A DNA stretch of 64,000 nucleotides, taken from assembly GCA_000092065.1 (NCBI GenBank), contig CP000582.1. One strand, given 5' to 3'. The notes beneath the pieces were generated by a model. It did no database searches, was not told the DNA's origin, and was given only the letters and a program-made list of their open reading frames with translations. This document shows, one piece after another, positions 1 to 64,000 of the stretch. Positions within the stretch are counted from its first letter, which is position 1. Each line of letters opens with the position of its first letter. The DNA comes from Ostreococcus lucimarinus. Its lineage: Eukaryota. Made by a program: the position numbers and the translations under genes.

Positions 1-29
1 CTCGCAGCGCGCGTCCCATCGTCTCCCAC

Positions 30-31
<2 letters not shown>

Positions 32-60
<29 letters not shown>
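32..60. repeat. (CGT)n microsatellite, about 9 units
   Basis: Direct reading: ccgtcgtcgtcgtcgtcgtcgtcgtcgtcg. Confidence 0.8.
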
Positions 61-62
<2 letters not shown>

Positions 63-467
63 CCTCGCGAGCGCGCGCTCGGCACCGCGCTCGTCGTGCG
101 TTCGCCTCGCGCGTCGCGTCGCGCGTCCTCCTCGAGCGCGCGCGCGCGCGCCGTCGCCTCGCCGTGTCGCGTCAGCAGCGCCGCCCTCGCGCGCGCGCCG
201 TCGGCGAACGCGCTCGACCGAGCGTCGAGGATCGCCGCGCGCAGCGCTCGCAGGTCGTCGTCGATCGCGCGCAGCGTCGCGACGACGTCGTCGAGCGGGA
301 CATCATCGGCGTCGTTCGAATCGCCGGCGTCGTCGCGCGCGTCGCGATCGATCGCGCGGCGCACGAGCGCCTTGGCGACGCGCACGAGCTCGCGCTCGAC
401 GTCGTCGAGTCGCGCGTCGAGCGTCATCCGCGCGCGTCGCGATGGCGACGGCACTCCGCGGACGGCG

Positions 468-1445
468 ATGCCGACGACGATGATGCCTCGAGCGTCCGCG
501 CGCGTCGCGGCGTCGCGCGATGCCGACGGCGCGTCGCGCAAGACGTGCGTCGTGACGGGCGCGAACACCGGGATCGGGCTCGCGACGGTGCGCGCGCTGC
601 GGGCGTCGAACGAGTACTCGAAGATTACGCTCGCGTGTCGAGACGCGAGCAAGGCGCGACGCGCGATCGACGCGCTCGCGCGCGACGGCGCGGCGTCGAC
701 GTGCGCGCTGGTGTTTCGAGAGCTCGATCTGGCGAGCGTCGCCAGCGCGCGGGACTTCGCGGCGTCGTACCTGGACGACGAGGGCGACGACGGGTTGGAT
801 TGCCTGGTGAATAACGCGGGCGTCATGGCGGTGCCGAAACTCGAGCGCACGCGCGATGGATTTGAATTGCAAGTCGGCGTGAATCACTTGGGACATCACG
901 CGCTCACGGCGGGGCTGATGCCGGCGCTGGCGAAGAGCGAGGACGCGCGGGTGATTTGCGTGTCGAGCGAGGCGCACAGAATCGCGGGGAAAGGCTTGGC
1001 GCGGGAGGATTTGTTCGGGGAGAAGAATTACAGCGCGTGGGGACAGTACGGACAGTCGAAGCTCGCGAACGTGTTGTTTGCGTTCGAGCTCGCGCGAAGG
1101 TGCGAAAGGGCGGGACTCGGGAACGTCACGGCGTCGGCGTTGCACCCGGGCGCCGTCGACAGCGAGTTGGGTCGATATCTCCAACCGCCGGATGAAGAAA
1201 TCAAGTGGTGGCAGACGAAGCTGTACGATTTCATCAGATTGAATTTTTTGAAGACGACGGAACAAGGCGCGGCGACGAGCGTGTTTTTGGCTCGAGAGAT
1301 CGCGCGGGGAGAGGCGCGGGGGAAGTACTACAGCGACTGCGCGGAGAAGACGCCGGCGAAGAACTGCTTGGACGTGGACGACGCTCGTTGGTTGTGGGAT
1401 CGCTCCGCCGAGCTCACGGGCGTGGGTTTCGATTCGCTGCTTTGA
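468..1445 (+). CDS. Short-chain dehydrogenase/reductase (retinol-dehydrogenase / WWOX-like SDR)
   Basis: Rossmann motif TGANTGIGLATVRAL and catalytic YGQSKLAN (YxxxK). First in-frame ATG at 468 (MPTTMMPRAS); the ORF-track start at 96 is GTG and low-complexity. TGA at 1443-1445. Confidence 0.7.
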   Translation: MPTTMMPRASARVAASRDADGASRKTCVVTGANTGIGLATVRALRASNEYSKITLACRDASKARRAIDALARDGAASTCALVFRELDLASVASARDFAASYLDDEGDDGLDCLVNNAGVMAVPKLERTRDGFELQVGVNHLGHHALTAGLMPALAKSEDARVICVSSEAHRIAGKGLAREDLFGEKNYSAWGQYGQSKLANVLFAFELARRCERAGLGNVTASALHPGAVDSELGRYLQPPDEEIKWWQTKLYDFIRLNFLKTTEQGAATSVFLAREIARGEARGKYYSDCAEKTPAKNCLDVDDARWLWDRSAELTGVGFDSLL

Positions 1446-1510
1446 TGCTACTAATGTAATTCATTCATTTCAATTGTGCTGCGCTATTTAGGGGGGGGGC
1501 TTGCGCTAAA

Positions 1511-4500
1511 TCAATCGCTCAATTCGTCCGCCGGAACGAAAGACGCCGGCGCCTTCTTCGCCTCGGCGACGTGTCGGTTCCGTTCCTGCTTCCTCTGTTG
1601 CGCTCGACCAGCGACCGGCGATCGGCGCGCGACATGCTTTGCCGCAGGCGATGGTTTGCGAAGTGGTGATGGTTCATCGTCTAACATCGCCAACTCGTCG
1701 ACGACGCGTTTCGCGAGCGCTTCAGATTTCGCCTTGCGACGGGGATCGTTCTTCGTCTGAATAACGACGCCGGGGTGACGAACAATCGGATGCGCGCGAC
1801 CATCGCCACCGCGCGATGATGTCGCCGACACGGGAACTGCGGTAAAGACTTCATCATACGGCGCTTGCTTTACGTGCTCCACGAACACGTTTCGCGTTTT
1901 GGCGTTCTCGATTAAATCCAGCCACACGGCCTCGCGTTTGAGCACCTCGGCGTAACCCACGATCCACGTCGAATATCGACCCCGCGTGAGCGCCACGTTT
2001 AATCGTCGCTCGTCTCTGAGAAAGCCGATATCCGTATTCGGCGGATCGGGGGCGACTTTGTCGCCTTCGGGGTACGCGCGAACGCACGAGATGATCACGG
2101 CGTCGAACTCTTGTCCTTGCACTTGATCAACGGTACCGTACGTCACATGCGCCCACGTCCGAAGCGCGCCATCTTTCTTCAACAATGGCTCCACGAAATC
2201 GCGCAAACGTCGCACTTGATCCAAGTAGGGCGTGATGATGCCAACCTTCACTTCACTCTTGTGGAGTTGCGCCGAGACGGCTATTTTCTTGTAACAATAC
2301 GACGCGAACTCTGCCTCGGCGGAATTGGAGAAGGAGCGCGCGCCAGTCTCGTAGCGATCTTGGTTCATTTGACCCTTAACGTTGAAGAACTGATACGGAC
2401 CGCAGTTAGAGAAGGAGTGCCACGGCGCGACGCGATCTTCGTAAAGAGCGCCGGCGCCGCTGCGCAGTAAACCTCTGTAAAAGCGTTCACTCGGAAACTT
2501 GACGATGTCTGGATGCATGCGATATTGATCCCGAAGCGTAAAAGTGGGTACACCACAGTCAGACAGACGTTCAAAAAGACTATATCCGTAATAGGCTCGC
2601 TGCGCTGATCTGGAGATGACAGTCGGTGCGAGCTGCTGCGAATCTCCGACCATGATTATGACGCCGTCGGGCTTGATCCACTGCAACGGAATCAGCGCCG
2701 CCGGCTCGACAGCTTGCGACGCCTCATCGATGATGACGACGTCAAAAGGTTGAACTGAGCAATACGGTCGCGAGTCAGCAGCGCGCGGTGCTGCGTTTGA
2801 CGGCTTTTTAACCAGTTGTGCCATGGAAGATAGCGTCCCGCACACGACATTTGAACGGTCGATGACGCGCTCAAAAGGCGTCGACACGACAACGCTGCCT
2901 TCAATTCTTCCCTCTTCGGCGAGTTTCGCCTTCAATTTCGCGTGCGCCGCGTCTTGGATCGCGAACAATTGAGCCTTCTTTGCTTCCAGATCGACTAGTG
3001 CCTGACTATACACCGGGACACTATCCTTAAAAGACTTTTGACGATTTCGCAATCGCGTGACTTCGAGTCGAATCTGCGCCTCGACTTTAGTTCTCTCCGC
3101 TTTCGCATCTCGAACCTTGCTCTCGTAATACGCTGCGTTTTGAGCGTACGTGTTGTTTTCGCGACCTTCTACGTCGACACCGTATTCTTTGAGCTTCGTG
3201 CGCACGTGACATCTCTCCGAAGCTGAACCAGACTTGATTTTTTCATCCGTACCGATTCGAGTGACGTCGACGCCTCGAAGGCATTTTCGTACTTCCGCGT
3301 GCACCGAAGATCCATCAACGAGCCGATCAACGATATGATCAATCGCGGCATTCGTTTGCGCCGTACATATAATTCTCTTCCGCACGGGATGACCATATTG
3401 GTCGACGCCGTTCAAAAGCGCCGCTATCAAGCTCACAATGACGTGCGTCTTCCCAGTTCCCGGTGGTCCTTGAATCAGCACCGGCAAGTCACGACTAGAT
3501 GCGTGCTCATGCGCGCAAGCACCGAGCACGGCTTGGCGCTGCATTGGATTTAGCGATGACTCAACCGCACTTAAAGCCGGCGCAGCGATGTACTGATCGG
3601 CATCGTCGAGGGTGTCGAACAACGACGAGAGCTGCAAAACTTTGTTGTTAATTCTCGATAGAAAATGCTCGCTCACGTCGAGCGCTTGCAGCTCTCGAAG
3701 CGTCGTCGCGAGCTCGAACACTCGCGTCACCTTAAGGCGAGTTTTCATGGTGTGAAGCTTGCGCGACATTGACGTTATACGCACGCCGGAGTTCGGGGCA
3801 AAGTGCATTCTGATAACGACAGTTTCGTTCGACGCATCCTTTTTCGCCGATTCCACCCAACCAAACACGTAGTGCGTCGCCCGTTCCTTCACGGGGCTCA
3901 ACGGGTCATCGTCCTCAAGAAGATCCATGTTTCGCTGTTCGAATGCGTACGAAATGGTTTCAATCATCACCAGATCGTCCGTTTTGAATACCGAACGAGC
4001 ATTGTCAGAGTTGGCTTGTGACGCGAGCGGCTTTGACAGCTCAAACGTTTCAAACACACTCGTCGAATTGGCTACGTCTTCTTGCCGAAGCTTTGACACG
4101 GTGAAGTCATCGCTGTAGAGTCGATCGCAGGTCTGGAGCGCACGATCTACGTTCGCGCGCAACTCGGCGAGAATGAGCGGAATGAAATGCTCTCTGTACT
4201 CGTGAGCGTTCGCGAACGACCTCGGCGGACTTTCGCGGCTTAAGCGACTGTCCTTCTCGTGTAGCGTCACATCCCCATGCCGCGCCTGCACCGTATCACT
4301 TTTGAACTGCTCTTTATTGAGGCACAGAATGCTTCGGATGAGCGTCTCTACGCGATATGGAGAGCGGCGCGAGCTTGATGGCTTGAACTGGCGGCTGACA
4401 TTGGAGACTGGCACAAGAGCCGGCGCACGCTCGGCACTGCTGACGGCGGGTAGGACAGTCATGTGCTTCTTCACTCTCGTCAGTGATGCATTAGATGTTG

Positions 4501-7500
4501 ACACTCGCTGCTTTGACTTCTTCGAGGTCGCTGAAGGTGGTGGCATCTCCATCACTGCAGTCGTCGTTTCTTTGCTGATTCGCCTCTGTTGCTGATTTAT
4601 CGCGTGATAATCCTTCGCTTTGGCAACCTGATAGCCCGACGTCGTCGTACTCACCCGTCCACGTGTAACGGCGGTTTCCGATAATTCTATCGACGCCACG
4701 GTTTTCCTGCGATCCAAGTTGTACGTTTTCGTGGTAGGTTCGCGCTTGCGCATTTTGAACGCCGACGACTTTGCCGCGTCACCCTTCGTCGACGACGGTG
4801 AGACATCCTCGTTGGATTTGCGCTTCACCGATGCGAATAGCTCCTTGGTAGCTTTGCGTTTGGGCCGCGTTTTCTTTTGGTCCGTCGGCCGCAACCATTG
4901 GGGGTCATTCGACGTCGGCTCGTCGTCCTCTTCATAGGGAGTAACTCCGAATTCTTCGTCTGAATCCAGCGCCGGGACCGCCGCGCTGATGCGATACGGC
5001 GATGAAGTCTCGGGAAGTGGTTCATCGATCACCACGACGTCTCCGATATTTTCTTTCTCTCCCTCGATGAATAGCGAAACCATCGAAAAGACACTCTTAA
5101 GCTTTTCTTTGATATTGTCGCTTAGTGCGGCGTCGCCGCGCATGCTCAATAGCTCGCGAACACGCTGGCGCCAATCACTCTCGTCTCGAATGCTCACGCC
5201 CGGTGAAGAGGGCTCATCTGAAACTTCAGTCTTGAACAATCCAATGCAATCCAGCCAAGCATCTGCGATCCCCTCCTCCGCTGACCCTATAAAGCTCGCG
5301 GGCTCCCAAGCGAGAAGATTCCTCAGAATGTTCGCCGGCTGCCTGTTGAAGATGTGCTCTTGCTCGCGTGCTTTGATCAATTTCCAGTACATCGTGAGCA
5401 TGCTCAACATACTGTAAAGAATGTCATCATCGGCAGCCAAGGCGCGTCGCGGCGCGTGCTGCGTGATCGTTTCGAACACACCGATTGAGGAAATCAACAC
5501 CTTGGTCACGTTCTCGCTAAACGTCCGCAAGCGCGCCTTGTCATCTTTATCGATCGCCTTCACGAGATGATGTGTCTGTACAATCGGCGCGCTCGCGGCC
5601 TTAAGTAGCTCGCTCACGTCTTCAGACGTTTCTGAAGGCATCCGTTTCACGTCTTTCAGTGCGCAGTGCGTCGCACCGAGCACCGCTTTGGGAATGTCCG
5701 TGTGCTCGTCGTCGAGAAACATCTTCTTGTAGCAGTTCTCTCTGTTATCTTCTGCGTAATGCTTCTTCAAAACTTCACCCGCAGCCGCTACCAGCGACGT
5801 GCGTTGTGACATCATGCACATTACCGCACCCTCGGTACACTTTGGAGTGTATTCGGAACGGTCAAGCGGCCTCTTGCTCGATTGGCTCTCCGGGCAGTCG
5901 AGTAACGATTTGAAAAACCATTCCCCACACTTGCCAAGAAACTTTCGCAAGCTATTCGCGTTCTCTTGGTTTTCCGGCACGATCTCAACATACGGAAAGA
6001 TACCACGCATCGCATCGTTTTCACTCTCGTCGTCATTCCGCGCGAATGGCGCGATGAGTCCCATGGCGTACATGACTGCGCTCACATATCGCGGTCTGAG
6101 GACGCCCGCGTGCATACTGTTGATCGCGGACATACTATCGAAACCTAAGGCGTACTTCCACATGCTCGTGTTGATTTTCCACCTCTTTTTCTGTCGAATC
6201 GTGTTCAAAATTTTCAAGTGCAACTCGCCCAACGGGGTCTCGCCTCTGATGCGCTTCTCTCGAGCCCATCTCTCCGGTTCGAAGGCAAAAAACGCCGGAT
6301 CAGCGAGCGCGCTCAAAGCGATGGCGTCGGCGCAAATGACGTATCCAATCGTGTCCACGAGACTACCACCTAATGCGTTTCGGGCTTTCGTCGCCTCTCG
6401 AGAAAGATCCCGGTCTGTGGCGACGCTCTTGGTCCAATCCATACCAACCGTACTGAACCAGTCGCCCAAAGTCAACACAGCATCGTCCACGCCGATTTCA
6501 GAGTACTGCTCCTCGACCGCTCTGCACGCGGCAAGGCGGCTGGCCCACTGTACTTCGGCGCTGAATGTCGCTTTTGAATGCGGGATATCTGCAGCGAGTA
6601 TGTTCATAACCTGCCTCGCCTGTACCGCGTCGCCCGTTGGAAGGAGAAGGTAGACGTACTTTAACGCAGTCAACGCGCAAATCTGTTCCGCCTTTCTATC
6701 TTTAGGCAGATTCAGCGCCGCTTGAAACAAATCTTCAATCAAATCCGCGCGATCAACGCCGACGCGTTCCCAAAACGATTTCGCCGCCTTCGGTCCACGA
6801 GGTAAAGCCTTGAGAATCACTTGGATGACTTCGCACGCGTTGCTCGAGAGCGCGCGCGCGCCTTTTTCGTTTGATCGTTTCATGGCGCATGCCGCCAAAC
6901 GGAAGACGATGGGATGCGTCGTGAACACCTCGCGCACTATTTGGCTATCGCTTCGCTCTAACGTATACGCCAGCGCAAACCATAGCCGTGCCTCCACCGG
7001 GACGAATGGCTCGTGATCCTTGGGCACGTCGTCGCGAATCTCCTCGCACAATGTGCGCCTCGCCGATTCTCTCTCCACCTGAGCTCGGGCTAAACACTCG
7101 ATCCAAAACGCCAACACCTCGTCCACAACGTCCCTGAGCGCGTTATCGCTCGTCAACGCTCGCATGCGCGTCTGTGGTAACCCCGTATCTGCATCCATCA
7201 CCGGCTCGCCGTTTTCATCCGTCTCGGGCTCCGACAACAACTCCTTAACCGACTGTCTCGTCTTGCTGTCATCGATCGCGAGCAGCGCAAACAGTCCCGG
7301 AAACGACCCACACGGTCGCTCCCGTATCTCTCGCATCAAAGAATTCGCCCACTCATCCCCACCCGCCTTCGCCTTCTCGCAAGTCTCCGCGAACGCCCGC
7401 GCCGCCGCCTCGTAAATCGCCCGTCCTCTCGCCGGCGCCGGCGCCGTCAAAATCTCCCTCAACGCGTTCCCTCTCGCGCACTCCCTCAAAAATTCCGTCT

Positions 7501-7909
7501 CTATCCGATCACTCGTTCCTTCGCAATCAAATCCTCGCTCAACGCGTTCAAAATCAAACCTCAACCGTTCGTTCTGAGTCGCCTCTTCGTCTCCCGTCGA
7601 CTCGACGCCGCCTCGCGCGTCTCGCGCGTCTCGCCGCAGCTCCAAAAACCCATCCAGGCACCGCTCGCACGTCGACGTGCAGTTCACGCTCACGACGCGC
7701 GCGTTCTGTCCCTCATCGACGCGTCCGCGTCGCGTCGCGCGATCGACGCGGCGTTTCGCGACGTCGAGATCGCGCGCGTTCGCCACGAGCGTCGCGTCGT
7801 TCGCGAGTTCGCGCTCGAGGGCGTCGTACGCGATGCGCGCGACGTCGGCGTCGCCGCAGTACGCGTGCGTGCGCTCGACGTCGGTGAGCTCTTCGAACAG
7901 GCGCGGCAT
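1511..7909 (-). CDS. Sen1/senataxin-like SF1B (UPF1-like) helicase with large N-terminal domain, about 2130 aa
   Basis: C-terminal helicase motifs GPPGTGKTHVIVSLIAALL (Walker A), VIIDEASQAVEPAALIPL (motif II), QLAPTV, NVALTRGRY. The long ARM-like N-terminus is typical of Sen1/SETX. ORF-track start 7993 is TTG; first ATG at 7909 (MPRLFEEL). Confidence 0.75.
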   Translation of the reverse strand: MPRLFEELTDVERTHAYCGDADVARIAYDALERELANDATLVANARDLDVAKRRVDRATRRGRVDEGQNARVVSVNCTSTCERCLDGFLELRRDARDARGGVESTGDEEATQNERLRFDFERVERGFDCEGTSDRIETEFLRECARGNALREILTAPAPARGRAIYEAAARAFAETCEKAKAGGDEWANSLMREIRERPCGSFPGLFALLAIDDSKTRQSVKELLSEPETDENGEPVMDADTGLPQTRMRALTSDNALRDVVDEVLAFWIECLARAQVERESARRTLCEEIRDDVPKDHEPFVPVEARLWFALAYTLERSDSQIVREVFTTHPIVFRLAACAMKRSNEKGARALSSNACEVIQVILKALPRGPKAAKSFWERVGVDRADLIEDLFQAALNLPKDRKAEQICALTALKYVYLLLPTGDAVQARQVMNILAADIPHSKATFSAEVQWASRLAACRAVEEQYSEIGVDDAVLTLGDWFSTVGMDWTKSVATDRDLSREATKARNALGGSLVDTIGYVICADAIALSALADPAFFAFEPERWAREKRIRGETPLGELHLKILNTIRQKKRWKINTSMWKYALGFDSMSAINSMHAGVLRPRYVSAVMYAMGLIAPFARNDDESENDAMRGIFPYVEIVPENQENANSLRKFLGKCGEWFFKSLLDCPESQSSKRPLDRSEYTPKCTEGAVMCMMSQRTSLVAAAGEVLKKHYAEDNRENCYKKMFLDDEHTDIPKAVLGATHCALKDVKRMPSETSEDVSELLKAASAPIVQTHHLVKAIDKDDKARLRTFSENVTKVLISSIGVFETITQHAPRRALAADDDILYSMLSMLTMYWKLIKAREQEHIFNRQPANILRNLLAWEPASFIGSAEEGIADAWLDCIGLFKTEVSDEPSSPGVSIRDESDWRQRVRELLSMRGDAALSDNIKEKLKSVFSMVSLFIEGEKENIGDVVVIDEPLPETSSPYRISAAVPALDSDEEFGVTPYEEDDEPTSNDPQWLRPTDQKKTRPKRKATKELFASVKRKSNEDVSPSSTKGDAAKSSAFKMRKREPTTKTYNLDRRKTVASIELSETAVTRGRVSTTTSGYQVAKAKDYHAINQQQRRISKETTTAVMEMPPPSATSKKSKQRVSTSNASLTRVKKHMTVLPAVSSAERAPALVPVSNVSRQFKPSSSRRSPYRVETLIRSILCLNKEQFKSDTVQARHGDVTLHEKDSRLSRESPPRSFANAHEYREHFIPLILAELRANVDRALQTCDRLYSDDFTVSKLRQEDVANSTSVFETFELSKPLASQANSDNARSVFKTDDLVMIETISYAFEQRNMDLLEDDDPLSPVKERATHYVFGWVESAKKDASNETVVIRMHFAPNSGVRITSMSRKLHTMKTRLKVTRVFELATTLRELQALDVSEHFLSRINNKVLQLSSLFDTLDDADQYIAAPALSAVESSLNPMQRQAVLGACAHEHASSRDLPVLIQGPPGTGKTHVIVSLIAALLNGVDQYGHPVRKRIICTAQTNAAIDHIVDRLVDGSSVHAEVRKCLRGVDVTRIGTDEKIKSGSASERCHVRTKLKEYGVDVEGRENNTYAQNAAYYESKVRDAKAERTKVEAQIRLEVTRLRNRQKSFKDSVPVYSQALVDLEAKKAQLFAIQDAAHAKLKAKLAEEGRIEGSVVVSTPFERVIDRSNVVCGTLSSMAQLVKKPSNAAPRAADSRPYCSVQPFDVVIIDEASQAVEPAALIPLQWIKPDGVIIMVGDSQQLAPTVISRSAQRAYYGYSLFERLSDCGVPTFTLRDQYRMHPDIVKFPSERFYRGLLRSGAGALYEDRVAPWHSFSNCGPYQFFNVKGQMNQDRYETGARSFSNSAEAEFASYCYKKIAVSAQLHKSEVKVGIITPYLDQVRRLRDFVEPLLKKDGALRTWAHVTYGTVDQVQGQEFDAVIISCVRAYPEGDKVAPDPPNTDIGFLRDERRLNVALTRGRYSTWIVGYAEVLKREAVWLDLIENAKTRNVFVEHVKQAPYDEVFTAVPVSATSSRGGDGRAHPIVRHPGVVIQTKNDPRRKAKSEALAKRVVDELAMLDDEPSPLRKPSPAAKHVARRSPVAGRAQQRKQERNRHVAEAKKAPASFVPADELSD

Positions 7910-8004
7910 CGCGCGCGCGCGCGCGCGCCACTGGCGACGGGCGTCCGTCGATCGTCGTCGCGACCACCGGTCGCACTTTAAGCCTCGCCTCAACCGCCGT
8001 CGAC

Positions 8005-9240
8005 ATGCGAGTCTCGGTGCACGTCGCCGAACTCGACCTCATCGTCAACGTCGACGTCTCTCCGGACTGTACGGTCGCAGACCTCAAAGCTGCCGTCGCC
8101 TGTGAGTTCCCAGACGGCGATCCGCGCGATATAACGCGCGCCAAAGTTTTGAAAGATGCCAAGCAGATTCCAGATGCGTCAAGTTTACGCGACGCCGGCG
8201 TCGTGCAGGACGACCTGTTGATCGTGTCGCTGGGTGCATCCGGTGGGGAAAGCATCGCGTCGGCGGACGCGCGCGCGCTTGCGGCGGATGGTAGCGCAGT
8301 GGACGCGCAGGCGATGATGGAGAGTTTTCGCGGCAACGCCGGCACGCTCGAGGCGTTGCGTCGGCAGGGAGGAAGCGAACTCGTCGATTGCATCGAAGCG
8401 AACGACGTGGAGGGGTTTCAGAGAATGATGCGGGAGATGCGGAAACGGATGTTAGCGGCGAGGGAACAGGAGGCGGAGGAGATGGCGTTGATGACGAGCG
8501 ACCCGTTCGACGTCGAGGCGCAGCGGAAGATTGAGGAACGCATCCGACAAGAACAGGTGTTAGGCAATTTTGCGACCGCGATGGAGGAAACGCCCGAGGC
8601 ATTCGCTCAGGTGGTGATGCTATACGTCGATCTGGAGGTGAATGGAGTGGCGCTGAAGGCGTTTGTCGATAGTGGGGCGCAGATGTCGATCATGTCGGTG
8701 ACGTGCGCGCGACAGTGCGGACTGGAAAGGCTCATCGACAAGCGGTTTAGCGGCATCGCGAAAGGCGTGGGGACGCAGAACATCATTGGACGCGTGCACC
8801 AGGCACCGATGAAGGTGGGTGAACACTTCTTGCCGTGCGCGATTACGGTTTTGGAGAAGGAACAAGACATGGACTTCATCTTTGGTTTAGACATGCTGCG
8901 CAGACACGCGTGCTCCATCGACTTGAGGAAGAACGCCCTCGTTATCGGCTCGGTCGACGTGGAGTTGCCGTTTTTGAGCGAGAGCGAAATTGGAAAGACA
9001 GCACAGGAAGCGTTTCAAGGCAAAGCGCCCGAGGCGGCGATCCCGACCCCCTCGGCGGCGGTCCCGACCCCCTCGCCGGCGGTCCCGACGCCCTCGACGA
9101 CGCCTTCGTCTTCGTCGGCGCACGACGAAGAAAAAATTGCTCGATTAACCGCGCTCGGCTTTTCTCGGCAGCAAGTTATCGACGCCTTGAACGCGACGAG
9201 TGGTAACGAAGAGTTTGCGGGTGCGCTATTGTTCGGTTAA
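8005..9240 (+). CDS. DDI1: DDI1-like protein: ubiquitin-like domain, retroviral-type aspartyl protease domain, C-terminal UBA
   Basis: ATG at 8005. N-terminal UBL-like region; protease active site FVDSGAQMSIMS (D-S/T-G-A); C-terminal UBA-like LTALGFSRQQVIDALNATSGNEEFAGALL. Internal 21 bp x3 repeat encoding (A)VPTPS at 9037-9100. Confidence 0.8.
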   Translation: MRVSVHVAELDLIVNVDVSPDCTVADLKAAVACEFPDGDPRDITRAKVLKDAKQIPDASSLRDAGVVQDDLLIVSLGASGGESIASADARALAADGSAVDAQAMMESFRGNAGTLEALRRQGGSELVDCIEANDVEGFQRMMREMRKRMLAAREQEAEEMALMTSDPFDVEAQRKIEERIRQEQVLGNFATAMEETPEAFAQVVMLYVDLEVNGVALKAFVDSGAQMSIMSVTCARQCGLERLIDKRFSGIAKGVGTQNIIGRVHQAPMKVGEHFLPCAITVLEKEQDMDFIFGLDMLRRHACSIDLRKNALVIGSVDVELPFLSESEIGKTAQEAFQGKAPEAAIPTPSAAVPTPSPAVPTPSTTPSSSSAHDEEKIARLTALGFSRQQVIDALNATSGNEEFAGALLFG

Positions 9241-9319
9241 ACGCTGTTGTCATGAATGAAACGATCTTGTATGCGACTAAAGCGAGGTGTGAATTGTTCG
9301 GGTAAATGCTGTTGTACGA

Positions 9320-11707
9320 CTAAAGCGAAGCGTGAAAAGTACGAGCGATGACTTCCTCTTGATGTGCTCGCGAGAGTTTGATGAAATTCACCGCATACCC
9401 GCTCACGCGAATGGTGAGGGTGGGATAGTTGTCTGGATGCGCCATGGCGTCTAACAGTACCGATCTATCGATACAGTTAACGTTCAAATGTTGAGCGCCG
9501 TGTGAGAAGTAGCCATCCAGCAACGCAGTCAAGTTCGAGACTCGAGTCCCGTCCGTCTTGCCGAGCGATGGCGCGGTGATGGAGAACGTGTTGCTGATGC
9601 CATCCATGCAACTCGCGTACGGGATCTTTGCCACAGAATTGAGTGAATTCAAAGCACCCGTCTTGTCGCGATTGTGCATCGGATTCGCGCCCGGCGCGAA
9701 CGGTTCACCGAGTTTTCGCAAATCCGGCGTCGCGCCAGTATGTTTCCCGTACATGACGTTGGACGTAATCGTCAGAATCGAAAGCGTGTGCTCGGATCCT
9801 CTATACGCTGGCGTCTTTCGTAAACTCGAGATGAACGTTTCCACAACACTGGCGGCGATGGTGTCAACCTCATCGTCGTCGTTGCCAAACGCGGGCCAAT
9901 CGCCATCGACCTCGAACCGAGTGGATAATCCCGACTTTTCGTCGCGAATCATCTTGACTTTTGCGTGCTTGATGGCGCTGAGAGAGTCGGCCACAACGCT
10001 CAACCCAGCGATGCCGAACGCCATCATCCGCTTGCAATCGGTGTCCATGAGCGCGAAAAACAAGGCCTCGTAGTTGAATCGATCATGCGAGTAGTGGATG
10101 CAGTTCATCGTCTCCACGTAAAGCTTGGCGAGCCAGTCCATGTACGCCGTAAAACGCTTCATCACGTCATCGTATTGTAAAACACCTTCAGGAACTTCGT
10201 CGTCGAAAAGCGCGGGCGCGACGCGGGCGCCGGTGATTTCGTCGCGACCGCCGTTCAGCGCGTAGAGAAGAAGCTTGGGTAGATTGCATCGCGCGCCGAA
10301 ATATTGCATGGTATGCCCCAACTGCATTCCCGACACGCAACAACTGATACCGACGTCGCTCGATTGAAACTTTTCCCGCAGTAAGTCGTCGGAGATGAAC
10401 TGAATTGAGCTCGACTCGATGCTGATCGCCGCCGCGAATTCTTTAAACGGCTTCGGCAACGATTCGCTCCACAAAACCGTCATGTTTGGTTCCGGCGCCG
10501 CGCCCATGTTGCGTAGCGTTTGTAGAAACCTCCAAGAAGTCTTCGTCACCAACGTGTCGGTGCCGTTCATCTGCATGCCACCCACGCAACACGTGGCCCA
10601 GATGGGATCGCCGGCGAAAATGTCGTCGTACGCCTCCGGTCGAAGATGCCGAACGAGTCTCAGCTTGAGCACAAAATTGTCTATGAGTTCCTGCGCGCCC
10701 GATTCGTCGATGAAACCAGCCTTCATGTCGCGCTCGATGTACACATCAAAAAAAGCGTCGACTCGACCGAGAGAAATCGCCGCGCCGTCGTGTTCCTTCA
10801 CGCACGCGAGGTAGGCAAAGTACGTCCACTGAACCGCTTCTTTGCAATCGCGCGCGGCGGCGCCGATGTCGAAACCGTACATTTTTGCCATCGCCTTGAG
10901 CCGCTCCAACGCGCGAATTTGCTCCGACACCTCAAATCGTGCGCGCAAGTCCTCCTCGTCGCTCGTCGCGATGGCATCTTTGTCGATTTGCTTCTCCGCG
11001 ATCAACCGATCGACGCCGAACAGCGCCACGCGGCGATAATCCCCGATCAAGCGCCCTCGTCCGTACGCGTCCGGGAGCCCGAGCAAGAGATGCGCCTTCC
11101 TCGCCGATCGCATTTCATCCGTGTACAAGTCGAAAACCGCGTCGTTGTGCGTCGTGACCCAATCGTCAAAAAACTTCTTCGCGTCCTCCTTCATCGTCGC
11201 GCCGCGCTCGCCCAGCGCCTTCTCCACCACGCGCAACCCTCCCAACGGCTTCATCGTCCGCGTGAGCGCGCGCGTCGTCTGCAGCCCGACCACGACGTCG
11301 TCCACCTCCTTCGACAGCACGTACCCCGCGCCGTGCGACGTCGCTCGCGACGGCGTCTCCGCATCCACCGCCAGCGCCCCTCCCGCGCGTCGCTCCAGCT
11401 CGAGCAACCGCCGCGCCTCCGCCAGCAGTTCCAGCGTCTTTCCCGTCGGTTTCGCGAGCGTCGTCGCGCAGTCGTCCGCGCGCGGCGTTCCGCGCGCGCG
11501 CACGAACGCGTCCACCGCGTCCACCGCGAGCGTCATGTCGTCGTCGTCGTCGCGCTGTGCCGCGCGTCGTCTCGCGTCGTCTCGTCTTCTCTCGTCTCGG
11601 CTCGGCTCGGCTCGGCCGAGAACGTCGATTCGCATCCCGACCGAACCGTCGCGAGATTCGCGTCGACGGTCGACCGCGCGCCACCCCCCCCGGCGTTCGC
11701 GCGACAT
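9320..11707 (-). CDS. PFL: Pyruvate formate-lyase (glycyl radical enzyme) with N-terminal extension
   Basis: Collinear with PflB throughout ([35 protein letters not shown] active site region). C-terminal glycyl radical motif [11 protein letters not shown]. Start uncertain: ATG 11707 chosen so as not to overlap the divergent gene; an upstream in-frame ATG at 11941 would add a transit-peptide-like S/A/R-rich 78 aa. Confidence 0.85.
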
Positions 11708-11759
11708 TCCGAGGCGACGCGCGCGAATCTCGACGGCCGCCGACGCGCGCGCGCGGGCG

Positions 11760-14700
11760 ATGCGCGCGCGATGGGACGCGCGACGCGCGGGACGCGCGCG
11801 CGCGGTCGTCGCGGTCGTCGTCGCGGCGCTCGCGCTCGCGAAACGGGCCGCGGGGGCGACGCACGCGGTGACGATCGAGACGGGATCGGCGCTGAGCGGA
11901 CGACGCGACGCGGCGACGGGGACGCAGGAGGCGCTGATCATGGTGACGCACCCGGCGGACGTGACGGTGGACGAGGCGGACAAGGCGAAGCTGACGAAGG
12001 TGTTTAAGACGCAGACGGAGGCGTACTTCGCGTGGGCGTCGTACGGGGCGCTGACGCTGAACGTGTCGGTGTTCTTTCATCAGCTCGGTTCGAACGAGAA
12101 GGACGCGAACGGGGCGTGTAATCCTCACCCGGATGCGTCGGCGGCCGACGGCGTGCATTATAACCCGTGGGATGCGAGCGCTGATTTTCAAGAAGTGTAC
12201 GATTCGTACGCGGGCGACCCCGGGACGAACCGAAACTCGGGAAGGAAACACATGCGGACGTTCATGCATTTGACGAACACGTGCACGGGGACGTGCGAGT
12301 CGAACACGAACGGCATCATCTGCACGCAGAAGCACTCGTCGGTCACGGCGTGCGCCGACGCGGATTCCACGACGGAGTTGTGCGATACGACGGAGATTCA
12401 CGAGCTTTTACACGCAATCGGGCTCAAATATCACTCGGGCGGGTACAAGTGCAAGCAGTCGGATTACGACGACTCGACTACGACGTGGCGGCTCTGTGAG
12501 TACAAAGATTACGGTGGCGTCTTCGATGTCTTGGGCTCGGGCTCGGACACGTACGGGAAAAAGATGGCGTGGGGCGTTTCTTCGTATTTAAGATGGGACA
12601 TGCACTGGCTCTCTAACGATAACGTGAAAGTCATCACGAAGACCAACGGACGCGTTGACGACGACGCGGCTGATGTGAGTGAAACGTGCATCCTGAGTTC
12701 GTTGAGTGTTGATACGACGGAGTCCTCGACAACGCGCGCGTGCGTCGTTCGTTTCTCTGATGATACCATGTCGGATTTGGGTACGATCTGGCTCGAGCTT
12801 CGAAGTGGCAACAAGTTCGACAATCTTATCCTTAACGGCGAGCACAGCGGATTCAACTCTCTCGGTGTGCTCGGTTATCACGAAGGGAACAAGTTGATTG
12901 ATTTCTACCCACACGCCGCTGATTCAACAGACGCTGCGAAATACGACGACTGGGAACAGACGGCGCTGAGATCGACAGAAAACGGCGGCGTTTGGATAGA
13001 CCCCGTGTCAGGACTAAAGTTAACGGTAGCCGCGTTCGATTCAACATCTCAAACGATCACGGTTACCGTCACGTTTGGCCAACCGGCGGAGTGCAGCAAA
13101 AGAGGCGCGAAGGCGTATCCGAGTCAGTTTCTTGGCTACGGGGTGTGGCACGTCCGCATGTCAAACGACAGCGAGAAAGATAAGTATTATCCAAGCGTCA
13201 ATTTGGCCGATTATCCCGGCGACGCCTCGTCGATCACGAATGACAACTTCAGAACCAATTATTTCACGACTTCTTACTTTGATCAGTACATCCCTTATGC
13301 TGATAGCGGAATTCAGTATACGGTGCAACAAAAAGAATGCTATAAAGTCGTGCTGCAGTATAGAATGAGCGTGCAAAATTTGGATTACGGCGCGTGCGCG
13401 AAATCTCACTTGACAGTGCGCGGGTTGAATCTGCCCGCCGGTTGGCGAGTTGACGAGGGCGGATGCGTGAACGCAGCAGGCGCACAAGCAGTCGTCGACG
13501 ATATATGTTTCGTCGTCGCCGTGGACCCGAACACTGCCGATGGCGCTTACGAAATCCGAATCCAAGCCGCTCAAATCAACTACAGCGATAAAGCAGTGAT
13601 GGCGGCTACGGAGACTGTCCCACTCTGGGTTTGCGTGGGCGGATACAACCATTATACTCAAGCGTGGGGTGACAACGCTTGGACGTGTGACTACGGGCCC
13701 GTGGGATCTAAAACCAGGGTGACAGGTAGTTCTGGCACAATAATCAACCGGGCGTCGAGTACGTACGAGGCGAGCTCGACGTATTATTCGACTTCGGACG
13801 TCTCAGCGAGGAAGAGCAGCACGGCGATTCATTACACCCGGAATCCTGAGGTCACGAACGACGGCGCTGACCGTCTGCAATCAATGTCCAGTATCGCGAT
13901 CGCAGAAGTGAGCGATGATCGTTGTTATCAAGTTACGAGCACGCGATACTGCTCGGCCAACCATTACGTCTGGAGTCAGTACGTCTGTTCGGCGTGTCCG
14001 ACAGACTCAACCCGCCCTGAAGGCGATGATAGCTGGCTGGCCGACGGCGAGACACAGTGCTCGTGTCCAGACGGAACCGCTTGGTCAAACGGCATGTGTG
14101 TCCCTGCCGCCTCGTGCTCCGCGGACGAACGCGTGAACAGTGCCGGTGCGTGTGTGGCGTGTCCATCTGGCTCGACGAACGAGGCGGGTGACGTCGCACC
14201 TGGGACCGAGACCAAGTGCGCTTGCGCCGCGAACTATCGCGTGAACAGTGCTGGCGCGTGCGAGGCGTGTCCATCTGGCACGACGAACGCGGCGGGTGAC
14301 GTCGCACCTGGGACCGAGACGCAGTGCGACTCTGCCGCCTCGTGCTCCGCGGACGAACGCGTGAACAGTGCTGGTGCGTGCGAGGCGTGTCCATCTGGCT
14401 CGACGAACGCGGCGGGTGACGTCCCATCCGCGGGCGAGACGCAGTGCGCTTGCGCCGCGAACTATCGCGTGAACAGTGCCGGTGCGTGCGAGGCGTGTCC
14501 ATCTGGCTCGACGAACGCGGCGGGTGACGTCCCATCCGCGGGCGAGACGCAGTGCGCTTGCGCCGCGAACTATCGCGTGAACAGTACCGGTGCGTGCGAG
14601 GCGTGTCCATCTGGCTCGACGAACGCGGCGGGTGACGTCCCATCCGCGGGCGAGACGCAGTGCGCTTGCGCCGCGAACTATCGCGTGAACAGTGCCGGTG

Positions 14701-15653
14701 CGTGTGTGGCGTGTCCATCTGGCTCGACGAACGCGGCGGGTGACGTCGCACTTGGGACCGAGACCCAGTGCGTCTGCAATGATGGCTACTCACTTTTGAA
14801 TGGTGAGTGCGTTGAGTCAACCGAGGTTGAAGTCAAGGTTGAGTTCGCGGGAATCACACAAGTCATCGACGATACCCTCGTGCAGACGCTCCAAAACGCG
14901 CTGACGACGTCGCTTTTGGCAGACACCACTGGCGTTCAAGTGGACCCGGCTAATATCACCATTAAGTACACGATGCTAGGAAAGCAAACGTTCTCGTCCC
15001 CTGTGGATGAAAGCTCGTTCATCACCGCCGCCGCGTCGTCGTTGGGTGTCGCCACGTCTGACATTGAGAACTTTGCGCAAAGCGCGGCGCGCAGGCGTCT
15101 ACTCAGCAACATCGTGACGTATCAAGTCGTGACGACGAATAGAGCGACGTTGAACACAGCTTTGTCTGCGGCAAGCTCTCCAATCACCGTCGGCGGCGTG
15201 ACTGGAACGGGTGCCGCACCGACGACGACGATAGCCGCCGAAATCAAGACAGCGATCCCGACTTCGCAGGCGTCCACCGTCACTGCGACTCTCAATGATC
15301 CATCCTTCACTACGGATATCGCAACATCAGCCTCGAACGCGGGTGTCAGTGGTATCTCGATCTCTTCGCCGCCGTGCACTGGACTCACGCAGCCTGCGAA
15401 CGGCGTTTCTGGTACGTGCGGCTCCGAGCTCGCCAGCGGCTCGTCGTGTCAACCGACGTGCAACTCTGGGTACACCGTGAGTGGCCAGACGACATGCATC
15501 GCCGGTGCGCTCACGGCCGCGACGTGCTCGAGTAACAGCGGCTCATTATTTGGCGGCTTCTTGGGCTTAGTATCCGCCGCAGGTGTTCCGCTCTTCCACG
15601 TTGACACAATTTTGCTCGCAACGGTCGCGCTAGGCGCGCTACTCGCGCCGTAA
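11760..15653 (+). CDS. Secreted/anchored zinc metalloprotease-like protein (HExxH) with six Cys-rich 36-aa tandem repeats, a sushi-like Cys module and a C-terminal hydrophobic anchor
   Basis: ATG 11760 followed by signal peptide [27 protein letters not shown]. Zinc-binding motif [12 protein letters not shown]. Repeats [36 protein letters not shown] x6 (ephrin-receptor-like / TNFR-like Cys spacing). [17 protein letters not shown]...[13 protein letters not shown] sushi-like. C-terminal [17 protein letters not shown]...ALLAP hydrophobic tail (GPI signal or TM). Confidence 0.65.
14107..14775 (+). repeat. Coding tandem repeat, 108 bp period (one 120 bp variant), 6 copies
   Basis: gcgtgaacagtg recurs at 14131, 14239, 14359, 14467, 14575, 14683. 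Copies are >90 percent identical at the nucleotide level, which suggests recent expansion or concerted evolution. Confidence 0.9.
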
Positions 15654-15841
15654 ATTCGGCGACGCCACCCGAAAGAATGTATCATCACTTAAATCCATCG
15701 CTCACGCGCATCGATCGTCAATCGTTCGCGTGATGAATTGCTATTAGTAACTTGTTTTCCTCTCGCCTCGTCTCGAAAGTCGATTCTTATCCCGAGACTC
15801 TGCACTCCACGCCACTTCGCGACGACGACGACGAACGAAAA

Positions 15842-16816
15842 ATGCGCGACGACGACGAAAAAGCCCAACCAAAAAGCCCAACATTTTGCTTTGCCACCAA
15901 GCGCCGCGGAGCTTTTCCGCCACGTCCGCGACCGATCGTTTTCCTGCCGCCCGAGCGCAACTACGCGGCGCGGGGCTTGGGGCTGCTCGGCGGCGACCCG
16001 GCGAGCGCGGCGGACATCGAGGACTGCGGTGCGGTCACCGGGCGCGTGCACAGCATCGATACTTTCACCGCGGTCGATGGACACGGAATACGATGCATCG
16101 TGTTCCTTCAAGGGTGTGAAAAACGATGCGCGTTTTGCTGCAACGTCGATTCGACGCACGCCGCGCTCGCGAAGACGCCGAATCCCGGGCGCACGATGTC
16201 GGTGAACGATATAGTCGAAATTTTGAAGCGAAATCGCAAGTATTACGCGAGCTCGGAGGGAGGTGGGCTAACGCTTTCCGGGGGCGAATGCCTGTTGCAA
16301 CCGGCGTTCGTGGAGGCGGTGGCGATCAAGACGCACGAGATCGGCTTGACGGTGGCGATCGACACCGCCGCCAGTGGGGACGCGGAGACGTGGAATCGCG
16401 TGTTGCCGCACGTTGACGTGGTGCTGTTGTGCGTGAAGAGCTCGAGTTTGGAAAAATACAAAGCCATCACCGGTACGACGGAACGCGAGTACGAGACAAT
16501 GCGCGCGTTTCTGAAAGAATTGAATCGCCGCCGTGTGAAAACTTGGTTGCGATTCGTGCTCATGAGCGATCCGGATTCTCGATTCGTCGACTTTCGAACG
16601 AACGACGAAAACGAGCTCCGCGGTCTGGCGGAGCTCGCGAAAACACACGAGTGTGTTGAGGGAATTGAGCTTTTGCCCTATCACAGATTCGGCGAGTTTA
16701 AGTTCAGCGAGCTCGGTCTCGAGTACAAGCTCGAGGGCATGCGGACGCCCGACGCTGAAGAAATTCACGCGGCGCAGACGTTTTTGCAATCTCAAGGCGT
16801 GACGGTGATTTGCTGA
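15842..16816 (+). CDS. PFLA: Pyruvate formate-lyase activating enzyme (radical SAM) with N-terminal presequence
   Basis: TGRVHSIDTFTAVDGHGIRCIVFLQGCEKRCAFCCN matches the PflA N-terminus including CX3CX2C. ORF-track start 15752 is TTG; first ATG at 15842. Confidence 0.8.
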   Translation: MRDDDEKAQPKSPTFCFATKRRGAFPPRPRPIVFLPPERNYAARGLGLLGGDPASAADIEDCGAVTGRVHSIDTFTAVDGHGIRCIVFLQGCEKRCAFCCNVDSTHAALAKTPNPGRTMSVNDIVEILKRNRKYYASSEGGGLTLSGGECLLQPAFVEAVAIKTHEIGLTVAIDTAASGDAETWNRVLPHVDVVLLCVKSSSLEKYKAITGTTEREYETMRAFLKELNRRRVKTWLRFVLMSDPDSRFVDFRTNDENELRGLAELAKTHECVEGIELLPYHRFGEFKFSELGLEYKLEGMRTPDAEEIHAAQTFLQSQGVTVIC

Positions 16817-16864
16817 CGCGCTAAGATGCTACGTTTCGTACAAATACAACAATCGATTACAATT

Positions 16865-18550
16865 CTAAAACCACGCCGCGCCGCTGTGCGCGTCGTAAAA
16901 CGCGCGAGCCGTCGTGATCTCCGATGGCGTCGCGAGAAGCGTCGACGCGCCGGCTTCGACCACTCTAGCCACCACGTAATCTCCCGCTTTAATGTCCACC
17001 TCCTTTCCGCTAGAATTACTAAACGCGCGCTTACCTTGTATGACGACGCGCTTGCCGGTGTCCGATCGCCCGCTCATCTGCGCCTCGGGATCCTTTTTGC
17101 TCGCGCCTTCGACGAGCACCAAGTGCGTCCGACCGACTTCCGCGGCGTTCGCCTCGAGCGCGCGACGACGGAACGTCGCGATAACTTCCGCAAGCCTCCG
17201 TTTTTTCACATGTTCTGGAACGTCGTCTTCCAAATTTCTGGCCGCGTGCGTCTTCTCGCGCAATGAATAGTGAAACATGAACGCCTGCTCATAGCGAACG
17301 TCTTCGAGCAGCGAGAGCGTCTCCGCGTGCTCGTCCTCCGTTTCACCGCAAAAGCCGCTGATGAAATCGCTCGAGAGCGCGACACCCGGAATCATCTCGC
17401 GCGCGCGCTTGATTAAATCCAAGTACACCTCTCGCGTGTATCCGCGTCGCATGCGCTCCAAAGTCGAGGTCGATCCGCTCTGCGCGGGCATGTGCAATTG
17501 CTTGCAAACGTTTGGCGTCTGAGCGATGACGCGTAATAAATCGTCTGGGAAATCTTTCGGATGCGGCGACGTGAACCGCACGCGTACCTCCTGGTCCAAG
17601 CCCGCGACGGCGGAGATGAGGTCCGCGAACGTGCGCGCGCCCTCGCGCTTTGGCTTGTACACCGATTTGAATCCTTTCGCGTACGCCGCGAACGGGTCGT
17701 CGTCCGCCGACGTCGTCGCCTTCATCGGCGCGTCCGCGTATGAGTTCACGTTTTGACCCAGCAAAGTGATTTCCTTCACGCCCTCCGCGATCAGCCCGCG
17801 CGCTTCGTCGACGACGGATTCGAAAGGTCGACTTCGCTCCCGTCCTCGCGTAAACGGCACCACGCAAAACGCGCACATGTTATCGCATCCTCGCATCACC
17901 GAAACGTACGCCATCGGCGACCCCACGTCTCTCCGCACCGGTCGCACGTCCGCGTACGTCTCATCCAACGACAACAGCACGTTCATCCGGTGTTCCTCGC
18001 TCAAATCGCTCAACCGTCGAGTCGAATTTTCCAACAGCCTCGGCACGTCCCTGTACGCATCCGGCCCGCACACCAAATCCGCCAAATCCTCCGTCTCCAG
18101 TAATTTCGCCTTCAATCGCTCCGCCATGCACCCCAAGACGCCGACCGTCGTCAACGCATGTCCCGCGTCTCGCTTCAGCGCCTTCAACTGCCGCAATCGC
18201 GTCCACACGCGCGACTCCGCGTTGTCGCGCACCGCGCACGTGTTCACCAGCGCCGCCGTCGCCTCGCGCAGGTCCTCCGTCGTCGCCACGCCGTGCGCTC
18301 GCAGAACGCTCCGCACGACGTCCGAGTCCGAGACGTTCATCTGGCATCCGTACGTCTCGATGTACACGCGCGTCGGCGCGCGCGTCGTCGTCGCCGTCTT
18401 CGCCGCCGCCGAGTCGCGCGCCGAATGCGTCGCGCGCGCCGCCTCCACGACGCGCGCGCCGACCGCCGTCCCGCCGAATCCGTCGCGCGCGCGCGTCGCG
18501 GACGCCGCCGCGCGCCGCAGACGCATCGCCGCGTCGCGCGCGCGCGTCAT
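16865..18550 (-). CDS. tRNA methylthiotransferase, MiaB / CDK5RAP1-like radical SAM enzyme
   Basis: MTTase N-terminal domain VYIETYGCQMNVSDSDVV; radical SAM CDNMCAFC; C-terminal TRAM-like region. ORF start 18649 is GTG; first ATG at 18550 (MTRARDAAMRL), presequence-like N-terminus. Confidence 0.75.
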   Translation of the reverse strand: MTRARDAAMRLRRAAASATRARDGFGGTAVGARVVEAARATHSARDSAAAKTATTTRAPTRVYIETYGCQMNVSDSDVVRSVLRAHGVATTEDLREATAALVNTCAVRDNAESRVWTRLRQLKALKRDAGHALTTVGVLGCMAERLKAKLLETEDLADLVCGPDAYRDVPRLLENSTRRLSDLSEEHRMNVLLSLDETYADVRPVRRDVGSPMAYVSVMRGCDNMCAFCVVPFTRGRERSRPFESVVDEARGLIAEGVKEITLLGQNVNSYADAPMKATTSADDDPFAAYAKGFKSVYKPKREGARTFADLISAVAGLDQEVRVRFTSPHPKDFPDDLLRVIAQTPNVCKQLHMPAQSGSTSTLERMRRGYTREVYLDLIKRAREMIPGVALSSDFISGFCGETEDEHAETLSLLEDVRYEQAFMFHYSLREKTHAARNLEDDVPEHVKKRRLAEVIATFRRRALEANAAEVGRTHLVLVEGASKKDPEAQMSGRSDTGKRVVIQGKRAFSNSSGKEVDIKAGDYVVARVVEAGASTLLATPSEITTARAFYDAHSGAAWF

Positions 18551-18583
18551 GGACGCGACGTCCGTCCGTCGCCGCGCGTCACG

Positions 18584-19159
18584 ATGCGGCGCGCGTCGTG
18601 GACGCTCGCCGCGCCCGCGCGCGCGTTCGCCGCGCGTCGGCGCGCGCACGGCGCGCTCGACGCGATCAAATCCTGGCTCGCCGGCGCCGACCGCGAGGAC
18701 GACGACCTGTCGATTCGCGACTACGTGTCCGCGCTCGAGCGCGCCGAGGTCGAAAGATTTTCGAGCTCGGACGCGCGCGCGAAGTCACCGGCGGAGATCT
18801 CGTTCCCGGCGTCGCGCGCGCGCGCGTACGTCGACACGATGACGGCGCGCGAGCTGGAGGATCCGGGCGCGATGTCGGCGAGACGGCGGCGCGAGCTCGG
18901 CGCGCGCGCCGAGGTGGATGAGTTGCTCAGGGCGCACGCGCTGACGCGCGCCGTCGCGCGGCGGACGAAGGCGATGACGACGACGCCGACGTCGCCGGAG
19001 GCGCTGGCGGAGGCGCTGCGGGACGGGGATGCGAACATGTCGACGGCGCAGCGACGGCGCGAGGCGGCGGCGATGCGAGGCGCGTTTCCGGGCAATCGAC
19101 CGTGTCCGTGCGGGTCGAACAAAAAGTTTAAGCGCTGTTGCGGCGTGCCGACGAGCTAA
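18584..19159 (+). CDS. Small protein with C-terminal SEC-C metal-binding motif
   Basis: C-terminus RPCPCGSNKKFKRCCG matches the SEC-C motif (CPCGSGKKYKKCC). First ATG 18584, only 33 bp from the divergent MiaB-like ATG. The rest of the protein is low-complexity A/R-rich, so the call is moderate. Confidence 0.45.
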   Translation: MRRASWTLAAPARAFAARRRAHGALDAIKSWLAGADREDDDLSIRDYVSALERAEVERFSSSDARAKSPAEISFPASRARAYVDTMTARELEDPGAMSARRRRELGARAEVDELLRAHALTRAVARRTKAMTTTPTSPEALAEALRDGDANMSTAQRRREAAAMRGAFPGNRPCPCGSNKKFKRCCGVPTS

Positions 19160-19191
19160 ACCCTAAACCCTACTTTGGATTTAGGGTTTAG
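19158..19191. promoter_or_regulatory. Telomere-motif palindrome: (AAACCCT)2 ... (TTTAGGG)~1.7, telo-box-like promoter element
   Basis: Direct reading: aaaccctaaaccctactttggatttagggtttag, located 18-50 bp upstream of the hydrolase ATG at 19209. Confidence 0.5.
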
Positions 19192-19208
19192 ATGGTCGCG
19201 ATGGCTGG

Positions 19209-20093
19209 ATGGATCGATGCCGCGGCGTCGAAATGCGACGCGGATTTTTCGACGCGGCGCCTCGCGCGCGCGAACCGGCGCCTCGGACGCCCGACCGGCG
19301 CTGCGCGCCGCGTGATGGCGATTATGAGTCGTTCGCGAAGTTTTTCGGCTCCCCGGCGTGGACGCCGGGGGCACCGCGCGAACAGTTTGAAAACATTCTC
19401 GTGCTGCTGCACGGCGACTTGGACGATCCGATGAACTTTCACAAGTTTGGTCGCATGGTAAGTTTGCCGACGACCGGTTTGTGGTCTCTGGGCGGCGTGC
19501 TCGACGCGCGTGGACGCGCGGGGGCGACGGAGGAGGAGACGCATCGGCGTTGGATGCTTTCGGCGGAGGAGGGCGCGAGCGAGGATGCGCGAGCGAGACA
19601 GTTGGACGCGGCGTCGTCAGCCGTGCAAAGAGCGCTGCGCGTGTTGCGCGATCGGCGAGGGTGGGATTTGTCTCGCGTACACTTGTTTGGGTTCTCCGAC
19701 GGCGGCGCGGTGGCGTTGGACGTCGCGACTCGCATGACTGGACGCGAGCGACTGGGGTCGTGCGCCGCCGTGGCGGCGGCGTTGCTGCGGCCGGAGTCGT
19801 ACGAGCAGTGCGACGAGGCACCGACGCCCGTGTTGTTGATAGCGGGAACGCGTGACGAGGTCACCCCACTCGCGCGCGTGCGGGAAACGGCGGCGGCGCT
19901 CGTTAGACGAAATCACGGGTGCGGCGCCGTGGTGCGAGAGTTCGACAAGACTCACAAGATGATTTCAACCGCCGATGAGGCGAAGGCGCTGATGGAATTT
20001 TGGTCGCGCAGGCTCACGTTTTTTGGCGCGCGAGCGTCGGATTACGGCGACGATGTCGTCGAAATCAGCGCCGGAGCGACGGAGCGCCAGTGA
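19209..20093 (+). CDS. Alpha/beta-hydrolase, phospholipase/carboxylesterase (acyl-protein thioesterase-like) family
   Basis: ILVLLHGDLDD (LHG motif) and nucleophile elbow HLFGFSDGGAVA (GxSxG); ATG at 19209. Confidence 0.6.
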   Translation: MDRCRGVEMRRGFFDAAPRAREPAPRTPDRRCAPRDGDYESFAKFFGSPAWTPGAPREQFENILVLLHGDLDDPMNFHKFGRMVSLPTTGLWSLGGVLDARGRAGATEEETHRRWMLSAEEGASEDARARQLDAASSAVQRALRVLRDRRGWDLSRVHLFGFSDGGAVALDVATRMTGRERLGSCAAVAAALLRPESYEQCDEAPTPVLLIAGTRDEVTPLARVRETAAALVRRNHGCGAVVREFDKTHKMISTADEAKALMEFWSRRLTFFGARASDYGDDVVEISAGATERQ

Positions 20094-20142
20094 TCAACCG
20101 TCTCGACATATATCTACGTGTAACAACTGCTATTGTACTAAA

Positions 20143-21336
20143 TCAGATCTCCCACTCGCCGTCTAAGAAGCGCTGCCGGAACTCCGTACCCTTGGCGATG
20201 ACGTAAAACACGGGATGACCCGCGAGCACGCACTCTTTGTCCTTGAACAAGTCCCCGAGCTTGGTTTTCTCGTTGAGCGAGCGCATGAACTGGTCTCGCG
20301 AATCCACCCTGCCCTTCGCCATGGCTTCGATTTCTTTTCGCGTGTCGTCGTCCACCTCGCGTCGCGTCACACCCGCGGCGTCTAAGAGCTTCGTCTCCAC
20401 CTGTTGCCACGTGTACGGCACCGCGGCGTTCGTTTGCCAATACACCTCGACCGAATCTCGAGCGTACGCGCCGCGCTCGTCCCACTCGAGCGGCGGCCCC
20501 GCGGGGTCGAATAGCACGTCCAAGTGCTCGCCGAGCGTCGAAGTTTCGCTCGCGGCCTCGACGACGTCGGTTTGCATGGATTCCGGGTACACGAAAAGAG
20601 TCCAGTAGGTCGCGACGCCGGTGGTGGCATCGATCGCGGGCAAGCGCTCGCCGCTTCCCAAACTCGCCGGCCCTATGCGAATCCCCTTAGATTTCATCGC
20701 CTCTACGTACGCGCGCACGCGCACCTTCTCTGCCGCGTCCAACGTCGCCTGTTGTTCTCGCTTCTCCACTAGCCGCTTCGCCTCGCGCAGCATCACCTTT
20801 AAATCTCGATTGTCCCCTTCGATTTCCAACCCGCCGACGCAGCAACGCGCGCATTCCTCCGCGCGTTCCAGCGCCAACGCCGCCTTCGCCGCGCGAAACC
20901 ACGCCTTGACGTTTCCACTCACCAACTCAGTCGCCTTAATCGCATCACTGTACGCCTTTCGATAATTCTTCAACAGCAATCCCGCGTGCGCGCGATTACA
21001 ATACAACGTCCCGTCGAGCGTCGCGTCGCCGCTCGCCGCCGCCAGTCCCGCGGTGTAATGCTCCACCGCGTACCGCGCGTACAGCTTATTCGCCACCCCG
21101 TACTTGACCGAAGCGTTGCCTTTCTCCTTGCATTTTTGCGCGATTTCCACGGGCGTGGCGTCGCGATTCGCGTCCTCGACGATGGCTCGAAGCGCGGCAA
21201 ACTCTGGGGAGGTTTCCTCGAGCCACTCGTCGCCTTCGCCGTCCCAAAACAGCGGCGGCAGCGCGTCGGTGAACGCTCGATCGCCGGGCGAAGGTTCGTC
21301 GGACGTCGACGGAGGCGTTCGCTCGGGCGCAGACAT
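20143..21336 (-). CDS. TPR-repeat protein, TTC4/Cns1-like (Hsp90 co-chaperone family)
   Basis: Three TPR-like repeats (KEKGNASVKYG...YARYAVEHYTAGL...YCNRAHAGLLLKNYRKAYSDAIKATEL...KAWFRAAKAALALERAEE) followed by a conserved C-terminal TTC4-type domain. ORF start 21510 is GTG; first ATG 21336 (MSAPERTPP). Confidence 0.55.
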   Translation of the reverse strand: MSAPERTPPSTSDEPSPGDRAFTDALPPLFWDGEGDEWLEETSPEFAALRAIVEDANRDATPVEIAQKCKEKGNASVKYGVANKLYARYAVEHYTAGLAAASGDATLDGTLYCNRAHAGLLLKNYRKAYSDAIKATELVSGNVKAWFRAAKAALALERAEECARCCVGGLEIEGDNRDLKVMLREAKRLVEKREQQATLDAAEKVRVRAYVEAMKSKGIRIGPASLGSGERLPAIDATTGVATYWTLFVYPESMQTDVVEAASETSTLGEHLDVLFDPAGPPLEWDERGAYARDSVEVYWQTNAAVPYTWQQVETKLLDAAGVTRREVDDDTRKEIEAMAKGRVDSRDQFMRSLNEKTKLGDLFKDKECVLAGHPVFYVIAKGTEFRQRFLDGEWEI

Positions 21337-21539
21337 CGCGACGCCGCGCGCGGAGGTGTGCGGCGGCGCGCGAGCCCGAGACGGCGACCGGGACGCGGCG
21401 ACCGGGACGAGCGCGATACTCAATGGTGCGTTGATATTACTGCGGCGCTGAGGCGAGATAGTGACGACGGCGAAAACGTCGCGGAACGCAACGCGCGTCG
21501 AACGCCGCACGATGGCGTCTTTCGCGGCGACTTCGAAAA

Positions 21540-22223
21540 TTAAACTTTTTGCAACTCGGTCTCCTTCGCCTTGGTGAGCTCGTCCACCTTCTTCACGTAC
21601 GACGCCGTCAAATCCTCCATGCTCTTCTTCAACTTTGCGATCTCGTCCTCACCGAACGACCCCGCCTTTTCCAACTTTTCGTACGCCTTCATCGCGTCCC
21701 GTCGCACGTTGCGCAGCGCAACCTTTCCATCCTCGCCGAGTTTACTCACGAGCTTCGCGAGTTCCTTTCTCCGCTCCGCCGTCAACGGCGGCACGTTCAA
21801 TCGAATGATGTTCCCATCGTTCGACGGGTTCATCCCGAGATCAGATTCATTAATCGCGCGTTCGATATCCTTAATCGCGCTCTTATCGAACGGTTGAATG
21901 GTGATGGTCTGCGCGTCCGGCGTCGACGCGTTCGCGATCGTCTTCAGCGGCGTCGGCGCTCCGTAGTAATCCACCTCGATTCGGTCCAACACCGCCGCGT
22001 TCGCCCGTCCCGTGCGCACGGTGCTGAAATCGTTCGCGATGGCGTCCATGGTTTTTTCCATGCGCTCCATGGCGTCCAGCTCGATCTCTTCCGGGTCGAC
22101 GTCTTCGGGTTCGTCGGCTTTGCCCTTGGCGCGCGCGATGACGGCGCGCGTTCGACGCGCCGCGCGCTTCGCGGCGCCGAGCGCGACGCGCGCGACGGCG
22201 GGTGATGCGAGTGACGCGCTCAT
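21540..22223 (-). CDS. RRF: Ribosome recycling factor, organellar (transit-peptide-bearing)
   Basis: VDYYGAPTPLKTIANASTPDAQTITIQPFDKSAIKDIERAINESDLGMNPSNDGNIIRLNVPPLTAERRKELAK is collinear with bacterial Frr. ATG 22223 (MSASLASPAVARV) gives a 35-aa A/R-rich presequence. An alternative upstream in-frame ATG at 22346 lies within a 28-bp direct duplication. Confidence 0.8.
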   Translation of the reverse strand: MSASLASPAVARVALGAAKRAARRTRAVIARAKGKADEPEDVDPEEIELDAMERMEKTMDAIANDFSTVRTGRANAAVLDRIEVDYYGAPTPLKTIANASTPDAQTITIQPFDKSAIKDIERAINESDLGMNPSNDGNIIRLNVPPLTAERRKELAKLVSKLGEDGKVALRNVRRDAMKAYEKLEKAGSFGEDEIAKLKKSMEDLTASYVKKVDELTKAKETELQKV

Positions 22224-22378
22224 GGCGCGCGCGTGAGGTCTCGCGCGCGTCGCGTCGCGGTGTGCGGCGTCGACGTCGACCCGAGGGTTCCGAAAGTCGC
22301 GACGCGCGCGTTCGACACATCGCGTCGCGTCGCGCGTTCGACACATCGCGCGCGCGCGCGACCGAGACGCGTGCGATC

Positions 22379-23098
22379 ATGCCCTGCGCGCGCGCCGTCG
22401 CGCTCGCGCCCGCGCGCGCGCCGTGCGCGACGAAACCTCGAGCGAACCGTCGACGCGCGAAACCTCTCGCGCGCGCGAACGAAGGCGACGGCCTGCGCGA
22501 GGCGCTGAGCGCGGCGCAACAGGCGCCCGATAACGTCACCGAGCGCGACTTTTCGAATTACTACAAAGTTCTGAACTCGCAATCGCCCGAAGAGGCGCAG
22601 GAGGTGGTGGACGCGATGAGCGCGAGCGGCGAACTCACCGAGGGCGTCGTCGAGGCGGCGCTCGCGACGATGCAAACCGCGGAATCCAAGGGTGAACGAC
22701 CGGAGATCGTGCAAGCGCTGAAGGGTGTCTTTGAATATTTGCTGGAGAGTTATCAGCGCGCGAACGCGCCGGCGGAGTTGAGTGTGATCGACGCGGTGGT
22801 GGCGAAGTTGAACGCGCTCGAGGAATCGGACGACGACGCGAAGGCGGAGGAGAACGTCGTGCTCGAGTGCGTGCGAGAGGCGAACATGGACGTGAAAGCG
22901 TTCGAGCAGTCGCTGGATGGGTTTTTGGTCGCGATGGAGGAGCAAGACGCGCAGTTTGACGCGCAGGTAAGAGAGATGCGCGAGAAAGGCGTGGCGCCGG
23001 AGCAAGCCGAGCAAATCGAGCAGCTCGTGTACATGCGCGCCAACGCCAAGGCGCAGATGCTTTGCATTCGAGACATCACGCAAAGAATCAGCGCGTGA
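22379..23098 (+). CDS. Hypothetical acidic helical protein with presequence-like N-terminus
   Basis: First ATG 22379 (MPCARAVALAPARAP); protein-like composition; no motif recognised. Divergent from RRF. Confidence 0.4.
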   Translation: MPCARAVALAPARAPCATKPRANRRRAKPLARANEGDGLREALSAAQQAPDNVTERDFSNYYKVLNSQSPEEAQEVVDAMSASGELTEGVVEAALATMQTAESKGERPEIVQALKGVFEYLLESYQRANAPAELSVIDAVVAKLNALEESDDDAKAEENVVLECVREANMDVKAFEQSLDGFLVAMEEQDAQFDAQVREMREKGVAPEQAEQIEQLVYMRANAKAQMLCIRDITQRISA

Positions 23099-23252
23099 GT
23101 GCGCGTCGCGCCGGTGCGTCTATGTGACGCGTGGGCGATCGAATCGGCTTCTGTATCGGTACCCGCCGTCGTTTTGTTGTTAATAAATAGCGTCGCGAGT
23201 TGTCGTCGTCCCGAGAACGCCGCGCGCGCGCCGCACACCTCGACGCCTCGGC

Positions 23253-24365
23253 ATGGGAACCAGCGCGTCGAGAACCGCATCGAAAACCGCATCCATGTCC
23301 ACCACCGCGCACGCGTCCTCGTGCATGACTCCGGGCGCCTCGCGCGCGCCCGAATCCCACTTCCAAATGTTCGCGCACGACGACGAGTTGGCCGAGCGAG
23401 CCTGCGCCGCGGGCGTCGTGCGAAGCGTGTGCGCGGTGACGCTCGACGAGGCCAACGATTGGCGCGCGCGGTGCGAAGCGGCTTCGTTGACACCGAAACG
23501 AGACGATCGAGCGACGAGCGAGACGGCGCCGAGGCGCGCGCGAGGAAATCGCCGCCGAGGGCGACGTCACGAGCGTCAGATCGACGCGGCGCGCGAGCCG
23601 ACGACGGACGCGCGGGATAACGCGGATAAGCGCATGCTGCAAGACATCCTGCAAGACATTGAGGTCGTGGACACCGAAACGCTGAAGAGATCGATAGAGA
23701 CCGATCGGTTGGCGAGCGCGTTTCGCGGCGTCGTGGACGCGCGGGTGAAGACGATGATGGACTTCGTCGTCGCGTGGTGCGACGAAGCGCGCGATTTGGA
23801 ACGCGAGTGTCAAGAGACGTACGAAAAGACGTTGGAATCGACGATGCGCGAACACGAGCGCGCGTACGCACACCACGAGGACGCCACGCGGCGGTTTGAC
23901 AAGCTCGCGCAGGTGAAAGACGCGTCATTGGAGACGCGAAAGGAATTGGACGCGACGTCGACTGAAATCGCTGGCTTGGTCGCGACGCTAGAGCGCCTGG
24001 AGCAGATGATCAAGACGAAGAGCGAATCCTTCACGTCGTACTTCAACTCGCAGATTACGTTTTTGATTCGGAAGTTTGCTGACGGCGCGATCGACGGCAT
24101 GCGCGAGAGCGAAGTCGCGATCGCGGGGTCCGTGGGATCCGGCTCGATCGAGGCTTTGAAGCGAGACTTGCGCGAGTCGCCGCCTAAGAGCAAAATCGAG
24201 CTCGAATCCCCGCCGACGCCGCCGAAGCTGATGATCAAGCGTCGAAGCGCGAGTCCGACCCCGCGAAAACCACTACCGGTGGACGAAGGCGAGCTCGAGG
24301 AGGGAGAGATCGCACCGATCGAAAAAGGAGAGACGTCGGCGAGCGCTACGGCCGCCGCCGCGTGA
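23253..24365 (+). CDS. Hypothetical coiled-coil protein with N-myristoylation-type start (MGTSAS)
   Basis: ATG 23253; MGxxxS start; long heptad-like helical region (LERLEQMIKTKSESFTSYFNSQ); C-terminal P/S/E-rich tail. Confidence 0.45.
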   Translation: MGTSASRTASKTASMSTTAHASSCMTPGASRAPESHFQMFAHDDELAERACAAGVVRSVCAVTLDEANDWRARCEAASLTPKRDDRATSETAPRRARGNRRRGRRHERQIDAAREPTTDARDNADKRMLQDILQDIEVVDTETLKRSIETDRLASAFRGVVDARVKTMMDFVVAWCDEARDLERECQETYEKTLESTMREHERAYAHHEDATRRFDKLAQVKDASLETRKELDATSTEIAGLVATLERLEQMIKTKSESFTSYFNSQITFLIRKFADGAIDGMRESEVAIAGSVGSGSIEALKRDLRESPPKSKIELESPPTPPKLMIKRRSASPTPRKPLPVDEGELEEGEIAPIEKGETSASATAAAA

Positions 24366-24388
24366 TTCTCGGCGAGGTTCTCTACGTA

Positions 24389-24508
24389 CGATTTCCTCAC
24401 TACAACATCGCTTTTTTTTCTTCGCTACTGTCCTACTGTACTGTACAACGATTTCCTCACTACAACATCGCTTTTTTTTCTTCGCTACTGTCCTACTGTA
24501 CTGTACAA
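24389..24508. repeat. Perfect 60-bp tandem duplication in the convergent intergenic region
   Basis: gatttcctcactacaacatcgcttttttttcttcgctactgtcctactgtactgtacaac x2; AT-rich relative to the flanks. Confidence 0.9.
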
Positions 24509-24551
24509 CTTTGTCGTGCTACACGAAACATACTCCGATCGGTTGTTCGTA

Positions 24552-26948
24552 TCATCTAAATCTACGCACGAGCGCTAAACTCAACGCGCGCGCGCAAAAC
24601 GTTTCGGCGTCGACGGGCGAATCCTCGGCGAGCGCTTGCTCGAACAATGGTGCGCTCGGCGACGACATGTTCGGTACGGTGTCGACATCGATCACGATCA
24701 TCTCACCGTTGTCTAAATTTGCAAACGCATTGACTTTCGCGTACCCTTCGACTTGTAACGCGTCGCCCACGCGTCGAGCGCGTTCGCGCACGAGCCCGAC
24801 GACGCGTTCGGACAAGACTAATTTCGATTTGTCGATCGCCGATCGACCGTCGCGCGCGCGCACGCTCGGCGTGAACGCGTGTAATTTCCCGGGTTTGTCT
24901 CCGAAGACGACGATCTCGATCTCGATCCATCGTTTCGATCCGTCGTCTGGGTCGAGGACGATTTCGCCGTCGCCGCGAATGGAAACCTCCGCGGCGTCGA
25001 AGAATGGCTCGAACACGTACCCGCGCGCGGCGAGATTCGTGCCCTCGGGAAATTGCCCGCTCGCCATCGCCGCCGCGATGGACTCCGCGTACGCGAGCAT
25101 GTCGTTGTCGTTCATCAATCGCCGCACGCCACCGAAGGACGACTTGGTCACCGGTTTCACGATTACGCCGCGCGCCGTCGCGCTCGCGCCGCCGAGCGAC
25201 CCGACGACGTCCAACCAAAGACGCTTGGCCGATTCCGCGCGCGCGCGACCGCCCCACCCGCTCTCTTCCGTCGCCTTACTCACTAACGTCGCCGTCGGGA
25301 CGAATCGCTTATTCAAACACCCCACCCCTACGTCTCGCATGTTCCCCAACGCCTTGCTCGTCGCCGCCTTGTCCGCGCACACGCGACTAGCGAGCGGACC
25401 GCATCCGGTGTACGCCGCGCCCGAGGACACGCACAGTTGTTGTAAACTCCCATCGGGTTCACCCACGACGCCGGCGTTGAACACGATGGCGCCCTCGGAG
25501 GCGGCGAGCGAGAGCAACGCGCCCAAACGCGAGACGCGCGGCGTCGCGTCGAACGCGAGCGCCGCGTCGTCGCGCGGCGGCGAAATCCATAAATACTTTT
25601 CTAATTCCGCGCGCACGCGCCGAGCGGTGGCGAAGCGCCCGAGGTCAGGCATGCGCGGCGGAACGTCCGCGGACGACCACTGCGCGGGATTCACCGCGAA
25701 CGCGTACGGTAGCCGCCACGCCGGGGCGTCGACGAGCCCGTTTGAGTTCGCCGCGGGCGGCATCAAGAGCACGGGCGTGACGTCAATCGTCGGGATGTTT
25801 CGAAGCGTCAAGTATAAGTTACGCCCGGCGTAGCACGAACTCAGGCGATCGCCGCCCGACGCGGCGCCGCCGAAGAGAACGTACACGCGCATCGACGCCG
25901 AACTCGTCGAAGCGGGCGCGGGCGCGGGCGCGGCGACGATTTTCCTCGTCGACGCCTCGCGGCTCGTCGCGTTCTTCACCAAGTGTTCGATCACGGACTC
26001 CATGGACAGACCCACGGCCGCGGCGTGCACGAACATCTTCGACCACGCCCTCGCGGTTCCCGAGACCGGCGAATCGGAAAGCTCGACGCGCACGAAGGAG
26101 GTCGCCGGCGCCGAGGTCGAAGTCGCCGCCTCGTCTTCGTCTTCGTCTTCGTCTTCGTCGGCGTCGTCTTCATCTTCCTCGACGCCGTCGTACGCCACCG
26201 CGCCTTCATCACTCGCCGCGCAACTCACCAACCGCCCGCCTCGAACGTCGAAATCGCGCGACCCCGCGGCGTCCGCGAACGCGGCTTCCGCGCGCGCGCG
26301 AATCGCCGCCGCCACGAGACGCGGGTACCGCGTCGTCGATTCCACGTCCAACGCCACGCACGGCCGCTTCCGCGACCGCGTCGTCGACAGCGTCGTGACG
26401 TAAAAATCAAACCCCGCCGCGCCCTCGTCGCCGTCGCCGTCGTCGAAATCGCGCGAAGTCGCCCTCGCCGCCGCCCGCGCGCGTCCCGCGCGCGCGTCCC
26501 CCGTCGTCGCCAGCGCGCAATCCGCCCACGCCCCGTCGTCGCCGCGCGCGACGACGACCGCCTCGCACCGCGCCCCGACGCGCGCGTTCACGCACGCCGC
26601 CATCGTCGTCGCGTGCGCGAGCGCGTCCGTCCCCGCGCGCGAATCGCCGTCGCTCGGAAACACCGCGATCGTTTTCCGCCCGTCCGACGTCGTCGCCGCG
26701 CACCGCGCGCGTCGTCGCGCGAACGCGCGCGGTGCGCGCGAATCGCCGTCGCTCGGAAACACCGCGATCGTTTTCCGCCCGTCCGACGTCGTCGCCGCGC
26801 ACCGCGCGCGTCGTCGCGCGCCGCGCGTTCGTCCGCTTTGGTGCGGCGCCCGCGCCGGCGCGCGCGCGAGCCGCATCGACGCGCGCGACGCGATGTGCGT
26901 CGTCGTCGAAAAAGTGCACTTTTTCGCCCGTCCCGAATGGATTCGCAT
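24552..26948 (-). CDS. DDL: D-alanine--D-alanine ligase-like ATP-grasp enzyme with long low-complexity N-terminal region
   Basis: C-terminal 380 aa collinear with Ddl: MRVYVLFGGAAS (Ddl N-terminus), GEPDGSLQQLCVSSGAAYTGCGPLASRVCADKAATSKAL (cf. GEDGTLQGMLEL...GSGVLASALSMDK), ATP-grasp core. ATG at 26948. The N-terminal 400 aa is acidic/low complexity (poly-DE) and includes a 99-bp tandem duplication; the true N-terminus or upstream introns are unresolved. Confidence 0.6.
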   Translation of the reverse strand: MRIHSGRAKKCTFSTTTHIASRASMRLARAPARAPHQSGRTRGARRRARCAATTSDGRKTIAVFPSDGDSRAPRAFARRRARCAATTSDGRKTIAVFPSDGDSRAGTDALAHATTMAACVNARVGARCEAVVVARGDDGAWADCALATTGDARAGRARAAARATSRDFDDGDGDEGAAGFDFYVTTLSTTRSRKRPCVALDVESTTRYPRLVAAAIRARAEAAFADAAGSRDFDVRGGRLVSCAASDEGAVAYDGVEEDEDDADEDEDEDEDEAATSTSAPATSFVRVELSDSPVSGTARAWSKMFVHAAAVGLSMESVIEHLVKNATSREASTRKIVAAPAPAPASTSSASMRVYVLFGGAASGGDRLSSCYAGRNLYLTLRNIPTIDVTPVLLMPPAANSNGLVDAPAWRLPYAFAVNPAQWSSADVPPRMPDLGRFATARRVRAELEKYLWISPPRDDAALAFDATPRVSRLGALLSLAASEGAIVFNAGVVGEPDGSLQQLCVSSGAAYTGCGPLASRVCADKAATSKALGNMRDVGVGCLNKRFVPTATLVSKATEESGWGGRARAESAKRLWLDVVGSLGGASATARGVIVKPVTKSSFGGVRRLMNDNDMLAYAESIAAAMASGQFPEGTNLAARGYVFEPFFDAAEVSIRGDGEIVLDPDDGSKRWIEIEIVVFGDKPGKLHAFTPSVRARDGRSAIDKSKLVLSERVVGLVRERARRVGDALQVEGYAKVNAFANLDNGEMIVIDVDTVPNMSSPSAPLFEQALAEDSPVDAETFCARALSLALVRRFR
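26641..26838. repeat. 99-bp tandem duplication (2 copies) inside the Ddl N-terminal coding region, in frame (33 aa)
   Basis: gaatcgccgtcgctcggaaacaccgcgatcgttttccgcccgtccgacgtcgtcgccgcgcaccgcgcgcgtcgtcgcgc repeated at 26641 and 26740. Confidence 0.85.
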
Positions 26949-27984
26949 TCACAGACGCGCGCGCAGTCGAGATTCCGGATTCGGCGCGCGCGCGAACGAA
27001 CGCGACGGAGGCGTGCGGCGTGAGCGTGAGCGTGAGCGGGACCGTGAGCGTGAGCGGGACGTGATGAATGAAGGGCGCGTGTGGTGCGCCTGCAGAAATT
27101 CGTGACGACGCGTGCGCGACCGTCACGGGGTATGGAATTTAGTTTTCAACCAGCAATATTCCAAGCTCAGTTAAGACTTCACAGCTTTGGATATAACCCC
27201 ATGCGCAAAGATGCGACGCGGGACGCGCGGGACGCGCGGGTGATGGGACGCGTGGACGCGATGGCGATTTCGAGGTTATGGGTCAGGGCGTGCGATGGGC
27301 GTCGCCGCGCGCGGCGCGCGGTCGCGCGCGACGAAAGACGCGTCGGTCGGCGCGAGACGACGACGACGTCGTGCGTCGCGCGTCGTCGTCGTCGTCGTCT
27401 CGCGTCGTCGTCGTCGTCGTCGCGCGCGTCGTCGTCGCGGGAAAACGCGGCGACCGACCGAACGACACACTCGCGCGCGGCGCCGACGCGCGCGACGAAG
27501 GTGGTGATTTTTTACCACGGGTAGAATAAATTGGTTGAATCTCCTTGAATGGAATATAAAAAGGGTTGTATGTGGTAAAAGGCAACAGACAAGCACCTCG
27601 TTCTTATACTCCGGAGCGTTCGAGGGACGACGCCGCGCGCGGCGATCGGGTGCGCGCGCGACGGGGCCGGGGCGATTTCGAGGTTACGGGCGCGAAACAC
27701 GGCGCGCGCGACGGCGCGCCTCTCGTGCGCCGACCGATGCGTCGCGCGCGCGCGAACGGTCGCGCGCGGTGCGTCGACGCGCGACGCGCGCGCGACGCGA
27801 CGCGCGCGCGCGATACCGTCGAGCGCGCGTCGATGGATCGCGCGCGCCGTCGACGTCGACGCGCGCGCGCGTCGACGACGCGCGCGCGGCGCGTCGGCGT
27901 CGGCGTCGGCGCGACCCGTAACCCGCAAACGCGCGCGGCGACGTCGCGAATGCGTCTGGGGGGGGCGCGCGCGACTTCGCGCGC

Positions 27985-28150
27985 ATACTTACCTGCGCCG
28001 AACTCTATCTGATCATGAAGGGGTAGAGTTGCGCGAATCCGTGGCGCCTTGCACTTCGCGCACACGTATTCGCGTCGTTCGTCGCCTAACGGGGCGAACG
28101 GGGCGACAATTTATTCCAGGGTGAGACCGGCGTTCGCGCTACTCGCCATC
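27985..28150 (+). ncRNA. U1: U1 spliceosomal snRNA gene, about 166 nt
   Basis: 5' end ATACTTACCTG (11/11 match to the U1 5'-splice-site-recognition sequence). Stem-loop I CCGAACTCTATC-TGATCATGAAGG-GGTAGAGTTG with the U1-70K-type loop GAUCAUGAAGG. Stem-loop II loop CTTGCAC (U1A site AUUGCAC). Sm-like AATTTATTCC. 3'-terminal hairpin GGTGAG-ACCGGCGTTCGCGCTA-CTCGCC containing the conserved GCGUUCGCGC loop. Boundaries are plus or minus a few nt. Confidence 0.65.
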
Positions 28151-28229
28151 GCGAACGTCGTCGGCGCCGCGCGCGAGTGTGATTGTACGGGCGTGTGCGT
28201 GATTACAGATGATTACAGACGCGTCGCGC

Positions 28230-28303
28230 CTATCGTCGAGGCGCCGGGATTCTCGCGCCGCCGCGCGCGCGACCGCCGCGCGCGCGACCGCCGCGACCTC
28301 CAT

Positions 28304-28335
<32 letters not shown>

Positions 28336-31300
28336 AAGCCTGCGAAACTGCGAGCGAAACTCGAGGACTCGATGAACGCGGCGTCGGCGTCGCTCAGCAC
28401 GCGCGCGATGGCGTCCACGGCGCCTCGCATATCCGCCGGTAGCGCGTCTTTCGGTCGCTCGACGCGCATGGCGAACGCTTTGTGCAAACGTAAGCGCAAT
28501 ACCGTGATCTGCGCCACCGCGCGCAAGGGCACGCGAAATCTCAACCAATTGTCCACGACCAACAACGCCGACGGCGGACCGTCTCTCGCGCGCGCCTCGC
28601 CGGTTTCGGGATCGATTTGCGGCACGTCTGGTTTCACCGTGAGCGTGGAGCACACGAACACGATCGCCGCGGCGGCGACCAACGTGCACTCGCGCACTTG
28701 CACCGCGTGAGGGCCTCGAATGAGTTCGTCGAAGCACGCCAAGGTGGCAATTTTTTCACCCGATTCGTTGAGCTCGCCGAGCGCGCTCACGTCGAGTTTG
28801 CCGTTGACGCTAAACGCGTGCACGCGCACGCGCTCGCCGCGAAGCGTTGCCAACGTCGGCGCTTTGCACTTTGGTAAAAATCGTCCCACCAAAGGGTACA
28901 TGCCCACGGCGAGCACCGCGCGCACAAGCGCGCCGGATGACGAGTTTGCGCTCGCGCTTCGCAAATCTGAAATGATGCCGCGCTGAATCAACGCCGTGAT
29001 TAATTGCTGTCGCATGCCCTTGATCATGTGCAGCGTCGACGGCGACAAAGAATTCGCGTTCAAAAAGTACCTTTCATTTTGACGCCCATCGCGCTGAACT
29101 TGCTCCCACGCCATGTACGCCTTGGTCACCGCCAAGTGATCGCTCCCGCCGCCGGCTTCGTTGGAAAACGCCGCGCGACTGGCGTCGCCCGATTTTCGAC
29201 CGTCGGCGGAGATGATGAAGGGCGGACGATACGCCGCAGCGCACGCGACGGTGAGAATCGGATCGAGAACGCCAAACAGAGCGGCGTACAAGATCATCTT
29301 CCCCACGCGCGGGTGCAACGGAAGCTCGCCGAGATGGCGGCCGAGTCGCGTGAGGCGCTCCTCCTCCGTCAAAGCGCCGATGTCCTTGAGCAATTGCACC
29401 GCATTGTCCGTCGCTTGCGCCACAGGGGGCTCGACCGCGCGCGCGAGAAACCCAGCCGTGCTTCCCGGCCCATCGTCCACGACGCCCGCGCCGCTTTCGG
29501 CCAACACGCGCACCTGCAAGCACAGCTCCTCGAGCGGCGACCGCTGCATCTCGGGCAACTGGTACTGCGCGAACGAGTCGTACCGTGAGGTGGAGTACAC
29601 GCGATAGCACTCGCCGGGACGCACGCGACCGGCGCGACCGCGTCGCTGTTTCGCACTCGCTTGCGAGATCCAAGCCGCCTGGAGCGTAGAGACCGCAGAG
29701 TACGCGTCGTAACTCTTTTCCTTCAACCGCCCGCTGTCGATGACGAAGACGACGTCGTCAATCGTCACCGCCGTCTCCGCGATGTTGGTGGAGAGGACGA
29801 TTTTGCGCAACCCTTTAGGTGGACGTTGGAAGACTTTTCGTTGATCCGCCGGGGCGACCATGGAGTGCAAAGGTAGGACGCTCGCCGAGTGACAGACGTT
29901 GTAATCCGCCGTCAACGAGTCGCGAAGTTTGGAGATTTCGTCCCAGCCGGGCAAAAAGACTAAAATCGCGCCCTCGGATCCTTCGTCGATCGCGCGCTCT
30001 TTCATGATCCAAACGATCAAATTGTGGATTAAGTCCACGTCCACCTCGTCTGGATCCACGGAGAGCTGGTAATCGCTCAATAGAAGCGCCGACTGCTCGT
30101 GACTTCCCGCGTCTTCGTTTTCGTCGTCCACGCTTCGCAACGCGTCCGCGAGCTCGACGTGTCCAAACTTATCCGCCCAATCCGCGGCGTTGCTCCCGTC
30201 GGTGCTTCGCATCGCGGGCGACGCTCCTAAACCTAAAAGCTGCGACACTTCCATCTGTCTTCCCTTACCCGCCGCCGCCATGAGCGCGGTGGCGCCCGTG
30301 GAGTGCGCGACGTTTACGTGCGACAACCCGCTCGCAGAATCTGTCTCGCGCGCGCACTGCATGAGCCAATCGAACGACTCGTCGGTGTCCTCTAAAAATG
30401 CTCGCATGATTGCCTCGCGCATGACGTCCACGCTCGCGCCCGAAGTGGGTGCGCGCACTCTCGGTTCGCCGCCGCCGCCTCCGCTCGCCTTCTTCGACGT
30501 GTGATGCACGCCGCCCCATCCGATCATGGGCAAGATATCTTCCAGGTGATACTCATTCACCGGATGCGTATAACCTGGCACTGAAATCACCGGACACCCA
30601 CCAAAGTATTCGCTAAACAAATCTTCGCGCATCGTCGCCGACATCAGCACGAGCTTTAGGTGCGGATGCTTCGGAATCACGCCCTTCAAAATGATGGTTA
30701 GGAAATCCGCAAACAAATCTCGCTCGTGCAGCTCGTCGATGATGATATGCGTCAATGACTCGCACAGCTTATCCGACGCCTCGCTCGTGAGTCGTCGCAA
30801 CAGCACGCCGGACGTGCAAAACAACAACGAACAATCCGCCGAGACCCGGCTTTCCAATCGAATCTGGTAACCGACCGTGCTCTGCCCGATGCTCTCCCCG
30901 CGCTCGTTCGCGATGCGCTCGGAAACCGTCATCGCGCTAATCCTTCGCGGTTGCGTGCACACGATCGACGCCCCGCGCCCGTTCGCCCACGCATCGTCCA
31001 AGACGTACTGCGGCACCTGCGTCGTCTTCCCGCAACCCGTCGACCCGGCGACGAGCACGACTTGATTCGCCCGTACCGCGTTCAATATCGCATCCTTAAA
31101 CTCCCGCACCGGTAACTGTTCGCGTTTCGTCTGTATCGCCGCCAACGACGCATCGCTCGCGATCTTCGCCCGCAAGCGCGCCGCTCGCGCGTTCGTCGCC
31201 TCTTCGCCCTCGCGTCGACCTCGCATCTCCAACGCCGAGTTCCCATACCCTCGCTTCTTCCCCTTCCCTCCCGCGTCCGCCACCGCCGTTTCCCACGCCG

Positions 31301-31727
31301 CGTCCATCGTTCCGCTCACGCTCGCTCGGATCTCTTCCTCGCTCTGCGGCGCTCGCTCAAAGTATTGTTCCATCGCCGCCGTCGCCCGGCGTCCGACGCC
31401 TAAATCAAACAAATCCTCCGCATCCTCCGGCACGTACGCGTCCGCCTTCGTCACGTGCACCCTGCGCTCCGCGCCCTTCCCGTACGACTTGCTCTTCAGC
31501 CCGATCTTCTTGCACTCGGCGTGGACGACGGCGCGGAAGTGATTATCGACGTCGGACGGGAAGATGAGTTCCGTCTCGCTCGCGTCGCGTCGAAACGCGT
31601 CCAGGGCGTCGGTGATGTGAATGCGCGCGAGCTCGCCCACGGGGCGCACGAACGTTCGCGAGGCGCCTCGACCGGCGGCGCCGGGAGGGGCGCGACCGCG
31701 GCCTCGACCGCGGCCTCGACCGGACAT
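28230..31727 (-). CDS. DEAH-box RNA helicase with N-terminal R3H domain and ankyrin-repeat insertion (YTHDC2-like architecture, no YTH domain), RGG-rich C-terminus
   Basis: R3H-like SYGKGAERRVHVTK; GSTGCGKTTQVPQYVLDD (motif I), IIDELHERD (motif II DExH), SATMRE, FLPGWDEI, TNIAETAVTIDDVVFVIDSG, QRRGRAGRVRPGECYRVYS; ankyrin-like insert (LMAAAGKGRQMEVSQLLGLGASPAMRSTDGSNAADWADKFGHVELADAL) between the RecA domains; HA2/OB region; C-terminal GGGRGGGGRGDGGRGG. First ATG after the microsatellite at 31727 (MSGRGRGRG); alternative ATG at 31865 would translate the microsatellite. Confidence 0.75.
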
Positions 31728-31810
31728 TCGATGCGATGTCACGGCGAGGCGCAATGTGAGGTTTGTCGAATCTGTCTGAACGCGTCGGTTTCTTGCGTTG
31801 CAATGGCGAC

Positions 31811-31862
31811 TATATCGTATATCGTGTATATCGTGTATCGTGTATATCGTGTATATCGTGTG
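31811..31862. repeat. Imperfect (GTATATCGT)n microsatellite in the helicase 5' flank
   Basis: tatatcgtatatcgtgtatatcgtgtatcgtgtatatcgtgtatatcgtgtg. Confidence 0.8.
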
Positions 31863-31877
31863 CATCGCGCGTTCACG

Positions 31878-34499
31878 TTATCTGTCTTCGTTCATTCTCT
31901 CCTGGATGTTGTCGCGCGCCCAGGCGGCGTCGCGGCGAAGCGCGTCGTCGGGCGAGCTCGCGCACTCGCTTAAAAATTGATTCCAAAACGGCTTTTGCGC
32001 GAACACCGGACCGACACCGCGGAAACAATTGGCGATGTCGCCCAACACGCCCACCATGGACCGCGTGACGGTGGAGTCGCAGTTGGGGTCCTTGGAGACG
32101 GCCTCGATGAAATCGACGACGAAGGGTACGTGCTCGCGAATACCGTTGAGCTTGGACGCGTCCATGGATTCCAGTTTTAAGCCTTGAAGAATACCCGCGT
32201 ACGCTTCAAAAATACCGTTACGAAGCTCGTTGTTGTAGTCAACCATTTCCTCGTCGTCTGGGTTGGTGTTGGCTGATAATTGCATCGCGCTTTGCAACAT
32301 GCCGACGACGTAACTGAGAAACTTTTCAAACGACGCGCCCGTCGCCAAGGCGAGGTCGCCGAAGCACGAAAGAATCGGCGGCTTGACGCTTCGGTGGAGC
32401 TTCTCGCTTCCCAGATCGCGAAGGAGCAAGTACACGATGGGTTCGCAGTACGGCTCGATCTTGTCGTCCAACGCGCGGCAAATATCGCCGACTACGCCCA
32501 CCGTCACCGCGCACACTTGGTGCTCTTCGTGGTTTTCTAATCCTAACTTGACGTACGGGATGAAGGCATCCATGTACTTGATGAAGTTTTCGCCGACAGC
32601 GTAAGCTAACGCACCGACGGCGAGCATGGCCTCTTCATGCACCGTCGATGAACGGCAGCTAAACACGCTGAGGAACGCGTGCATCAAGCTGTCCGCGTGC
32701 GCGAACAACGTCTGCTCCTTGGTTTCCTGCGAAGCCGCGCCCAACACCTGGATGATGACTTGTAAGGTACCGCACAACAGCGCCTGCGCGTCGGCTTGCT
32801 TCTCGCGCATATCCGAACTCATCTGCTCTTGTCCAACCAACGTCGCACTGAGCTTCTGAAGCACGTGCGGGATGAGCTGTCCGACGGTGGGGTGATTCTC
32901 CTCCGTGGACGAGCGCAAAATCTCATTCATTGACTCGTAACACTCCATCTTCAACCCGACCTCGGCGTCGGGGCGCTCGCTCGTGATTAACAACGTCTGG
33001 ATGATGCTCTGGAAGTACGGCACCAGCGCACGGCGACCGGCATCGCTTTGCGAGATGGCCGAAACGAGGTTTTGCACGGACCAGCACACCTTGCCCGCCA
33101 CGTGCGGCACGTCCTTCAGCGACTCCATCATCGCCTGTAACACTTGCGGAAACGTCTGCGCGTCCACCATCGGGTGCTCGTCCGTGTGCACGAACTCGAA
33201 CACGCGCCCGATAGTCCAAGCCGTCGTGTCCTTGACGTGCGTGCTATCGTCCTTGAGCGCCATCACGAGCACCGGCAGCGCCTCCTTCGCGATGCCCCCC
33301 AAGTTCGCCGGGTTCGGGCCTTCCAAAATAGCCCCGAACGCAAACGTCGCCGCCTCGCGCTGGCGCCACTCGCTCGATCGAATGTTCGCTTGAATGTAAG
33401 CCATGACTTGCTCCACCACCGGATCTCGCACGAGCTGCGCGACGAGACCGAGGCAAATGCCCCCCGCCATGGCGAGGTTCCACGCGTTTTCGTCCTCGTC
33501 TTGGTCGTCCTCCTGCTTCGTGAGCTGTTCGAGCAACATCGGCACCAGCGCGCCGAGCGCGGTGGCGATAAAGTTGAACATCTTCACGTCCGTTTCTCCG
33601 CACTCGATCGCGTCTTGACGACCGATCTCTTCCTCGCAAATCGTGCTCCAAAATTCAATCGCTTGCAAGCCGACTTCGCTTTGATCTTGCTTGGCCGCCT
33701 TCACCGTCAACTCGTACACCGCCTCGATGTACGCCGCCATGTACTCGTAGTAATTCTCCGCGATCCCAACCAACACCTCAAACGCCGCGACGCGCACGCG
33801 CGCGTCCTCGCACGTCGTCGCCTCGCACACGCACTGCATGATGAAGTCGCGCTCTTGCGCCTTTTCAAAATTCTCGTGCGCAAAGTACAACGCGTTATTC
33901 AGCGCTTGCGTCGCCGCCAACCGCACGCCGACGTCCGTTTCCCCGCGTCCCATCGCGCTCACCACCGCCGTGAGCACCCCGTTCACGTCCGCTTGTTCCA
34001 AATCGTCCGCGTCCACCTCCTCGCACACGTACCCCAGCGCCTCCAGGCTCGCCTGCTTCGCGCCCGCGTCGCCCCCTCCCTGCGCCCCTCGCTGCAGGCT
34101 CGGTATCAAATCCGGCCACGCCTTTCGCGGCACCTCCGCGCCCGCGATCTTCGCCACCACCTGCGCCGCGACGCTCCTCACCGGCGCCTCGCCGCACGCT
34201 AAACATCCCCACGCCGCGCGTTTGATCTCCTCTCGCGTCGCCGCGTCTCGCGTCATCCATCGCTCTCGCAGCTCGCGCCGCTTCGCCTCGTCCTTCGCGT
34301 CCAGCGTGTTCTTAAGGATCACGCCCGCGAGCTGTCGCGTCGCGAGCGGCGCGCTCGCGCACGCGAGCTCGTCGACGAGCGCCTTGGCGTACGCGCCGGC
34401 GTCGGACGCCTCGGCGTGTTTGAGCGCATCCTCGGCGGCGACGCGCGCGGCGACGTCGGGCGACTGCGTCGCGGCGAGGATGGGCGTGATCGAGGTCAT
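31878..34499 (-). CDS. KPNB1: Importin subunit beta-1 (karyopherin beta)
   Basis: 873 aa, ATG at 34499. Importin-beta N-terminal domain (QSPDVAARVAAEDALK...LAGVILKN) and HEAT repeats throughout; size matches KPNB1 (876 aa). Confidence 0.85.
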   Translation of the reverse strand: MTSITPILAATQSPDVAARVAAEDALKHAEASDAGAYAKALVDELACASAPLATRQLAGVILKNTLDAKDEAKRRELRERWMTRDAATREEIKRAAWGCLACGEAPVRSVAAQVVAKIAGAEVPRKAWPDLIPSLQRGAQGGGDAGAKQASLEALGYVCEEVDADDLEQADVNGVLTAVVSAMGRGETDVGVRLAATQALNNALYFAHENFEKAQERDFIMQCVCEATTCEDARVRVAAFEVLVGIAENYYEYMAAYIEAVYELTVKAAKQDQSEVGLQAIEFWSTICEEEIGRQDAIECGETDVKMFNFIATALGALVPMLLEQLTKQEDDQDEDENAWNLAMAGGICLGLVAQLVRDPVVEQVMAYIQANIRSSEWRQREAATFAFGAILEGPNPANLGGIAKEALPVLVMALKDDSTHVKDTTAWTIGRVFEFVHTDEHPMVDAQTFPQVLQAMMESLKDVPHVAGKVCWSVQNLVSAISQSDAGRRALVPYFQSIIQTLLITSERPDAEVGLKMECYESMNEILRSSTEENHPTVGQLIPHVLQKLSATLVGQEQMSSDMREKQADAQALLCGTLQVIIQVLGAASQETKEQTLFAHADSLMHAFLSVFSCRSSTVHEEAMLAVGALAYAVGENFIKYMDAFIPYVKLGLENHEEHQVCAVTVGVVGDICRALDDKIEPYCEPIVYLLLRDLGSEKLHRSVKPPILSCFGDLALATGASFEKFLSYVVGMLQSAMQLSANTNPDDEEMVDYNNELRNGIFEAYAGILQGLKLESMDASKLNGIREHVPFVVDFIEAVSKDPNCDSTVTRSMVGVLGDIANCFRGVGPVFAQKPFWNQFLSECASSPDDALRRDAAWARDNIQERMNEDR

Positions 34500-34549
34500 C
34501 GTCGGCGTCGGCGCGAACGCGCGAGGGCCGACCGCGCGCGACGGTGTGC

Positions 34550-34775
34550 GGCGCGCGCGATCGATGCGATTGCGCGCGAATCGAAAATCATCAGCGTGAG
34601 CTCAAGGGTTAGTATTACGGGCTAACAGACGCGGCGGGCGCGGAAGACGCGCGCGACGGCGCGCGGCGCGCGCGATCGATGCGATCGAACGCGAATTGAA
34701 AATGAATGATTTTCAGGGTTACACCACTGCGGGCTAACAGACGTGGCAGCCGCAGAAGACGCGCGCGAGATCGCG
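34550..34775. repeat. About 114-bp tandem duplication spanning the ADH stop codon (2 copies)
   Basis: cgcgcgcgatcgatgcgat...gggctaacagacg(c/t)gg present at 34550-34663 and 34664-34775. The distal copy reproduces the last codons and stop of the ADH gene. Confidence 0.8.
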
Positions 34776-35984
34776 GACGACGCCGCGCGGCCCGAACGCG
34801 TTGCGGTCGTCGAGAACGAGTCTGGGAGGACCGGACGTGCGAAGGGCGTCGACGCGCCCGGCGCGGACGTCGGCGGCGAAGGCGGCGATGTCTAAGACGT
34901 AACGCACGCCGGAGTCGTTTCCAGAGTCGAGCGCCTCGTAAATCTCCGTCAGACGCGACACGGGTAAAATTTCCAACTCGGGGACGATGCCGTGCGCGGC
35001 GCACAGATCCATCACCTCCTGCGTCGCGCGAATACCGCCGATCGCCGAGGCGACGATCGGGCTGTTTTCGCCTCGCACGCCGCGCGCCACCATGCCCGAG
35101 ACGAGTCCCGCGTGTAAACCGAGCACGACTTGTTTCGCGCGCGGGCGTCCGCGTTCGCGTTTTTTGAGCAACTTTTGAAATCGCAGGTAATCGTGCGCCA
35201 CGGGCACGGTGTTCAAAATTAAATCCAGCGTCCCTCGCGCGCGACGCATCGCGTCCGCGTCCTCCGAGCTCGCGAACGCCGTCGCCCCGCATCGACGCGC
35301 CAAACTCCTCTTCGTCTCGCTTCGACTGAAGACCACCACCTCCGACGCGCCCATCGCGCGCGCGATCTTCACCGCCATGACCCCTAACCCCCCCAATCCG
35401 ACCACGCCGACCGCGCTTCCCGCGCCGACGCCGTATCGCTTCATCGGATCGTACACCGTCACCCCCGCGCACATCACCGGTCCCGCGGCTTCCATCGGAT
35501 ACGCCTTCGGCACTCGAATCCCGAACCGTTCGTCCACGACGTGATGCGTCGCGTACCCTCCCATCGTGCGCCCTCCCACCGGCCACGTCCCCGCGCGTCC
35601 GTGCTTATCCTCGTCGCCGTACGTCCCGACCATCCCCCGCGCGCACCGATGCTCGTCGCCCGCGCCGCACGCCTCGCACGCCAGGCACGCGTCCACGACG
35701 CACCCCACGCCGATTCGATCGCCGATCGCGAACCGCGTGACGCCGTCGCCGATCGCGACGACCTCGCCCGCGAGCTCGTGGCCCGGCACCGCTGGATACT
35801 CGGTCGCGCCGAGCGCGCGCCGCAGGTGCCCGGCGGCGGCGTGCACGTCGCTGTGGCACACGCCGCAGTGCGTGAGCTCGAGCAGGACGTCGCGCGCGCC
35901 GAGCGGGCGACGGTAAGCGTCGATCGGTTCGAATCGACACTTCGCGTCGCGCGTCGCCATGCAGACGCACGGCGTCGGAGGCAT
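34734..35984 (-). CDS. Zinc-dependent medium-chain alcohol dehydrogenase, cinnamyl/mannitol-ADH-like
   Basis: CGVCHSDVHAA (catalytic Zn), PAVPGHELAGEVVAIGDGV, structural-Zn Cys cluster, GLGGLGVMAVKIARAMGA (NADP Rossmann). ATG at 35984; alternative ATG at 35960 (MATRD). Confidence 0.8.
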   Translation of the reverse strand: MPPTPCVCMATRDAKCRFEPIDAYRRPLGARDVLLELTHCGVCHSDVHAAAGHLRRALGATEYPAVPGHELAGEVVAIGDGVTRFAIGDRIGVGCVVDACLACEACGAGDEHRCARGMVGTYGDEDKHGRAGTWPVGGRTMGGYATHHVVDERFGIRVPKAYPMEAAGPVMCAGVTVYDPMKRYGVGAGSAVGVVGLGGLGVMAVKIARAMGASEVVVFSRSETKRSLARRCGATAFASSEDADAMRRARGTLDLILNTVPVAHDYLRFQKLLKKRERGRPRAKQVVLGLHAGLVSGMVARGVRGENSPIVASAIGGIRATQEVMDLCAAHGIVPELEILPVSRLTEIYEALDSGNDSGVRYVLDIAAFAADVRAGRVDALRTSGPPRLVLDDRNAFGPRGVVRDLARVFCGCHVC

Positions 35985-36339
35985 CGCGACGGAACGATCG
36001 ACGCGCGGTGATGTGGCGCGACAGCGCGACGCGCGCGATGGGACGACGCGGACGAGGCGACGGGACGACGACGACGGCGCTCGCGGACGTCGTCGACGCG
36101 GTGCGCGAGCGCGAGCGAGGCGCGCGGAGGCGCGAAAGCGCGGCGAATGAATGGATTACGCGTAACGGTCGAACGAAGACTGACGACGACGCGACGACGC
36201 GACGACGCGGGCGCAGGTGGCGAGGAGCTACGCGAGGGATAGATCGCTGTGTGTGTCGTTCGCGGCGTGCGTGGGGGGCGTGGCGGCGTACGCGGCGCAT
36301 CAGACGGGGAAGGATGAGACGCGGGCGTTCGCGCGAGCG

Positions 36340-38331
36340 ATGCGCGCGGCGGCGGCGGCGGCGGCGCCGAGAGGACGCGAAAGAAGCGCGATGAAACGAG
36401 ACGAAGGCGCGACGTCGACGTCGACGGCTGATGAGGGTGGGACGGCGTCGAGCGCGTCGACGGCGGTGACGGCGACGGGGGGGTCGGGGGAGAAGAAGAA
36501 GAAGAAATCGACGCCGAGACGGAGATCCGCGGCGGCGGTGGACGCGACGTTCGCGAGGCGATTGAGGTTTTTGCTCGGGATCGTCGTGCCATCGTGGCGA
36601 AGCGAGGAGGCGTTTTTGTTGCTCACGCAGTCGTGCGCGCTCGTGTCGCGCTCGTTCATATCGTTGCGGATCGCGGAGAAGGGAGGGGACGGGATGCGCG
36701 CGGTGATGGAGCGCGATTGGCGCGAGGCGTCGTCGGTGCTGACGGACTTTTTCGTCTCGGGCGTCGCGGCGTCGGTGGTGAACTCGGCGCTCAAGTATTT
36801 GACCAATAGCATCACGACGTGCTTTCGCGAGCGGTTGACTCTGTACGTGCACGACGCGTATTTGTCGCATCGAGCGTATTACAAGGCGGCGGTGCTTCGA
36901 CACGGCGACTTGGACAACGCCGATCAACGCGTGGCGGAGGATTTGCACCAGTTCTGCGCCACGACGAGCGATTTATACGCGCGAACGTTCAAACCGCTTT
37001 TGGATGTGATTTTAAGCACGTCTCGAATGGCGCAGACGATGGGATACTCGGGGCTCTTCGTGTTGTACGCGTACTTTGGCCTCTCTGGCGCCGCGGTGCG
37101 AGCTTTTTCGCCGCCGTTCGGCGAGTACATCGCGCAGACGCAAAAGCGCGAAGGCGAGTTCCGCCGCGCGCACTCGAGGTTGATTCAACACGCCGAAGAA
37201 GTCGCCTTTCTCGACGGGAGCGCGCGCGAGAAGGAAATCTTAAACAAATCGTTGCACGAGGTGACGACGTGGAGTCACTTTTACTACTACTCTCAATTCA
37301 AGCAGGGCATCGTCGATCAATACGCGCTGAAATATTTTGCGTCAATGATCGGCTGGCCCGTGCTCGCGGTTCCGTTCATGTACTCTGACTTGAGCGCGAG
37401 CGAGATCGCGGCGAGGTACAAGGAGAACGACACCCTCATCAAGAGCGCGAGCGGCTCCATCGGAGATTTAATGTTGGTGTACAAAAAGCTCCAGCGTTTG
37501 GCTGGGTTCACCGCGCGAGTCACCGAGCTCATCGAGAGCGTAGACTCCGTGTCCGCCGAAGCGAGCACGGTTCAAGTCGCGGGCGAGGACGATGGAATCC
37601 ACTTCAAAGACGTCACCGTCTACGCGCCCGACGGCCGATTGCTGGTGAAGAATTTGAACTTGGACATCAATCCGGGCGAGAGCGTCTTCATCACCGGCGC
37701 GAACGGCGCGGGGAAGACATCAATCTTCCGCGTTCTCGCCGGCCTGTGGCGCGCGGCTTCCGGCAGCGTCGTTCGCCCGTCCCACGGTTTGGCCACGACG
37801 GCGGACGGCGACGCCGCCATCTTTTACGTCCCCCAGCGCCCGTACTTGGTCTCCGGTACGCTTCGAGACCAAGTGATGTACCCGCTGGCCGGCGATGACG
37901 AACGCGACGACGAAGTGCTGGAGTGTTTGCAGCTCGCAAACTTGATGAAAGTCGTGGATGCGAGCGAAGGCGGTTTGAGCAGAGTCGAGCACGATTGGAC
38001 CGACGTCTTGAGCGGCGGCGAAAAGCAACGCATCGGTTTGGCCAGGCTGTACTTCCATCGACCCACGTTTGCCATCCTGGACGAGGCCACGAGCGCGATC
38101 AATCCAGACGAAGAAGGTTTGCTCTACGCGCACATAGAAACTCTCGGCATCACCGCGTTCAGCATCGCCCATCGCTTGGAGCTCAAGCGCTTCCACGCCA
38201 TGCACTTGCACTTGGCCGCCGACGGTTCGGGGCGTTGGTCGCTCAAGAATCTCCGCCGCACGAGCTGGAACCTCGATTCGATGAACTCTCTCACCGACAA
38301 TCTCCGTCGGTCGATCTCGTTGCCCCAGTGA
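36340..38331 (+). CDS. Peroxisomal-type ABC half-transporter (ABCD family, PMP70/ALDP-like)
   Basis: N-terminal TMD collinear with ALDP (FARRLRFLLGIVVPSW..., EGEFRRAHSRLIQHAEEVAF); Walker A GANGAGKTS; signature LSGGEKQRIGLARLYFHRPTFAILDEATSA. ORF start 36217 is GTG; first ATG 36340. Confidence 0.8.
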   Translation: MRAAAAAAAPRGRERSAMKRDEGATSTSTADEGGTASSASTAVTATGGSGEKKKKKSTPRRRSAAAVDATFARRLRFLLGIVVPSWRSEEAFLLLTQSCALVSRSFISLRIAEKGGDGMRAVMERDWREASSVLTDFFVSGVAASVVNSALKYLTNSITTCFRERLTLYVHDAYLSHRAYYKAAVLRHGDLDNADQRVAEDLHQFCATTSDLYARTFKPLLDVILSTSRMAQTMGYSGLFVLYAYFGLSGAAVRAFSPPFGEYIAQTQKREGEFRRAHSRLIQHAEEVAFLDGSAREKEILNKSLHEVTTWSHFYYYSQFKQGIVDQYALKYFASMIGWPVLAVPFMYSDLSASEIAARYKENDTLIKSASGSIGDLMLVYKKLQRLAGFTARVTELIESVDSVSAEASTVQVAGEDDGIHFKDVTVYAPDGRLLVKNLNLDINPGESVFITGANGAGKTSIFRVLAGLWRAASGSVVRPSHGLATTADGDAAIFYVPQRPYLVSGTLRDQVMYPLAGDDERDDEVLECLQLANLMKVVDASEGGLSRVEHDWTDVLSGGEKQRIGLARLYFHRPTFAILDEATSAINPDEEGLLYAHIETLGITAFSIAHRLELKRFHAMHLHLAADGSGRWSLKNLRRTSWNLDSMNSLTDNLRRSISLPQ

Positions 38332-38398
38332 AATATAATTGTAAAAATACAAAATCGATCCGCTACGCGTTTCGATCGCTACGTCGTCGCGTCGTCGT

Positions 38399-38887
38399 CT
38401 ATCCCTCGTCATCATCGCCCTCCACCAATTCAAAAGCCGCCAGCCCGTGCCCGTGCCCCGCGAACGTCTCTTTCTCCCCCTTCCCCGTTCGTTTCCGTTT
38501 CCGCGCCCCCGTTTCGGGCGTCTTCCCGTCTTCGTCGTCGTCCGCCGCGCGCGCCCTCGCGCCGTCGCGACACCCCGCGCACAAATCGAACGCGTCTCCC
38601 CTCAGCTCGCACACGACGCACGACCAGCGCGCGCGTCCCGGCAGTATGTACAGCCCGCATCCATCGCACGTGCGCGGGAGCTCCCAGACGTCGCCGCGAT
38701 CGACGCGCGCGTCGGCGACGCCGATGGTTCGTTCGAGCTCGGCGTCGAACGACACCGCGCGCGCGCGCCGCGGCGCCGCCGCGCGCGACGGCGCGGCGTC
38801 GAGCGCGCGCGCCGCCTTCGTCGCCGTCGTCGCCGCCGCGCGCGCGTCGCGCGTCGCGCGCGCGCGGACGACGCGCGTCGACGCCAT
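38399..38887 (-). CDS. Small ZZ-type zinc finger protein, about 162 aa
   Basis: CDGCGLYILPGRARWSCVVCELRGDAFDLCAGC matches the ZZ-finger consensus (CxxC...C..C...DLC..C). First ATG 38887. Sits between ABCD (convergent) and SUV3 (divergent). Missed if only large ORFs are considered. Confidence 0.45.
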   Translation of the reverse strand: MASTRVVRARATRDARAAATTATKAARALDAAPSRAAAPRRARAVSFDAELERTIGVADARVDRGDVWELPRTCDGCGLYILPGRARWSCVVCELRGDAFDLCAGCRDGARARAADDDEDGKTPETGARKRKRTGKGEKETFAGHGHGLAAFELVEGDDDEG

Positions 38888-38982
38888 CGACGCGCCGCGC
38901 TCTGACGGCACTGCGCGTCGCGTCGCGCCGCGCGTCGTCGTCCGCGCGCGACGCGCGCGCGCGCGCGCGTCGGACGATCGAC

Positions 38983-41265
38983 ATGGCGCTCGCGCGCCGC
39001 GCGATGGCGCGCGCGATGGCGCGCGCGCGCGACGGCGTCGCGGCGACGATGGCGCGCGGAGGCGCGACGGCGACGACGACGGCGACGACGCGGTCGGACG
39101 ACGCGACGCGCGCGCGCGACGCGCGAACGATGGCGTCCGCGGCGTGCTCGACGTCGAGCGCGGCGTCGGCGGGACGCGCGCGCGCGGCGGCGGCGGGACG
39201 GTGGAACGCGGCGCGCGGCGACGGCGCGAACGCGCGCGGGGCGACGTTCGCGACGTCGAGCGCGGCGGCGCGCGCGAGGTCCGCGGGCGATGCGGGCGCG
39301 AAGGACGCGCGGGGTGGCGCGCGGAGAGCGCGAGCGTCGATGACGCCGGAGATTCAGCGGTTGTTGGACATGCGCGATCCGGCGGCGGCGTATCCGCTCG
39401 CGAGGTCGATGCGGCGAGAGATTACGCTGCACGTGGGGCCGACGAACAGTGGGAAGACGTACGCCGCGATGCAGCGGTTGAAGCGGGCGGGGAGTGGGGT
39501 GTATTGCGCGCCGTTGAGGTTGCTGGCGTGGGAGATTTCAGAGAATATGAATAGAGAGGGGGTGCCGTGCACGCTCGTCACGGGGCAGGAGCGGCGCGTG
39601 GCGCCGAACGCCTCGCACGATAGTTGCACGGTGGAGATGTCGGATCTGTCCAAGGTCATGGACTGCGCGGTGATTGATGAGATACAACTGCTGAGTGACC
39701 CACTTCGAGGGTACGCGTACACGCGCGCGTTGCTGGGGTTGCCCGCGTTGGAGCTGCACCTGTGCGGCGATCCTCGCGTGGTGCCGTTGGTGCGACGCAT
39801 CGTCAAGTCGACGGGGGATTTATTAGTGGTCAAAGAGTACGACAGATTGTCGCCGTTAGAAGTCTCGCGCGATATCGTCAAGAGTGTGAAGGACGTGCGC
39901 AAGGGTGACGCGTTCGTAGCTTTCAGCCGAAGCGCGGTGTACGATTTGAAGCGCGAGTTGGAACAGAAATCGCCGCACCGAGCGTGCGTCATTTATGGAG
40001 GTTTGCCGCCGGAGACGCGCTCGAGGCAAGCTGAGCTGTTTAACAAGCCCGATAGCGGCTACGACGTTCTCATCGCGTCCGATGCGATCGGGATGGGCTT
40101 GAATTTGAACATCAAGCGCGTGATTTTTACGACAATGTCCAAATTCGACGGAAGCGAGATGCGCAAACTGGCGGGGCCCGAGACGAGACAAATCGCCGGT
40201 CGTGCGGGACGATACGGTCTCAACTACGCGGACATGGGGATCGTGACGACGACGAAAAAGGCTGACTACGACTTGCTCGCGGCGGCCCTTGAAGGCGAGC
40301 TGGAGCCGTTGACTCAAGCCGGTCTCGCGCCGTCGCTCGAGCAAGTAGAAGAGTACTGCGAGCTTCGCCCGGAGGCGGGTCTCGTCGGCGCCTTGCAAGC
40401 GCTGAGCGACTCGGCCAAGTTGGCGCCGCACTTTCGCATGCGAGATATGGAAGAATCCATCGCCGTGGCGAAATTGTTGGAAAAGCTTCCGCTCACGCTG
40501 GCTGATCATTTCTTGTTTTCCATCGCGCCAGTCGACATTCGCGATTCCATGGTCGTGAACGCGATGATGAAGTTTGCGCGCGTGTTTTGCACGCACGGAC
40601 GCGCAGGCGTGCGTCTGATTTCGCTGCCTCCCGCGCGCACGCCCACGGCGCCGCATGAGTTACAAAAGCTTGAAAGCGCGCACAAGTGCCTCGACTTGTA
40701 CTTGTGGCTCGCCAGACGTCTGCCGAACGCATTTCCAGAAGAGAACCTGGCCGACGCTTACCGCACCGCCACGGCGACGGCGATCAGTGCAGGGCTGCAG
40801 TACCTGTCGTTGCTCTCGCAAAAGCGCTTAGCGCGCGCGAAGCAGCGACGTAGAGGTTTCTCCGCGACGACTGAGACTGCCGATTCGCTCGCGACGCCGG
40901 TCGTGGACGCCCTGCACCCCAGCGCAGTCCACGACGCTTTCACCGCAGTCCTCCGCGCCACGAAAGACGTCGAGGACGAGCGCGAGCGCGCCGGTCTCGC
41001 TCGCATTGACGCCGCCGAGCGCAAGGCCGCGTCCTCCGCCGAGTCCGCGTGGACACGCAACGCGCAGCGAAAGCCCGCGCAGCGAAAGCCCGGAAAAGTC
41101 CACATCCTTCGCGACACCAAGCCTTCGCCGAAAAAAACGACGAAACTGTCGACCACGAAATCCATCGCGCGGGACGCCTCGAGCGCCGAGCGCGCCGAGT
41201 CACCACCACCGTCGCCGTCGCCGCGTCGCGCCGCCGCGTCGCACCTCAAACCGAGCTGGTTGTAA
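38983..41265 (+). CDS. SUV3: SUV3-like mitochondrial ATP-dependent RNA helicase
   Basis: ATG 38983; R/A-rich presequence; ITLHVGPTNSGKTY (motif I), VIDEIQLL (motif II), collinear with SUPV3L1 including the C-terminal domain. Confidence 0.8.
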   Translation: MALARRAMARAMARARDGVAATMARGGATATTTATTRSDDATRARDARTMASAACSTSSAASAGRARAAAAGRWNAARGDGANARGATFATSSAAARARSAGDAGAKDARGGARRARASMTPEIQRLLDMRDPAAAYPLARSMRREITLHVGPTNSGKTYAAMQRLKRAGSGVYCAPLRLLAWEISENMNREGVPCTLVTGQERRVAPNASHDSCTVEMSDLSKVMDCAVIDEIQLLSDPLRGYAYTRALLGLPALELHLCGDPRVVPLVRRIVKSTGDLLVVKEYDRLSPLEVSRDIVKSVKDVRKGDAFVAFSRSAVYDLKRELEQKSPHRACVIYGGLPPETRSRQAELFNKPDSGYDVLIASDAIGMGLNLNIKRVIFTTMSKFDGSEMRKLAGPETRQIAGRAGRYGLNYADMGIVTTTKKADYDLLAAALEGELEPLTQAGLAPSLEQVEEYCELRPEAGLVGALQALSDSAKLAPHFRMRDMEESIAVAKLLEKLPLTLADHFLFSIAPVDIRDSMVVNAMMKFARVFCTHGRAGVRLISLPPARTPTAPHELQKLESAHKCLDLYLWLARRLPNAFPEENLADAYRTATATAISAGLQYLSLLSQKRLARAKQRRRGFSATTETADSLATPVVDALHPSAVHDAFTAVLRATKDVEDERERAGLARIDAAERKAASSAESAWTRNAQRKPAQRKPGKVHILRDTKPSPKKTTKLSTTKSIARDASSAERAESPPPSPSPRRAAASHLKPSWL

Positions 41266-41382
41266 CCGATAGACAGATAGGTAGATCGAACGCCCGTCGC
41301 GTCGCCGCGCGACGGGTGCGCGTTAACGAACGCGGTCGCGACGCTCCACCGCGTTCTCGGCGCCAATCGACGTCGCGCGGCG

Positions 41383-42471
41383 ATGCATTCGCGCGCGACG
41401 ACGTCGCACTTTTCCGCCGCCTCGCCGACGTTCGCCGCGTCGCGCGGCGTCTCGAGCGCACCCCAGCGCTCGAGACGCGGGCGCGAGACGTGGACGCGGG
41501 CGTTTGACTCACCGGGCGAGGCTCGGGAGCGTCGGCCGTGGGCGGTGTCGCTGGCGAGGGTGTTCGAGTGGGAGGACGTGCTCGAGGCGTCGAGCGGCGA
41601 CGGTTACGACGACGAGTCGACGAGCGATGACGATGAAACCGGCGAGAGAACGGGCAAGGCGAGCGCCCCGACGCGAGGTACTAGTGATGAGTTCGTCATC
41701 GTCGACGGCGCGAACGTCGCGTGGGGATTGGCGCAGAAATTGAAGAGTCGGTTTCAAGCGAAGACGCGCGTGCCGATGTCCGCAGCCGTGGTCATGGCGT
41801 TGGATTACGAGCCTTGGCTCAGGCGAGGATTGAAGACGCACGCGTTCATTCCGCGAGAGTACGTCGTCGGATACGTGAACTCGGTGTGCGATGGTGGCGG
41901 ATTAGGGACGGTGAACGCAGACGTGGTGGAGTATTTAGGTAAAGGCGTGTGGTGCAACCGACGACTGATGGACGAGGTGGAAAAGGGACGAATCACGCTC
42001 GTCTCGCGAGCGGGCGACGACGGGCGAGGGTCGCGCAAGGCGGATGATTTGACGATTCTGCGACGCGCGAAGGAGGCTGACGCGTGGATATGCAGTAACG
42101 ACAAGTTTCGCGATCATAGACGAGAGCGAGACATTGGATTTAGCGGCGGCAAGGCGATGAAGGAGTTCGCGCGACTGCGCAGAATAGATCACAACTTTGT
42201 CGTCGCGCCGGGCTTAGACGACGTCACCCTCGACGCGATGCTCGAAGCGAGCGAATGGAACCCACGCGTGGGTTCGCATCACTTCGATGCGTACGACGGA
42301 CCTCGCCGCGCGCCGCCGCGCGTCGGCGCCGACGCCGTCTCGCCGCCGTACCACGCGATGCCGCACGCCGTGCTTCCGATTTATTTCGAGCCGTTACCCA
42401 CGGATTCGATGAAAACCGCGCGTAAAACGTTTCTCGAGCGCAAGGACTGGGAACTACCGAGGATCAAGTGA
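41383..42471 (+). CDS. NYN-domain (Zc3h12a-like) ribonuclease family protein
   Basis: FVIVDGANVAWG ... DDLTILRRAKEADAWICSNDKFRDH matches the NYN/Zc3h12a RNase fold signature (xIDGSNVA ... DD..i...A...g.iVSND.yRD). ATG 41383. Confidence 0.6.
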   Translation: MHSRATTSHFSAASPTFAASRGVSSAPQRSRRGRETWTRAFDSPGEARERRPWAVSLARVFEWEDVLEASSGDGYDDESTSDDDETGERTGKASAPTRGTSDEFVIVDGANVAWGLAQKLKSRFQAKTRVPMSAAVVMALDYEPWLRRGLKTHAFIPREYVVGYVNSVCDGGGLGTVNADVVEYLGKGVWCNRRLMDEVEKGRITLVSRAGDDGRGSRKADDLTILRRAKEADAWICSNDKFRDHRRERDIGFSGGKAMKEFARLRRIDHNFVVAPGLDDVTLDAMLEASEWNPRVGSHHFDAYDGPRRAPPRVGADAVSPPYHAMPHAVLPIYFEPLPTDSMKTARKTFLERKDWELPRIK

Positions 42472-42536
42472 CCGTCGCGTCGCCGCCCGTCGCCGCGCGT
42501 CGGCGCGCGGAGACCAAGCGGCCGAAACATCATTCG

Positions 42537-42585
42537 CCTATAAATTCGCCTTAAATTACACGTTAGAAAATTCGTATAATATAGC
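42537..42585 (+). promoter_or_regulatory. AT-rich core promoter with TATA boxes upstream of NOG1
   Basis: cctataaattcgcc and cgtataatatagc in an AT-rich island inside an otherwise 65+ percent GC region. Confidence 0.45.
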
Positions 42586-42703
42586 TAAAAAAACCATGAA
42601 CGAACCACCGGTCGCACGCGCCGCCGCCGCCGCGGCCGCGCCGCCGCACTCGTCGCCGCGCGTCGGCGCTCGATCGCCGCCCGTCGCCGCGCGACGACGC
42701 GCG

Positions 42704-44698
42704 ATGCAGTACAACTTTAAGAAGATCGCGAGCGTGCCCGCGGCGAGCGATTTCATCGACGTCGTCCTGAGCCGCACGCAGCGACAGACGCCGACGGTCG
42801 TCCACGCGGGCTACGCCATCGCGCGCATTCGCCAGTTTTACATGCGCAAGGTGAAGTACACGCAGCAATCGTGGAACGAAAAGCTGTCGAGAATCCTCGA
42901 AGACTTCCCGAGAGTCGATGACGTGCACCCGTTCTACAGCGATCTGCTGAACGTGCTGTACGATAAGGACCACTACAAGCTGGCGCTAGGGCAGCTGAAC
43001 ACGGCGCGAGCGATGATTGATAAAATCGCGAAGGATTACGTGAAATTGCTCAAGTATGGGGATTCGTTGTACAGGTGTAAGCAGTTGAAAAGAGCGGCGC
43101 TGGGGCGGATGTGCACCATCATGAAAAAACACGCGGCGAGCTTGGCGTATTTGGAGCAGGTGCGACAACACATGTCGCGTCTGCCGAGCATCGATCCGAA
43201 CACGCGGTCTATTTTGGTGTGCGGGTATCCGAATGTGGGTAAATCGAGCTTTATGAACAAGGTGACGCGAGCGGATGTTGAGGTGCAGCCGTACGCGTTC
43301 ACGACGAAGTCGATTTACGTCGGTCACACGGATTACAAGTACTTGCGGTGGCAAGTTTTGGACACGCCGGGAATTTTGGATCGACCGTTGGACGAACGAA
43401 ACACGATTGAAATGCAGTCCATCACCGCCTTGGCGCATCTTCGAGCGGTCGTGCTGTACATAGTAGATATTAGTGAGCAGTGCGGATTCTCGATCGCGCA
43501 ACAGGCGGCTTTGTTTCACTCCATCAAACCGTTGTTCGCCAACAAGCCGCTGGTGGTGGCGATTAACAAAATCGACGTGCGCAAGCTCGAGGACTTGAGC
43601 GCCGAGGATCGGGCGCTGATTGACGGCATGCGCGACGCCATGCGTGGCCCGGCGGCGATGCAGCTCGGCGATGACGATGCTCTGCCGATCATGTCCACAC
43701 TCAGTGAAAACGGGGTCATGGAGGTGAAGAATAGATGTTGCGATTTGTTGCTCGCGCACCGGGTTGAGCAAAAGCTCGCCAGTCGTCGCGCGGGAGAGGT
43801 GATGAACCGCTTGCACGTCGCCACTCCGGTGCCGAGAGATTCGAAACAGCGTCCGGCGTTTATACCATCGACGCTCGAGGCGAGCCGCGCGCGAAAAGCC
43901 GCGGGTGAAAAGATTGTCACGGAGAAGGAGTTGCAAGAACAAAACGGCGGCGCCGGTGTGTACTCGGCGGATTTGCGCAAGCGCTACATGCTGGAGAACG
44001 ACGATTGGAAGTACGACATCGTTCCCGAGATTTACAACGGCAAGAATGTGGCGGACTTTATCGATCCCGAGATCGAGGCCAAGCTCGCCGAGCTCGAACG
44101 CGAGGAAGACGAGCTCGAGGCGAAGTGGGAAGCCGAGCGCATGGACCGCGAGCCGCAGGAGGCGGATTTAGACGAAGACGAGCGCGCGCTCCTCGGCGAG
44201 GTTCGCACGCGCCGCAACAAGCTCGTCGCCGAGCACAGACGAAAGAAAGCTGCCGGAAACAACAATCCAGTCGTCCCACGCAAGGTGGACCACGAACGCA
44301 AGCTCAACACGAAGAACATGAAGTCAAGCTTGGAGTCCATGGGCTTGGACGCCACCGCCGCCGTCGAGCGCGCGCGGTCGCGCTCTCGCGTCGTCAAGCG
44401 CGGGCGTTCCATGGGCGCCGACGCCTCCATGGGCGCCGACGACGCCAACGAAGACGGCAAGAAGATGCGCACATCCAAGTCTCGCTCAAAATCCGTCGCC
44501 AAGCGCGTCAAGGACGAAGTCGGCGGCGGCCTCAAGAGCGTCGACGCCACCCTCCGCGCGACGAAGATGGCGGACAAGGCGCAGCGCAAGCGCAACAAGT
44601 TGGCCAAATCCGGCGAGGGCGATCGCACCATCAACACCAAGCTGCCCAAGTGGTTAAACAGCGGCAAGCGCGGCAACGGCAAGACCGATCGCCGTTAG
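42704..44698 (+). CDS. NOG1: Nucleolar GTP-binding protein 1 (NOG1)
   Basis: Starts MQYNFKKIASVPAASDFIDVVLSRTQRQTPTVVH, the canonical NOG1 N-terminus; G-domain GYPNVGKSSFMN, DTPGILD. An upstream in-frame ATG at 42596 would add a 36-aa non-conserved extension. Confidence 0.85.
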   Translation: MQYNFKKIASVPAASDFIDVVLSRTQRQTPTVVHAGYAIARIRQFYMRKVKYTQQSWNEKLSRILEDFPRVDDVHPFYSDLLNVLYDKDHYKLALGQLNTARAMIDKIAKDYVKLLKYGDSLYRCKQLKRAALGRMCTIMKKHAASLAYLEQVRQHMSRLPSIDPNTRSILVCGYPNVGKSSFMNKVTRADVEVQPYAFTTKSIYVGHTDYKYLRWQVLDTPGILDRPLDERNTIEMQSITALAHLRAVVLYIVDISEQCGFSIAQQAALFHSIKPLFANKPLVVAINKIDVRKLEDLSAEDRALIDGMRDAMRGPAAMQLGDDDALPIMSTLSENGVMEVKNRCCDLLLAHRVEQKLASRRAGEVMNRLHVATPVPRDSKQRPAFIPSTLEASRARKAAGEKIVTEKELQEQNGGAGVYSADLRKRYMLENDDWKYDIVPEIYNGKNVADFIDPEIEAKLAELEREEDELEAKWEAERMDREPQEADLDEDERALLGEVRTRRNKLVAEHRRKKAAGNNNPVVPRKVDHERKLNTKNMKSSLESMGLDATAAVERARSRSRVVKRGRSMGADASMGADDANEDGKKMRTSKSRSKSVAKRVKDEVGGGLKSVDATLRATKMADKAQRKRNKLAKSGEGDRTINTKLPKWLNSGKRGNGKTDRR

Positions 44699-44821
44699 CG
44701 GGCATCCATTCATTCGTTGTAACATCGACATCGCGCCCCGGCGTTGACCGCGCCCGAAGCGCGCCTCGCGAACGACCCGAACCTCAGATCTCGCCATCGC
44801 GCCGCTCGCCTCTCGACGACG

Positions 44822-46099
44822 ATGCCGCGCGCGATGGAAACCGAGAGCGACGTCGCCACGGACGACGAGATCGCGTCGCTTCGCGCCGTCGTCTTCGCGA
44901 GCGACGCGGAGGGCGACGCGACGACGACGACGGAGAGTTCAACCGCGACCGCGATCAAAAACAAAGAACTCGCTATCGAACGACTTGGAAACGCGTACGC
45001 GTCGCGAGACGACGCGAACGCGTTCAAGACGCTGTTTAGCGAGCTGAGACCGATGCTGGCGAAGGCGCCAAAGGCGAAGACGGCGAAAATCGTGCGGGGA
45101 TTGATTGAAATCATGGGAAGGATTCGAGGACACGACGCGATGCAGGTGGAGCTGTGCAGAGAGCACGTCGAGTGGGCGCGAGCGGAACGACGGACGTTTT
45201 TGAGACATCGCGTTGAATTGCGATTGGCGACGTTGCATCTGACGATGCGGGATTATCCGGAGGCGTTGCGCGTCGTCGGCGCGCTCGCGCGCGAGGTGAA
45301 AAAGTTGGACGACAAGTTGTTGCTCGTAGACATTCACTTGCTCGAATCGAGGATACACTACGCGTTGCGTAACTTGCCGAAGAGTAAGGCGGCGCTGACG
45401 GCGGCGAGGACGAATGCGAACGCGATTTACGTGCCGCCGAGCGTGCAGTGTCAAATCGACGCGCAGAGCGGCATTTTACACGCCGACGAGAAGGATTACA
45501 AGACGGCGTACTCTTATTTTTTCGAAGCGTTCGAGCAGTTAAATTCGTTAGACGAGAAATCTTCCGCGGTGACGGCGCTCAAGTACATGCTGATGTGCAA
45601 GATTATGTGCGGCCAGGCGGAGGACGTGAGCACGCTCATCTCTAGCAAGGGCGGTTTGCAGCACCAAGGCGAAGCCTTGGACGCGATGAAGGCGGTGAGC
45701 GAGGCGTACAAGGCGCGCTCGTTGAAGGATTTACAGAACGTTTTGCGCGGATACAGTGCCCAACTTGGTGACGACCCCATCATAGCTGCGCACCTGGGCA
45801 GCTTGCAAGACTCCTTGATGGAGGAAAACTTGAAGCGTCTCATTGAGCCCTTCTCGCGAGTCGAAATCGCCCACGTCGCCGACTTGATCGAGCTTCCCAT
45901 CGCTGAAGTCGAGATGAAACTTTCGCAAATGATCTTAGACCGAAAATTCGAAGGCATTCTCGACCAAGGTACGGGTTGCCTCATCGTCTACGACGACCCG
46001 AGCGCCGAGACGATGTACAAAGCCGCCCTCGACGTCGTTCAAAACGTCGGCAAAGTCGTCGATTCACTCACTGTCAAGTCTTCCAAAATTGTCGCTTAG
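44822..46099 (+). CDS. RPN6: 26S proteasome regulatory subunit RPN6 (PSMD11), PCI domain
   Basis: 425 aa, collinear with PSMD11 (VDIHLLESRIHYALRNLPKSKAALTAARTNANAIYVPP...); ORF start is TTG, first ATG 44822. Confidence 0.85.
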   Translation: MPRAMETESDVATDDEIASLRAVVFASDAEGDATTTTESSTATAIKNKELAIERLGNAYASRDDANAFKTLFSELRPMLAKAPKAKTAKIVRGLIEIMGRIRGHDAMQVELCREHVEWARAERRTFLRHRVELRLATLHLTMRDYPEALRVVGALAREVKKLDDKLLLVDIHLLESRIHYALRNLPKSKAALTAARTNANAIYVPPSVQCQIDAQSGILHADEKDYKTAYSYFFEAFEQLNSLDEKSSAVTALKYMLMCKIMCGQAEDVSTLISSKGGLQHQGEALDAMKAVSEAYKARSLKDLQNVLRGYSAQLGDDPIIAAHLGSLQDSLMEENLKRLIEPFSRVEIAHVADLIELPIAEVEMKLSQMILDRKFEGILDQGTGCLIVYDDPSAETMYKAALDVVQNVGKVVDSLTVKSSKIVA

Positions 46100-46252
46100 G
46101 ACTTTGGAACGTTTTAATCAATCATTGACGTGTCATCGAGTCGTCTTTCCTCGCATGCGCCATCCAAACCGACGAACGCGCGCAAGAAATATTCCAACGA
46201 CCGCGGCGCAGGCGCAAGTTGTAGGCACAAGTATATCAACAAACAAAAATCG

Positions 46253-46645
46253 CTACGTGAATTTCCTAGATTTGACGACGCTCGTTTTAACACCCGTGAG
46301 CTCACCACCGTAGCCATCTGTCTTTTCTTTGACATCGCGAACGGAGCCTTTTCTTCGAGTGACGGCGCGGCCGAATTTGCCGCGAAGCCGAACACGCGGG
46401 TTTTTCGCCTCCTTGTTTCTGTGCGGAGTGAGACCTCTGTTCGACATAATGGTTTGTCCAATTTCGCGCTTGCCGTCGATATCCTCCTCCGGGGCGATAA
46501 CCAAGCCTGGTTCGCGCGTGTACTTTTCAGCCTTCGCGCGACGCTTGCTGTCACGCAAGTCGGCGGCGGCGATGTATTGCTCATCATCGTCAACGTGTGC
46601 GCCACGAGGCTCATCGTCTGCGTCCATTTGCATTTGTTGCTTGCG
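46253..46645 (-). CDS. UTP3: SAS10/UTP3 exon 4 (terminal): Sas10 C-terminal domain
   Basis: NRGLTPHRNKEAKNPRVRLRGKFGRAVTRRKG matches the Sas10 C-terminal domain. Acceptor ttgctcgctctttacag|CGC at 46646-46647. Confidence 0.6.
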   Translation of the reverse strand, partial: RKQQMQMDADDEPRGAHVDDDEQYIAAADLRDSKRRAKAEKYTREPGLVIAPEEDIDGKREIGQTIMSNRGLTPHRNKEAKNPRVRLRGKFGRAVTRRKGSVRDVKEKTDGYGGELTGVKTSVVKSRKFT

Positions 46646-46928
46646 CTGTAAAGAGCGAGCAACACCGCGTTCGTACTTAGACCGGCGTTCCTACGAGTGA
46701 TAAAAAAGGGGGGTTCATGGTCAGTGTCGGCGACTCTACTCGACGAGGCAAAGAATATTCCAAACGCTTCGCGCGCTCGACGACAATAGCGTGTGTTGAC
46801 GAGCTTTGTGAAGCGTGCGGTGTTGAATGTGGCATCAATTTTGACCCCGGCCGATCATGGAGAGGAAAACACCCGAAGCTTCGATATGATGCGATGAAAC
46901 GCGCGAGAGAAAACGCAAAAATACTCAC

Positions 46929-47303
46929 CCCGAGCGTATCGCGCAACGGCACATCTTGTTCTCCAGAAGTGATATCTTGACTGGGCTTTTTGTACCCTTC
47001 CGTGACGGTATCCACCAAACGACGTTTACGCGAAACTTTGTCGAGCTCTTCGGTGCGCTCGACGAGATCGGCGACGTCGTCGCCGAAGTCGCCGACGGCG
47101 GCGAGCGAGTTGACGTTTCTCGTCGAGGCTTTTTGTCTTCGTCGCTCTTGTTTGGAAAGCGGCACGCGCGTGAACAAATCTTCCTCCACTCGCGCGCGAG
47201 CTTCCATTCTTGCCATCTCGCGCTTCGCGAACGCGCTTTGGACCAAATCTTCGTCTCCCAAACCAACCTCCTCGGGAGCTTCGCCGACTTCGCGAGCGAG
47301 TTC
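46929..47303 (-). CDS. UTP3: SAS10/UTP3 exon 3
   Basis: Acceptor tttcgctcacccgcag|GAACTC; donor GGG|gtgagtat; phase 0 both sides. Encodes ELAREVGEAPEEV...PLSKQERRRQK... Confidence 0.6.
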
Positions 47304-47575
47304 CTGCGGGTGAGCGAAAACGAGTGCGAAAGACGAGTCAGTCGATATTCGCGGTCGACGCGAGCGCTGATAAATGTCCAACTCTTGATTGGATGTTCAC
47401 CGACGGCGAAGCGAGCGGCACCCTGCCCAAGATTTGGTACGTGTGATTTCCGCCAGTAGATAAGGAAGCCCCGGACTATCTCATGGAAGGAGACCCGGGG
47501 GGCAAACAGGCGTTTCGCGCCGCGACGAAAAGACAATCGAAGATGCGCTCGACGCGAGCGTATCCGCGCACGTAC

Positions 47576-47836
47576 CTTGATGAGCTGTGATCGACCGGCG
47601 CGACGACGCTGCTCCTTGCTTCTTCGCAATTCTTTGGCGTCTTTACCTCCGACTTCGTAATCCATCGAAGTGGGTAACATCTTCGGCGGTCGATACACGC
47701 CGTCGCCGCCCTCTTCGTCTTCGCCCGTCTTGGAAACCAGAGCGTTGGGATTCGGGGCGAATCTGAGTGGATCTTCATCGTCGTTCGCAACGGTCGAACG
47801 CTCGGACGCGCTCGCGAGTTTCAACAATTTATCAAT
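47576..47836 (-). CDS. UTP3: SAS10/UTP3 exon 2
   Basis: Acceptor ctttttcttcgcgacgcag|ATT; donor AAG|gtacgtgcg; encodes DPLRFAPNPNALV...VYRPPK...ELRRSKEQRRRAG. Confidence 0.6.
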
Positions 47837-48003
47837 CTGCGTCGCGAAGAAAAAGTGTACCTCTGTCAGTTTGCGGCGCGACGAAGCGCGCGTAAAATCT
47901 TCGCGATGATGGTAAAGGTGGCTGAACGACGACGCGCGGCTCAGTCCCTTAGATGTTCTTAAAACCTTCAGTGAGTAGTCAGGCCAATGCTGTGAGCGTT
48001 TAC

Positions 48004-48725
48004 ATCACCGCCGAACGTCGTCGTCGCAGCCACCATCGCGGCGAAAAGGCGCGTCTTGTTCGTCGTCGAGAGCGCGGTCAGTCTTCGCACCTGGTACTGA
48101 AGCTTCTTATCGATCGGTCGCAGTTTTTCGAGGTACAGTCGAATCTCGACCAATCTCTCAATCACTGGATGGTCCTTCACGCTGCGACCTTCGGATTTGA
48201 GCAAGAGGTAGAACACGATGGACGAGCAATAACTCAGCATCAAAAGATACTTGGTGTCCAAGTACGAAATACCCTCCGCCGTCGCGAACGCGCCGTTGCG
48301 CGCGGCGTTCACCAAGGGTTCGACGCTCTCTTCGATCGCGCTCAAAGTCGACGTCAGCTCCTTCGTGAGGGCGACGAGTTCTGGGGCGTCGCTCGCCGCC
48401 GCCGCGTCGTCCTCCGCCGCGAGCCGCTCCTCGCGTTCCTCCGCCGTCAGCGTCTCAATCTCCACCGCCGACGCTTTCTTGGTCGACGACTTCTTACCAT
48501 CGCCCCGACGTAAGTTCGCAACCTTCGCCCCGAGCGTGTCCTCCGCCTCCTCCTCGCTCTCGACCCCGAAGTCCTCCGCTCGCATCTCCTCCGCCATGAG
48601 CTTGCGCATTCGTCGCGCCTCCTTCTCCTCCTCCATGCGATCCTCCTCATCGCTCAATCCCTCGTGATCGACGTCGTCGTCCCCGTAGAAATCAACCTTC
48701 CGCTTCCCTTTGATTCCGAACCCTC

Positions 48726-48772
<47 letters not shown>

Positions 48773-49170
48773 GCCACCGCGTCTCTCCGCACCCGTCCCT
48801 CCAGCCGTCTCCGCTGCGCCTTCATCGCCTTCGCCAGCGCCGCTTCCTCGCTGTCCGAGTACCCATCCTCCTCCTCATCATCATCCATTCCATCCCTCGC
48901 GTCCTCGTCCGTCTCCTCGTCGTCGTCGTCATCGCTCTCGCGCTCGCGCTCGTCTTCGTCGTCCGTCGAGTCGTCGTCGACGCCCATCGCGCCGTCCTCC
49001 TCCTCCCCGCGCCCGTCCTCGCTCTCGCTCGACGTCGCGCTCGTTCTTAGGCCGACGTAGTTCGCGTCCATCGCGCCGAATCGCGCGTCGCACGCGTCGT
49101 TCGCGTCGTCGACGTCGTCGCGCATCCATCGCGTCGACGCCGCGCCGCCGCCATCGCGTCGTCGACCCAT
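48004..49170 (-). CDS. UTP3: SAS10/UTP3 exon 1: acidic N-terminus and Sas10/Utp3/C1D domain
   Basis: Poly-D/E region (includes (TCCTCG)n at 48727-48778); C1D-type domain GISYLDTKYLLMLSYCSSIVFYLLLKSEGRSVKDHPVIERLVEIRLYLEKL. Donor GAT|gtaaac at 48003. First ATG after the AT-rich TATA block at 49170; ORF-track start 49416 translates promoter sequence. Confidence 0.6.
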
Positions 49171-49320
49171 GATTCGTCGTTCCGCGCGCGTCGTTCGCGT
49201 CCGCTCGAACCGCGAGCGCGCGTCGCGGTTCGAGCGTCGACCGCGCGGCGCTCTCGCGGCGCGTCGACCGACGCGCGAACCGGCGCGTCGACGAGAGCCG
49301 CGAATCGAGACGCGGCGACG

Positions 49321-49395
49321 CCGGCGGCGCGACCATAAATACCCATAAATTCTAAACCCTCGTATATTGAGTATATATATACCCATATACCGTGA
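49321..49395. promoter_or_regulatory. AT-rich bidirectional promoter block (TATA-like) between divergent UTP3 and HTATSF1-like genes
   Basis: ccataaatacccataaattctaaaccctcgtatattgagtatatatatacccatatac. Confidence 0.45.
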
Positions 49396-49478
49396 TTCGT
49401 CGCGCGCACGCCGCACTGCGTCGCGCGACGCCGACGCCGCGCGACGCCGACGCCGCGCTCGCGTCGAACGAAGCCTCG

Positions 49479-50720
49479 ATGGACGAGCCCGAAGGCGACC
49501 GCGACGCCCCGGGCGACCGCGCGTCGTTCACGGACGACGACGGGACGCGCTACGACTGGGACGACGCGCGCGAGCGATTCGTCGCGCGCGACGACGACGC
49601 GACGACGCGCGACGCCGACGCGATGACGTACGACGGCGCGAGCGACGCGGAGGAAATCGCGCGCGCGGTGAAGACGTTCGACGCGATCAACGCGCTGCGA
49701 CGAGCGACGGAGGAGGACGCGGGGGAGGGGGAGGACGCGAGACGCGCGAGAAAGCGCGCGGCGGCGCTGGAACGCGCGGCGGAGCGCGCGAAGCGCGCGA
49801 AGGCGAAGCGACAGGGCGAGGGATTCGATGGGAATAAAAATGTGAAGTCGACGGGGGCGTACGTGACGGGGCTGCCGTCGGACGCGACGGAGGAGGAGTT
49901 GGGGGAGGCGTTTAAAAAGTGCGGCGTGGTGAAGCTGGACGCGAAGACGGGACGAGCGAGGGTGAAGGTGTACAGGGATGCGGACGGGAAGGTGAAGGGA
50001 GATGGGTTGGTGGTGTTTTTGAAGGCGCCGAGCGTGGATTTAGCGATCGCGCTGTTGGATCAGACGGAGTTGAGGCTTGGGGACGCGACGACGAGGATGA
50101 CGGTGACGGCGGCCAAGTTTGAGGCCAAGGCGCGGGGGGACGACGAAGGTGGGGGGGCGAAAGTCGCGGCGAAAGCGAGCGGTGGCGGCGCGCGAATGAC
50201 GAAGGCCGATCGCAAACGCGCGGCCGCTCTTCTGAAAAGGCAAGAGGCGGAGGCGTTGGGATGGGCGGGTTTCGACGACGACGTCGACGCGAAGAAGCTC
50301 ATCGTCGTCTTGCGGCGGATGTTTACTTTAGAAGAGATGTACGCCGACGCAAATTTGCGTAAAGAGCTCGAAGAAGACGTTATGGAGGAAGCGCAGCGTA
50401 CGTGCGGGCCGGTGATGAGCGTGAAGACGTACACGACGTCGCAAGATGGAACGATGACGATTCGCTTCAAATCTCTCGAAGCCGTCGAAGCGTGCGTCAA
50501 GGCGTGGAACGGTCGCTGGTTTGACGGTAGACAAATAGAAGCCTCGATGTGGGACGGAAAGAGTAAGTTTGTGAGCCAACGTGACGAGAGCGAGGCGGCG
50601 CAACGTGCGCGGTTAGACGCGTACGCCGCCGAACTCGGCGGCGGCTCGGACGCCGAAGACGCCGAAGACGACGACGACGACGTCGACGACGACGACGAAC
50701 ATTCCGACGACGAACAATAG
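49479..50720 (+). CDS. HTATSF1: HIV Tat-specific factor 1 / Cus2-like splicing factor (two RRM/UHM domains, acidic tail)
   Basis: RRM1 KSTGAYVTGLP...GDGLVVFLKAPSVDLAI; RRM2 LRRMFTLEEM...RFKSLEAVEACVKAWNGRWFDGRQIEASMWDG matches the HTATSF1 UHM; C-terminal DDDDVDDDDE. First ATG 49479. Confidence 0.75.
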   Translation: MDEPEGDRDAPGDRASFTDDDGTRYDWDDARERFVARDDDATTRDADAMTYDGASDAEEIARAVKTFDAINALRRATEEDAGEGEDARRARKRAAALERAAERAKRAKAKRQGEGFDGNKNVKSTGAYVTGLPSDATEEELGEAFKKCGVVKLDAKTGRARVKVYRDADGKVKGDGLVVFLKAPSVDLAIALLDQTELRLGDATTRMTVTAAKFEAKARGDDEGGGAKVAAKASGGGARMTKADRKRAAALLKRQEAEALGWAGFDDDVDAKKLIVVLRRMFTLEEMYADANLRKELEEDVMEEAQRTCGPVMSVKTYTTSQDGTMTIRFKSLEAVEACVKAWNGRWFDGRQIEASMWDGKSKFVSQRDESEAAQRARLDAYAAELGGGSDAEDAEDDDDDVDDDDEHSDDEQ

Positions 50721-50749
50721 AATATAAAAAAAAATAAACAAACTAGCCG

Positions 50750-51415
50750 CTAAAAGCACATCTTAATCCGCGCGTCGTAATCCTTGATCTCGCGTATCGT
50801 GTCGCTCACCTCCTTCGCCGAAAACACAAACATCGTGCACCATATCGACGAGTACTTTTTTCCGCGCGGCTTCACCTCCACCTCCACCTTCGCCTCCCCG
50901 GCCGCCCCCGCGATCTTTTCGACCAATCCAGAGACAAATCCCTCCTCGCTCGCCGTCTCCGTCGTCGTCACGACTTGATACGTGTACTTTGCCGGGAATT
51001 GTTGTATCGTCTCCATGATTTCGCCGTCGTCGCGCTCGCTCGTGTCATACGGCGCGTCGTACTCCCCTCGCAGCGCTCTGACGTACAGGTCGAATCGCGT
51101 GGCGCCGAATTCGTTCAGCGGTTCGCCGGTCTTCGCGTCGATCAAGTCGCCGCGCTCGTCGAGGACGAGATCTTTTGCCCAGTCCGGCGTCGCGGCGTCG
51201 TCACCTCCTTCCGGAACGGCGCGCGCGCGGGCGCGGCGTTCGCGGTGCGCGCGCGCGGGCGCGACGCGCGACGCGCGCGCGTGTGTGGTCGCGCACGACG
51301 CGGTGCGGTGCGAGCGCGCGCGGGCGGCGAGCATGGCGGCGCGATGTGACGCGGCGTCGACGGCGCCGAGCGAAGTCAAAGCGGTACGATTACACGTCGC
51401 GCGAGAGTGGCTCAT
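50750..51415 (-). CDS. YbeD/DUF493 (UPF0250)-like small protein with N-terminal presequence
   Basis: C-terminal about 100 aa: YTYQVVT...[11 protein letters not shown]...[43 protein letters not shown] resembles the YbeD fold family. ATG at 51415 overlaps the DapF stop (ATGA); second in-frame ATG 51334. Confidence 0.5.
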
Positions 51416-52635
51416 AAGAAATATTTACCGGCGAACACGGGCTCGGCGGGACCGGTCATGATGATTCTGCCGTCGCTCTCGCGCCATTCGATCTCGAGCG
51501 GGCCTCCCGGGAGCTCGACGGTGCACCGTCGATCGACGCGGCCCTCGAGGACGCCGGCGACGACGGTCGCGCAGGCACCGGTGCCGCACGCGAGCGTGGC
51601 GCCGGCGCCGCGTTCCCACACGTGCATCTTGACGTAGTTTCTGTTGACGACTTGGGTGAACTCGGTGTTCGTTCGCGCCGGGAAGCACGGATGCGACTCA
51701 AACTTGGGGCCGACGACGCTCAACGGGAATTCGTCCAACTTAAGACCCGGACCGTCAGCCTCGCCACCGGCGCGACCGAACGTGATGCAGTGCGGGTTAC
51801 CCATAGACACCGCGTTCACTAACCACTTCTCACCGTCCACGTCCATCTCCGCGCGCACAACCTTACCGTCTTGGGTCGCCGCGAGCGTCGTCGGGACTTC
51901 GCTCGGCTCAAAAATCGGCATCCCCATATCCACCGCCACCTGTCCATCCGCCCGCATCTCCGGTTGAATCAACCCCGCCAGCGTTCCAACCTTGTACTTT
52001 TTCGGCGGCATGGCGTCTAAATCGCTCACGAAACGCGCCAGGCATCGAATTCCGTTTCCGCACATCTCCGGTTCGCTACCGTCGCTGTTAAACATCCGCA
52101 TCGAGTAATCCTCCGACGCGTCGTTCGGCGGCATGGCGAATATCACCCCATCACCACCGATTCCAAAGTTACGATCGCACATCTTCGCCGCGGCTTCGCT
52201 CGACATCTTCACAGTCGCGCTGTCGCGGTTGTCGATTAATATAAAGTCGTTCCCGAGGCCCTGGTACTTGATGAAATCGATCGTCCGCGACGCCTCGGCG
52301 ACGACGCGCGCGCGTCCGACGCGCGTCGCGCGGGCGTGCGACGCGCGCGGCGTCGATCTGCGCGGCGAAAAACGCGCGCGCGGTGAGTCTGCGGTCGAGC
52401 GCGCGCGTCGACGCGTCGCGAGTGGATATGGACGTCGCGCGACCGAACGCGCGCGCGCGGCGGCGACGGGGCGCGCGAGACGAACGCGCGCGCGCACCTC
52501 GAGGCGAGCGAAACGGTGGCGCCGCGCGCGAGCATGGTGCGCGGTCGTCGGACGAGCGCGGGGCGCGAAGTGCGGCGGCGCGCGGCGGCTGGGCGGGTCG
52601 CGACGACGTTCGTCTCGAGGCGGTTCGGTGCACAT
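51412..52635 (-). CDS. DAPF: Diaminopimelate epimerase with long R-rich N-terminal presequence
   Basis: [37 protein letters not shown] (both catalytic Cys), C-terminus [15 protein letters not shown] collinear with DapF. The only in-frame ATG before the domain is 52635. Confidence 0.8.
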
Positions 52636-52660
52636 TTCTCGGACTATCGCGACGTGCGCG

Positions 52661-53950
52661 TCATCTGATCAACTTTTTCGCGCGGTTTCGCCAGTCGTTG
52701 ACGCGCTGGACGAGGCTGAAGGCGACGTAGGCGGAGACGGCGACGGTGGCGTACGCCCGCAGGCTGTAGTCGCCGGTAGGATCTCTCGCGATTTCGCGAA
52801 CGACGTGCGTGACGCGCGACGCGAGCGCGTCGACGGTCGAAACTTTCTCCGCGTTCGTACCGTCGTCCTCGACTGGTTCCGGTGCCGCCGTCGGCGAGGA
52901 TTTTGTGATTTCCGTTTCGTTCTCTTCCGCCGGCGCGTCGTCGTCGCTGGCGTTCTCGTCCTCGCCGTCGTCGTCGACGCGTTGATTTTTGACCATCACG
53001 CGACCGGTGTGCTCGTCGTACGACACCGAGAATCGGTAGTTTTTGTTGATGTTCGCTTTTTGAATCCAACTCCTCGTCAACACGATGATTTGCTCGTCGA
53101 GCAAGTCCTCGCGTTTGTCGAGCCACGCGTGCGCGGCGTCTTCGTCCTCGCGCTGCGCCGCCAATATTTGACTCGCGTACAGCCACCCCAAGTTCCTCAA
53201 CGCGTCGCGCCACGCCACATTCAACTCTTCCGACATGCTTTCGTCGTTCAACACGTTTGCCGCGGCGGCGTCGTCGAAGAGCGCTAAAATCTCGCGTTCG
53301 ATCTCCGCCTCCTCCCGCGATCCCGCCGTCTTCCCCGCGCCCTCTTCCCACTTCAACTTGCACCACAGCATCCGCGCCGTCGGCCCCAACCGCGGCGGCG
53401 TCCCGACCCTAACCCCTCGTCGCAGCTCCGCGAAGTCCTCCGCCATCGTGCGCCCCAATCCATCCTTCGATTTAAACTTGCACTGCACCCACAGGCACGA
53501 CGTCACCCACGCCGCGTCTCTCTCGCGCAGATCCTCCACCGGCCACCGCACGCTCTCCGCGTCCCGCGCCAGCGCCCTTCGCTCCGCGTTCCTCTCCGAG
53601 CCCTCGTCTTCGTCTTCGCTGCACGAGCACTCGCCGTATATCTCATCCAGGTACCGCTCCGGCCGCCGCAACCGCCGCGCCGCCGCCGCGACCGCCGCGT
53701 CGATCCCCGAGTCCTCGCGCGCCGTCGCGCGCGCCCTCGCGCCCGACTCGCGCGCGTCGCTCGACGTCCCTCGCACCAGCGGTCGCGGCGCGCTCGGATC
53801 GTCGACGTACGCCGCGTACACGCGCTCGCACATCGCGCGACACTCGGCAAAGTGCGCGCACACGAACAGCCGCTCGCACTGCTCGAGCGACACCTCGTCG
53901 CCGAGCGCGCGCGCCGACGGCGCCGCCGGCAGCGTCGAGTCGTCGTCCAT
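52661..53950 (-). CDS. Hypothetical protein with C-terminal hydrophobic segment (tail-anchor-like)
   Basis: ORF start 54082 is TTG; first ATG 53950 ([11 protein letters not shown]); C-terminal [23 protein letters not shown] followed by basic tail; no domain recognised. Confidence 0.4.
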
Positions 53951-54208
53951 CGCGTCGCCGACCGCGACGCGGCGACGCGCGCGCGTGTGCGGGCGACACT
54001 CGGCGACGCGAATCGAATCGGCGGATTCGCGATCGACGATGGGCGTCGCGGCGAAGCGACGCGCCAAGGCGCGCGCGGCCAAGGCGCGCGACAGGGCGAC
54101 GGTGCGTTCGCGCGCGCGACGCGCGCGAACGATCGAGCGCGCGCGCGACGCGAAGGCCGAAGGCGCGATCGGCGCCGGCGGCGGGATCGAACGAGACGAC
54201 GGCGCGCG

Positions 54209-55936
54209 ATGGCGCGCGCGACGCGAGCGACGCGCGACGACGCGCGAAGACGACGCGGACTGACCTCGAGTCGCGATCGGTGGCGCGACGACCGCGCGCA
54301 GGCGGAGGCGAAGACGGGAGACGACGCGACGGCGACGACGACGCGCGGCGAGACGAAGGCGCGAGGCGCGAGACGCGAAAAGAGCGGCGCGAACGCGGGC
54401 GATGAGGACGTCGAGATCGAGTACGTGGCGGCGCCGATCGAGTTAGAGCTAGAGGGGACGAGCGATGCGGACGGGGAGGACGGATTGGGGGAGTTTAAGG
54501 CGATTTTTGAGGCGTTTCGAGCGAGAGGGGCGAGAGGGGGCGAGGTCGGCACGAGCGCGGACGACGCGGGGGCGAAGAAGGGTGATGGGGGCGACGGCGC
54601 GGATGAAGACGACGGGGACGACGGGGACGATGACGGCGCGGGCGAGGAGCTTTCGAATAAAAAGAAGAAGGAACTGCGTCGGATGAAGGTGGCGGAGCTC
54701 AAGCAACACTGCGCGAAGCCAGAAGTCGTGGAGGTTTGGGACGCGAGCGCGAACGATCCGAGATTACTCGTCTTTCTCAAGGCGCACAGGAACACGGTCC
54801 CGGTGCCGAGACATTGGAGCCAAAAGCGGGCGTTTTTGCAAGGTAAGCGAGGGATCGAGAAGCCGCCGTGGGAGTTGCCGGATTTTATTCGCGCCACGGG
54901 AATTCAGAAGATTCGCGACCACTACGCGGAGAAGGAAGACGCCAAGTCGTTGAAACAGAAGGCAAAAGATACGAAAACGGCCAAGCTCGGGCGCATGGAT
55001 ATCGATTATCAAATTCTGCACGATGCGTTCTTCGTCTACCAATCCAAACCCAAGATGTCCAAACCCGGGGATTTGTACTTTGAGGGCAAGGAGTTTGAGG
55101 TTTCCATCGGACGCAAGCCCGGCAAGCTGAGCGAAGAACTCAAGGCTGCGCTCGGCATGACGGACGGCGGACCACCTCCGTGGTTGATCAACATGCAACG
55201 ATACGGTCCGCCGCCGAGCTATCCGCACCTGCGCGTGCCGGGGCTTTCCGCGCCGATTCCCGCGGGAGCGCAGTTCGGCTACCATCCGGGCGGTTGGGGC
55301 AAACCGCCCGTGGACGAGCTCGGCGTGCCCATCTACGGCGACGTGTTCGGAAGCACGAAGACAAAGGCGAGTGATAGCACGCCGTACGACGTAGCTGTCG
55401 ACAAGACGAAACGGTTCGGTGAGATCGACGAAGAGTTGGAGGAAGAGGAGAGCGAGGAAGAGGTGGAGGAGGAAGAAGTCGCCGCGGAGGAGGCCGAGGA
55501 GGAGGAGGCCGAGGAAGAAGAAGAGTCCGCGGAACTCCACGCGGGCGCCGAAACGCCAGACGTTTTGGATCTGCGCAAAAAGTCCGAAGGCCCGAAGTCA
55601 TTGTACACGGTGTTACCGTCGCAAGAAGCCTCCGTCGGCGCCGACCAAATCGTCGGCTCGGCGCACACGTACGCCATCCCTACCGACGGCGACGACAAGC
55701 CCAAGCGTCGCACCCGTGGCGCGGGCGTCGAAGTCACGCTCGACGCCGAGGCCCTCGGAGACGATGGCTTGCAAGATGAAGACGCGATCCGCGCCGCGTA
55801 CGAGGAAACCGTCGCGGCGAAGAAGGCCGCCGCCGCGCCAGAGGACTTTTCCGACATGGTCGCCGACCACGCCCGCGCTCAAAAACGAAAGGCCAAAGAC
55901 AAAAAAGATAGCGACGCAAAAAAGTTCAAATTTTAA
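54209..55936 (+). CDS. SF3B2: Splicing factor 3B subunit 2 (SF3b145/Cus1) with SAP domain
   Basis: SAP LRRMKVAELKQHC; DUF382 and PSP regions (VPVPRHWSQKRAFLQGKRGIEKPPWELPDFI...DGGPPPWLINMQRYGPPPSYPHLRVPGLSAPIPAGAQFGYHPGGWGKPPVDE); acidic E-rich tail. First ATG 54209. Confidence 0.8.
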   Translation: MARATRATRDDARRRRGLTSSRDRWRDDRAQAEAKTGDDATATTTRGETKARGARREKSGANAGDEDVEIEYVAAPIELELEGTSDADGEDGLGEFKAIFEAFRARGARGGEVGTSADDAGAKKGDGGDGADEDDGDDGDDDGAGEELSNKKKKELRRMKVAELKQHCAKPEVVEVWDASANDPRLLVFLKAHRNTVPVPRHWSQKRAFLQGKRGIEKPPWELPDFIRATGIQKIRDHYAEKEDAKSLKQKAKDTKTAKLGRMDIDYQILHDAFFVYQSKPKMSKPGDLYFEGKEFEVSIGRKPGKLSEELKAALGMTDGGPPPWLINMQRYGPPPSYPHLRVPGLSAPIPAGAQFGYHPGGWGKPPVDELGVPIYGDVFGSTKTKASDSTPYDVAVDKTKRFGEIDEELEEEESEEEVEEEEVAAEEAEEEEAEEEEESAELHAGAETPDVLDLRKKSEGPKSLYTVLPSQEASVGADQIVGSAHTYAIPTDGDDKPKRRTRGAGVEVTLDAEALGDDGLQDEDAIRAAYEETVAAKKAAAAPEDFSDMVADHARAQKRKAKDKKDSDAKKFKF

Positions 55937-56056
55937 TAACCATCACGTTCGTCTAGAAGACAATCTTTCGAACGGCGCCGCCACCGTGGCGCTCGCGCGC
56001 GCTCGCGCCACAATGCGAAGGCGTCGCGAACGATCGTGCGTTCGCAATCGCACGGC

Positions 56057-56267
56057 ATGACCGCGTCGATGACGCATGCGATACCATCGCGCGCGGCGGG
56101 GCGACCCTCGCGCCCGTCGCGCGCGCGTGGCGGCGGCGGCGGCGCCGCGCGTTCGTTAAGCCGAAAACGAACTCGCCAGCGCGCCGCCGCGGACGACGAC
56201 GCGTACAACGCCGCGATGAAGGCGTACAGCGCGACGCCGTATGAGTACAAGCATGAACTCGGTTTAT
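56057..56267 (+). CDS. LSF2/SEX4-like phosphoglucan phosphatase exon 1 (presequence and start of DSP domain)
   Basis: AYNAAMKAYSATPYEYKHELGL matches the LSF2 N-terminal region; donor tta t|gtgcgt at 56268 (phase 1). Confidence 0.6.
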
Positions 56268-56409
56268 GTGCGTGTTCGCGGCGATGCGAGGCGATGCGCC
56301 GACGTTTGAACTAGACGAGCGCGCTCGCCGAGCGCGCTTCGACGCGCGACGACGGCGACGAACGACTGACGACGTCCGCGAGCGATCGCGACGATATCGA
56401 CGCGTGCAG

Positions 56410-56987
56410 ACTATCACAGAATACGCCCGAATCTCATCGTCGGCACGCAACCGACGACGGCGGCGGATATCGATCGACTTCGCGACGTCGAGGGCGTGAC
56501 GTGCGTGTTCAACACGCAACAGGACAAGGATATGGAGTACTGGAAGGTGGATTTCGCGTCCGTGAAGCGGCAGATCGAGAAACGAGGTATGAAACTGGAG
56601 CGATACCCGTTCGTGGACTTTTCGGCGGACTCGTTGCGGGAGGGTTTGCCGGCGGCGGCGGCGGCGCTGGACGCAGCGGCGAGACGCGGGGAGACGGTGT
56701 ATTTGCACTGCACGGCTGGCATGGGACGGTCACCGGGACTAGCGATCGCGTACATGTACTGGTTTTTAGATGCACACGACAGCCTGGATGGCGCGTACGA
56801 GGCGTTGACGTCGATCCGGCCCTGCGGACCTAAGAAGGAGTCAATTCGAGCGGCGACGTGCGACATACTTGCGGCGCACTCGGATGAGTGGCCGATCAAA
56901 CTTTTGGAACGAGAACTGAACGAATACGAAGGCGCTCGATTGAGCTTTGGGGCTAAACGAATGATTCGTCGGAAGTTGCGGCGATAA
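56410..56987 (+). CDS. LSF2/SEX4-like phosphoglucan phosphatase exon 2 (dual-specificity phosphatase catalytic core)
   Basis: Acceptor gcgtgcag|AC at 56408-56409 restores (Y)YHRIRPNLIVGTQP...CVFNTQQDKDMEYW...VYLHCTAGMGRSP (HCxxGxxR)...IRPCGPKKESIRAATCDIL; TAA at 56985. Confidence 0.6.
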
Positions 56988-57046
56988 AACCCCGGTGGCG
57001 TCGCCACCCAGCGGCAGAGCGCGACTCGACCTTGAGCGTCGACGTC

Positions 57047-58072
57047 ATGAAGCGTCGAGCGAACATATTGCGTGTCGGCGCGCTGTGTGCGCTAGTCGCG
57101 TGCGTGTCGGATGCACACTTTGTTGCAGCCGAACACGTCGACGTTGGTGCACCCAACTTCGGACTGTTCGACTTTGCGTCTCAATTCATCAGCACCGCCT
57201 CGAGCGGCGCGGAACAGACGCCACCCATTTTCACGGCGTTTCATTCTTCCGGAGGCAACTGGGACGGGTTTCTCGCGGCTGCTCGCGCCCTCGCGCGTGG
57301 TGACACTGGTCAAATGACCGCGTCGTTTATCGACGCCGCGCTGAGGGGTGAGTCGTCGCCGAATTCCACTGGTTTGTGGTTCCGAGATGCAACAGCAAAC
57401 GCAACGACGATGACGTCCTGGGTTAACAACACCGACGACGAGCTGGAGATGCAAAAACGCATGGCGTTTCGAGATATTTTTAACGACGTTTTGAATTCCA
57501 CGGCGTCGAGCATGTATAATGTCATCGACAGTCGAGATCCAACTGGTGAAAGCTGGCGCAACAAAATCATAGAGGGGGTCAGAGACGCCGAGATTTACGG
57601 CGACATGATCTTCAACGCCAGCACCGAATCCAATCGGCGCGCTGCCATAATGCTCTATGATCGGGTTGCTTCGCAGATGTTTCGGTCTAGAGCCATCTTA
57701 CGCTCGGCGGCGTCCGGCGACGTCACGGCGGCGAATGAACTGTTTTTTGGCGTCGCCGACGGACCATTCACGAACTCCAACTCGCAATGGACAATTACCT
57801 CCGCGACGACGCGCGACGGCGACGTCGAAGTCGAGAGCACAAATGATGATTCCTTGCGAGGTATCAAAGCGTACGTTCTCATCGCCGTGGGCATCGTTTG
57901 CGTACTTTCCGCGGCGGCGCTCTTCGCGCGGCGGTCGCGATCGAGCAAACGGCGCTCGCTCGTCGTCGACGCCGAGCCTTCGGCGACCACGGCGAAGCGC
58001 GACACGCGTAAGCAAATAGAAACGCTCGACGAACGCGACGAACGCATCGACGCCCTGAAGCATGTATTGTGA
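57047..58072 (+). CDS. Hypothetical type I membrane glycoprotein (signal peptide, N-glyc sites, single TM, charged tail)
   Basis: First ATG 57047: MKRRANILRVGALCALVACVSDA signal peptide; multiple NxS/T sequons; TM AYVLIAVGIVCVLSAAALFA followed by RRSRSSKRR. Confidence 0.5.
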   Translation: MKRRANILRVGALCALVACVSDAHFVAAEHVDVGAPNFGLFDFASQFISTASSGAEQTPPIFTAFHSSGGNWDGFLAAARALARGDTGQMTASFIDAALRGESSPNSTGLWFRDATANATTMTSWVNNTDDELEMQKRMAFRDIFNDVLNSTASSMYNVIDSRDPTGESWRNKIIEGVRDAEIYGDMIFNASTESNRRAAIMLYDRVASQMFRSRAILRSAASGDVTAANELFFGVADGPFTNSNSQWTITSATTRDGDVEVESTNDDSLRGIKAYVLIAVGIVCVLSAAALFARRSRSSKRRSLVVDAEPSATTAKRDTRKQIETLDERDERIDALKHVL

Positions 58073-58117
58073 TCACATTCTATATTTTTTCGCAGCAGTG
58101 CGCGCCTCGCGCGCGCG

Positions 58118-59698
58118 ATGGCGTTCGCTTTCAGATCCGACGTCCTCCCCGACGTCGGCTCGGGCGCTCTCGCGGCCGTCGATATCACCGCATTGATCGA
58201 CGCGTTCGCGGGACTCGACGCCGAGGTCGTGCGCGACGTCGCGAGGCAATGCGAAGGCGTCAAAGATGCAATCGCTTTATTGCGCGGACTGTGTCCAGAA
58301 CGGCCTCCCGTCGCGCACGACGTCGCGCACGGGCACGCGTTCGGTGACGTTCTCCCCGACGACGTTCGCGATGTGATATTTAAGTCACTGAGCGCGAGGG
58401 ACGCCGCGGTGCTGGCGTGCACGTGCAAAGAGTTCAGAGCGCTCGTGGCGTCGTGGCGACGCGACGCGCGAAGAATCGCGCCGCCCGCGAATGCGCGCGC
58501 GCGAACGACGATTGAGACGTTCGCCTCGGATGTAGTTCGCCTGGGAGGGATGATTCGTGCGTATCCGAACGTTAGCGCTGTGAGCTTTCGAAAGATGGGC
58601 GAGACGCTGAAGCCACCGGCGGATAGCGCCGAAGACGACTGGGAACGTTTGTCGAATGTTTTGACCGCCGTCGCGGCAAATAACGCGTCACAGTCGATCG
58701 AGTCGATAGACTTCGAGGGATGCGGGGAGTGGTTGAGCGAGTACGGAGTGGTGGCGATCGCGGAGCGGTGTCGAGAGATTTTTCCCGCGTTAACGTCCAT
58801 CGCGTGGACTCGCGCTCGAGCGCTCAGATCGAGTGGTCTGTCTCGAGCTTTGGCACCTTATGGGGACACCCTTCGCGAACTCAAACTCGTGGGATGTGTG
58901 TCTCTGGACGAAGAAGCAATTTACGGCGCCCTGGATGTCGCGCGATGTTTGCGCGTGTTGGATGTGACGGGTTGTTCGGGCGTCAAACGACTCGTCCTCG
59001 GCGCACACGTCGCTACGCGACTCGAACGCCTGAAAGCGGTCAACTGTAAGTCAATGACGAATTTTTCAATTCGTCGGACCTCTGATTCGAGCGCGTTGAA
59101 CGCCGTAAACGTCGCCGACTGCGGCTCGTTGCGAGAGCTGCAAGTGCAATCCGGCTCCGTGGAGACGATAAGCGCGGCGGGATGCAAGGCGCTGGAGACC
59201 TTCAACGCGTACGCGCCAAAGTGTGAGACGTTGCTGATGAATAAATGTGCCAGTCTGCGAGCTGTGACGGAAGAGATGAACACCGTTCGTTCGAAGTTAC
59301 CCGCGGTCAAGACGCTCAAGCTCGATAGTTGTAAAGTGCTGACGTCGAGTGGCTTTGCCGACATCCTTAATATGTGCGGCGGCTCGCTTGTCGAGCTCAG
59401 CGCGGAGGGGTGCTTCAGCATCGAGCGTGCATTTATTTCGTCGCCACATCTTGTGCGATGTGCGCTGAGTGGGTGTCCCGCGCTGCAAGTCGCGCGTATC
59501 TCTAGCGCAAACTGCCGAGAGTTCGTGGCTCGAGCGTGCAAAACGCTCACGGAGGTGCGATTCGAGTCGGGAACGTACGATCTTGGGACTTTTGACGTGC
59601 GAAATTCCGGGACGTTGAAGCGAGTCGTTGGCGTCAGGCGGCATCGTGTTCGAAATTTGGACGTTGACGGGTGTGGGTCGTCGCTCGAGTTCATTTAG
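58118..59698 (+). CDS. F-box / cysteine-containing leucine-rich-repeat protein (FBXL-like)
   Basis: F-box LPDDVRDVIFKSLSARDAAVLACTCKEFRALV; repeated LxxLxLxxCxxL units (LRELKLVGCVSL, LRVLDVTGCSGV, LERLKAVNCKSM, LKTLKLDSCKVL). ATG 58118, 45 bp after the upstream stop. Confidence 0.7.
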   Translation: MAFAFRSDVLPDVGSGALAAVDITALIDAFAGLDAEVVRDVARQCEGVKDAIALLRGLCPERPPVAHDVAHGHAFGDVLPDDVRDVIFKSLSARDAAVLACTCKEFRALVASWRRDARRIAPPANARARTTIETFASDVVRLGGMIRAYPNVSAVSFRKMGETLKPPADSAEDDWERLSNVLTAVAANNASQSIESIDFEGCGEWLSEYGVVAIAERCREIFPALTSIAWTRARALRSSGLSRALAPYGDTLRELKLVGCVSLDEEAIYGALDVARCLRVLDVTGCSGVKRLVLGAHVATRLERLKAVNCKSMTNFSIRRTSDSSALNAVNVADCGSLRELQVQSGSVETISAAGCKALETFNAYAPKCETLLMNKCASLRAVTEEMNTVRSKLPAVKTLKLDSCKVLTSSGFADILNMCGGSLVELSAEGCFSIERAFISSPHLVRCALSGCPALQVARISSANCREFVARACKTLTEVRFESGTYDLGTFDVRNSGTLKRVVGVRRHRVRNLDVDGCGSSLEFI

Positions 59699-59760
59699 GA
59701 GTTCAGAGGTCTCGTAGAAGTAGGTAGTTATCCATAGAAGAGTAGAACGAGTTGGCGTCA

Positions 59761-60726
59761 TCAACCGCTCGCTCGCGATCGCACCGCGGCTCGCGATCTT
59801 GCGCGTACGTTTGCGTTCGACTTTCCGAGCGACGGACAGCACCCACCGACATCACCACAGCAATCGCCGTAATCAAAGCATGTCGCGTCGCAACAACATG
59901 TCGGATTATCGCTCGTTGAATCTGGGTAGATGCAAAGCCCGCACGATTCCGAGCACGTATCGCCTACGCCCCCACACGCCGTCGTCGGTGGTGATGCAGG
60001 TGACGGTGACGGCGAGGGTGACGGCGTCGGGAAGTATATCGTCGATGGCGACGGCGACGGCGACGCCGAGAACGACGGTGACGTCGAAAACGACGGCGCC
60101 GCCGAGCTCGAGCTGGCTTCGCCGAGCGATGACATCACGGCGTTGTAAATCGTGCGCATCAGAAATATCGTCGTCTGCACGCGAACGAAGCTCTGCACGA
60201 GCGAAGCTGCGCCTGGATAAGACGTCGTCAACGCGCCGAGCATGGCGTTGAAGTTCACGGGATTCAACGCGCTCGTCGACCAGGACTCGCCAAATCGCGA
60301 GCCGAACCGCGCGCGAGAGTCGCACGCTTCCGCGCAGAACGCGCGCGCGATTCCGCGTCCACCTTGTGCGCACACCTCCGTCGCACACATGGGTGCGATG
60401 CACGAATCAAACGTTCGAGCGTCGATCGGCGTGTTCGGCGCGTCTCGCGCGCCGCACGCGAACCCGTCCGACCCTCGGCGCCGCAACGATTCGCACGAGA
60501 AAGCCAAAATGCTTTCGTCGCACGCTCCCGCGCTCCGTCCTCGAGGTGACGCATCTCCGGTGTCGATGCACGTGTCCAATCCCAGTGCGGACGCCCGCGC
60601 GCGAAAATCATCAACGTTTCCGTTCTTCGGCTCTACGCACCACGCCGCGGCCTCGTTCGCGCGAACGCCGGTGAGGCGAACGACGAACGCCGCCAACACC
60701 GCGAGCTCCAGCGCGCGCATCGCCAT
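59761..60726 (-). CDS. Secreted Cys-rich protein with S/P-rich linker and somatomedin-B-like C-terminal module
   Basis: First ATG 60726: MAMRALELAVLAAFVVRLTGVRA signal peptide; PSPSPSPSP linker; C-terminal CCCDATCFDYGDCCGD resembles the SMB signature C.CD..C...GDCC.D. Confidence 0.5.
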   Translation of the reverse strand: MAMRALELAVLAAFVVRLTGVRANEAAAWCVEPKNGNVDDFRARASALGLDTCIDTGDASPRGRSAGACDESILAFSCESLRRRGSDGFACGARDAPNTPIDARTFDSCIAPMCATEVCAQGGRGIARAFCAEACDSRARFGSRFGESWSTSALNPVNFNAMLGALTTSYPGAASLVQSFVRVQTTIFLMRTIYNAVMSSLGEASSSSAAPSFSTSPSFSASPSPSPSTIYFPTPSPSPSPSPASPPTTACGGVGDTCSESCGLCIYPDSTSDNPTCCCDATCFDYGDCCGDVGGCCPSLGKSNANVRARSRAAVRSRASG

Positions 60727-60972
60727 CAAACCACGAGCCACGAACCACGAGCACGACGCTATCGAGCGTGAAACGCGCGAGACGAAACGAACGAACGAGC
60801 GAAAGCGCGAGTCGAAGAGTGCGGTCGCCGTCGCGCCCGCGCTCGCGTTTCTCAAAGAATTTTCGTCTCATTACACCGACCTCAACGATCGATCGACCGT
60901 CATCCTAGCGCCGCGCCTCGCGCCCCTCGCGCGCCGCGCGCGATCTCGTCTCACCGCGCGGCCGACGCTCGC

Positions 60973-61359
60973 TCAATCGTAAATGTCCGCGATCCCCAAC
61001 ACGCTCACCGTCAGCTTGATTTGATCGATGAAATCCACCCCCGTCGCGAATTCCGTCAGCATCCCCACCAACAGCCCGAACATCGTCCACCGTCCGTTAT
61101 TAATCTCATTGCTCGGCGTGAATCCAAACACCTGCGCGTCCTCCACCGCCTGATCGTACTGTTTTTCCTTAAAGTACCGCACCATCATCTTCGCGCGCTC
61201 GCGCTGGTACTCCACCGTCGTCGGTTTCTTCGTCTCCGCGCTCGCCGCGACGGCGTTCGCCGCGCATCGTCGCGCGCCGCGCGTCGAGCGCTTTCCTCCG
61301 CGCGCGCTCGAGATCGCGGCGCCGCCCGCGGGCGCGCGCGTGGAGAGCGCGAGCATCAT
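60973..61359 (-). CDS. One-helix protein / high-light-inducible (HLIP/OHP-like) chlorophyll-binding-motif protein with transit peptide
   Basis: FGFTPSNEINNGRWTMFGLLVGMLTEFATG matches the Cab/HLIP helix motif (GFT..aE..NGR.AM.G......E..TG). Start ambiguous among in-frame ATGs at 61359, 61356, 61422 and 61482; 61359 gives a typical S/A/R-rich presequence. Confidence 0.6.
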   Translation of the reverse strand: MMLALSTRAPAGGAAISSARGGKRSTRGARRCAANAVAASAETKKPTTVEYQRERAKMMVRYFKEKQYDQAVEDAQVFGFTPSNEINNGRWTMFGLLVGMLTEFATGVDFIDQIKLTVSVLGIADIYD

Positions 61360-61502
61360 CGCGCGTCGACGTGTGCGGCGTCGCCGCGTTATCCGCGGTG
61401 ACGTCACCGCGACGTCGCGCATCGTGATGGTGCTTTCGATACCCAGTATGCGTGGTTTAAGTCGTACTCTGTGTAGTTTCATGCTATGTGCGCGTCGACC
61501 GA

Positions 61503-63029
61503 ATGCGAGATTCCACGCGCGCACTGTTTGCGCTGTCCGCGTCGCGCGCGACGCCACGTCGCGGCGCGATGGACGCGCGCGCGCCGCGCGCGAGCCCGCG
61601 CGGGTTCGCGTCGCGCGGCGCGGCGTCGACGTCGACGTCGACGCGCGACGACGTCGACGCGCGGCGCGGCGGCGCGCGCGCGACGACGCGCGATGCGGTG
61701 GGCGATGACGGATTCGGGCTTCGTCGCGCGCGCGGGAAGCGCGCGCGCGGGACGCGCGCGGCGCTCGCGGCGTGCGCGGCGTGCGGGATTTTGATCGCGA
61801 GGGCGCGCGCGCGACGGGCGAGGCGCGCGCGGGCGGTCGAGCGCGCGAGGCGGGCGGGACGGGCGTTCGCGGAGGCGGCGGCGCGCGTCGACGCGGGCGA
61901 CGCGGAGGCGTTCGCGAGCGTCGCGCGGAGATTCGCGCGAGCGCTGCGCGAGGGGGAGGGTGATGCGGGCGCGCGCGAGTCGGAGGCGGCGTTCGAGCGC
62001 GCGGCGAGCGCGCGATGGGCCGCGCTGGCGAGAGACGTCGACGCCGCGGCGACGTCGACGGGAGACGAGACGAGAGACGCGGACGACGCGATCGTCGCTC
62101 GAGATCGAGTCGCGAGGCGTCGGCGTTCGCTTCATTTAGCGGCGGAGGAGCCCGAGGTTTCGTCGTCGTCGGCCGCGGTGACCACGTCGATGTGCGACGA
62201 GGACAGGGCGCTGCTTCGCGAGGAGTTGGAGCTTAGGAAGGCAGAGGTCGGGCTCAAACTCGTGGCGATGATTCAAAAGCAGACCAGCAACGCGTTGAAA
62301 GCGGAAGGGAACAAGCTCGCGGCGGACGGCGCGGCGGAAACAAAGGCGGAGCGAGAGGAAAGGCGCGCGGCGCGGGCGACGGCGACGTTTCACGGCGCCA
62401 CGTGCGACGCGCTCGCCGTGGGACTCGTCACGACGTGCGCGATGATGCTCTCGCTCGGCAGACGCGAGGTGGTGTATCGTTTCGGCCAGCTCACGACGAT
62501 TTGCGGTGGTTCGATGACGTCGTCATCATCGTTCGTCGGCGTCGTCGTCGCGCCCTTCGAGACGTACGCCTACGTCAAGTGCGTCGCGAACGAGGGCGCG
62601 CGCGCCGCGATCGGTTTCTTCGCCATCGCGGCGGTCGCGCTCTTGCTCACCAAGCTCGAAGTATCGCGTCGCTTCGCCGCCGCACCGATGTTCGTGTTGG
62701 CCCTCGTTCTCGGCGTCGGCGTCGGCGCCGTCGGCGTCGCCGCCGTGCGCGCGCTCGGCGGCGACCCCACCCTCTGGCTTCTCGCCTGGCGCCTTTACCT
62801 CACCTCCATCGCCTGCGTCACCGTTTCCGCCCCCGCGTTCGCGCGTTCCATCGTCGATCGCGCCCCTCGCGTGTGGGCCTACTACGCCGTCTTCGGCGTC
62901 CTCCTCCCCGCGCTCGTCGCCGCGAGCGCCTTCGCCGCCGCCGACGCCGAGTCCCTCCGCGCCGTCCTCGCGCGCGCCCTCTTCGGCGCCTCGTCCCCGC
63001 GCGCCTCTTCGCCCGTGTATTTCGTGTGA
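61503..63029 (+). CDS. Hypothetical multi-pass membrane protein with R/A-rich and coiled-coil N-terminal half
   Basis: First ATG 61503; C-terminal half has 4-5 hydrophobic helices (AIGFFAIAAVALLLT, MFVLALVLGVGVGAVGVAAV, LWLLAWRLYLTSIACVTV, VWAYYAVFGVLLPALVAASAFAAA); no domain recognised. Confidence 0.4.
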   Translation: MRDSTRALFALSASRATPRRGAMDARAPRASPRGFASRGAASTSTSTRDDVDARRGGARATTRDAVGDDGFGLRRARGKRARGTRAALAACAACGILIARARARRARRARAVERARRAGRAFAEAAARVDAGDAEAFASVARRFARALREGEGDAGARESEAAFERAASARWAALARDVDAAATSTGDETRDADDAIVARDRVARRRRSLHLAAEEPEVSSSSAAVTTSMCDEDRALLREELELRKAEVGLKLVAMIQKQTSNALKAEGNKLAADGAAETKAEREERRAARATATFHGATCDALAVGLVTTCAMMLSLGRREVVYRFGQLTTICGGSMTSSSSFVGVVVAPFETYAYVKCVANEGARAAIGFFAIAAVALLLTKLEVSRRFAAAPMFVLALVLGVGVGAVGVAAVRALGGDPTLWLLAWRLYLTSIACVTVSAPAFARSIVDRAPRVWAYYAVFGVLLPALVAASAFAAADAESLRAVLARALFGASSPRASSPVYFV

Positions 63030-63226
63030 TGTCCACGCGATCGCTCGCCGCCGCGTTATTTCTCAGCATTATCATCGCGCGATGATGTTCGTATTCACCT
63101 TAGAGAATTCATCACATTTTTAGAGAATTCAAAACGCGCGCGACAGGTGTCGTCTCTCGCGCGTCGATTCGCGCCTCGCCGCACATCCCACCGCGCGCGG
63201 ACGCGCGAGCGCACGAGCGCGAAGCC

Positions 63227-64000
63227 ATGCTCGCGCGCGATGCGCCGCGCGACGCGTCCGCGCGCGCGCTCGCCAACGCGCGACGCAAACTCTCGTCGAA
63301 CATTCGTGACGTTCGTAAACGCGCGCTTCGAGCGCTCGTTCTCGCCAACGTCGCCGGCGCGTGCGCGCCCGCGGCGACGGCGCGCGATCCAGAGGTGTTG
63401 AGAGCGGTCCTGGAGCTGTACGATCGCGTCGATGACGCGCACGACGAACGCGGGGCGGCGGCGCGCGCGGAGGCGCTGGACGCGAGCGCGGCGACGAGCT
63501 GCGCGGAGTGGTCGCCGGCGACGTTTCTGTCGTGGTTGTGCGCGAAGGAGCCCATGGCGAGAGTGTGGTTGAGAGAGATCGGGGCGGTGGAGTACATGGA
63601 GGCGGTGGTGCGGGAGAGCGGGAGGGATCAAAAGGCGCTCGCGCGGTTGCGCGCGGCGGTTGAAATTCCGAGCTCGAGCGCGGGCGAACTCGGGGAGGAG
63701 GATCAGGACGATTTCGGGAGGTACGACGCAGTACAAGATGCACGGGTTCGGCGCGCGCGAGAGAGCACTCATGGGGATGCTTCGACGTCGACGTCGACGT
63801 CGACGAAGGTGGGCTCGGCGGCGCGCGTTTCGTTCGCGGTGGACGCTCGCAACGTCGCGAGCGCCGAGGGCGACGCGGGATTTTCGTTACCGTACGTCAA
63901 CGTGAACGAGACTGATGCACAGTATTTGTACGTGTTGACAACACACCTGGACACGTGCACGCATCACGCGCTGGCGCTCGGTGGTCTTCGAGAACTAGGA
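63227..64000 (+). CDS. 5' portion of an unrecognised protein-coding gene running off the window end
   Basis: In-frame ATG 63227 and an open frame with no stop to position 64000 (absent from the ORF track because it lacks a stop). Protein-like composition (VLRAVLELYDRVDDAHDE...FLSWLCAKEPMARVWLREIGAVEYMEAVV). The opposite-strand ORF 63095-63772 is R-rich junk. Confidence 0.35.
   Translation, partial: MLARDAPRDASARALANARRKLSSNIRDVRKRALRALVLANVAGACAPAATARDPEVLRAVLELYDRVDDAHDERGAAARAEALDASAATSCAEWSPATFLSWLCAKEPMARVWLREIGAVEYMEAVVRESGRDQKALARLRAAVEIPSSSAGELGEEDQDDFGRYDAVQDARVRRARESTHGDASTSTSTSTKVGSAARVSFAVDARNVASAEGDAGFSLPYVNVNETDAQYLYVLTTHLDTCTHHALALGGLRELG

Follow-up and report, generated by a model that had tools for sequence, protein, structure and literature searches.

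In the picoalga Ostreococcus lucimarinus, the genes of pyruvate formate-lyase (PFL) and of its activating enzyme (PFLA) appear to be a functional pair that was ancestrally arranged head-to-head and was split in the stem lineage leading to the O. lucimarinus clade by insertion of a third gene, referred to below as X, with duplication of the promoter core. We give this reading a probability of about 75%. It rests on the identities of the genes, their intact motifs, the adjacency of PFL and PFLA in other sampled lineages, the presence of X in a single clade and the repeat that flanks it, all of which were observed directly. The coordinates (Table 1) refer to a 64,000-nucleotide stretch of contig CP000582.1, called the window.

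Table 1. Features of the PFL–X–PFLA locus in the window and lengths of the PFL–PFLA spacer in other lineages.
Feature	Position	Strand	Details
Ddi1-like aspartyl protease/UBA gene	8005–9240	+	Pfam; identical to XP_001416072.1; collinear flank in Ostreococcus
PFL gene	9320–11536	-	738 aa; Pfam, TIGR01255, E. coli PflB alignment, indels of wild haplotypes, orthologue lengths
RVSGY glycyl-radical motif of PFL	9395–9409	-	residues 710–714; aligns to E. coli G734 region
Catalytic Cys-Cys (ISCCVSG) of PFL	10328–10348	-	residues 397–403; aligns to E. coli C418/C419 region
PFL–X head-to-head spacer	11537–11759		223 bp, non-coding; repeat copy 1; frameshifting indels
Core of repeat copy 1, GTCGATTCGCATCCCGA	11624–11640		extended repeat about 11605–11640
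Gene X	11760–15653	+	1297 aa; signal peptide, InhA-like metzincin domain, Cys-rich repeats, hydrophobic tail
Signal peptide of X	about 11760–11858	+	N-terminal
InhA-like metzincin domain of X	about 11859–13200	+	predicted fold
Zinc motif HExxHxxGxxxH of X	12399–12434	+	within metzincin domain
Six CxxCPSG repeats of X	14115–14772	+	encoded by 108-bp tandem repeats
Hydrophobic tail of X	15540–15650	+	predicted C-terminal membrane or GPI-type anchor
Spacer, X stop to PFLA ATG	15654–15841		188 bp; repeat copy 2; presumed PFLA promoter and leader
Core of repeat copy 2, GTCGATTCTTATCCCGA	15779–15795		extended direct repeat 15761–15795
(GAC)n tract 3' of repeat copy 2	15818–15834		
PFLA gene	15842–16816	+	324 aa; TIGR02493, Radical_SAM, Fer4_12
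N-terminal extension of PFLA	15842–16033	+	about 64 aa; absent from bacterial enzymes
CX3CX2C motif (CEKRCAFC) of PFLA	16115–16138	+	residues 92–99
SGGEC SAM-binding motif of PFLA	16277–16291	+	residues 146–150
MiaB/CDK5RAP1-like radical-SAM methylthiotransferase gene	16865–18649	-	Pfam UPF0004, Radical_SAM, TRAM; collinear flank
PFL–PFLA spacer, O. tauri			117 bp between annotated starts
PFL–PFLA spacer, L010/L011			53 bp
PFL–PFLA spacer, L014			63 bp
PFL–PFLA spacer, Bathycoccus-like L008/L009			94 bp
PFL–PFLA spacer, Bathycoccus-like L018			148 bp
PFL–PFLA spacer, Bathycoccus-like L015			11 bp

Judged by their sequences, PFL and PFLA are real and intact genes with complete catalytic motifs, and the preliminary description was right in recognising a minus-strand PFL with the glycyl-radical motif RVSGY and a plus-strand radical-SAM activase with CX3CX2C. 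In profile searches PFL matches the Pfam PFL-like family (PF02901, E 1.4e-177) and then Gly_radical (PF01228, E 2.2e-34). Its TIGR01255 score of 936.4 bits in the NCBIfam scan is below the equivalog cut-off of 994.2 bits; the assignment nevertheless holds, since this cut-off was calibrated on prokaryotes, the next-best family reaches 234 bits and the best PDB match is E. coli PflB, aligned over its residues 27–758 (E 4.6e-236). For PFLA, which is identical to XP_001416074.1 of O. lucimarinus CCE9901, profile searches gave Radical_SAM and Fer4_12 matches and the best-scoring family was TIGR02493 (203.6 bits, below the equivalog cut-off of 231.75 bits); the alignment to residues 2–242 of E. coli PFL-AE begins at PFLA residue 65 (E 1.2e-32). 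The bacterial pfl operon, that of E. coli included, has pflB and pflA co-directional, whereas the Ostreococcus genes are nuclear, eukaryotic and ancestrally divergent from a shared spacer. The two-protein glycyl-radical system is the same as that of E. coli (structures 1H16/2PFL and 3CB8/8FO0), with conservation of the RVSGY motif at the G734 equivalent, the Cys-Cys pair, the CX3CX2C cluster and the GGE SAM motifs.

The 5' end of PFL had been placed at 11707, and both enzymes had been credited with N-terminal extensions consistent with organelle import. Among wild haplotypes about 99% identical, the 171 bp upstream of the ATG at 11536 (11537–11707) contain deletions of 2 and 5 bp as well as larger replacements, and these indels are frameshifting; this stretch is therefore non-coding and the ATG at 11536 is the conserved start. 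The start at 11707, which would give a protein of 795 aa, was rejected on the same indel pattern, and exact look-up returned no match to that version; the other end, at 9320, stands. Long antisense ORFs over PFL and X (e.g., 10646–12007 on the plus strand and 11166–12401 on the minus strand) were dismissed as high-GC artefacts. The PFL orthologues have 742–749 aa (772–774 aa in Bathycoccus), and from the ATG at 11536 the N-terminus is 17 residues shorter than that of E. coli PflB; no extension or presequence was found on PFL by the PflB alignment, the orthologue lengths or the upstream indel pattern. The extension of PFLA is real. It begins MRDDDEK, counts 9 acidic and 10 basic residues and includes motifs that related lineages share; because of this acidic start and the conserved motifs it is not an obvious transit peptide, and the suggestion that both proteins have import-type extensions is not supported.

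The Chlamydomonas reinhardtii PFL1/PFLA module, reportedly studied by Atteia et al. in 2006, is likewise a green-algal, nucleus-encoded and laterally acquired PFL pathway for dark anoxia. This fermentative module has been reviewed (PMC8003979, PMC3660698); PFL1 is dually targeted to the plastid and the mitochondria, its PFLA has a predicted transit peptide, and PFLA is also listed for Micromonas pusilla (PMC8003979). Unlike the dually targeted PFL1, the O. lucimarinus PFL has no presequence and is, for that reason, probably cytosolic, a location different from that in Chlamydomonas.

The eukaryotic nuclear context proposed earlier is supported: the window is O. lucimarinus DNA, and the neighbours of the locus are the Ddi1 gene, a SEN1-type helicase and the CDK5RAP1/MiaB-like gene, the true start of which is probably internal to the ORF listed. 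A viral origin or vectoring was considered and rejected, as IMG/VR scans returned no viral relatives of PFLA or of the X family, and in the giant virus TetV-1 the PFL (TetV_428) and PFLA (TetV_456) genes are not adjacent.

In O. tauri, at least five other Ostreococcus-like and three Bathycoccus-like lineages, a minus-strand PFL and a plus-strand PFLA lie directly head-to-head, roughly 10–200 bp apart; among the 39 metagenome loci, further Ostreococcus-like lineages with this adjacency are L027-30, L031-36 and L044. Most of the metagenome lineages are not tied to named species, RCC809 and O. mediterraneus not being positively identified among them, and the search for an RCC809-like locus (PFLA about 81% identical, P0002) yielded none above about 1.8 kb in length. 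The Bathycoccus pair is intact although its flanks are DUF285 and FtsZ genes and not Ddi1 and MiaB-like ones. The pair is not universal, for the GC-rich Mamiellales-like locus L017, which its GC content and MiaB-like neighbour would mark as Mamiellaceae-like, has PFLA and no PFL within 8 kb. Taking the O. lucimarinus genome size of about 13 Mb, the probability of PFL and PFLA lying within 4.3 kb of each other by chance is below 1e-3; this value and the adjacency kept in all sampled Ostreococcus-like and Bathycoccus-like lineages make their proximity more than coincidence. That a tight pair persists across the sampled lineages despite differing flanking synteny suggests selection for co-regulation through one promoter.

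Within the Ostreococcus-like and Bathycoccus-like lineages sampled the pair itself is conserved, and the arrangement with an intervening gene is confined to the O. lucimarinus clade. The word "residual", earlier applied to this linkage, does not fit an ancestral, tightly apposed divergent pair that was split in one clade alone. It could still be argued that PFL and PFLA are organelle-targeted, loosely linked remnants of a bacterial module, with the metalloprotease gene an ordinary neighbour and the spacing devoid of history. Both enzymes are of bacterial type, PFLA has its extension of some 64 aa and the Chlamydomonas enzymes are organellar (PMC8003979), all in keeping with such a view; we consider it very unlikely, as PFL lacks an extension, the two genes directly abut in all other sampled Ostreococcus-like and Bathycoccus-like lineages, and only one clade shows the gap, with a repeat on both sides of it.

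The earlier recognition of a secreted HExxH metalloprotease gene between PFL and PFLA is supported by the signal peptide, the zinc motif and the predicted fold of X, with the extent now set at 11760–15653. An AF2 run on X residues 34–770 gave a pLDDT of 33 with nine close sequences, and a deeper alignment of 19 sequences was used instead; the N-terminal domain was then predicted to have the metzincin/InhA catalytic fold. It is followed by a further beta-rich region, the Cys-rich CxxCPSG repeats, a Cys module and the hydrophobic tail; X is predicted to be a C-terminally membrane-anchored, putative InhA-like metzincin protease. Across 19 divergent relatives the H, E, H and H of the zinc motif reach at least 90% conservation; the third His comes one residue later than in the metzincin consensus HExxHxxGxx[H/D], and one relative has the canonical spacing. 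In the M6 family the zinc motif ends in Asp, whereas X has the displaced His. The identity of X to immune inhibitor A (InhA2 of Bacillus anthracis; MEROPS M6; PDB 4YU5) is 13% although the predicted fold is InhA-like. No peptidase family was found for X in Pfam (E up to 10, Peptidase_M6 included) or NCBIfam, nor for 20 relatives of X in the same scans. In comparison with InhA and with metzincins such as ADAM/adamalysin and fragilysin, X adds the CxxCPSG repeats and the predicted membrane or GPI-type anchor. About 45 members of the family are detectable among 1.8 billion representative proteins, and within natural O. lucimarinus populations the repeat number of X appears to vary and amino-acid changes are in excess.

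Among the lineages sampled, X separates PFL from PFLA only in O. lucimarinus-type contigs (L001-6, L021, L025) and in a sister lineage of 91% identity, L013; L023 covers only the 3' end of X and PFLA. In a neighbour-joining (NJ) tree of PFL plus PFLA the window and L013 group with 100% bootstrap, nested within an Ostreococcus clade that itself has 100% support, Bathycoccus being the outgroup; the deep Ostreococcus branches are poorly supported (42–58%). Since the carriers of X form a single clade, one gain of X explains its distribution. The family is older than the O. lucimarinus clade, given that an O. mediterraneus-like genome contains a homologue of X (54–59% identity), and one might suppose that X originally stood between the two genes and that every other lineage lost it by a precise deletion. 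That homologue, however, sits at a different locus, beside PsbP-like, PPP4R2 and MJ1567-like genes for which no match was found in the window or the other loci. An ancestral X would also have had to be cleanly deleted at least twice, and realistically many times, in independent events that each left a functional short spacer, and a direct repeat on both flanks is what one expects an insertion to leave. We regard such a history as the least probable of those considered.

The two copies of the repeat, which share an exact core, stand in the two spacers that border X. In the window the direct repeat covers about 36 columns, and 30 of 2000 shuffles reach the observed score (p about 0.015). A (GAC)n tract adjoins the PFL ATG in the PFL–X spacer; upstream of PFLA the order is the element, then (GAC)n, then the ATG, both in the window and in lineages without X. 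Alignment gives weak support (p 0.04–0.35) for common descent of the repeat and the single-copy spacers found in other lineages. Seven representative non-lucimarinus Ostreococcus-like loci each have, within or at the edge of the PFL–PFLA spacer, a single occurrence of a related 10-mer, GTGACG[AG]TTC on one strand or the other.

These features leave appreciable, though clearly lesser, room for the possibility that X was inserted but that the two copies of the GTCGATTC..ATCCCGA element are separately maintained or convergent binding sites of a single regulator acting on both enzyme genes. In favour of this speak the shortness of the core, the frequency of TGACG-like cores among regulatory motifs, the occurrence of the element in either orientation depending on the lineage, and the only moderate significance of the repeat in the window. 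In L013, by contrast, the repeat spans 72 columns including flanks outside the core, and none of 2000 shuffles reaches its score; moreover, both copies point the same way and share the CTCGTCTCG context on their upstream side. As X is confined to one clade and has a conserved intergenic element directly repeated on its two sides, we favour one insertion into a putative shared promoter with duplication of its core.

The insertion history may be pictured as follows. In the common ancestor of Ostreococcus and Bathycoccus, PFL and PFLA would have stood head-to-head, their short intergenic region acting as a shared bidirectional promoter. In the present two-gene module of O. lucimarinus, PFLA, a radical-SAM enzyme, presumably installs the glycyl radical on PFL, and under hypoxia the activated PFL forms formate and acetyl-CoA from pyruvate and CoA. 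Along the stem lineage of this clade a segment of about 4.1 kb with gene X may have inserted into the promoter, and its core would have been duplicated, leaving one copy of the element between PFL and X and the other just 5' of PFLA. Each enzyme gene would thereby retain a copy, and X would have taken the old place of PFLA opposite PFL. The sharing of the promoter, the continued co-regulation and the mechanism of insertion are what we infer from the arrangement of these sequences.

With coupled genes in head-to-head order, a spacer of 200 bp or less and conservation across genera despite differing flanks, the pair resembles the conserved divergent (bidirectional-promoter) pairs of compact eukaryotic genomes. 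The short conserved spacer is that of PFL–PFLA elsewhere; in the window it is X, at 223 bp, that stands opposite PFL. Unlike typical pairs of this kind, PFL and PFLA are laterally acquired genes of bacterial type, and the promoter is split in one clade by a gene insertion. The presence of PFL and PFLA in Mamiellophyceae/prasinophytes is already known, so that what is new is modest and lies in the rearrangement and in the undescribed protease family; a full-text literature search found no statement on the arrangement of the two genes, although an earlier remark on their adjacency may exist.

The O. lucimarinus clade indicates that an enzyme–activase pair can be split while retaining a shared element. 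The GTGACGRTTC-like element is a concrete candidate for a cis-element of hypoxia control in an ecologically dominant picoalga, and a cytosolic PFL, unlike the situation in Chlamydomonas, would matter for models of picoalgal dark metabolism. The X family, unannotated and undescribed, adds a modest new detail to the InhA-like metzincins, and its apparently variable repeats and excess of amino-acid changes in populations make X a candidate surface protein under diversifying selection. It is a rather speculative extension, and in our opinion a doubtful one, that X, taken as a fast-evolving surface metalloprotease, was captured on the PFLA side by an ancestral hypoxia- or dark-responsive bidirectional promoter while the duplicated core kept PFLA regulated. 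If so, O. lucimarinus would co-induce a cell-surface protease with its fermentative module. Insertion and promoter duplication would then have recruited a gene to an anaerobic regulon in nature, and this may tie surface remodelling (in mating or in interactions with viruses or grazers) to low-oxygen or night physiology.

The minus-strand reading frame that ends at 9320 matches the Pfam families PFL-like (E 1.4e-177) and Gly_radical (E 2.2e-34), aligns with residues 27–758 of E. coli PflB (E 4.6e-236) and scores 936 bits against TIGR01255, whose cut-off of 994 is calibrated on prokaryotes; other families score far lower. TIGR02493 is the top-scoring family for its putative partner (203.6 bits, cut-off 231.75), and residues 2–242 of E. 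coli PFL-AE align with it from its residue 65. Together with RVSGY and the Cys-Cys pair in the former and CEKRCAFC in the latter, these matches bear out the preliminary description of the two genes as pyruvate formate-lyase (PFL) and its radical-SAM activase (PFLA). All residues required for the chemistry are present, and both genes look functional. Enzymes of the PFLA type reductively cleave SAM at a [4Fe-4S] cluster and take hydrogen from the RVSGY glycine of PFL; activated PFL converts pyruvate to formate and acetyl-CoA via its Cys-Cys pair under hypoxia. PFLA would here activate PFL at the RVSGY glycine, and PFL would then split pyruvate under hypoxia.

Coordinates of the features in the window
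Feature	Position	Strand	Remark
Helicase ORF	1511-7993	-	2160 aa
Ddi1-like gene	8005-9240	+	product identical to XP_001416072.1
PFL, predicted coding region	9320-11536	-	738 aa
RVSGY (PFL)	9395-9409	-	
Cys-Cys pair (PFL)	10328-10348	-	
PFL-X spacer	11537-11759		
(GAC)n-containing inverted repeat	11537-11562 and 15810-15834		25 nt
Repeat core GTCGATTC(NN)ATCCCGA	11624-11640 and 15779-15795		
Gene X	11760-15653	+	1297 aa
Putative zinc motif of X (HExxHxxGxxxH)	12399-12434	+	HExxH type
108-bp tandem repeats of X	14115-14772		six copies
X-PFLA spacer	15654-15841		
PFLA	15842-16816	+	product identical to XP_001416074.1
CEKRCAFC (PFLA)	16115-16138	+	
SGGEC (PFLA)	16277-16291	+	

The nuclear, chlorophyte context assumed earlier is correct, since the neighbours are of typical eukaryotic type (Ddi1, a SEN1/UvrD-type helicase ORF and a MiaB/CDK5RAP1-like methylthiotransferase) and the PFLA and Ddi1-like products are identical to proteins of Ostreococcus lucimarinus CCE9901. 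The window comes from Ostreococcus and not from Micromonas. Its GC content is 0.62. Similarity to wild O. lucimarinus-type contigs begins abruptly at 7972, with 99% identity from there onward; the differing upstream stretch occupies 1–2300 of these contigs (L001–L006) and 1–6236 of locus L007. Upstream of the junction, which precedes Ddi1, the wild contigs are occupied by a giant type-I PKS gene (plus strand, up to 7326 aa); 7 bp separate its end from the Ddi1 ORF, which is longer there. At that position the window, the sister lineage L013 and the Ostreococcus-like L010/11 have the helicase ORF instead, and O. tauri has a PKS and a 503-aa gene. The difference is a structural polymorphism of about 22 kb or a relocation at a promoter-sized junction.

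The start of PFL was assessed by comparing the window with the six wild contigs, which are about 99% identical to it across the flanking genes. Downstream of the ATG at 11536 the protein is 99.7–99.9% identical, and the PFL-X spacer carries a 5-bp deletion in L003, a 2-bp deletion in L004 and larger replacements or insertions in L001 and L002. Gene callers assign 738, 772 or 874 aa to this same gene; the orthologues measure 742 aa in O. tauri, 744 and 749 aa in other Ostreococcus-like lineages and 772–774 aa in Bathycoccus. The start at 11707 (795 aa) proposed earlier is rejected on these indels and orthologue lengths. An upstream exon has no room either, because in the orthologues the divergent PFLA begins only tens of bp away. 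On sequence comparison, the conserved protein is the 738-aa product.

Residue 10 of PFL aligns with E. coli residue 27, so that the protein lacks a presequence and is N-terminally shorter than the bacterial enzyme; from the absent presequence its location is probably cytosolic. The earlier claim of N-terminal extensions on both partners thus fails for PFL and stands for PFLA, whose extension of about 64 residues begins with MRDDDEK, has no internal Met and carries motifs that are conserved between lineages (FCxA[RT], L[GS]L[LR]GG and D[IV]E[DS]). Such features are unusual for a simple transit peptide, as far as sequence can tell.

The two genes form a conserved divergent pair. In O. tauri (CAID01000002.2) PFL (minus) and PFLA (plus) stand directly head-to-head with 117 bp between annotated starts, or less if a conserved upstream PFLA Met is taken, and the same arrangement occurs in the Ostreococcus-like L010/11 (53-bp spacer) and L014 (63-bp spacer). 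A metagenome scan added the lineages L027–30, L031–36 with relatives, and L044. Three Bathycoccus-like lineages, including B. prasinos OZ116945.1, are also head-to-head; their flanks hold a DUF285 protein and FtsZ, not Ddi1 and the MiaB-like gene, and the pair is still intact. The tight pair is not universal in the order, because in L017 PFLA (8001–8864) adjoins the MiaB-like gene as in Ostreococcus with no PFL within 8 kb. This locus belongs to a GC-rich (0.69), Mamiellales-like genome, possibly Micromonas. In Vitrella PFLA is not linked to PFL. One 530-aa metagenomic protein, P0031, combines PFL-like, Gly_radical and radical-SAM Pfam matches, being either a PFL–PFLA fusion or a gene-calling artefact spanning an adjacent pair.

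Among the sampled loci, O. lucimarinus-type contigs and L013 (about 91% nucleotide identity to the window) are alone in having gene X between the partners. The linkage described earlier holds across the Ostreococcus-like and Bathycoccus-like lineages sampled, but the intervening gene does not. In a neighbour-joining tree of PFL and PFLA rooted on Bathycoccus, the window and L013 group at 100% inside a 100%-supported Ostreococcus clade with weak deeper branches. One insertion of X on the O. lucimarinus stem would account for the whole distribution, whereas an ancestral X between PFL and PFLA would require repeated precise deletions. Genomic context is available for a single non-lucimarinus homologue of X (54–59% identity; its 90% cluster includes an O. 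mediterraneus protein), which occupies an unrelated locus.

The spacers on either side of X share a direct repeat, both cores of which are preceded by CTCGTCTCG-like sequence. Against Markov-shuffled controls (2000 each), its score was reached in 30 shuffles for the window and in none for L013, where it spans 72 columns. Seven representative loci without X, each 4–21 kb long, contain a related 10-mer (GTGACG[AG]TTC or its reverse complement) exactly once, in or at the edge of the PFL–PFLA spacer; in several of them a (GAC)n tract stands between it and the PFLA ATG, as in the window. We infer that PFL and PFLA ancestrally shared a promoter and that the repeated element is its core. Insertion of X would have duplicated this core, leaving one copy with each partner, and X would have taken the former place of PFLA opposite PFL. 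That the two copies are independently maintained putative binding sites is the less likely alternative.

Directly 5' of the PFL and PFLA start codons, and in each gene's own sense, stand the arms of a (GAC)n-containing inverted repeat (score reached in 4 of 2000 shuffles); PFLA is likewise preceded by (GAC)n tracts in L027, L031 and L036. The inverted repeat could be no more than a microsatellite, or it could be a leader element that the two genes share. The X-PFLA spacer of L013 (15785–15983) holds three tandem copies of ATCACTTTAATCC, and the window has one related copy, ATCACTTAAATCC, at about 15691–15703, just downstream of the X stop codon.

The product of X has a classic signal-peptide-like N-terminus, seven CxxCP[ST] units, six of them 36-aa Cys-rich CxxCPSG units encoded by the tandem repeats, and a C-terminal Cys module followed by a hydrophobic tail; it is probably surface-anchored. 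No family in Pfam or NCBIfam matched it. The close relatives recovered by a word-indexed search number only 26; because two of these are MMETSP transcripts, the family is expressed. When 1.84 billion representatives were scanned exhaustively with HMMER, only 45 proteins were found. Across 19 aligned relatives, the most distant of which share about 20% identity, conservation is at least 90% for the H, E and H of the putative zinc motif and for the H in fourth position. The motif differs from the canonical metzincin HExxHxxGxxH, a spacing seen in one member. The family profile weakly matches adamalysins and MMP-16 at their active-site helix (E 0.05–2.6). The earlier view of a secreted HExxH metalloprotease is supported at fold level, and X is a predicted protease of an undescribed, narrowly distributed immune inhibitor A (InhA)-like metzincin family.

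Relatives of X range from 985 to 1927 aa; the longest, that of L013, has additional types of repeat as well as an inserted domain. Metagenomic orthologues measure 985–1225 aa against 1297 aa in the window, and these repeat-length differences reflect either copy-number variation or short-read assembly collapse. When the protease region (11859–14069) is compared with that of L001 (6369–8564), about 46 changes are nonsynonymous and 6 synonymous (dN/dS 2.2). PFL and Ddi1 have 3–4 differing sites, and no site differs in PFLA or the MiaB-like gene; chimeric metagenome assembly is a possible source of the differences in X. Against L013, dN/dS is 0.45–0.57 for X and 0.17–0.22 for PFL, PFLA and Ddi1. 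Such a pattern points to a surface protein that is under diversifying selection or relaxed constraint.

PFL and PFLA of green algae, Mamiellophyceae included, and their lateral origin are established (PMC8003979; PMC12458973, citing Stairs et al. 2011). A full-text literature search, whose reach excluded the key paper, found no statement on PFL–PFLA gene arrangement. New here are the conserved divergent pairing, the split of this pair in one clade with an apparent duplication of the repeat, the correction of the PFL start (to 11536) and the recognition of X as a predicted member of an unannotated family; none of these elements is categorically new. PFL and PFLA may be regulated via a shared or duplicated promoter element.

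Follow-up and report, generated by a model that had tools for sequence, protein, structure and literature searches.

Results

The window analyzed here is a 64,000-nucleotide stretch of the nuclear genome of Ostreococcus lucimarinus CCE9901 (contig CP000582.1 of assembly GCA_000092065.1). On its minus strand, at 24552..26948, lies an uninterrupted open reading frame (ORF) of 798 amino acids plus a stop codon, which we identify as a degenerate ortholog of the tandem D-Ala-D-Ala ligases (DDLs) of plants and algae. The first-pass annotation had proposed a Ddl homolog in an algal nuclear genome at this position, and both the ORF and the homology are real. Residues 116 to 798 are 100% identical to XP_001416315.1/ABO94608.1 (BLASTP, 683 of 683 positions), a RefSeq protein of 683 amino acids whose coding sequence occupies 24552..26603 on the minus strand and starts at M116. 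The true start codon is probably upstream of M116, and the O. tauri gene model also looks N-terminally truncated relative to the other orthologs. Large overlapping ORFs in other frames and strands (e.g., 24511..25833 and 25983..27023, both on the plus strand) were set aside as high-GC shadow ORFs because the minus-strand frame is conserved at the codon level. The gene itself is already known, since van Baren et al. 2016 (PMC4815162) enter XP_001416315 in their Table S5 as the "Ddl" of O. lucimarinus. Its degenerate state appears to be undescribed in the literature searched, where we found no earlier account of it; the italics that denote incomplete genes in that table were unreadable in the text copy.

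The C-terminal half of the protein had been described in the first-pass annotation as a clear Ddl domain. Some 450 amino acids are indeed Ddl related, but the domain is not "clear," and the Pfam family models did not recover it: in a scan of the full ORF, Dala_Dala_lig_C reached 13.4 bits, short of its gathering score of 24, and for Dala_Dala_lig_N there was no match. In NCBIfam, where D-Ala-D-Ala ligase (EC 6.3.2.4) is represented by TIGR01205/NF002378, Ddl models were the sole matches (best E = 2.4e-8), with 31 to 33 bits against cut-offs of 243 to 262. Subthreshold matches of this kind are insufficient alone for a family assignment. Sequence matches in the PDB were all to Ddl/VanA, and a Foldseek search of the full AF2 model against the PDB returned Ddl/VanA structures for all of the best 50 matches (E down to 1.8e-13, TMt of 0.62 to 0.74). 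As had been anticipated, the closest relatives are thus Ddl enzymes, and an origin from glutathione synthetase or another ATP-grasp enzyme was ruled out. The AF2 model is modest (mean pLDDT of 57, built from 14 sequences), with pLDDT values mostly of 65 to 90 in the region of residues 351 to 798 (24555..25898, minus strand). This region, module 2, has the full three-domain Ddl-type ATP-grasp fold, with a degenerate active site.

Profile comparison with hhalign aligned residues 346 to 798 with module 2 of the plant and algal tandem DDL (probability of 100%, E = 1.1e-66) and residues 180 to 336 (25941..26411, minus strand) with the end of module 1 of the same proteins (E = 1.4e-9). The N-terminal half had been judged not to be a second Ddl domain, which is wrong: it contains a relic of module 1 in which the C-terminal ATP-grasp subdomain alone is left, without its omega loop. 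Two complete Ddl modules are not present here, as module 1 is reduced to about its last 155 residues; the canonical tandem DDLs listed all carry PF01820 and PF07478. The isolated relic gave nothing significant in Foldseek (best E = 1.2), and its profile matched nothing relevant among PDB sequences, a hexon match at E = 0.33 being due to an acidic tract.

The first sequence search gave a single match that was not of the Ostreococcus type (P0016, 31% identity over 78% of the query), and its full-length cluster mate, P0045, belongs to a family of two-module DDLs of about 950 amino acids present in Physcomitrium, Klebsormidium, Mesostigma, Pseudoscourfieldia, and angiosperms. Tandem DDLs were likewise the nearest relatives in a profile search run exhaustively over 1.84 billion representatives, and two of them (P0072 and P0077) cover the whole profile colinearly in one stretch. 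Module 2 clusters with module 2 of the tandem DDLs in a crude neighbor-joining tree without bootstraps. The gene is the Ostreococcus ortholog of the Viridiplantae tandem DDL, colinear over both modules. Since its N-terminal half includes the decayed first Ddl module, the protein derives from a tandem DDL of the land plant type, with which it had been contrasted in the first-pass annotation.

Upstream of the relic is an N-terminal extension (residues 1 to 179; 26412..26948, minus strand) that is predicted to be disordered, with pLDDT values of <50 over residues 1 to 114 and 116 to 178. Its start is basic and hydroxylated: the first 50 residues contain 14 arginines and lysines and no aspartate or glutamate, and the same composition, rich in R, S, T, and A without acidic residues, is found in the orthologs with upstream starts. 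The extension is probably an organellar presequence plus linker that takes the place of the N-terminal and central domains once present in module 1; it is the composition that makes targeting to an organelle probable. The 99-bp in-frame tandem duplication noticed earlier was confirmed by TRF at 26635..26827 on the minus strand (2.0 copies, 97% matches; residues ~41 to 105) and, given the RefSeq start at M116, lies upstream of the annotated protein. A 95%-identical variant, P0003, has one copy of the 99-bp unit, and the duplication is polymorphic among strains. The poly-D/E tract EEDEDDADEDEDEDEDE (residues 257 to 273; 26130..26180, minus strand), also noticed earlier and evident both in the sequence and by TRF, forms a loop of the module 1 relic, with pLDDT values of <50 at residues 256 to 281, and its position corresponds to a variable insertion site in canonical tandem DDLs (alignment block DdlB 250 to 285).

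To describe the active site, we use the residue numbers of Escherichia coli DdlB, with a reference sequence verified to be identical to PDB 2DLN/1IOV; the numbering rests on alignments at 15 to 20% identity to bacterial Ddl, although at the key motifs the MAFFT and hhalign alignments are in agreement. In ten canonical tandem DDLs, E15, H63, E68, K97, K144, S151, E180, E187, K215, R255, D257, N272, and G276 are present in every complete module, and variation is limited to S/C at position 150, Y/F at 216, E/D at 270, and S/T at 281. In O. lucimarinus, K97, K144, S150, E180, and E187 are present, while E15 is replaced by D, E68 by P, S151 by F, and S281 by A, and H63 is aligned with a gap. The catalytic and Mg2+ motif ARxDxF...ExNTxPGMT survives as the remnant AKVNAF...DVDTVPNMSSPS (24654..24740, minus strand), with the replacements R255K, D257N, E270D, N272D, and G276N. 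The omega loop, which closes ATP-grasp active sites, is deleted together with the equivalents of K215 and Y216, whose role we take to be that given in the structural and mutagenesis literature on DdlB. At the deletion site (RDGRSAIDKSK; 24822..24854, minus strand) the canonical LSLEEKFQGGTGVNLTP is absent in the MAFFT alignment (block DdlB 205 to 228), and hhalign independently gives the same gap. All 14 members of the degenerate family lack the loop, which all 20 canonical modules have.

Sorted by function, the D-Ala-binding and transition-state residues (E15, H63, E68, R255, G276, and S281) are all changed in O. lucimarinus, and these positions differ between orthologs. The N, D, and D found in place of the Mg2+ ligands D257, E270, and N272 could still bind metal in O. 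lucimarinus. All four ATP-binding residues (K97, K144, E180, and E187) are present in this species but are not all kept in the orthologs, which have D, A, or V at K97; T or S at K144; R at E187; K, V, A, S, or Q at R255; N, A, or E at D257; and D, S, or A at E270, so that E180 alone among the ATP/Mg2+ residues is invariant across the degenerate family. With the omega loop and key residues lost and the other ATP/Mg2+ positions variable, ligase activity is, as far as can be judged from sequence, very unlikely. In O. lucimarinus, some nucleotide binding may persist, or another ATP-dependent reaction may take place.

The gene is nevertheless retained under selection. In three independent close pairs of orthologs, dN/dS was 0.11, 0.16, and 0.06 for module 2. 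Whether the N-terminal part is conserved or fast evolving, a question raised in the first-pass annotation, has a split answer: residues 1 to 179 are weakly constrained (dN/dS of 0.63 to 0.92), while the module 1 relic has values of 0.26 to 0.30. At least five divergent lineages, with identities as low as about 40%, have uninterrupted ORFs of 750 to 840 amino acids. Six related loci carry intact orthologs in syntenic positions, with two unknown genes, RRF, and a gene for a Wheel-domain protein kept as neighbors in all six. The GC content of the locus is 56 to 59% for the metagenomic orthologs (P0012 to P0015 and P0186/P0187), with 59% for the P0186/P0187 locus; these values speak against Bathycoccus prasinos as their source, since its GC content is about 48%. 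Within module 2, 91 of about 448 positions are invariant in the degenerate family, and 62 of these 91 are family specific, including an inserted motif, W565-G-G-R568 (25245..25256, minus strand), that is absent from canonical tandem DDLs in the conservation comparison. Loss of essential residues and retention under purifying selection, two of the hallmarks of a pseudoenzyme, are both found here. Purifying selection of this strength would fit a new enzymatic function equally well.

The window also holds a diaminopimelate epimerase gene, dapF, at 51412..52635 on the minus strand, as had been noted earlier (Pfam DAP_epimerase, E = 5.5e-61). Its presence had been taken as a link to a retained peptidoglycan precursor pathway, which the data do not bear out. 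DapF is also required for lysine synthesis via the diaminopimelate route in plants and algae, and about a dozen large ORFs separate it from the DDL gene; those that were scanned encode an RNA helicase, an importin-beta, an RRM protein, and a Sas10/Utp3 protein, all unrelated eukaryotic genes. The Ostreococcus nuclear genome is not known to have operons. A functional link between DapF and Ddl by proximity was rejected on these grounds. Nor did a published survey detect the rest of the pathway: van Baren et al. 2016 (PMC4815162) recovered DDL, as this very accession, and MURE (XP_001422580 in O. lucimarinus) but no other pathway gene from Bathycoccus and the three Ostreococcus genomes, and MurA to MurD, MurF, MraY, MurG, and PBP are given as "NF" in O. 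lucimarinus, O. tauri, RCC809, and Bathycoccus (text and Table S5 of the same paper). The first-pass annotation had made its reading depend on the presence of other Mur genes, which, except for MurE, are absent in this one published survey. With most of the catalytic machinery gone, even the single Ddl step is unlikely, and the gene is most likely not evidence for a surviving peptidoglycan pathway.

Discussion

From the homology, architecture, residue loss, selection, and synteny observed here, we infer a loss of activity, a noncatalytic role, and an organellar localization, and we consider it likely that, taken as a whole, the gene represents a tandem DDL in advanced enzymatic decay that has been repurposed as a pseudoenzyme. 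Module 1 has lost its N-terminal and central domains and retains the C-terminal subdomain (residues ~180 to 336) with its poly-D/E loop. Module 2 (residues ~351 to 798) has kept the Ddl fold and lost the omega loop (K215/Y216), E15, H63, E68, R255, and G276. The synthesis of D-Ala-D-Ala has most likely ended, and the old Ddl shell may now serve as a binding or scaffolding protein. It would be imported into an organelle, by ancestry the plastid, via the fast-evolving basic presequence, in which the 99-bp duplication would be a neutral strain polymorphism. It is the combination of an intact syntenic gene, low dN/dS, and many family-specific invariant positions, including WGGR, that argues for repurposing.

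The first-pass annotation saw instead a Ddl enzyme within a retained peptidoglycan precursor pathway. In both sequence and fold the protein is closest to Ddl enzymes, the published survey names the gene "Ddl" and records that MurE is also kept in the genome (PMC4815162), the gene is under purifying selection, and K97, K144, S150, E180, and E187 are present in O. lucimarinus. We find this reading very improbable, since the omega loop with K215/Y216 is gone and E15, H63, E68, R255, and G276 are replaced at positions that are intact in every complete module of the 10 canonical proteins, the other ATP/Mg2+ positions vary between orthologs, and the family HMM scores are far under their cut-offs. 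Furthermore, that survey detected no MurA to MurD, MurF, MraY, MurG, or PBP in any Ostreococcus genome (PMC4815162), and DapF, many ORFs away with unrelated genes among those scanned in between, is accounted for by lysine biosynthesis. The opposite extreme, a functionless pseudogene, expressed or not, that is decaying towards loss, would fit the disappearance of so many catalytic residues, the loss of half of module 1, the N terminus with its low-complexity tracts, polymorphic duplication, and near-neutral dN/dS, and the gene models that are inconsistent between species. This reading is already largely refuted by the selection data, and we give it hardly any credence: the 750- to 840-residue ORFs are intact in at least five divergent lineages with conserved synteny, dN/dS is 0.06 to 0.16 in module 2 and 0.26 to 0.30 in the relic, and 91 of about 448 module 2 positions are invariant.

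A further rival is a neofunctionalized ATP-grasp enzyme, in which the Ddl shell would ligate or phosphorylate another substrate and the family-specific residues would form a new active site. The strong purifying selection on module 2 and the 62 family-specific invariant positions with the inserted WGGR would be expected of such an enzyme, P0186 and P0187 keep H63, E68, K97, K144, E180, E187, D257, E270, and N272 as a plausible ATP/Mg2+ site, and O. lucimarinus has both ATP-phosphate lysines as well as carboxylate or amide side chains at the Mg2+ positions. However, only E180 is invariant among the ATP/Mg2+ residues of the family (K97 being changed to D, A, or V, K144 to T or S, D257 to A, and E270 to S or A), which fits poorly with an ATP-dependent reaction being conserved, and the omega loop is absent in all members. 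We therefore regard a new enzymatic activity as unlikely and favor the repurposed pseudoenzyme.

Arguments about which algae and plants still build plastid peptidoglycan draw on presence/absence tables of "PG genes," in which DDL and MurE standing alone in Ostreococcus and Bathycoccus have been a hitherto unexplained entry. The Ostreococcus "DDL," truncated and with a dismantled active site, should not count as evidence for D-Ala-D-Ala synthesis, and the RefSeq entry, now "predicted protein," could be renamed DDL-like pseudoenzyme. A more speculative idea, which we hold only tentatively, is that the Ddl shell works in the plastid independently of peptidoglycan (e.g., in division or in gene expression), perhaps alongside MurE, and that this role is older than the loss of catalysis. 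If true, it would explain the retention of DDL, along with MurE, in nearly all green plants and algae, including those that have no peptidoglycan pathway left, and the Ostreococcus family would be a natural separation-of-function allele exposing the second role, which the stripped catalytic residues and the tight conservation elsewhere (WGGR and the 62 invariant sites) would fit. O. tauri is transformable, and the family offers a tractable case for a noncatalytic plastid function of a former peptidoglycan enzyme.

Among known systems, the closest is the Viridiplantae tandem DDL itself, exemplified by the DDLs of Physcomitrium patens and Arabidopsis (At-DDL), which is of the same gene lineage, colinear over both modules, and, like the Ostreococcus protein, nuclear encoded with an N-terminal extension. 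According to Tran et al. 2023 (PMC9954125), At-DDL and Pp-DDL each consist of two fused DDL enzymes, and a moss DDL knockout that leads to giant chloroplasts is among the work cited there. In contrast to these proteins, the Ostreococcus protein is about 150 to 250 amino acids shorter, the difference being due to the missing N-terminal and central domains of module 1. Neither module has an omega loop any longer, catalytic residues that all 10 canonical proteins conserve in each of their complete modules are replaced, and the Pfam gathering threshold is not reached. The bacterial DdlA/DdlB and VanA-type D-Ala-D-Lac ligases (PDB 2DLN, 4ME6, 8EVV, and 3SE7) are more distant, at 13 to 20% identity, and differ in that E15, H63, E68, K215, Y216, R255, D257, E270, N272, and G276 are lost or altered here, in that the Ostreococcus protein has two modules, one of them truncated, and in that its genome has no MurF to use the product according to the published survey (PMC4815162).

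By analogy only, angiosperm MurE is another plastid-derived peptidoglycan gene kept where the full pathway is missing, but it belongs to the Mur ligase family and is not an ATP-grasp enzyme. The pale-green AtMurE knockout is not rescued by the moss homolog, which has been interpreted as a change of function, a reading that the authors of PMC9954125 question.

Within the degenerate family, P0186 (770 amino acids) and P0187, from marine metagenomes, are less-derived members. They share the layout of presequence, module 1 relic with acidic loop, and module 2, as well as the synteny with RRF and the Wheel-domain gene, and they, too, lack the omega loop and have other residues in place of R255, G276, and E15. 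Unlike O. lucimarinus, they still have H63, E68, D257, E270, and N272 in addition to K97, K144, E180, and E187, P0186 also has the GSS loop, and their precomputed Pfam annotation includes Dala_Dala_lig_N with a faint Dala_Dala_lig_C. Since these less-derived members keep more of the catalytic residues, they document that the decay of the tandem DDL was stepwise, with O. lucimarinus representing a late stage.

Results

The DDL-like gene is an uninterrupted ORF of 798 aa on the minus strand (24552..26948) in a window with a G+C content of 62%. Its product XP_001416315.1/ABO94608.1 ("predicted protein," O. lucimarinus CCE9901; UniRef entry A4RTG6, "ATP-grasp domain-containing protein") is 100% identical to residues 116 to 798 of the ORF. 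A DDL homologue at this locus is already published, since XP_001416315 is the O. lucimarinus entry in the "Ddl" column of Table S5 of van Baren et al. 2016 (PMC4815162); no earlier description of its degenerate state was found in the literature searched. The RefSeq protein starts at M116 (26603), which places a 99-bp duplication upstream of the annotated CDS; alternative upstream starts are M1 (26948) and M25 (26876). The column of M116 holds Leu in the aligned orthologues P0012 to P0015, whose start must therefore be upstream, and we think that the true start here would be M1 or M25. Rather than the RefSeq M116, the orthologues favour a start further upstream that adds a basic presequence. 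Gene models are inconsistent, and the O. tauri model (P0011, 494 aa) begins within the final helices of the module-1 relic (residues 180 to 336).

The first-pass annotation had described a clear Ddl domain in the C-terminal half. The homology is unambiguous by fold and profile comparison, but the family models remain below threshold: over the full ORF, Pfam Dala_Dala_lig_C scores 13.4 bits against a gathering score of 24, Dala_Dala_lig_N gives no match, and the NCBIfam Ddl models reach 31 to 33 bits against cut-offs of 243 to 262. In a phmmer search of the PDB, the best E value was 1.7e-4, and all matches with E < 0.35 were Ddl or VanA. An AlphaFold model of the ORF, built on 14 homologues, has a mean pLDDT of 57 (mostly 65 to 90 in module 2, residues 351 to 798); it retrieved only Ddl/VanA structures among the Foldseek top 50 (E down to 1.8e-13; TM 0.62 to 0.74 on the target), and a profile of the C-terminal half aligned with module 2 of plant and algal tandem DDLs, the two-module D-Ala-D-Ala ligases of Viridiplantae, at E=1.1e-66 (hhalign). 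The assignment to Ddl rather than to another ATP-grasp family stands: the protein derives from a Ddl.

The N-terminal half had been said not to look like a second Ddl domain, which is wrong evolutionarily: it is the remainder of the first Ddl module. The first homology search gave 16 proteins, all but one Ostreococcus-type; the remaining one, P0016, matched 78% of the query with 31% identity. P0016 clusters with the full-length P0045, which belongs to a two-module DDL family of ~950 aa found in Physcomitrium, Klebsormidium, Mesostigma, Pseudoscourfieldia and angiosperms. When 1.84 billion representatives were searched exhaustively with a profile, the nearest relatives were tandem DDLs, with the homologues P0072 and P0077 matching the whole profile colinearly in one single stretch. 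With a profile of residues 116 to 345 from Ostreococcus-type sequences only, leaving out the canonical P0016, hhalign placed residues 180 to 336 onto residues 311 to 480 of P0045, the C-terminal subdomain of module 1 (probability 96.4%, E=1.4e-9), with a gap of ~34 residues exactly at the omega loop. Residues 172 to 345 modelled alone, from an alignment without canonical sequences, gave a pLDDT of 69 and the secondary-structure order β-β-α-β-β-[acidic loop]-β-α-α. The poly-DE tract noted earlier is the acidic run EEDEDDADEDEDEDEDE at residues 257 to 273 (26130..26180, minus strand). Residues 1 to 179, predicted to be disordered, stand where module 1 would have had its N-terminal and central domains, both now lost.

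For the active site, we aligned E. coli DdlB (identical to PDB 2DLN/1IOV) with ten canonical tandem DDLs, taking each of their two modules, and with 14 members of the degenerate family, whose proteins all lack the omega loop; the roles of the DdlB residues we take to be those of the structural and mutagenesis literature. In the canonical modules, exempting two module-1 sequences incomplete at the N-terminus, E15, H63, E68, K97, K144, S151, E180, E187, K215, R255, D257, N272 and G276 are unchanged, and S150 is S/C, Y216 Y/F, E270 E/D and S281 S/T. O. lucimarinus module 2 keeps K97, K144, S150, E180 and E187; E15 is replaced by D, H63 by a gap, E68 by P, S151 by F, R255 by K, D257 by N, E270 by D, N272 by D, G276 by N and S281 by A, and K215/Y216 are gone with the deleted omega loop. 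The hhalign alignment agrees on the substitutions and on this gap. Among orthologues, K97 varies as D/A/V, K144 as T/S, R255 as K/V/A/S/Q, D257 as N/A/E and E270 as D/S/A; E180 alone is invariant. From the residue losses and the omega-loop deletion we infer that D-Ala-D-Ala ligase activity has probably been lost. The less derived, intermediate metagenomic members P0186 (L007, 8001..10313) and P0187 retain H63, E68, K97, K144, E180, E187, D257, E270 and N272 but have already lost E15, R255, G276 and the omega loop, a pattern which suggests that decay proceeded in steps. The P0186 locus has a G+C content of 59% and, upstream, Ins(1,3,4)P3-kinase and AMPK-CBM genes in common with the P0013 and P0015 loci.

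By all tests applied, the DDL-like gene behaves as one still in use. Uninterrupted ORFs of 750 to 840 aa occur in at least five divergent lineages. The downstream neighbours are those of the window in all six retrieved loci: two unknown genes, RRF (21540..22346) and a Wheel-domain gene (20143..21510). An R3H/DEAH helicase is common to the Ostreococcus loci reaching far enough upstream, one of which also has importin-beta there. Nei-Gojobori dN/dS in three independent close pairs was 0.11, 0.16 and 0.06 for module 2, 0.26, 0.27 and 0.30 for the module-1 relic and 0.92, 0.67 and 0.72 for the N-terminal extension (0.63 in a fourth, nearly identical pair). Across the degenerate family, 91 of ~448 module-2 positions are invariant, 62 of them differing from the canonical consensus; the inserted motif W565-G-G-R568 is among the family-specific ones. 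A crude NJ tree, without bootstraps, recovers the family as a single clade that falls with module 2. A 370-aa ORF (23253..24365, plus strand) without a Pfam match is a conserved neighbour: in L002 to L007, the related loci, its place beside the DDL-like gene is taken, in matching orientation, by a gene of 337 to 487 aa, also without a Pfam match. In the window, the 370-aa ORF and the DDL-like ORF converge with 186 bp between their 3' ends, and most of this gap consists of a perfect 60-bp tandem repeat (24388..24509; 2.0 copies, 100% matches).

The N-terminal extension, for which conservation or fast evolution had been left to be checked, is nearly neutral by its dN/dS. Its first 50 residues have 14 R+K, zero D/E and are rich in S/T/A, and orthologues with upstream starts are similar in composition; the extension would thus include an organellar presequence. 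Tandem Repeats Finder recovered the in-frame 99-bp duplication (26635..26827, minus strand; 2.0 copies, 97% matches; residues ~41 to 105). The 33-aa unit is present once in P0003, a 95%-identical variant, and twice, diverged, in P0002; it has the look of a recent polymorphism between strains, and no functional meaning is evident. Strain variation affects both repeat number and the 3' end: the P0003 C-terminus is different and 11 residues longer (…VRIFRLYEQPIVVCFV versus …VRRFR, window 24552..24580). Just upstream of the ORF are two microsatellites, (GCGTGA)x8 at 27018..27064 and a (CGT)~25 array at 27367..27437, and the surrounding 26- to 28-kb block is the G+C maximum of the window (70%).

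Discussion

The proposed retention of a peptidoglycan-precursor pathway does not agree with the published inventory for O. lucimarinus, in which MurA-D, MurF, MraY, MurG and PBP are listed as "not found" (Table S5, PMC4815162). The DapF gene is indeed in the window (51412..52635, minus strand; 407 aa; Pfam DAP_epimerase E=5.5e-61). Between it and the DDL-like gene lie about a dozen large ORFs, those scanned being unrelated eukaryotic genes, and plants and algae need DapF to make lysine by way of diaminopimelate, so it lends the pathway no support. Its DAP_epimerase domain starts only at residue 121, and the ~120 aa ahead of the domain are a possible plastid presequence.

The DDL-like gene is best supported as a repurposed dead enzyme. 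Of the other readings, a neofunctionalised ATP-grasp enzyme ranks highest by our estimate and is still unlikely; the selection data are compatible with it, and its appeal is raised somewhat by P0186 and P0187, in which the ATP/Mg site is intact. It is very improbable that the protein is a working Ddl, given the residues lost from module 2, and a functionless decaying gene, which the signs of continued use oppose, comes last. Repurposing would mean that selection retains the protein because it has taken on a different role, which probably lies in an organelle. The DDL proteins of Arabidopsis and Physcomitrella are two DDL enzymes fused (Tran et al. 2023, PMC9954125). The O. lucimarinus protein is best read as a Viridiplantae tandem DDL orthologue from which half of module 1 and the catalytic machinery of module 2 have disappeared.

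Follow-up and report, generated by a model that had tools for sequence, protein, structure and literature searches.

A predicted U1 snRNA gene in a U4-U5-U1 cluster of Ostreococcus lucimarinus, with an Sm site that lacks the consensus G

In a 64,000-nucleotide stretch of Ostreococcus lucimarinus DNA (the 64-kb window), a gap between two long ORFs holds the motifs of a U1 snRNA gene, as an earlier sequence-only reading had proposed. That proposal raises two questions: whether a working U1 gene lies here, and whether its Sm site, described as non-canonical, marks a departure from ordinary snRNP assembly. We find that the segment is very probably a functional U1 snRNA gene and that it is part of a U4-U5-U1 cluster. 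The call is borne out by a covariance-model match above the Rfam threshold, by a predicted fold with covariation, and by an expressed orthologue in O. tauri. The gene is of an already known kind, because the O. tauri orthologue has been detected experimentally and published work has already located and used snRNA genes of the O. lucimarinus genome; it is ordinary save that the edge of the Sm site is slightly altered throughout the genus. The oddities that we describe in the Sm site, a downstream element and the order of the cluster are modest.

Identity and fold of the U1 gene

We scanned the whole 64-kb window with Rfam 15 at gathering thresholds and obtained three matches above threshold, to U1, U4 and U5. 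The U1 match, a cmsearch with RF00003 of the kind that had been proposed as a check, scored 86.2 bits against a threshold of 69.5 (E = 5.6e-20) and spans the full-length model (positions 1-166 of 166). The earlier estimate of about 166 nt holds insofar as the length fits U1, but the gene itself is 163 nt long. Each listed motif lies where it had been placed: ATACTTACCTG at 27985-27995, GATCATGAAGG at 28011-28021, TTGCAC at 28049-28054, AATTTATTCC at 28108-28117 and GCGTTCGCGC at 28130-28139. The coordinates of the gene, its parts and its neighbours are given in Table 1.

Table 1. Features of the snRNA cluster and its counterparts in relatives (USE, upstream element; positions are those of the 64-kb window unless a locus is named)
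Feature	Position	Strand	Remarks
U1 snRNA gene	27985-28147	+	163 nt; RF00003; 0/163 variable columns, five haplotypes
U1 5' end AUACUUACCUG, 5' splice site recognition	27985-27995	+	exact consensus match
Helix H	27995-27999 with 28102-28107	+	closes four-way junction; covarying pairs 3/5
Stem-loop I, loop GAUCAUGAAG, U1-70K-type	28001-28030	+	minimum-energy fold; double-sided changes at 5/10 pairs
Stem-loop II, loop CUUGCACUUCG, U1A-type	28031-28075	+	minimum-energy fold; double-sided changes at 6/16 pairs
Stem-loop III	28076-28100	+	minimum-energy fold; covarying pairs 4/10
Sm nonamer AAUUUAUUC	28108-28116	+	heptad AAUUUAU canonical; positions 8-9 UC, not GR; single-stranded in fold
3' stem-loop IV containing GCGUUCGCGC	28120-28147	+	minimum-energy fold; 100% of cells paired, sequence nearly invariant
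USE CCCGTAACC of U1	27915-27923	+	-70 to -62; 0 columns variable
Downstream element CGTCGGCGCCGCGCGCGAGTGTG of U1	28159-28181	+	starts 12 nt past U1 3' end; 0/23 variable
U5 snRNA gene	27501-27618	-	RF00020, 48.7 bits vs 40; 1/118 columns variable
U5 Sm site CCAAUUUAUUCUACC	near 27530-27516 (region entry 27591-27583)	-	without consensus G at position 8
USE block of U5, CCCGTAACCTCGAAATCGCC	27671-27690	-	core 27682-27690, -64 to -72; 0/20 variable
Same 23-nt downstream element, of U5	27466-27488	-	starts 12 nt past U5 3' end
U4 snRNA gene	27076-27212	-	RF00015, 88.3 bits vs 46; 2/141 columns variable
USE block of U4, CCCATAACCTCGAAATCGCC	27263-27282	-	core 27274-27282, -62 to -70; 0/20 variable
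snRNA clusters of relatives	L129 9625-10386; L130 7390-8348; L062 365-2049; L074 1109-1966; L003 37-547		

A match of this kind might arise if GC-rich intergenic DNA happened to resemble the short motifs of U1, and the flanks of the gene are indeed highly repetitive, CG-rich DNA that gave rise to spurious sub-threshold matches to miRNA models. We give this explanation no credence, given the E value across the full-length model, the composition of the U1 region (59% GC with AU-rich loops, different from the flanks), and the covariation and cross-species conservation described below.

Folded singly, the 163-nt RNA reaches a minimum energy of -68.9 kcal/mol (z = -3.2) and adopts the canonical U1 architecture. 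The predicted order is a free 5' end, a four-way junction formed by helix H and stem-loops I-III, a single-stranded Sm stretch, and stem-loop IV. We compared this fold with related U1 sequences from three sources: a pattern scan of metagenomes, the O. tauri U1 (PMC7671301 Supplementary File 2), and contigs that carry orthologues of the neighbouring helicase, among them L129 and L130, at 85% and 79% identity, respectively. The scan pattern, which combined the upstream element (USE) with the U1 5' end, matched at least 120 loci, most of them by chance; real U1 genes number at least about a dozen among the matches listed. When the single-sequence fold was placed on an alignment of five U1s (O. 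lucimarinus, O. tauri, L129, L130 and L062), double-sided changes were found at 19 of the 51 pairs, with 90.9% of cells paired. None of 500 column shuffles attained this number, and slid controls gave 3-7 such pairs. Compensatory changes were also seen at 20 of 36 RNAalifold pairs in an eight-sequence alignment; stem-loop II was misdrawn in that alignment, owing to misplacement of the distant sequences by MAFFT, and covariation was remapped via the single-sequence fold on the closer five-sequence alignment. Since the four-way junction is both predicted from the single sequence and backed by covariation, the objection foreseen against the U1 call, a fold without support, fails.

The individual parts of the RNA are those of a U1. 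Its 5' end, AUACUUACCUG, matches the consensus ACUUACCUG, complementary to 5' splice sites, and 8 relatives show no variation at positions 2-11. The loop of stem-loop I, GAUCAUGAAGG at 28011-28021, matches the U1-70K motif GAUCAYGAAG in both sequence and fold. The loop of stem-loop II, CUUGCAC, agrees with the U1A motif AUUGCAC at 6 of 7 positions, C replacing the first A; of the 8 U1s aligned, 7 have this CUUGCAC and the remaining one, L003, has CUCGCAC. The transcript of about 163 nt is thus predicted to form helix H, stem-loops I-III and stem-loop IV, with the Sm site left single-stranded, and it begins with the canonical sequence that pairs with 5' splice sites. By analogy with U1 biology, the loop of stem-loop I would bind U1-70K, and that of stem-loop II a U1A/U2B''-type protein.

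Two side observations concern these parts. First, at the Rfam-predicted first position (L129 10010), the L129 U1 begins GUACUUACCUG, not AUACUUACCUG. Second, the loop of stem-loop II (28045-28058) reads CCUUGCACUUCG, and an identical loop is found in stem-loop IV of O. tauri U2 (PMC7671301); the observation also takes in L062 1863-2049. The identity of the two loops suggests that one U1A/U2B''-type protein might serve both the U1 and the U2 snRNPs.

The closest described counterpart is the O. tauri orthologue (Ot-U1, PMC7671301), which is likewise 163 nt long and identical at 137 of 165 aligned positions (83%). The 5' end and the loop motifs are common to both RNAs, as is the Sm site ACAAUUUAUUCCAGGG, and their stem-loops IV are nearly identical. 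They differ in stems I-III, where substitutions are compensatory and 6 pairs have changed on both sides; the loop of stem-loop I reads GAUCACGAAGG in the O. tauri RNA but GAUCAUGAAGG in that of O. lucimarinus. The O. tauri RNA has been annotated, has a distinctive read profile, and gives a northern signal at 163 nt strong enough to serve as a size marker (PMC7671301). Similarly, the gene resembles the human and plant U1s of RF00003 in its four-way junction, its U1-70K-type and U1A-type loops, its length, and its 3' hairpin, which has the GCGUUCGCGC tetraloop stem and comes after a single-stranded Sm site. It differs from human U1 in the Sm nonamer (AAUUUAUUC compared with human AAUUUGUGG) and in the first base of the CUUGCAC loop, which is C rather than A.

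Conservation across haplotypes and copies

We aligned the whole intergenic region from five haplotypes: the three snRNA genes are nearly invariant, with 0 of 163 columns variable in U1, 1 of 118 in U5 and 2 of 141 in U4, and the three USE blocks have no variable columns, while the spacers vary at 12-23%. From this alignment, the pattern of variation in the cluster is that of strong purifying selection on working genes, and not of a decaying pseudogene, because the genes and the USE blocks are near-invariant while the spacers vary. In addition, all nine O. lucimarinus-type U1s that we recovered are 100% identical to the copy in the window, and in 8 of the 9 the same helicase gene adjoins U1. 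Two of the nine (L001 and L002) are loci fetched by an exact importin match, and the others (L049 and L123-L128) are seven environmental contigs.

These data bear on the reading of the locus as a U1 pseudogene, in which the degenerate Sm site reflects loss of function and the working gene lies elsewhere. That reading draws on the Sm nonamer, which is without the consensus G, and on the scope of the paralogue search, which covered the 64-kb window, so that a second U1 with a canonical Sm site is conceivable. Yet the U1 has no variable position in the five haplotypes while its flanking spacers vary at 12-23%, its USE is intact and invariant, the nine recovered copies are all identical to it, and the Sm sequence has stayed the same in four lineages even as compensatory changes accumulated in their stems. 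Moreover, O. tauri U1, which is abundant, has the same Sm site and is the sole U1 sequence listed in PMC7671301. We consider a pseudogene highly improbable and already largely refuted, and treat the gene as a working one.

The Sm sites of U1 and U5

The Sm site of U1 had been described as lacking a G after the U-tract and as unusual for that reason. The first part is confirmed in the sequence; the oddity is confined to the last two nucleotides of the nonamer, which are the loosely bound ones. Compared with PuAUUUNUGPu, the heptad fits AAUUUNU and the G at position 8 is absent; stem-loop IV begins 3 nt downstream.

Where the G was lost can be judged from relatives. Four Ostreococcus lineages, O. 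lucimarinus, O. tauri, L129 and L130, all have the same site, AAUUUAUUCC. The U1s of L062, L074, L025, L003 and L031 have AAUUUAUGR, and that of L109 has AAUUUCUGG; the nonamers of distant prasinophyte-like U1s are AAUUUAUGA, AAUUUAUGG or AAUUUCUGG. Because the four Ostreococcus lineages share the G-less site while distant relatives differ, the loss of G from U1 is a derived, genus-level character.

The U5 genes of the Ostreococcus-type lineages are also without the G at position 8. The U5 nonamers are AAUUUAUUC in O. lucimarinus, AAUUUUUCU in O. tauri, AAUUUUUUC in L129, AAUUUUUAC in both L130 and L062, and AAUUUUUGA in L074; positions 8-9 read UC in O. lucimarinus, CU in O. tauri, UC in L129, and AC in L130 and L062. 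The G is kept in the Sm sites of U4 (AAUUUCUG) and U2.

There are precedents for altered Sm cores, namely the variant Sm proteins of trypanosomes and the Lsm10/11 proteins on U7, whose site, AAUUUGUCUAG, has no G. The human U5 site, AAUUUUUUG, likewise has U at position 8, and in yeast genetics the Sm site is tolerant of many substitutions. The U1 site resembles that of U7 in that a pyrimidine replaces G at position 8, but the RNA is unambiguously a U1 and the likeness is limited to two nucleotides.

One could propose that, in Ostreococcus, the U1 and U5 sites without the G direct the formation of a changed Sm core or a changed route of assembly, a proposal that gains from the invariance of AAUUUAUUCC in the four lineages while distant relatives keep AAUUUAUGR, and from the absence of G8 in U5 of both Ostreococcus and L062 while U4 and U2 keep it. 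We consider it quite unlikely. All seven pocket-bound positions fit AAUUUNU, and the U5 nucleotides at positions 8-9 vary from lineage to lineage, a pattern more like relaxed constraint than like a new specificity; the U at position 8 of human U5 and the tolerance of the yeast site point the same way. Structural work places the first seven nucleotides of the site in the pockets of SmF-E-G-D3-B-D1-D2 and finds the last two held less intimately; position 6 already varies between human U1 and U4 (PMC4756616). As the pocket-bound heptad is canonical, we expect ordinary assembly of the Sm core: by analogy, the Sm ring would form on AAUUUAU with one nucleotide per pocket, despite UC in place of G-purine. 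A practical consequence is that Sm-site scanners that demand a terminal G would miss both U1 and U5 in Ostreococcus.

Neighbours, flanking elements and gene order of the cluster

The U1 gene had been thought to sit alone in a 1.3-kb gap; in fact, the Rfam matches show that U4 and U5 share that gap (26949-28229) with it. U5 is divergent from U1, and 366 nt separate their start sites. The mature 3' end of U4 probably lies a few nucleotides beyond the Rfam match, judged from O. tauri U4. On one side, the gap is bounded by a gene at 28230-31865(-) that had been called a DEAH helicase, and we confirm it as a DExH helicase (R3H-DHX36-like) whose domains are R3H, DEAD, Helicase_C and HA2. On the other side lies a 798-aa ORF at 24552-26948(-). 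For its earlier label, 'Ddl', Pfam gives no more than a weak match to Dala_Dala_lig_C (E = 0.056), with a score of 13.4 bits, below the cutoff of 24; the ORF has no Pfam match at E ≤ 1e-3, and the sub-threshold match covers residues 712-765. The N-terminal third of this ORF is of low complexity, and a 63-bp direct duplication is found at 26640-26702 and 26743-26805. A neighbouring 873-aa importin-beta ORF is XP_001416317.1 of O. lucimarinus CCE9901, residue for residue, which identifies the window as nuclear DNA of this picoeukaryotic green alga.

The ORFs that a finder of the bacterial kind called over 27000-28200 were rightly suspected to be spurious, as they overlie the RNA genes (for example, 27604-28065(-), 153 aa, Arg/Ala-rich), and they can be flagged as artefacts atop three RNA genes. 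For similar ORF calls at the snRNA loci of environmental contigs, no Pfam matches are on record. Other scans of the region yielded little: no tRNAs were found in the 64-kb window, and scans for bacterial promoters and terminators, which are irrelevant to a eukaryote, found nothing. A permissive scan of 25000-31000 gave matches to mir-598 and MIR7486 in the spacers, at 24-36 bits against thresholds of 67-69, which we rejected as artefacts of CG-rich palindromic DNA. We also rejected a deletion of U4 in the O. lucimarinus-like contig L123, where about 17000-17170 is a run of N, that is, a scaffold gap. U4 is absent from the O. tauri V2 assembly, too (PMC7671301). With the N run at U4 in L123 and U4 missing from O. 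tauri V2, the CG-rich snRNA cluster seems hard to assemble.

Upstream elements shared among snRNA genes had been suggested as a further check and are present within the 64-kb window. The motif CCCRTAACC occurs exactly 3 times in the 64 kb, compared with 0.25 expected, each time upstream of an snRNA gene (U1, U5 and U4), and a 20-nt block, CCCRTAACCTCGAAATCGCC, is common to the upstream regions of U4 and U5. No TATA box is present near -30 of U1, U5 or U4. TATA-like boxes are present at about -30 in the distant relatives L062 and L074, so it may be only the GC-rich Ostreococcus lineages that have lost TATA. The USE consensus, CCCRTAA, was derived by Fajkus et al. from snRNA genes of the same O. 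lucimarinus assembly (PMC8287931), and TATA-less promoters have been described for green-algal Pol II snRNA genes (PMC8287931). Our cluster agrees with the type-3 plant and green-algal promoters of that study: the USE is the published consensus, lies about 62-72 nt upstream, and is not accompanied by TATA. Land plants differ, having RTCCCACATCG and a TATA box at -30, with a choice of polymerase that depends on spacing (PMC8287931). By analogy, we infer transcription by Pol II via a SNAPc-type factor: as in snRNA biology generally, SNAPc-type factors would bring RNA polymerase II to the gene by binding to the USE.

Downstream of U1 lies a 23-nt element that is an exact inverted copy of the one behind U5. 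In the five haplotypes, the element behind U5 varies at 2 of 23 columns, in one haplotype. Behind U1 and U5 there are related GC-rich...GTGTG motifs in L129 (GGCGCTCCTCGGGGTGGTGTG) and L130 (AGCGCTCCACGGGGTCGTGTG) as well, and in L062 a palindrome, GAGTGTGTACCCCGGTACACACTC, lies between the convergent U5 and U1 genes. The 9-mer core of the element alone is statistically unremarkable in the window, and the conserved tail of U4 is different (GCCTTCnTTCATCAC). The 23-nt element is a candidate 3'-end formation signal (3' box); located 12-34 nt downstream of U1 and present as an exact copy at U5, it might direct 3'-end formation. A wider proposal would combine altered Sm-core or assembly recognition of U1 and U5, with G dropped there and kept in U2 and U4, with a lineage-specific 3'-end signal (GC-rich...GTGTG); we regard that combination as unlikely.

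Beyond annotation hygiene, the significance of the locus is small, as U1 is universal and the O. tauri orthologue is annotated and detected. The compact U4-U5-U1 cluster, its USE and the candidate 3' element would offer a ready-made promoter/terminator cassette for the expression of small RNAs in Ostreococcus.

To compare the order of the genes, we placed the helicase on the plus strand throughout. In O. lucimarinus the order is then helicase, U1(-), U5(+), U4(+), while in L129 and L130 it is helicase, U5(+), U1(-), U4(+); thus, the O. tauri-like contig L130 has helicase-U5-U1-U4 where O. lucimarinus has helicase-U1-U5-U4. The L130 U5 is below the Rfam threshold and was located from its loop motif, GCCTTTTAC. 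The orientation differs as well: U5 and U1 converge in L129, L130 and L062 but diverge in O. lucimarinus. Elsewhere, L062 groups U4, U5, U1 and U2 at a locus that lacks the helicase, L074 has U5, U1 and U2, and L003 has U2 and U1; in L132, no snRNA gene was found within the 1.1 kb available past the helicase. Because clusters recur in relatives in different orders, the clustering of spliceosomal RNA genes is common in these algae and the order is fluid.

A minor feature of the same gap lies directly downstream of U4, at 27019-27059, where a 12-nt unit, CGTGAGCGTGAG (minus strand, CTCACGCTCACG), is repeated in tandem about 3.4 times. At the equivalent position, L130 has CTCACTCACGAC.

Follow-up and report, generated by a model that had tools for sequence, protein, structure and literature searches.

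Three minus-strand open reading frames (ORFs) of Ostreococcus lucimarinus, encoding a hypothetical protein, DapF and a YbeD-like DUF493 protein, follow one another with spacing of the kind found in bacterial operons. The question raised by this locus is whether the three genes are co-transcribed and translated as a unit, whether they were recently acquired as a cluster, or whether such spacing is ordinary in this genome. The window analyzed here is a 64,000-nucleotide stretch of contig CP000582.1 (assembly GCA_000092065.1), of which the array occupies positions 50,750 to 53,950. It was found that the three ORFs are exact matches to annotated proteins of O. lucimarinus CCE9901 (XP_001416324, XP_001416323 and XP_001416322) on a chromosome record of 895,087 bp, arranged with a convergent neighbor as follows:

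52661..53950 (-), hypothetical protein gene, 429 aa; XP_001416324, exact match
52635..51412 (-), DapF, GenBank model XP_001416323, 407 aa, unspliced
50750..51334 (-), DUF493 (YbeD-like) gene, 194 aa; XP_001416322, which starts at the second ATG
49479..50720 (+), convergent RRM-protein gene (Pfam and ORF list)

The divergent flank is occupied by a gene for an SF3B2-like splicing factor (DUF382 and PSP domains in Pfam). At the other end, the stop codons of the RRM and DUF493 genes are 29 nt apart, and therefore the 3′ ends of this convergent pair overlap. The GC content of the array is 0.62 to 0.67, no different from the remainder of the window. We consider it highly probable that these are three nuclear genes lying head-to-tail but independent of one another, and that they belong to a block of conserved synteny in an extremely compact genome.

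Gene boundaries in the array

Both of the junctions described in the sequence-only reading are present in the DNA. The stop codon of the hypothetical ORF is TGA 52663-52661, and the DapF ORF has an in-frame ATG at 52635, 25 nt later; in the unspliced DapF ORF, this is the sole in-frame ATG ahead of the epimerase domain. The DapF TGA (51414-51412) overlaps an ATG at 51415 as ATGA, and the DUF493 ORF has a second in-frame ATG at 51334. Such arrangements are readily found elsewhere in the window, where stop codons are absent from 65% of the stretches of 27 codons and from 31% of those of 100 codons, 3 of the 28 long ORFs end in ATGA, and the spacers between tandem ORFs, when measured to the first ATG, include values of 12, 45, 59, 117, 123 and 124 nt. 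Ostreococcus intergenic regions have a mean length of less than 200 bp, and the transcripts of neighboring genes overlap in this genus (PMC2367439).

Four RNA-derived contigs (L003 to L006), together with a comparison of related sequences, gave the following features of the array:

53988 (-), 5′ terminus of the mRNA from the hypothetical gene (L003), 38 nt ahead of its ATG at 53950
52536..52660 (-), true hypothetical-DapF spacer, 125 nt, transcribed; it holds the unsupported annotated ATG 52635-52633
52498..52535 (-), DapF exon 1, 38 nt (12 codons plus 2 nt), start context CACCATGC
52358..52497 (-), DapF intron, 140 nt, phase 2, GT-AG, GTGCGCGCG...ACTCAC...TTTTTCGCCGCGCAG; absent from the GenBank model
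51412..52357 (-), DapF exon 2, including TGA 51414-51412
51412..51415 (-), ATGA, in which the DapF stop overlaps the upstream in-frame ATG of the DUF493 ORF, read from the sequence; probably not a start codon
51390..51394 (-), TGTAA, likely DapF polyadenylation signal, the sole TGTAA on this strand in 54100-50600
51365..51374 (-), DapF mRNA 3′ end and poly(A) site (ends of L004, L005 and L006)

The ATG at 52535 is in a different reading frame from the 407-aa ORF, and it opens a short exon-1 peptide that resembles the starts of sister-species proteins (MFATRHASTASATS and MLATRH...; the sister protein begins MFATRHASTASATSR). Directly after this peptide, an AG/GTGCGCGCGCG donor is common to the window and to the sister-species locus L002, and a CAG/A acceptor is present in both, 140 nt further on in the window and 120 nt further on in L002, where the 120-nt segment is a candidate intron at the matching position. 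Deletion of 52497-52358 links ATG 52535 to the DapF frame and gives a protein of 327 aa. This protein was predicted from the sequence, and it was then matched exactly (P0165) by four Logan contigs from four sequencing runs; a variant differing by 1 aa is UniRef100_A0A7R9T2L4 of Ostreococcus sp. 'lucimarinus'. Contigs L003 to L006 align to the window without gaps (4 to 12 SNPs) only when the 140 nt are deleted, and more than 20 colinear, apparently genomic contigs keep them. Splice acceptors at 52389 and 52294 were also considered, and arithmetic on the sequence showed that they give the wrong frame. A 26-mer spanning the exon-exon junction had no match in the JGI metagenome contigs scanned, and an exact-match look-up of seven spliced forms of the DapF of the sister species, each of 330 aa, found none of them in the protein collection. 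One further contig (L001, 97% identical) would suggest a compensated frameshift in the presequence, but it was discounted as error-prone: it has indels of +2, +1 and +3, the upstream gene is split in it, and to judge by its name it comes from a long-read assembler.

DapF therefore starts at ATG 52535, the intron at 52497-52358 is spliced out, and the product is a 327-aa precursor, from which it follows that the spacer behind the hypothetical gene is 125 nt. The sequence-only reading had taken 52635 as the only possible DapF ATG, and this is wrong, because the spliced RNA contigs start DapF at 52535, a displacement of the kind that had been named beforehand as contrary to its proposal. The hidden exon structure that it had offered as one alternative is borne out by the 140-nt intron. 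The RNA confirms this 5′ intron only in the O. lucimarinus lineage, and O. tauri, with a DapF of 327 aa, is without it; other DapF proteins of the Mamiellophyceae are 327 to 335 aa in length.

The 327-aa protein matches the DapF equivalog TIGR00652 with 292.9 bits (cut-off 114.65) over profile positions 1-269 of 270 and residues 39-326, and Pfam PF01678 (DAP_epimerase) with 204 bits. A presequence of about 38 aa, rich in Ala, Arg and Ser and transit-peptide-like (35 to 50 aa in relatives), precedes the mature epimerase domain, whose first residue is 39. By these matches, the protein is a plastid-type diaminopimelate epimerase, for which a catalytic role is predicted.

The start of the DUF493 gene was evaluated in a similar way. 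The protein matches PF04359 with 41.1 bits (cut-off 24) over profile positions 2-82 of 84, had no match among PDB sequences or NCBIfam, and reached only Ostreococcus-type sequences in a word-based protein search. The context of ATG 51415 is weak (cttATGa) and that of ATG 51334 is good (GCCGCCATGC), and the 27-codon extension between them is unconserved in the sister species (P0195 compared with the window). Orthologues of 187 to 195 aa start at the equivalent Met, leaving a transit-peptide-like presequence of about 45 aa. The use of the second ATG, which the sequence-only reading had put forward for checking, is thus found in both the GenBank model and the orthologues, and the DUF493 protein most likely starts at ATG 51334, 77 nt past the DapF stop.

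This 77-nt spacer holds a 3′-end processing site. Contig L004 ends at 51365 and continues with a non-templated AAT followed by 23 A residues, L005 ends at 51368, and L006 ends at 51374. The DapF poly(A) site at about 51365 is approximately 46 nt past the stop and 25 to 29 nt downstream of TGTAA, a known poly(A) signal in Chlamydomonas. A TGTAA within 30 nt past the stop was found for 8 of the 36 ORFs of the window, compared to about 0.4 expected, which suggests the same function for TGTAA in this genome.

The corrected spacers of 125 nt (from the RNA contigs) and 77 nt (from the GenBank model and orthologues) are within the range of tandem genes in the window (12 to 203 nt and above), and they replace the 25-nt gap and the ATGA overlap as gene boundaries. 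The bacterial-looking junctions are artefacts of reading the longest ORF in GC-rich, stop-poor DNA, compounded by a missed intron.

RNA across the three genes

Contig L003 begins with ACGCAGAGTACGGG, which is absent from the genome and which we take to be the tail of a SMART template-switch oligonucleotide, and then continues directly with window position 53988. From this tagged 5′ end, it runs through the hypothetical gene, the spliced DapF gene and the DUF493 gene to position 50672, 48 nt inside the convergent RRM coding sequence. Contigs L004 to L006 run from near the 5′ end of the hypothetical gene (53964 in L004) to the DapF poly(A) site. Both spacers are therefore transcribed, and because the RNA contigs are unbroken across the genes, transcription overlaps or reads through from one unit into the next. 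The same follows from the spacers being shorter than a promoter plus untranslated regions. All four contigs are short-read k-mer assemblies, and assemblies of this type merge overlapping transcripts and do not establish that one molecule spans the genes.

In the arrangement that we propose, each protein would be made from its own capped mRNA. The RNA of the hypothetical gene starts at 53988 and that of DapF is polyadenylated at about 51365 after TGTAA, and the start sites of the DapF and DUF493 transcripts would be located within the gene that precedes each of them, or a short distance past it. As read from the sequence, an RNA holding AUG 52635 would, once spliced, carry an out-of-frame overlapping upstream ORF, and so the 5′ end of an efficient DapF mRNA would be expected within 52633-52536. 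Neither a DapF- or DUF493-specific transcription start nor a poly(A) site of the hypothetical gene was seen in the RNA contigs. The sole TGTAA on this strand in 54100-50600 is the one past the DapF stop, and none is present behind the stop of the hypothetical gene; the short contigs searched for a separate 3′ end of this gene were all colinear, intron-containing, multi-gene and apparently genomic, and hence uninformative on this point. A literature search found no long-read transcriptome study of Ostreococcus.

An alternative interpretation, which we regard as unlikely, is that the RNA is a genuine polycistronic mRNA, capped, spliced and polyadenylated, that starts at 53988 and from which the hypothetical protein and DapF, and sometimes the DUF493 protein, are translated, as at loci of Chlamydomonas and Chromochloris. 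In keeping with it, L003 spans the tagged 5′ end and all three ORFs, L004 begins at 53964 and ends in the DapF poly(A) tail, and the upstream gene is present on all four contigs that have the whole of spliced DapF, as it would be on a bicistronic RNA; the past-stop region of the hypothetical gene is without an obvious poly(A) signal, and the colinearity of the genes is conserved. However, short-read assemblies of this kind fuse overlapping transcripts, a poly(A) site separates DapF from DUF493, and the first ORF is 1290 nt long with a strong start context (gcgATGg, with G at -3 and +4) and with eleven AUGs between 53988 and AUG 52535. In known algal polycistrons, the upstream ORFs are short (median 444 nt in C. 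zofingiensis; PMC7896298) and translation depends on leaky scanning, with a weaker start context of the first ORF favoring the downstream product (PMC7896298; PMC11892635). As weak evidence in the same direction, DapF is found among named or UniRef entries of transcriptome type and the hypothetical protein is not. The length of the first ORF, its strong first AUG and the eleven AUGs thus lean against functional polycistronic translation. If the read-through RNA were a translated polycistron, algal polycistrony would extend to the Mamiellophyceae, and it is against this that the evidence leans.

It is similarly improbable that the hypothetical gene lacks a terminator, such that its mRNA always runs through the spliced DapF gene as far as the poly(A) site of DapF, and in some cases through DUF493 as well, with DapF produced by reinitiation or internal entry and with no nested promoter; this would be a true bi- or tricistronic nuclear mRNA of a mamiellophyte, with a long first ORF. 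Of the polycistronic or overlapping transcription suggested in the sequence-only reading, the continuity of the RNA across two genes (L004 to L006) or three genes (L003) stands, and a single polycistronic molecule would be one possible source of these contigs; a poly(A) site is present between DapF and DUF493, and the upstream ORFs are long and AUG-rich, which sets them apart from known green-algal polycistrons. The probable interpretation is that of three independent genes whose transcripts overlap or read through.

The annotated DapF model and the origin of the array

There is very little likelihood that the GenBank model is correct, with DapF an unspliced 407-aa protein initiated at ATG 52635 and the spliced form a minor isoform. 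The frame is open from 52635, more than 100 environmental contigs contain the 407-aa ORF, and unspliced colinear contigs (L011 to L013) exist from the same run series, which would represent intron retention if they are RNA. Open frames are expected, however, given the proportion of stop-free 100-codon stretches noted above, and everything that carries the hallmarks of RNA is spliced. The presequence of the 407-aa protein would be 118 aa long, compared to 35 to 50 aa in relatives, and it is unconserved in an alignment of relatives, whereas the exon-1 peptide is conserved. In addition, contig L012 has a natural 5-nt deletion (52582-52578) between the two ATGs that destroys the 407-aa ORF; the deletion is harmless if the region is 5′ untranslated.

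Comparison of gene order, as the sequence-only reading had recommended, showed that the block is kept in four loci of Ostreococcus type, one of them that of O. tauri. All four have the order SF3B2(-) / hypothetical / DapF / DUF493 / RRM(-), with the following spacers:

L002, hypothetical-DapF 182 nt, DapF-DUF493 94 nt
L009, hypothetical-DapF 101 nt, DapF-DUF493 74 nt
O. tauri RCC1115 (L024; DapF 327 aa, no intron), hypothetical-DapF 101 nt, DapF-DUF493 73 nt
L007, hypothetical-DapF about 145 nt, DapF-DUF493 179 nt

In a Micromonas-like locus (L008), DapF and the RRM gene are accompanied by a tail-anchored protein of weak similarity, and DUF493 is missing. The hypothetical protein of O. lucimarinus is itself helical, with a C-terminal hydrophobic helix that is tail-anchor-like. 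It had no match in Pfam or, with a profile search included, in PDB, and its AlphaFold2 model is poor (pLDDT 52.5). A protein search found its homologues only in Ostreococcus-type clusters, none of them bacterial, and by this distribution the protein appears to be lineage-specific.

A recently transferred bacterial cluster that keeps its operon spacing, as the sequence-only reading had suggested, would be in keeping with the ultimately bacterial or plastid ancestry of DapF and DUF493 and with the bacterial-looking spacing of the raw ORFs, but it is rejected as having next to no probability, because the DapF gene is interrupted by a spliceosomal intron, the DapF and DUF493 proteins each begin with a transit-peptide-like presequence, DapF is closest, beyond the genus, to the proteins of green algae and plants (55 to 70% identity), synteny extends across Ostreococcus species and partly to the Micromonas-like locus, the GC content is like that of the flanks, the flanking genes are eukaryotic and splicing-related, and the first gene has no bacterial homologues.

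Taken together, these results indicate that the array is real but ordinary for this compact genome. The reference DapF model XP_001416323 (407 aa) should be replaced by the two-exon, 327-aa model, and the apparent junctions of 25 and -4 nt should not be counted as operon-like signals. Caution is warranted on two points: reading the longest ORF in GC-rich, compact genomes produces false N-terminal extensions and false gene overlaps, and short-read transcript assemblies fuse neighboring genes. The useful residue is the correction of the annotation and the evidence for same-strand transcript overlap or read-through; there is little significance beyond annotation.

Comparison with known systems

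The DapF protein has the properties of the plastid-targeted DapF of Viridiplantae (TIGR00652/PF01678), with which it shares the full-length equivalog match, the N-terminal presequence and the identity range of 55 to 70%; the sole difference is the 5′ intron of the O. lucimarinus lineage. Compared to a bacterial operon or a recent transfer, the array differs in the intron shown by RNA, the green best matches of DapF and the synteny in four loci.

With the green-algal polycistronic loci (Gallaher et al. 2021, PMC7896298; Duenas et al. 2025, PMC11892635), the array shares colinear same-strand ORFs, short distances between ORFs, conserved colinearity and multi-ORF RNA. The RNA here consists of short-read contigs (L003 to L006) spanning two to three ORFs; a template-switch tag marks the 5′ end and poly(A) the 3′ end, and assembly can merge overlapping transcripts into such contigs. 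The polycistronic loci have one poly(A) tail per locus by Iso-Seq, whereas here a poly(A) site at about 51365 separates the second ORF from the third; no such site was seen between the hypothetical ORF and DapF. Their upstream ORFs are short and suited to leaky scanning, whereas here the first ORF has 1290 nt, a strong start and many AUGs ahead of 52535. Finally, the spacing of 77 to 125 nt is the norm of this genome and not an outlier.

The closer likeness is to overlapping transcription units. Multigene transcripts of the compacted genomes of microsporidia and nucleomorphs (Williams et al. 2005 PNAS, as cited in PMC2367439) have in common with this locus spacers shorter than the untranslated regions, cDNAs that hold adjacent genes wholly or in part, and genes that are otherwise independent and unrelated in function. 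In O. lucimarinus itself, the EST work of PMC2367439 described overlaps between genes on opposite strands, whereas here the overlap involves same-strand neighbors and is seen in short-read assemblies only: contigs L003 to L006, as a whole set, cover both spacers, and L003 continues 48 nt into the RRM coding sequence.

The hypothetical protein upstream of DapF

52661-53950, minus strand: hypothetical protein gene

Sequence comparison indicates that the product of this gene is a fast-evolving and lineage-specific protein. Among the Ostreococcus-type clusters, its identity was 40-55%, whereas that of DapF was roughly 70-80%. The protein is helical, with a hydrophobic helix at the C-terminal end (residues 395-428), and searches of Pfam and PDB yielded no match in either. 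A tail-anchored protein that is weakly similar to it is encoded upstream of DapF in the Micromonas-like contig L008 (L008:2588-3628).

Presequences and 5′ gene models

In the Logan contig L012 (SRR21474781), a 5-nt deletion was found at the equivalent of window 52578-52582, between the ATG at 52635 and the ATG at 52535, and it breaks the annotated 407-aa DapF ORF. This deletion is either a natural variant or an assembly variant. Indels of +2, +1, and +3 were found in a second, 97% identical contig (ENA ERZ10646634 contig_16355, L001:820-1300); these shift about 95 codons of the DapF presequence to another frame with the ORF still open, and the gene upstream of DapF is split in two. The indels and the split gene are probably due to long-read indel error.

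The DUF493 gene model of O. tauri RCC1115 (L024:5001-5642, KZ155839.1) contains a 78-nt intron that takes out most of the presequence; in the near-identical locus L009, the ORF is uninterrupted and includes this presequence. The O. tauri model is possibly another doubtful 5′ gene model. Elsewhere in the window (28230-34499, minus strand), long ORFs of 873 and 1211 aa lie in the same frame with a gap of only 12 nt; the second starts inside a CACGATATA-type tandem repeat, so that its first ATG is probably spurious.

Contig breaks and gene ends

50670-50720: (GTC)n/(GAC)n run, coding for the RRM protein's acidic C-terminal tail

Nearly all contigs, both transcript and genomic, break at this run, and the convergent stop codons in this region are only 29 nt apart. 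Seven JGI contigs from different samples (L025, L026, and L028-L032) have nearly coinciding starts, equivalent to window ~53894, within the hypothetical protein gene and towards its 5′ end. This coincidence suggests a recurrent assembly break, perhaps at a low-complexity or polymorphic site.

In a window-wide count, TGTAA was present in the first 30 nt past the stop codon in 8 of the 36 ORFs, compared to about 0.4 expected. This strong enrichment immediately after the stop would fit a polyadenylation signal of the UGUAA type in Ostreococcus.
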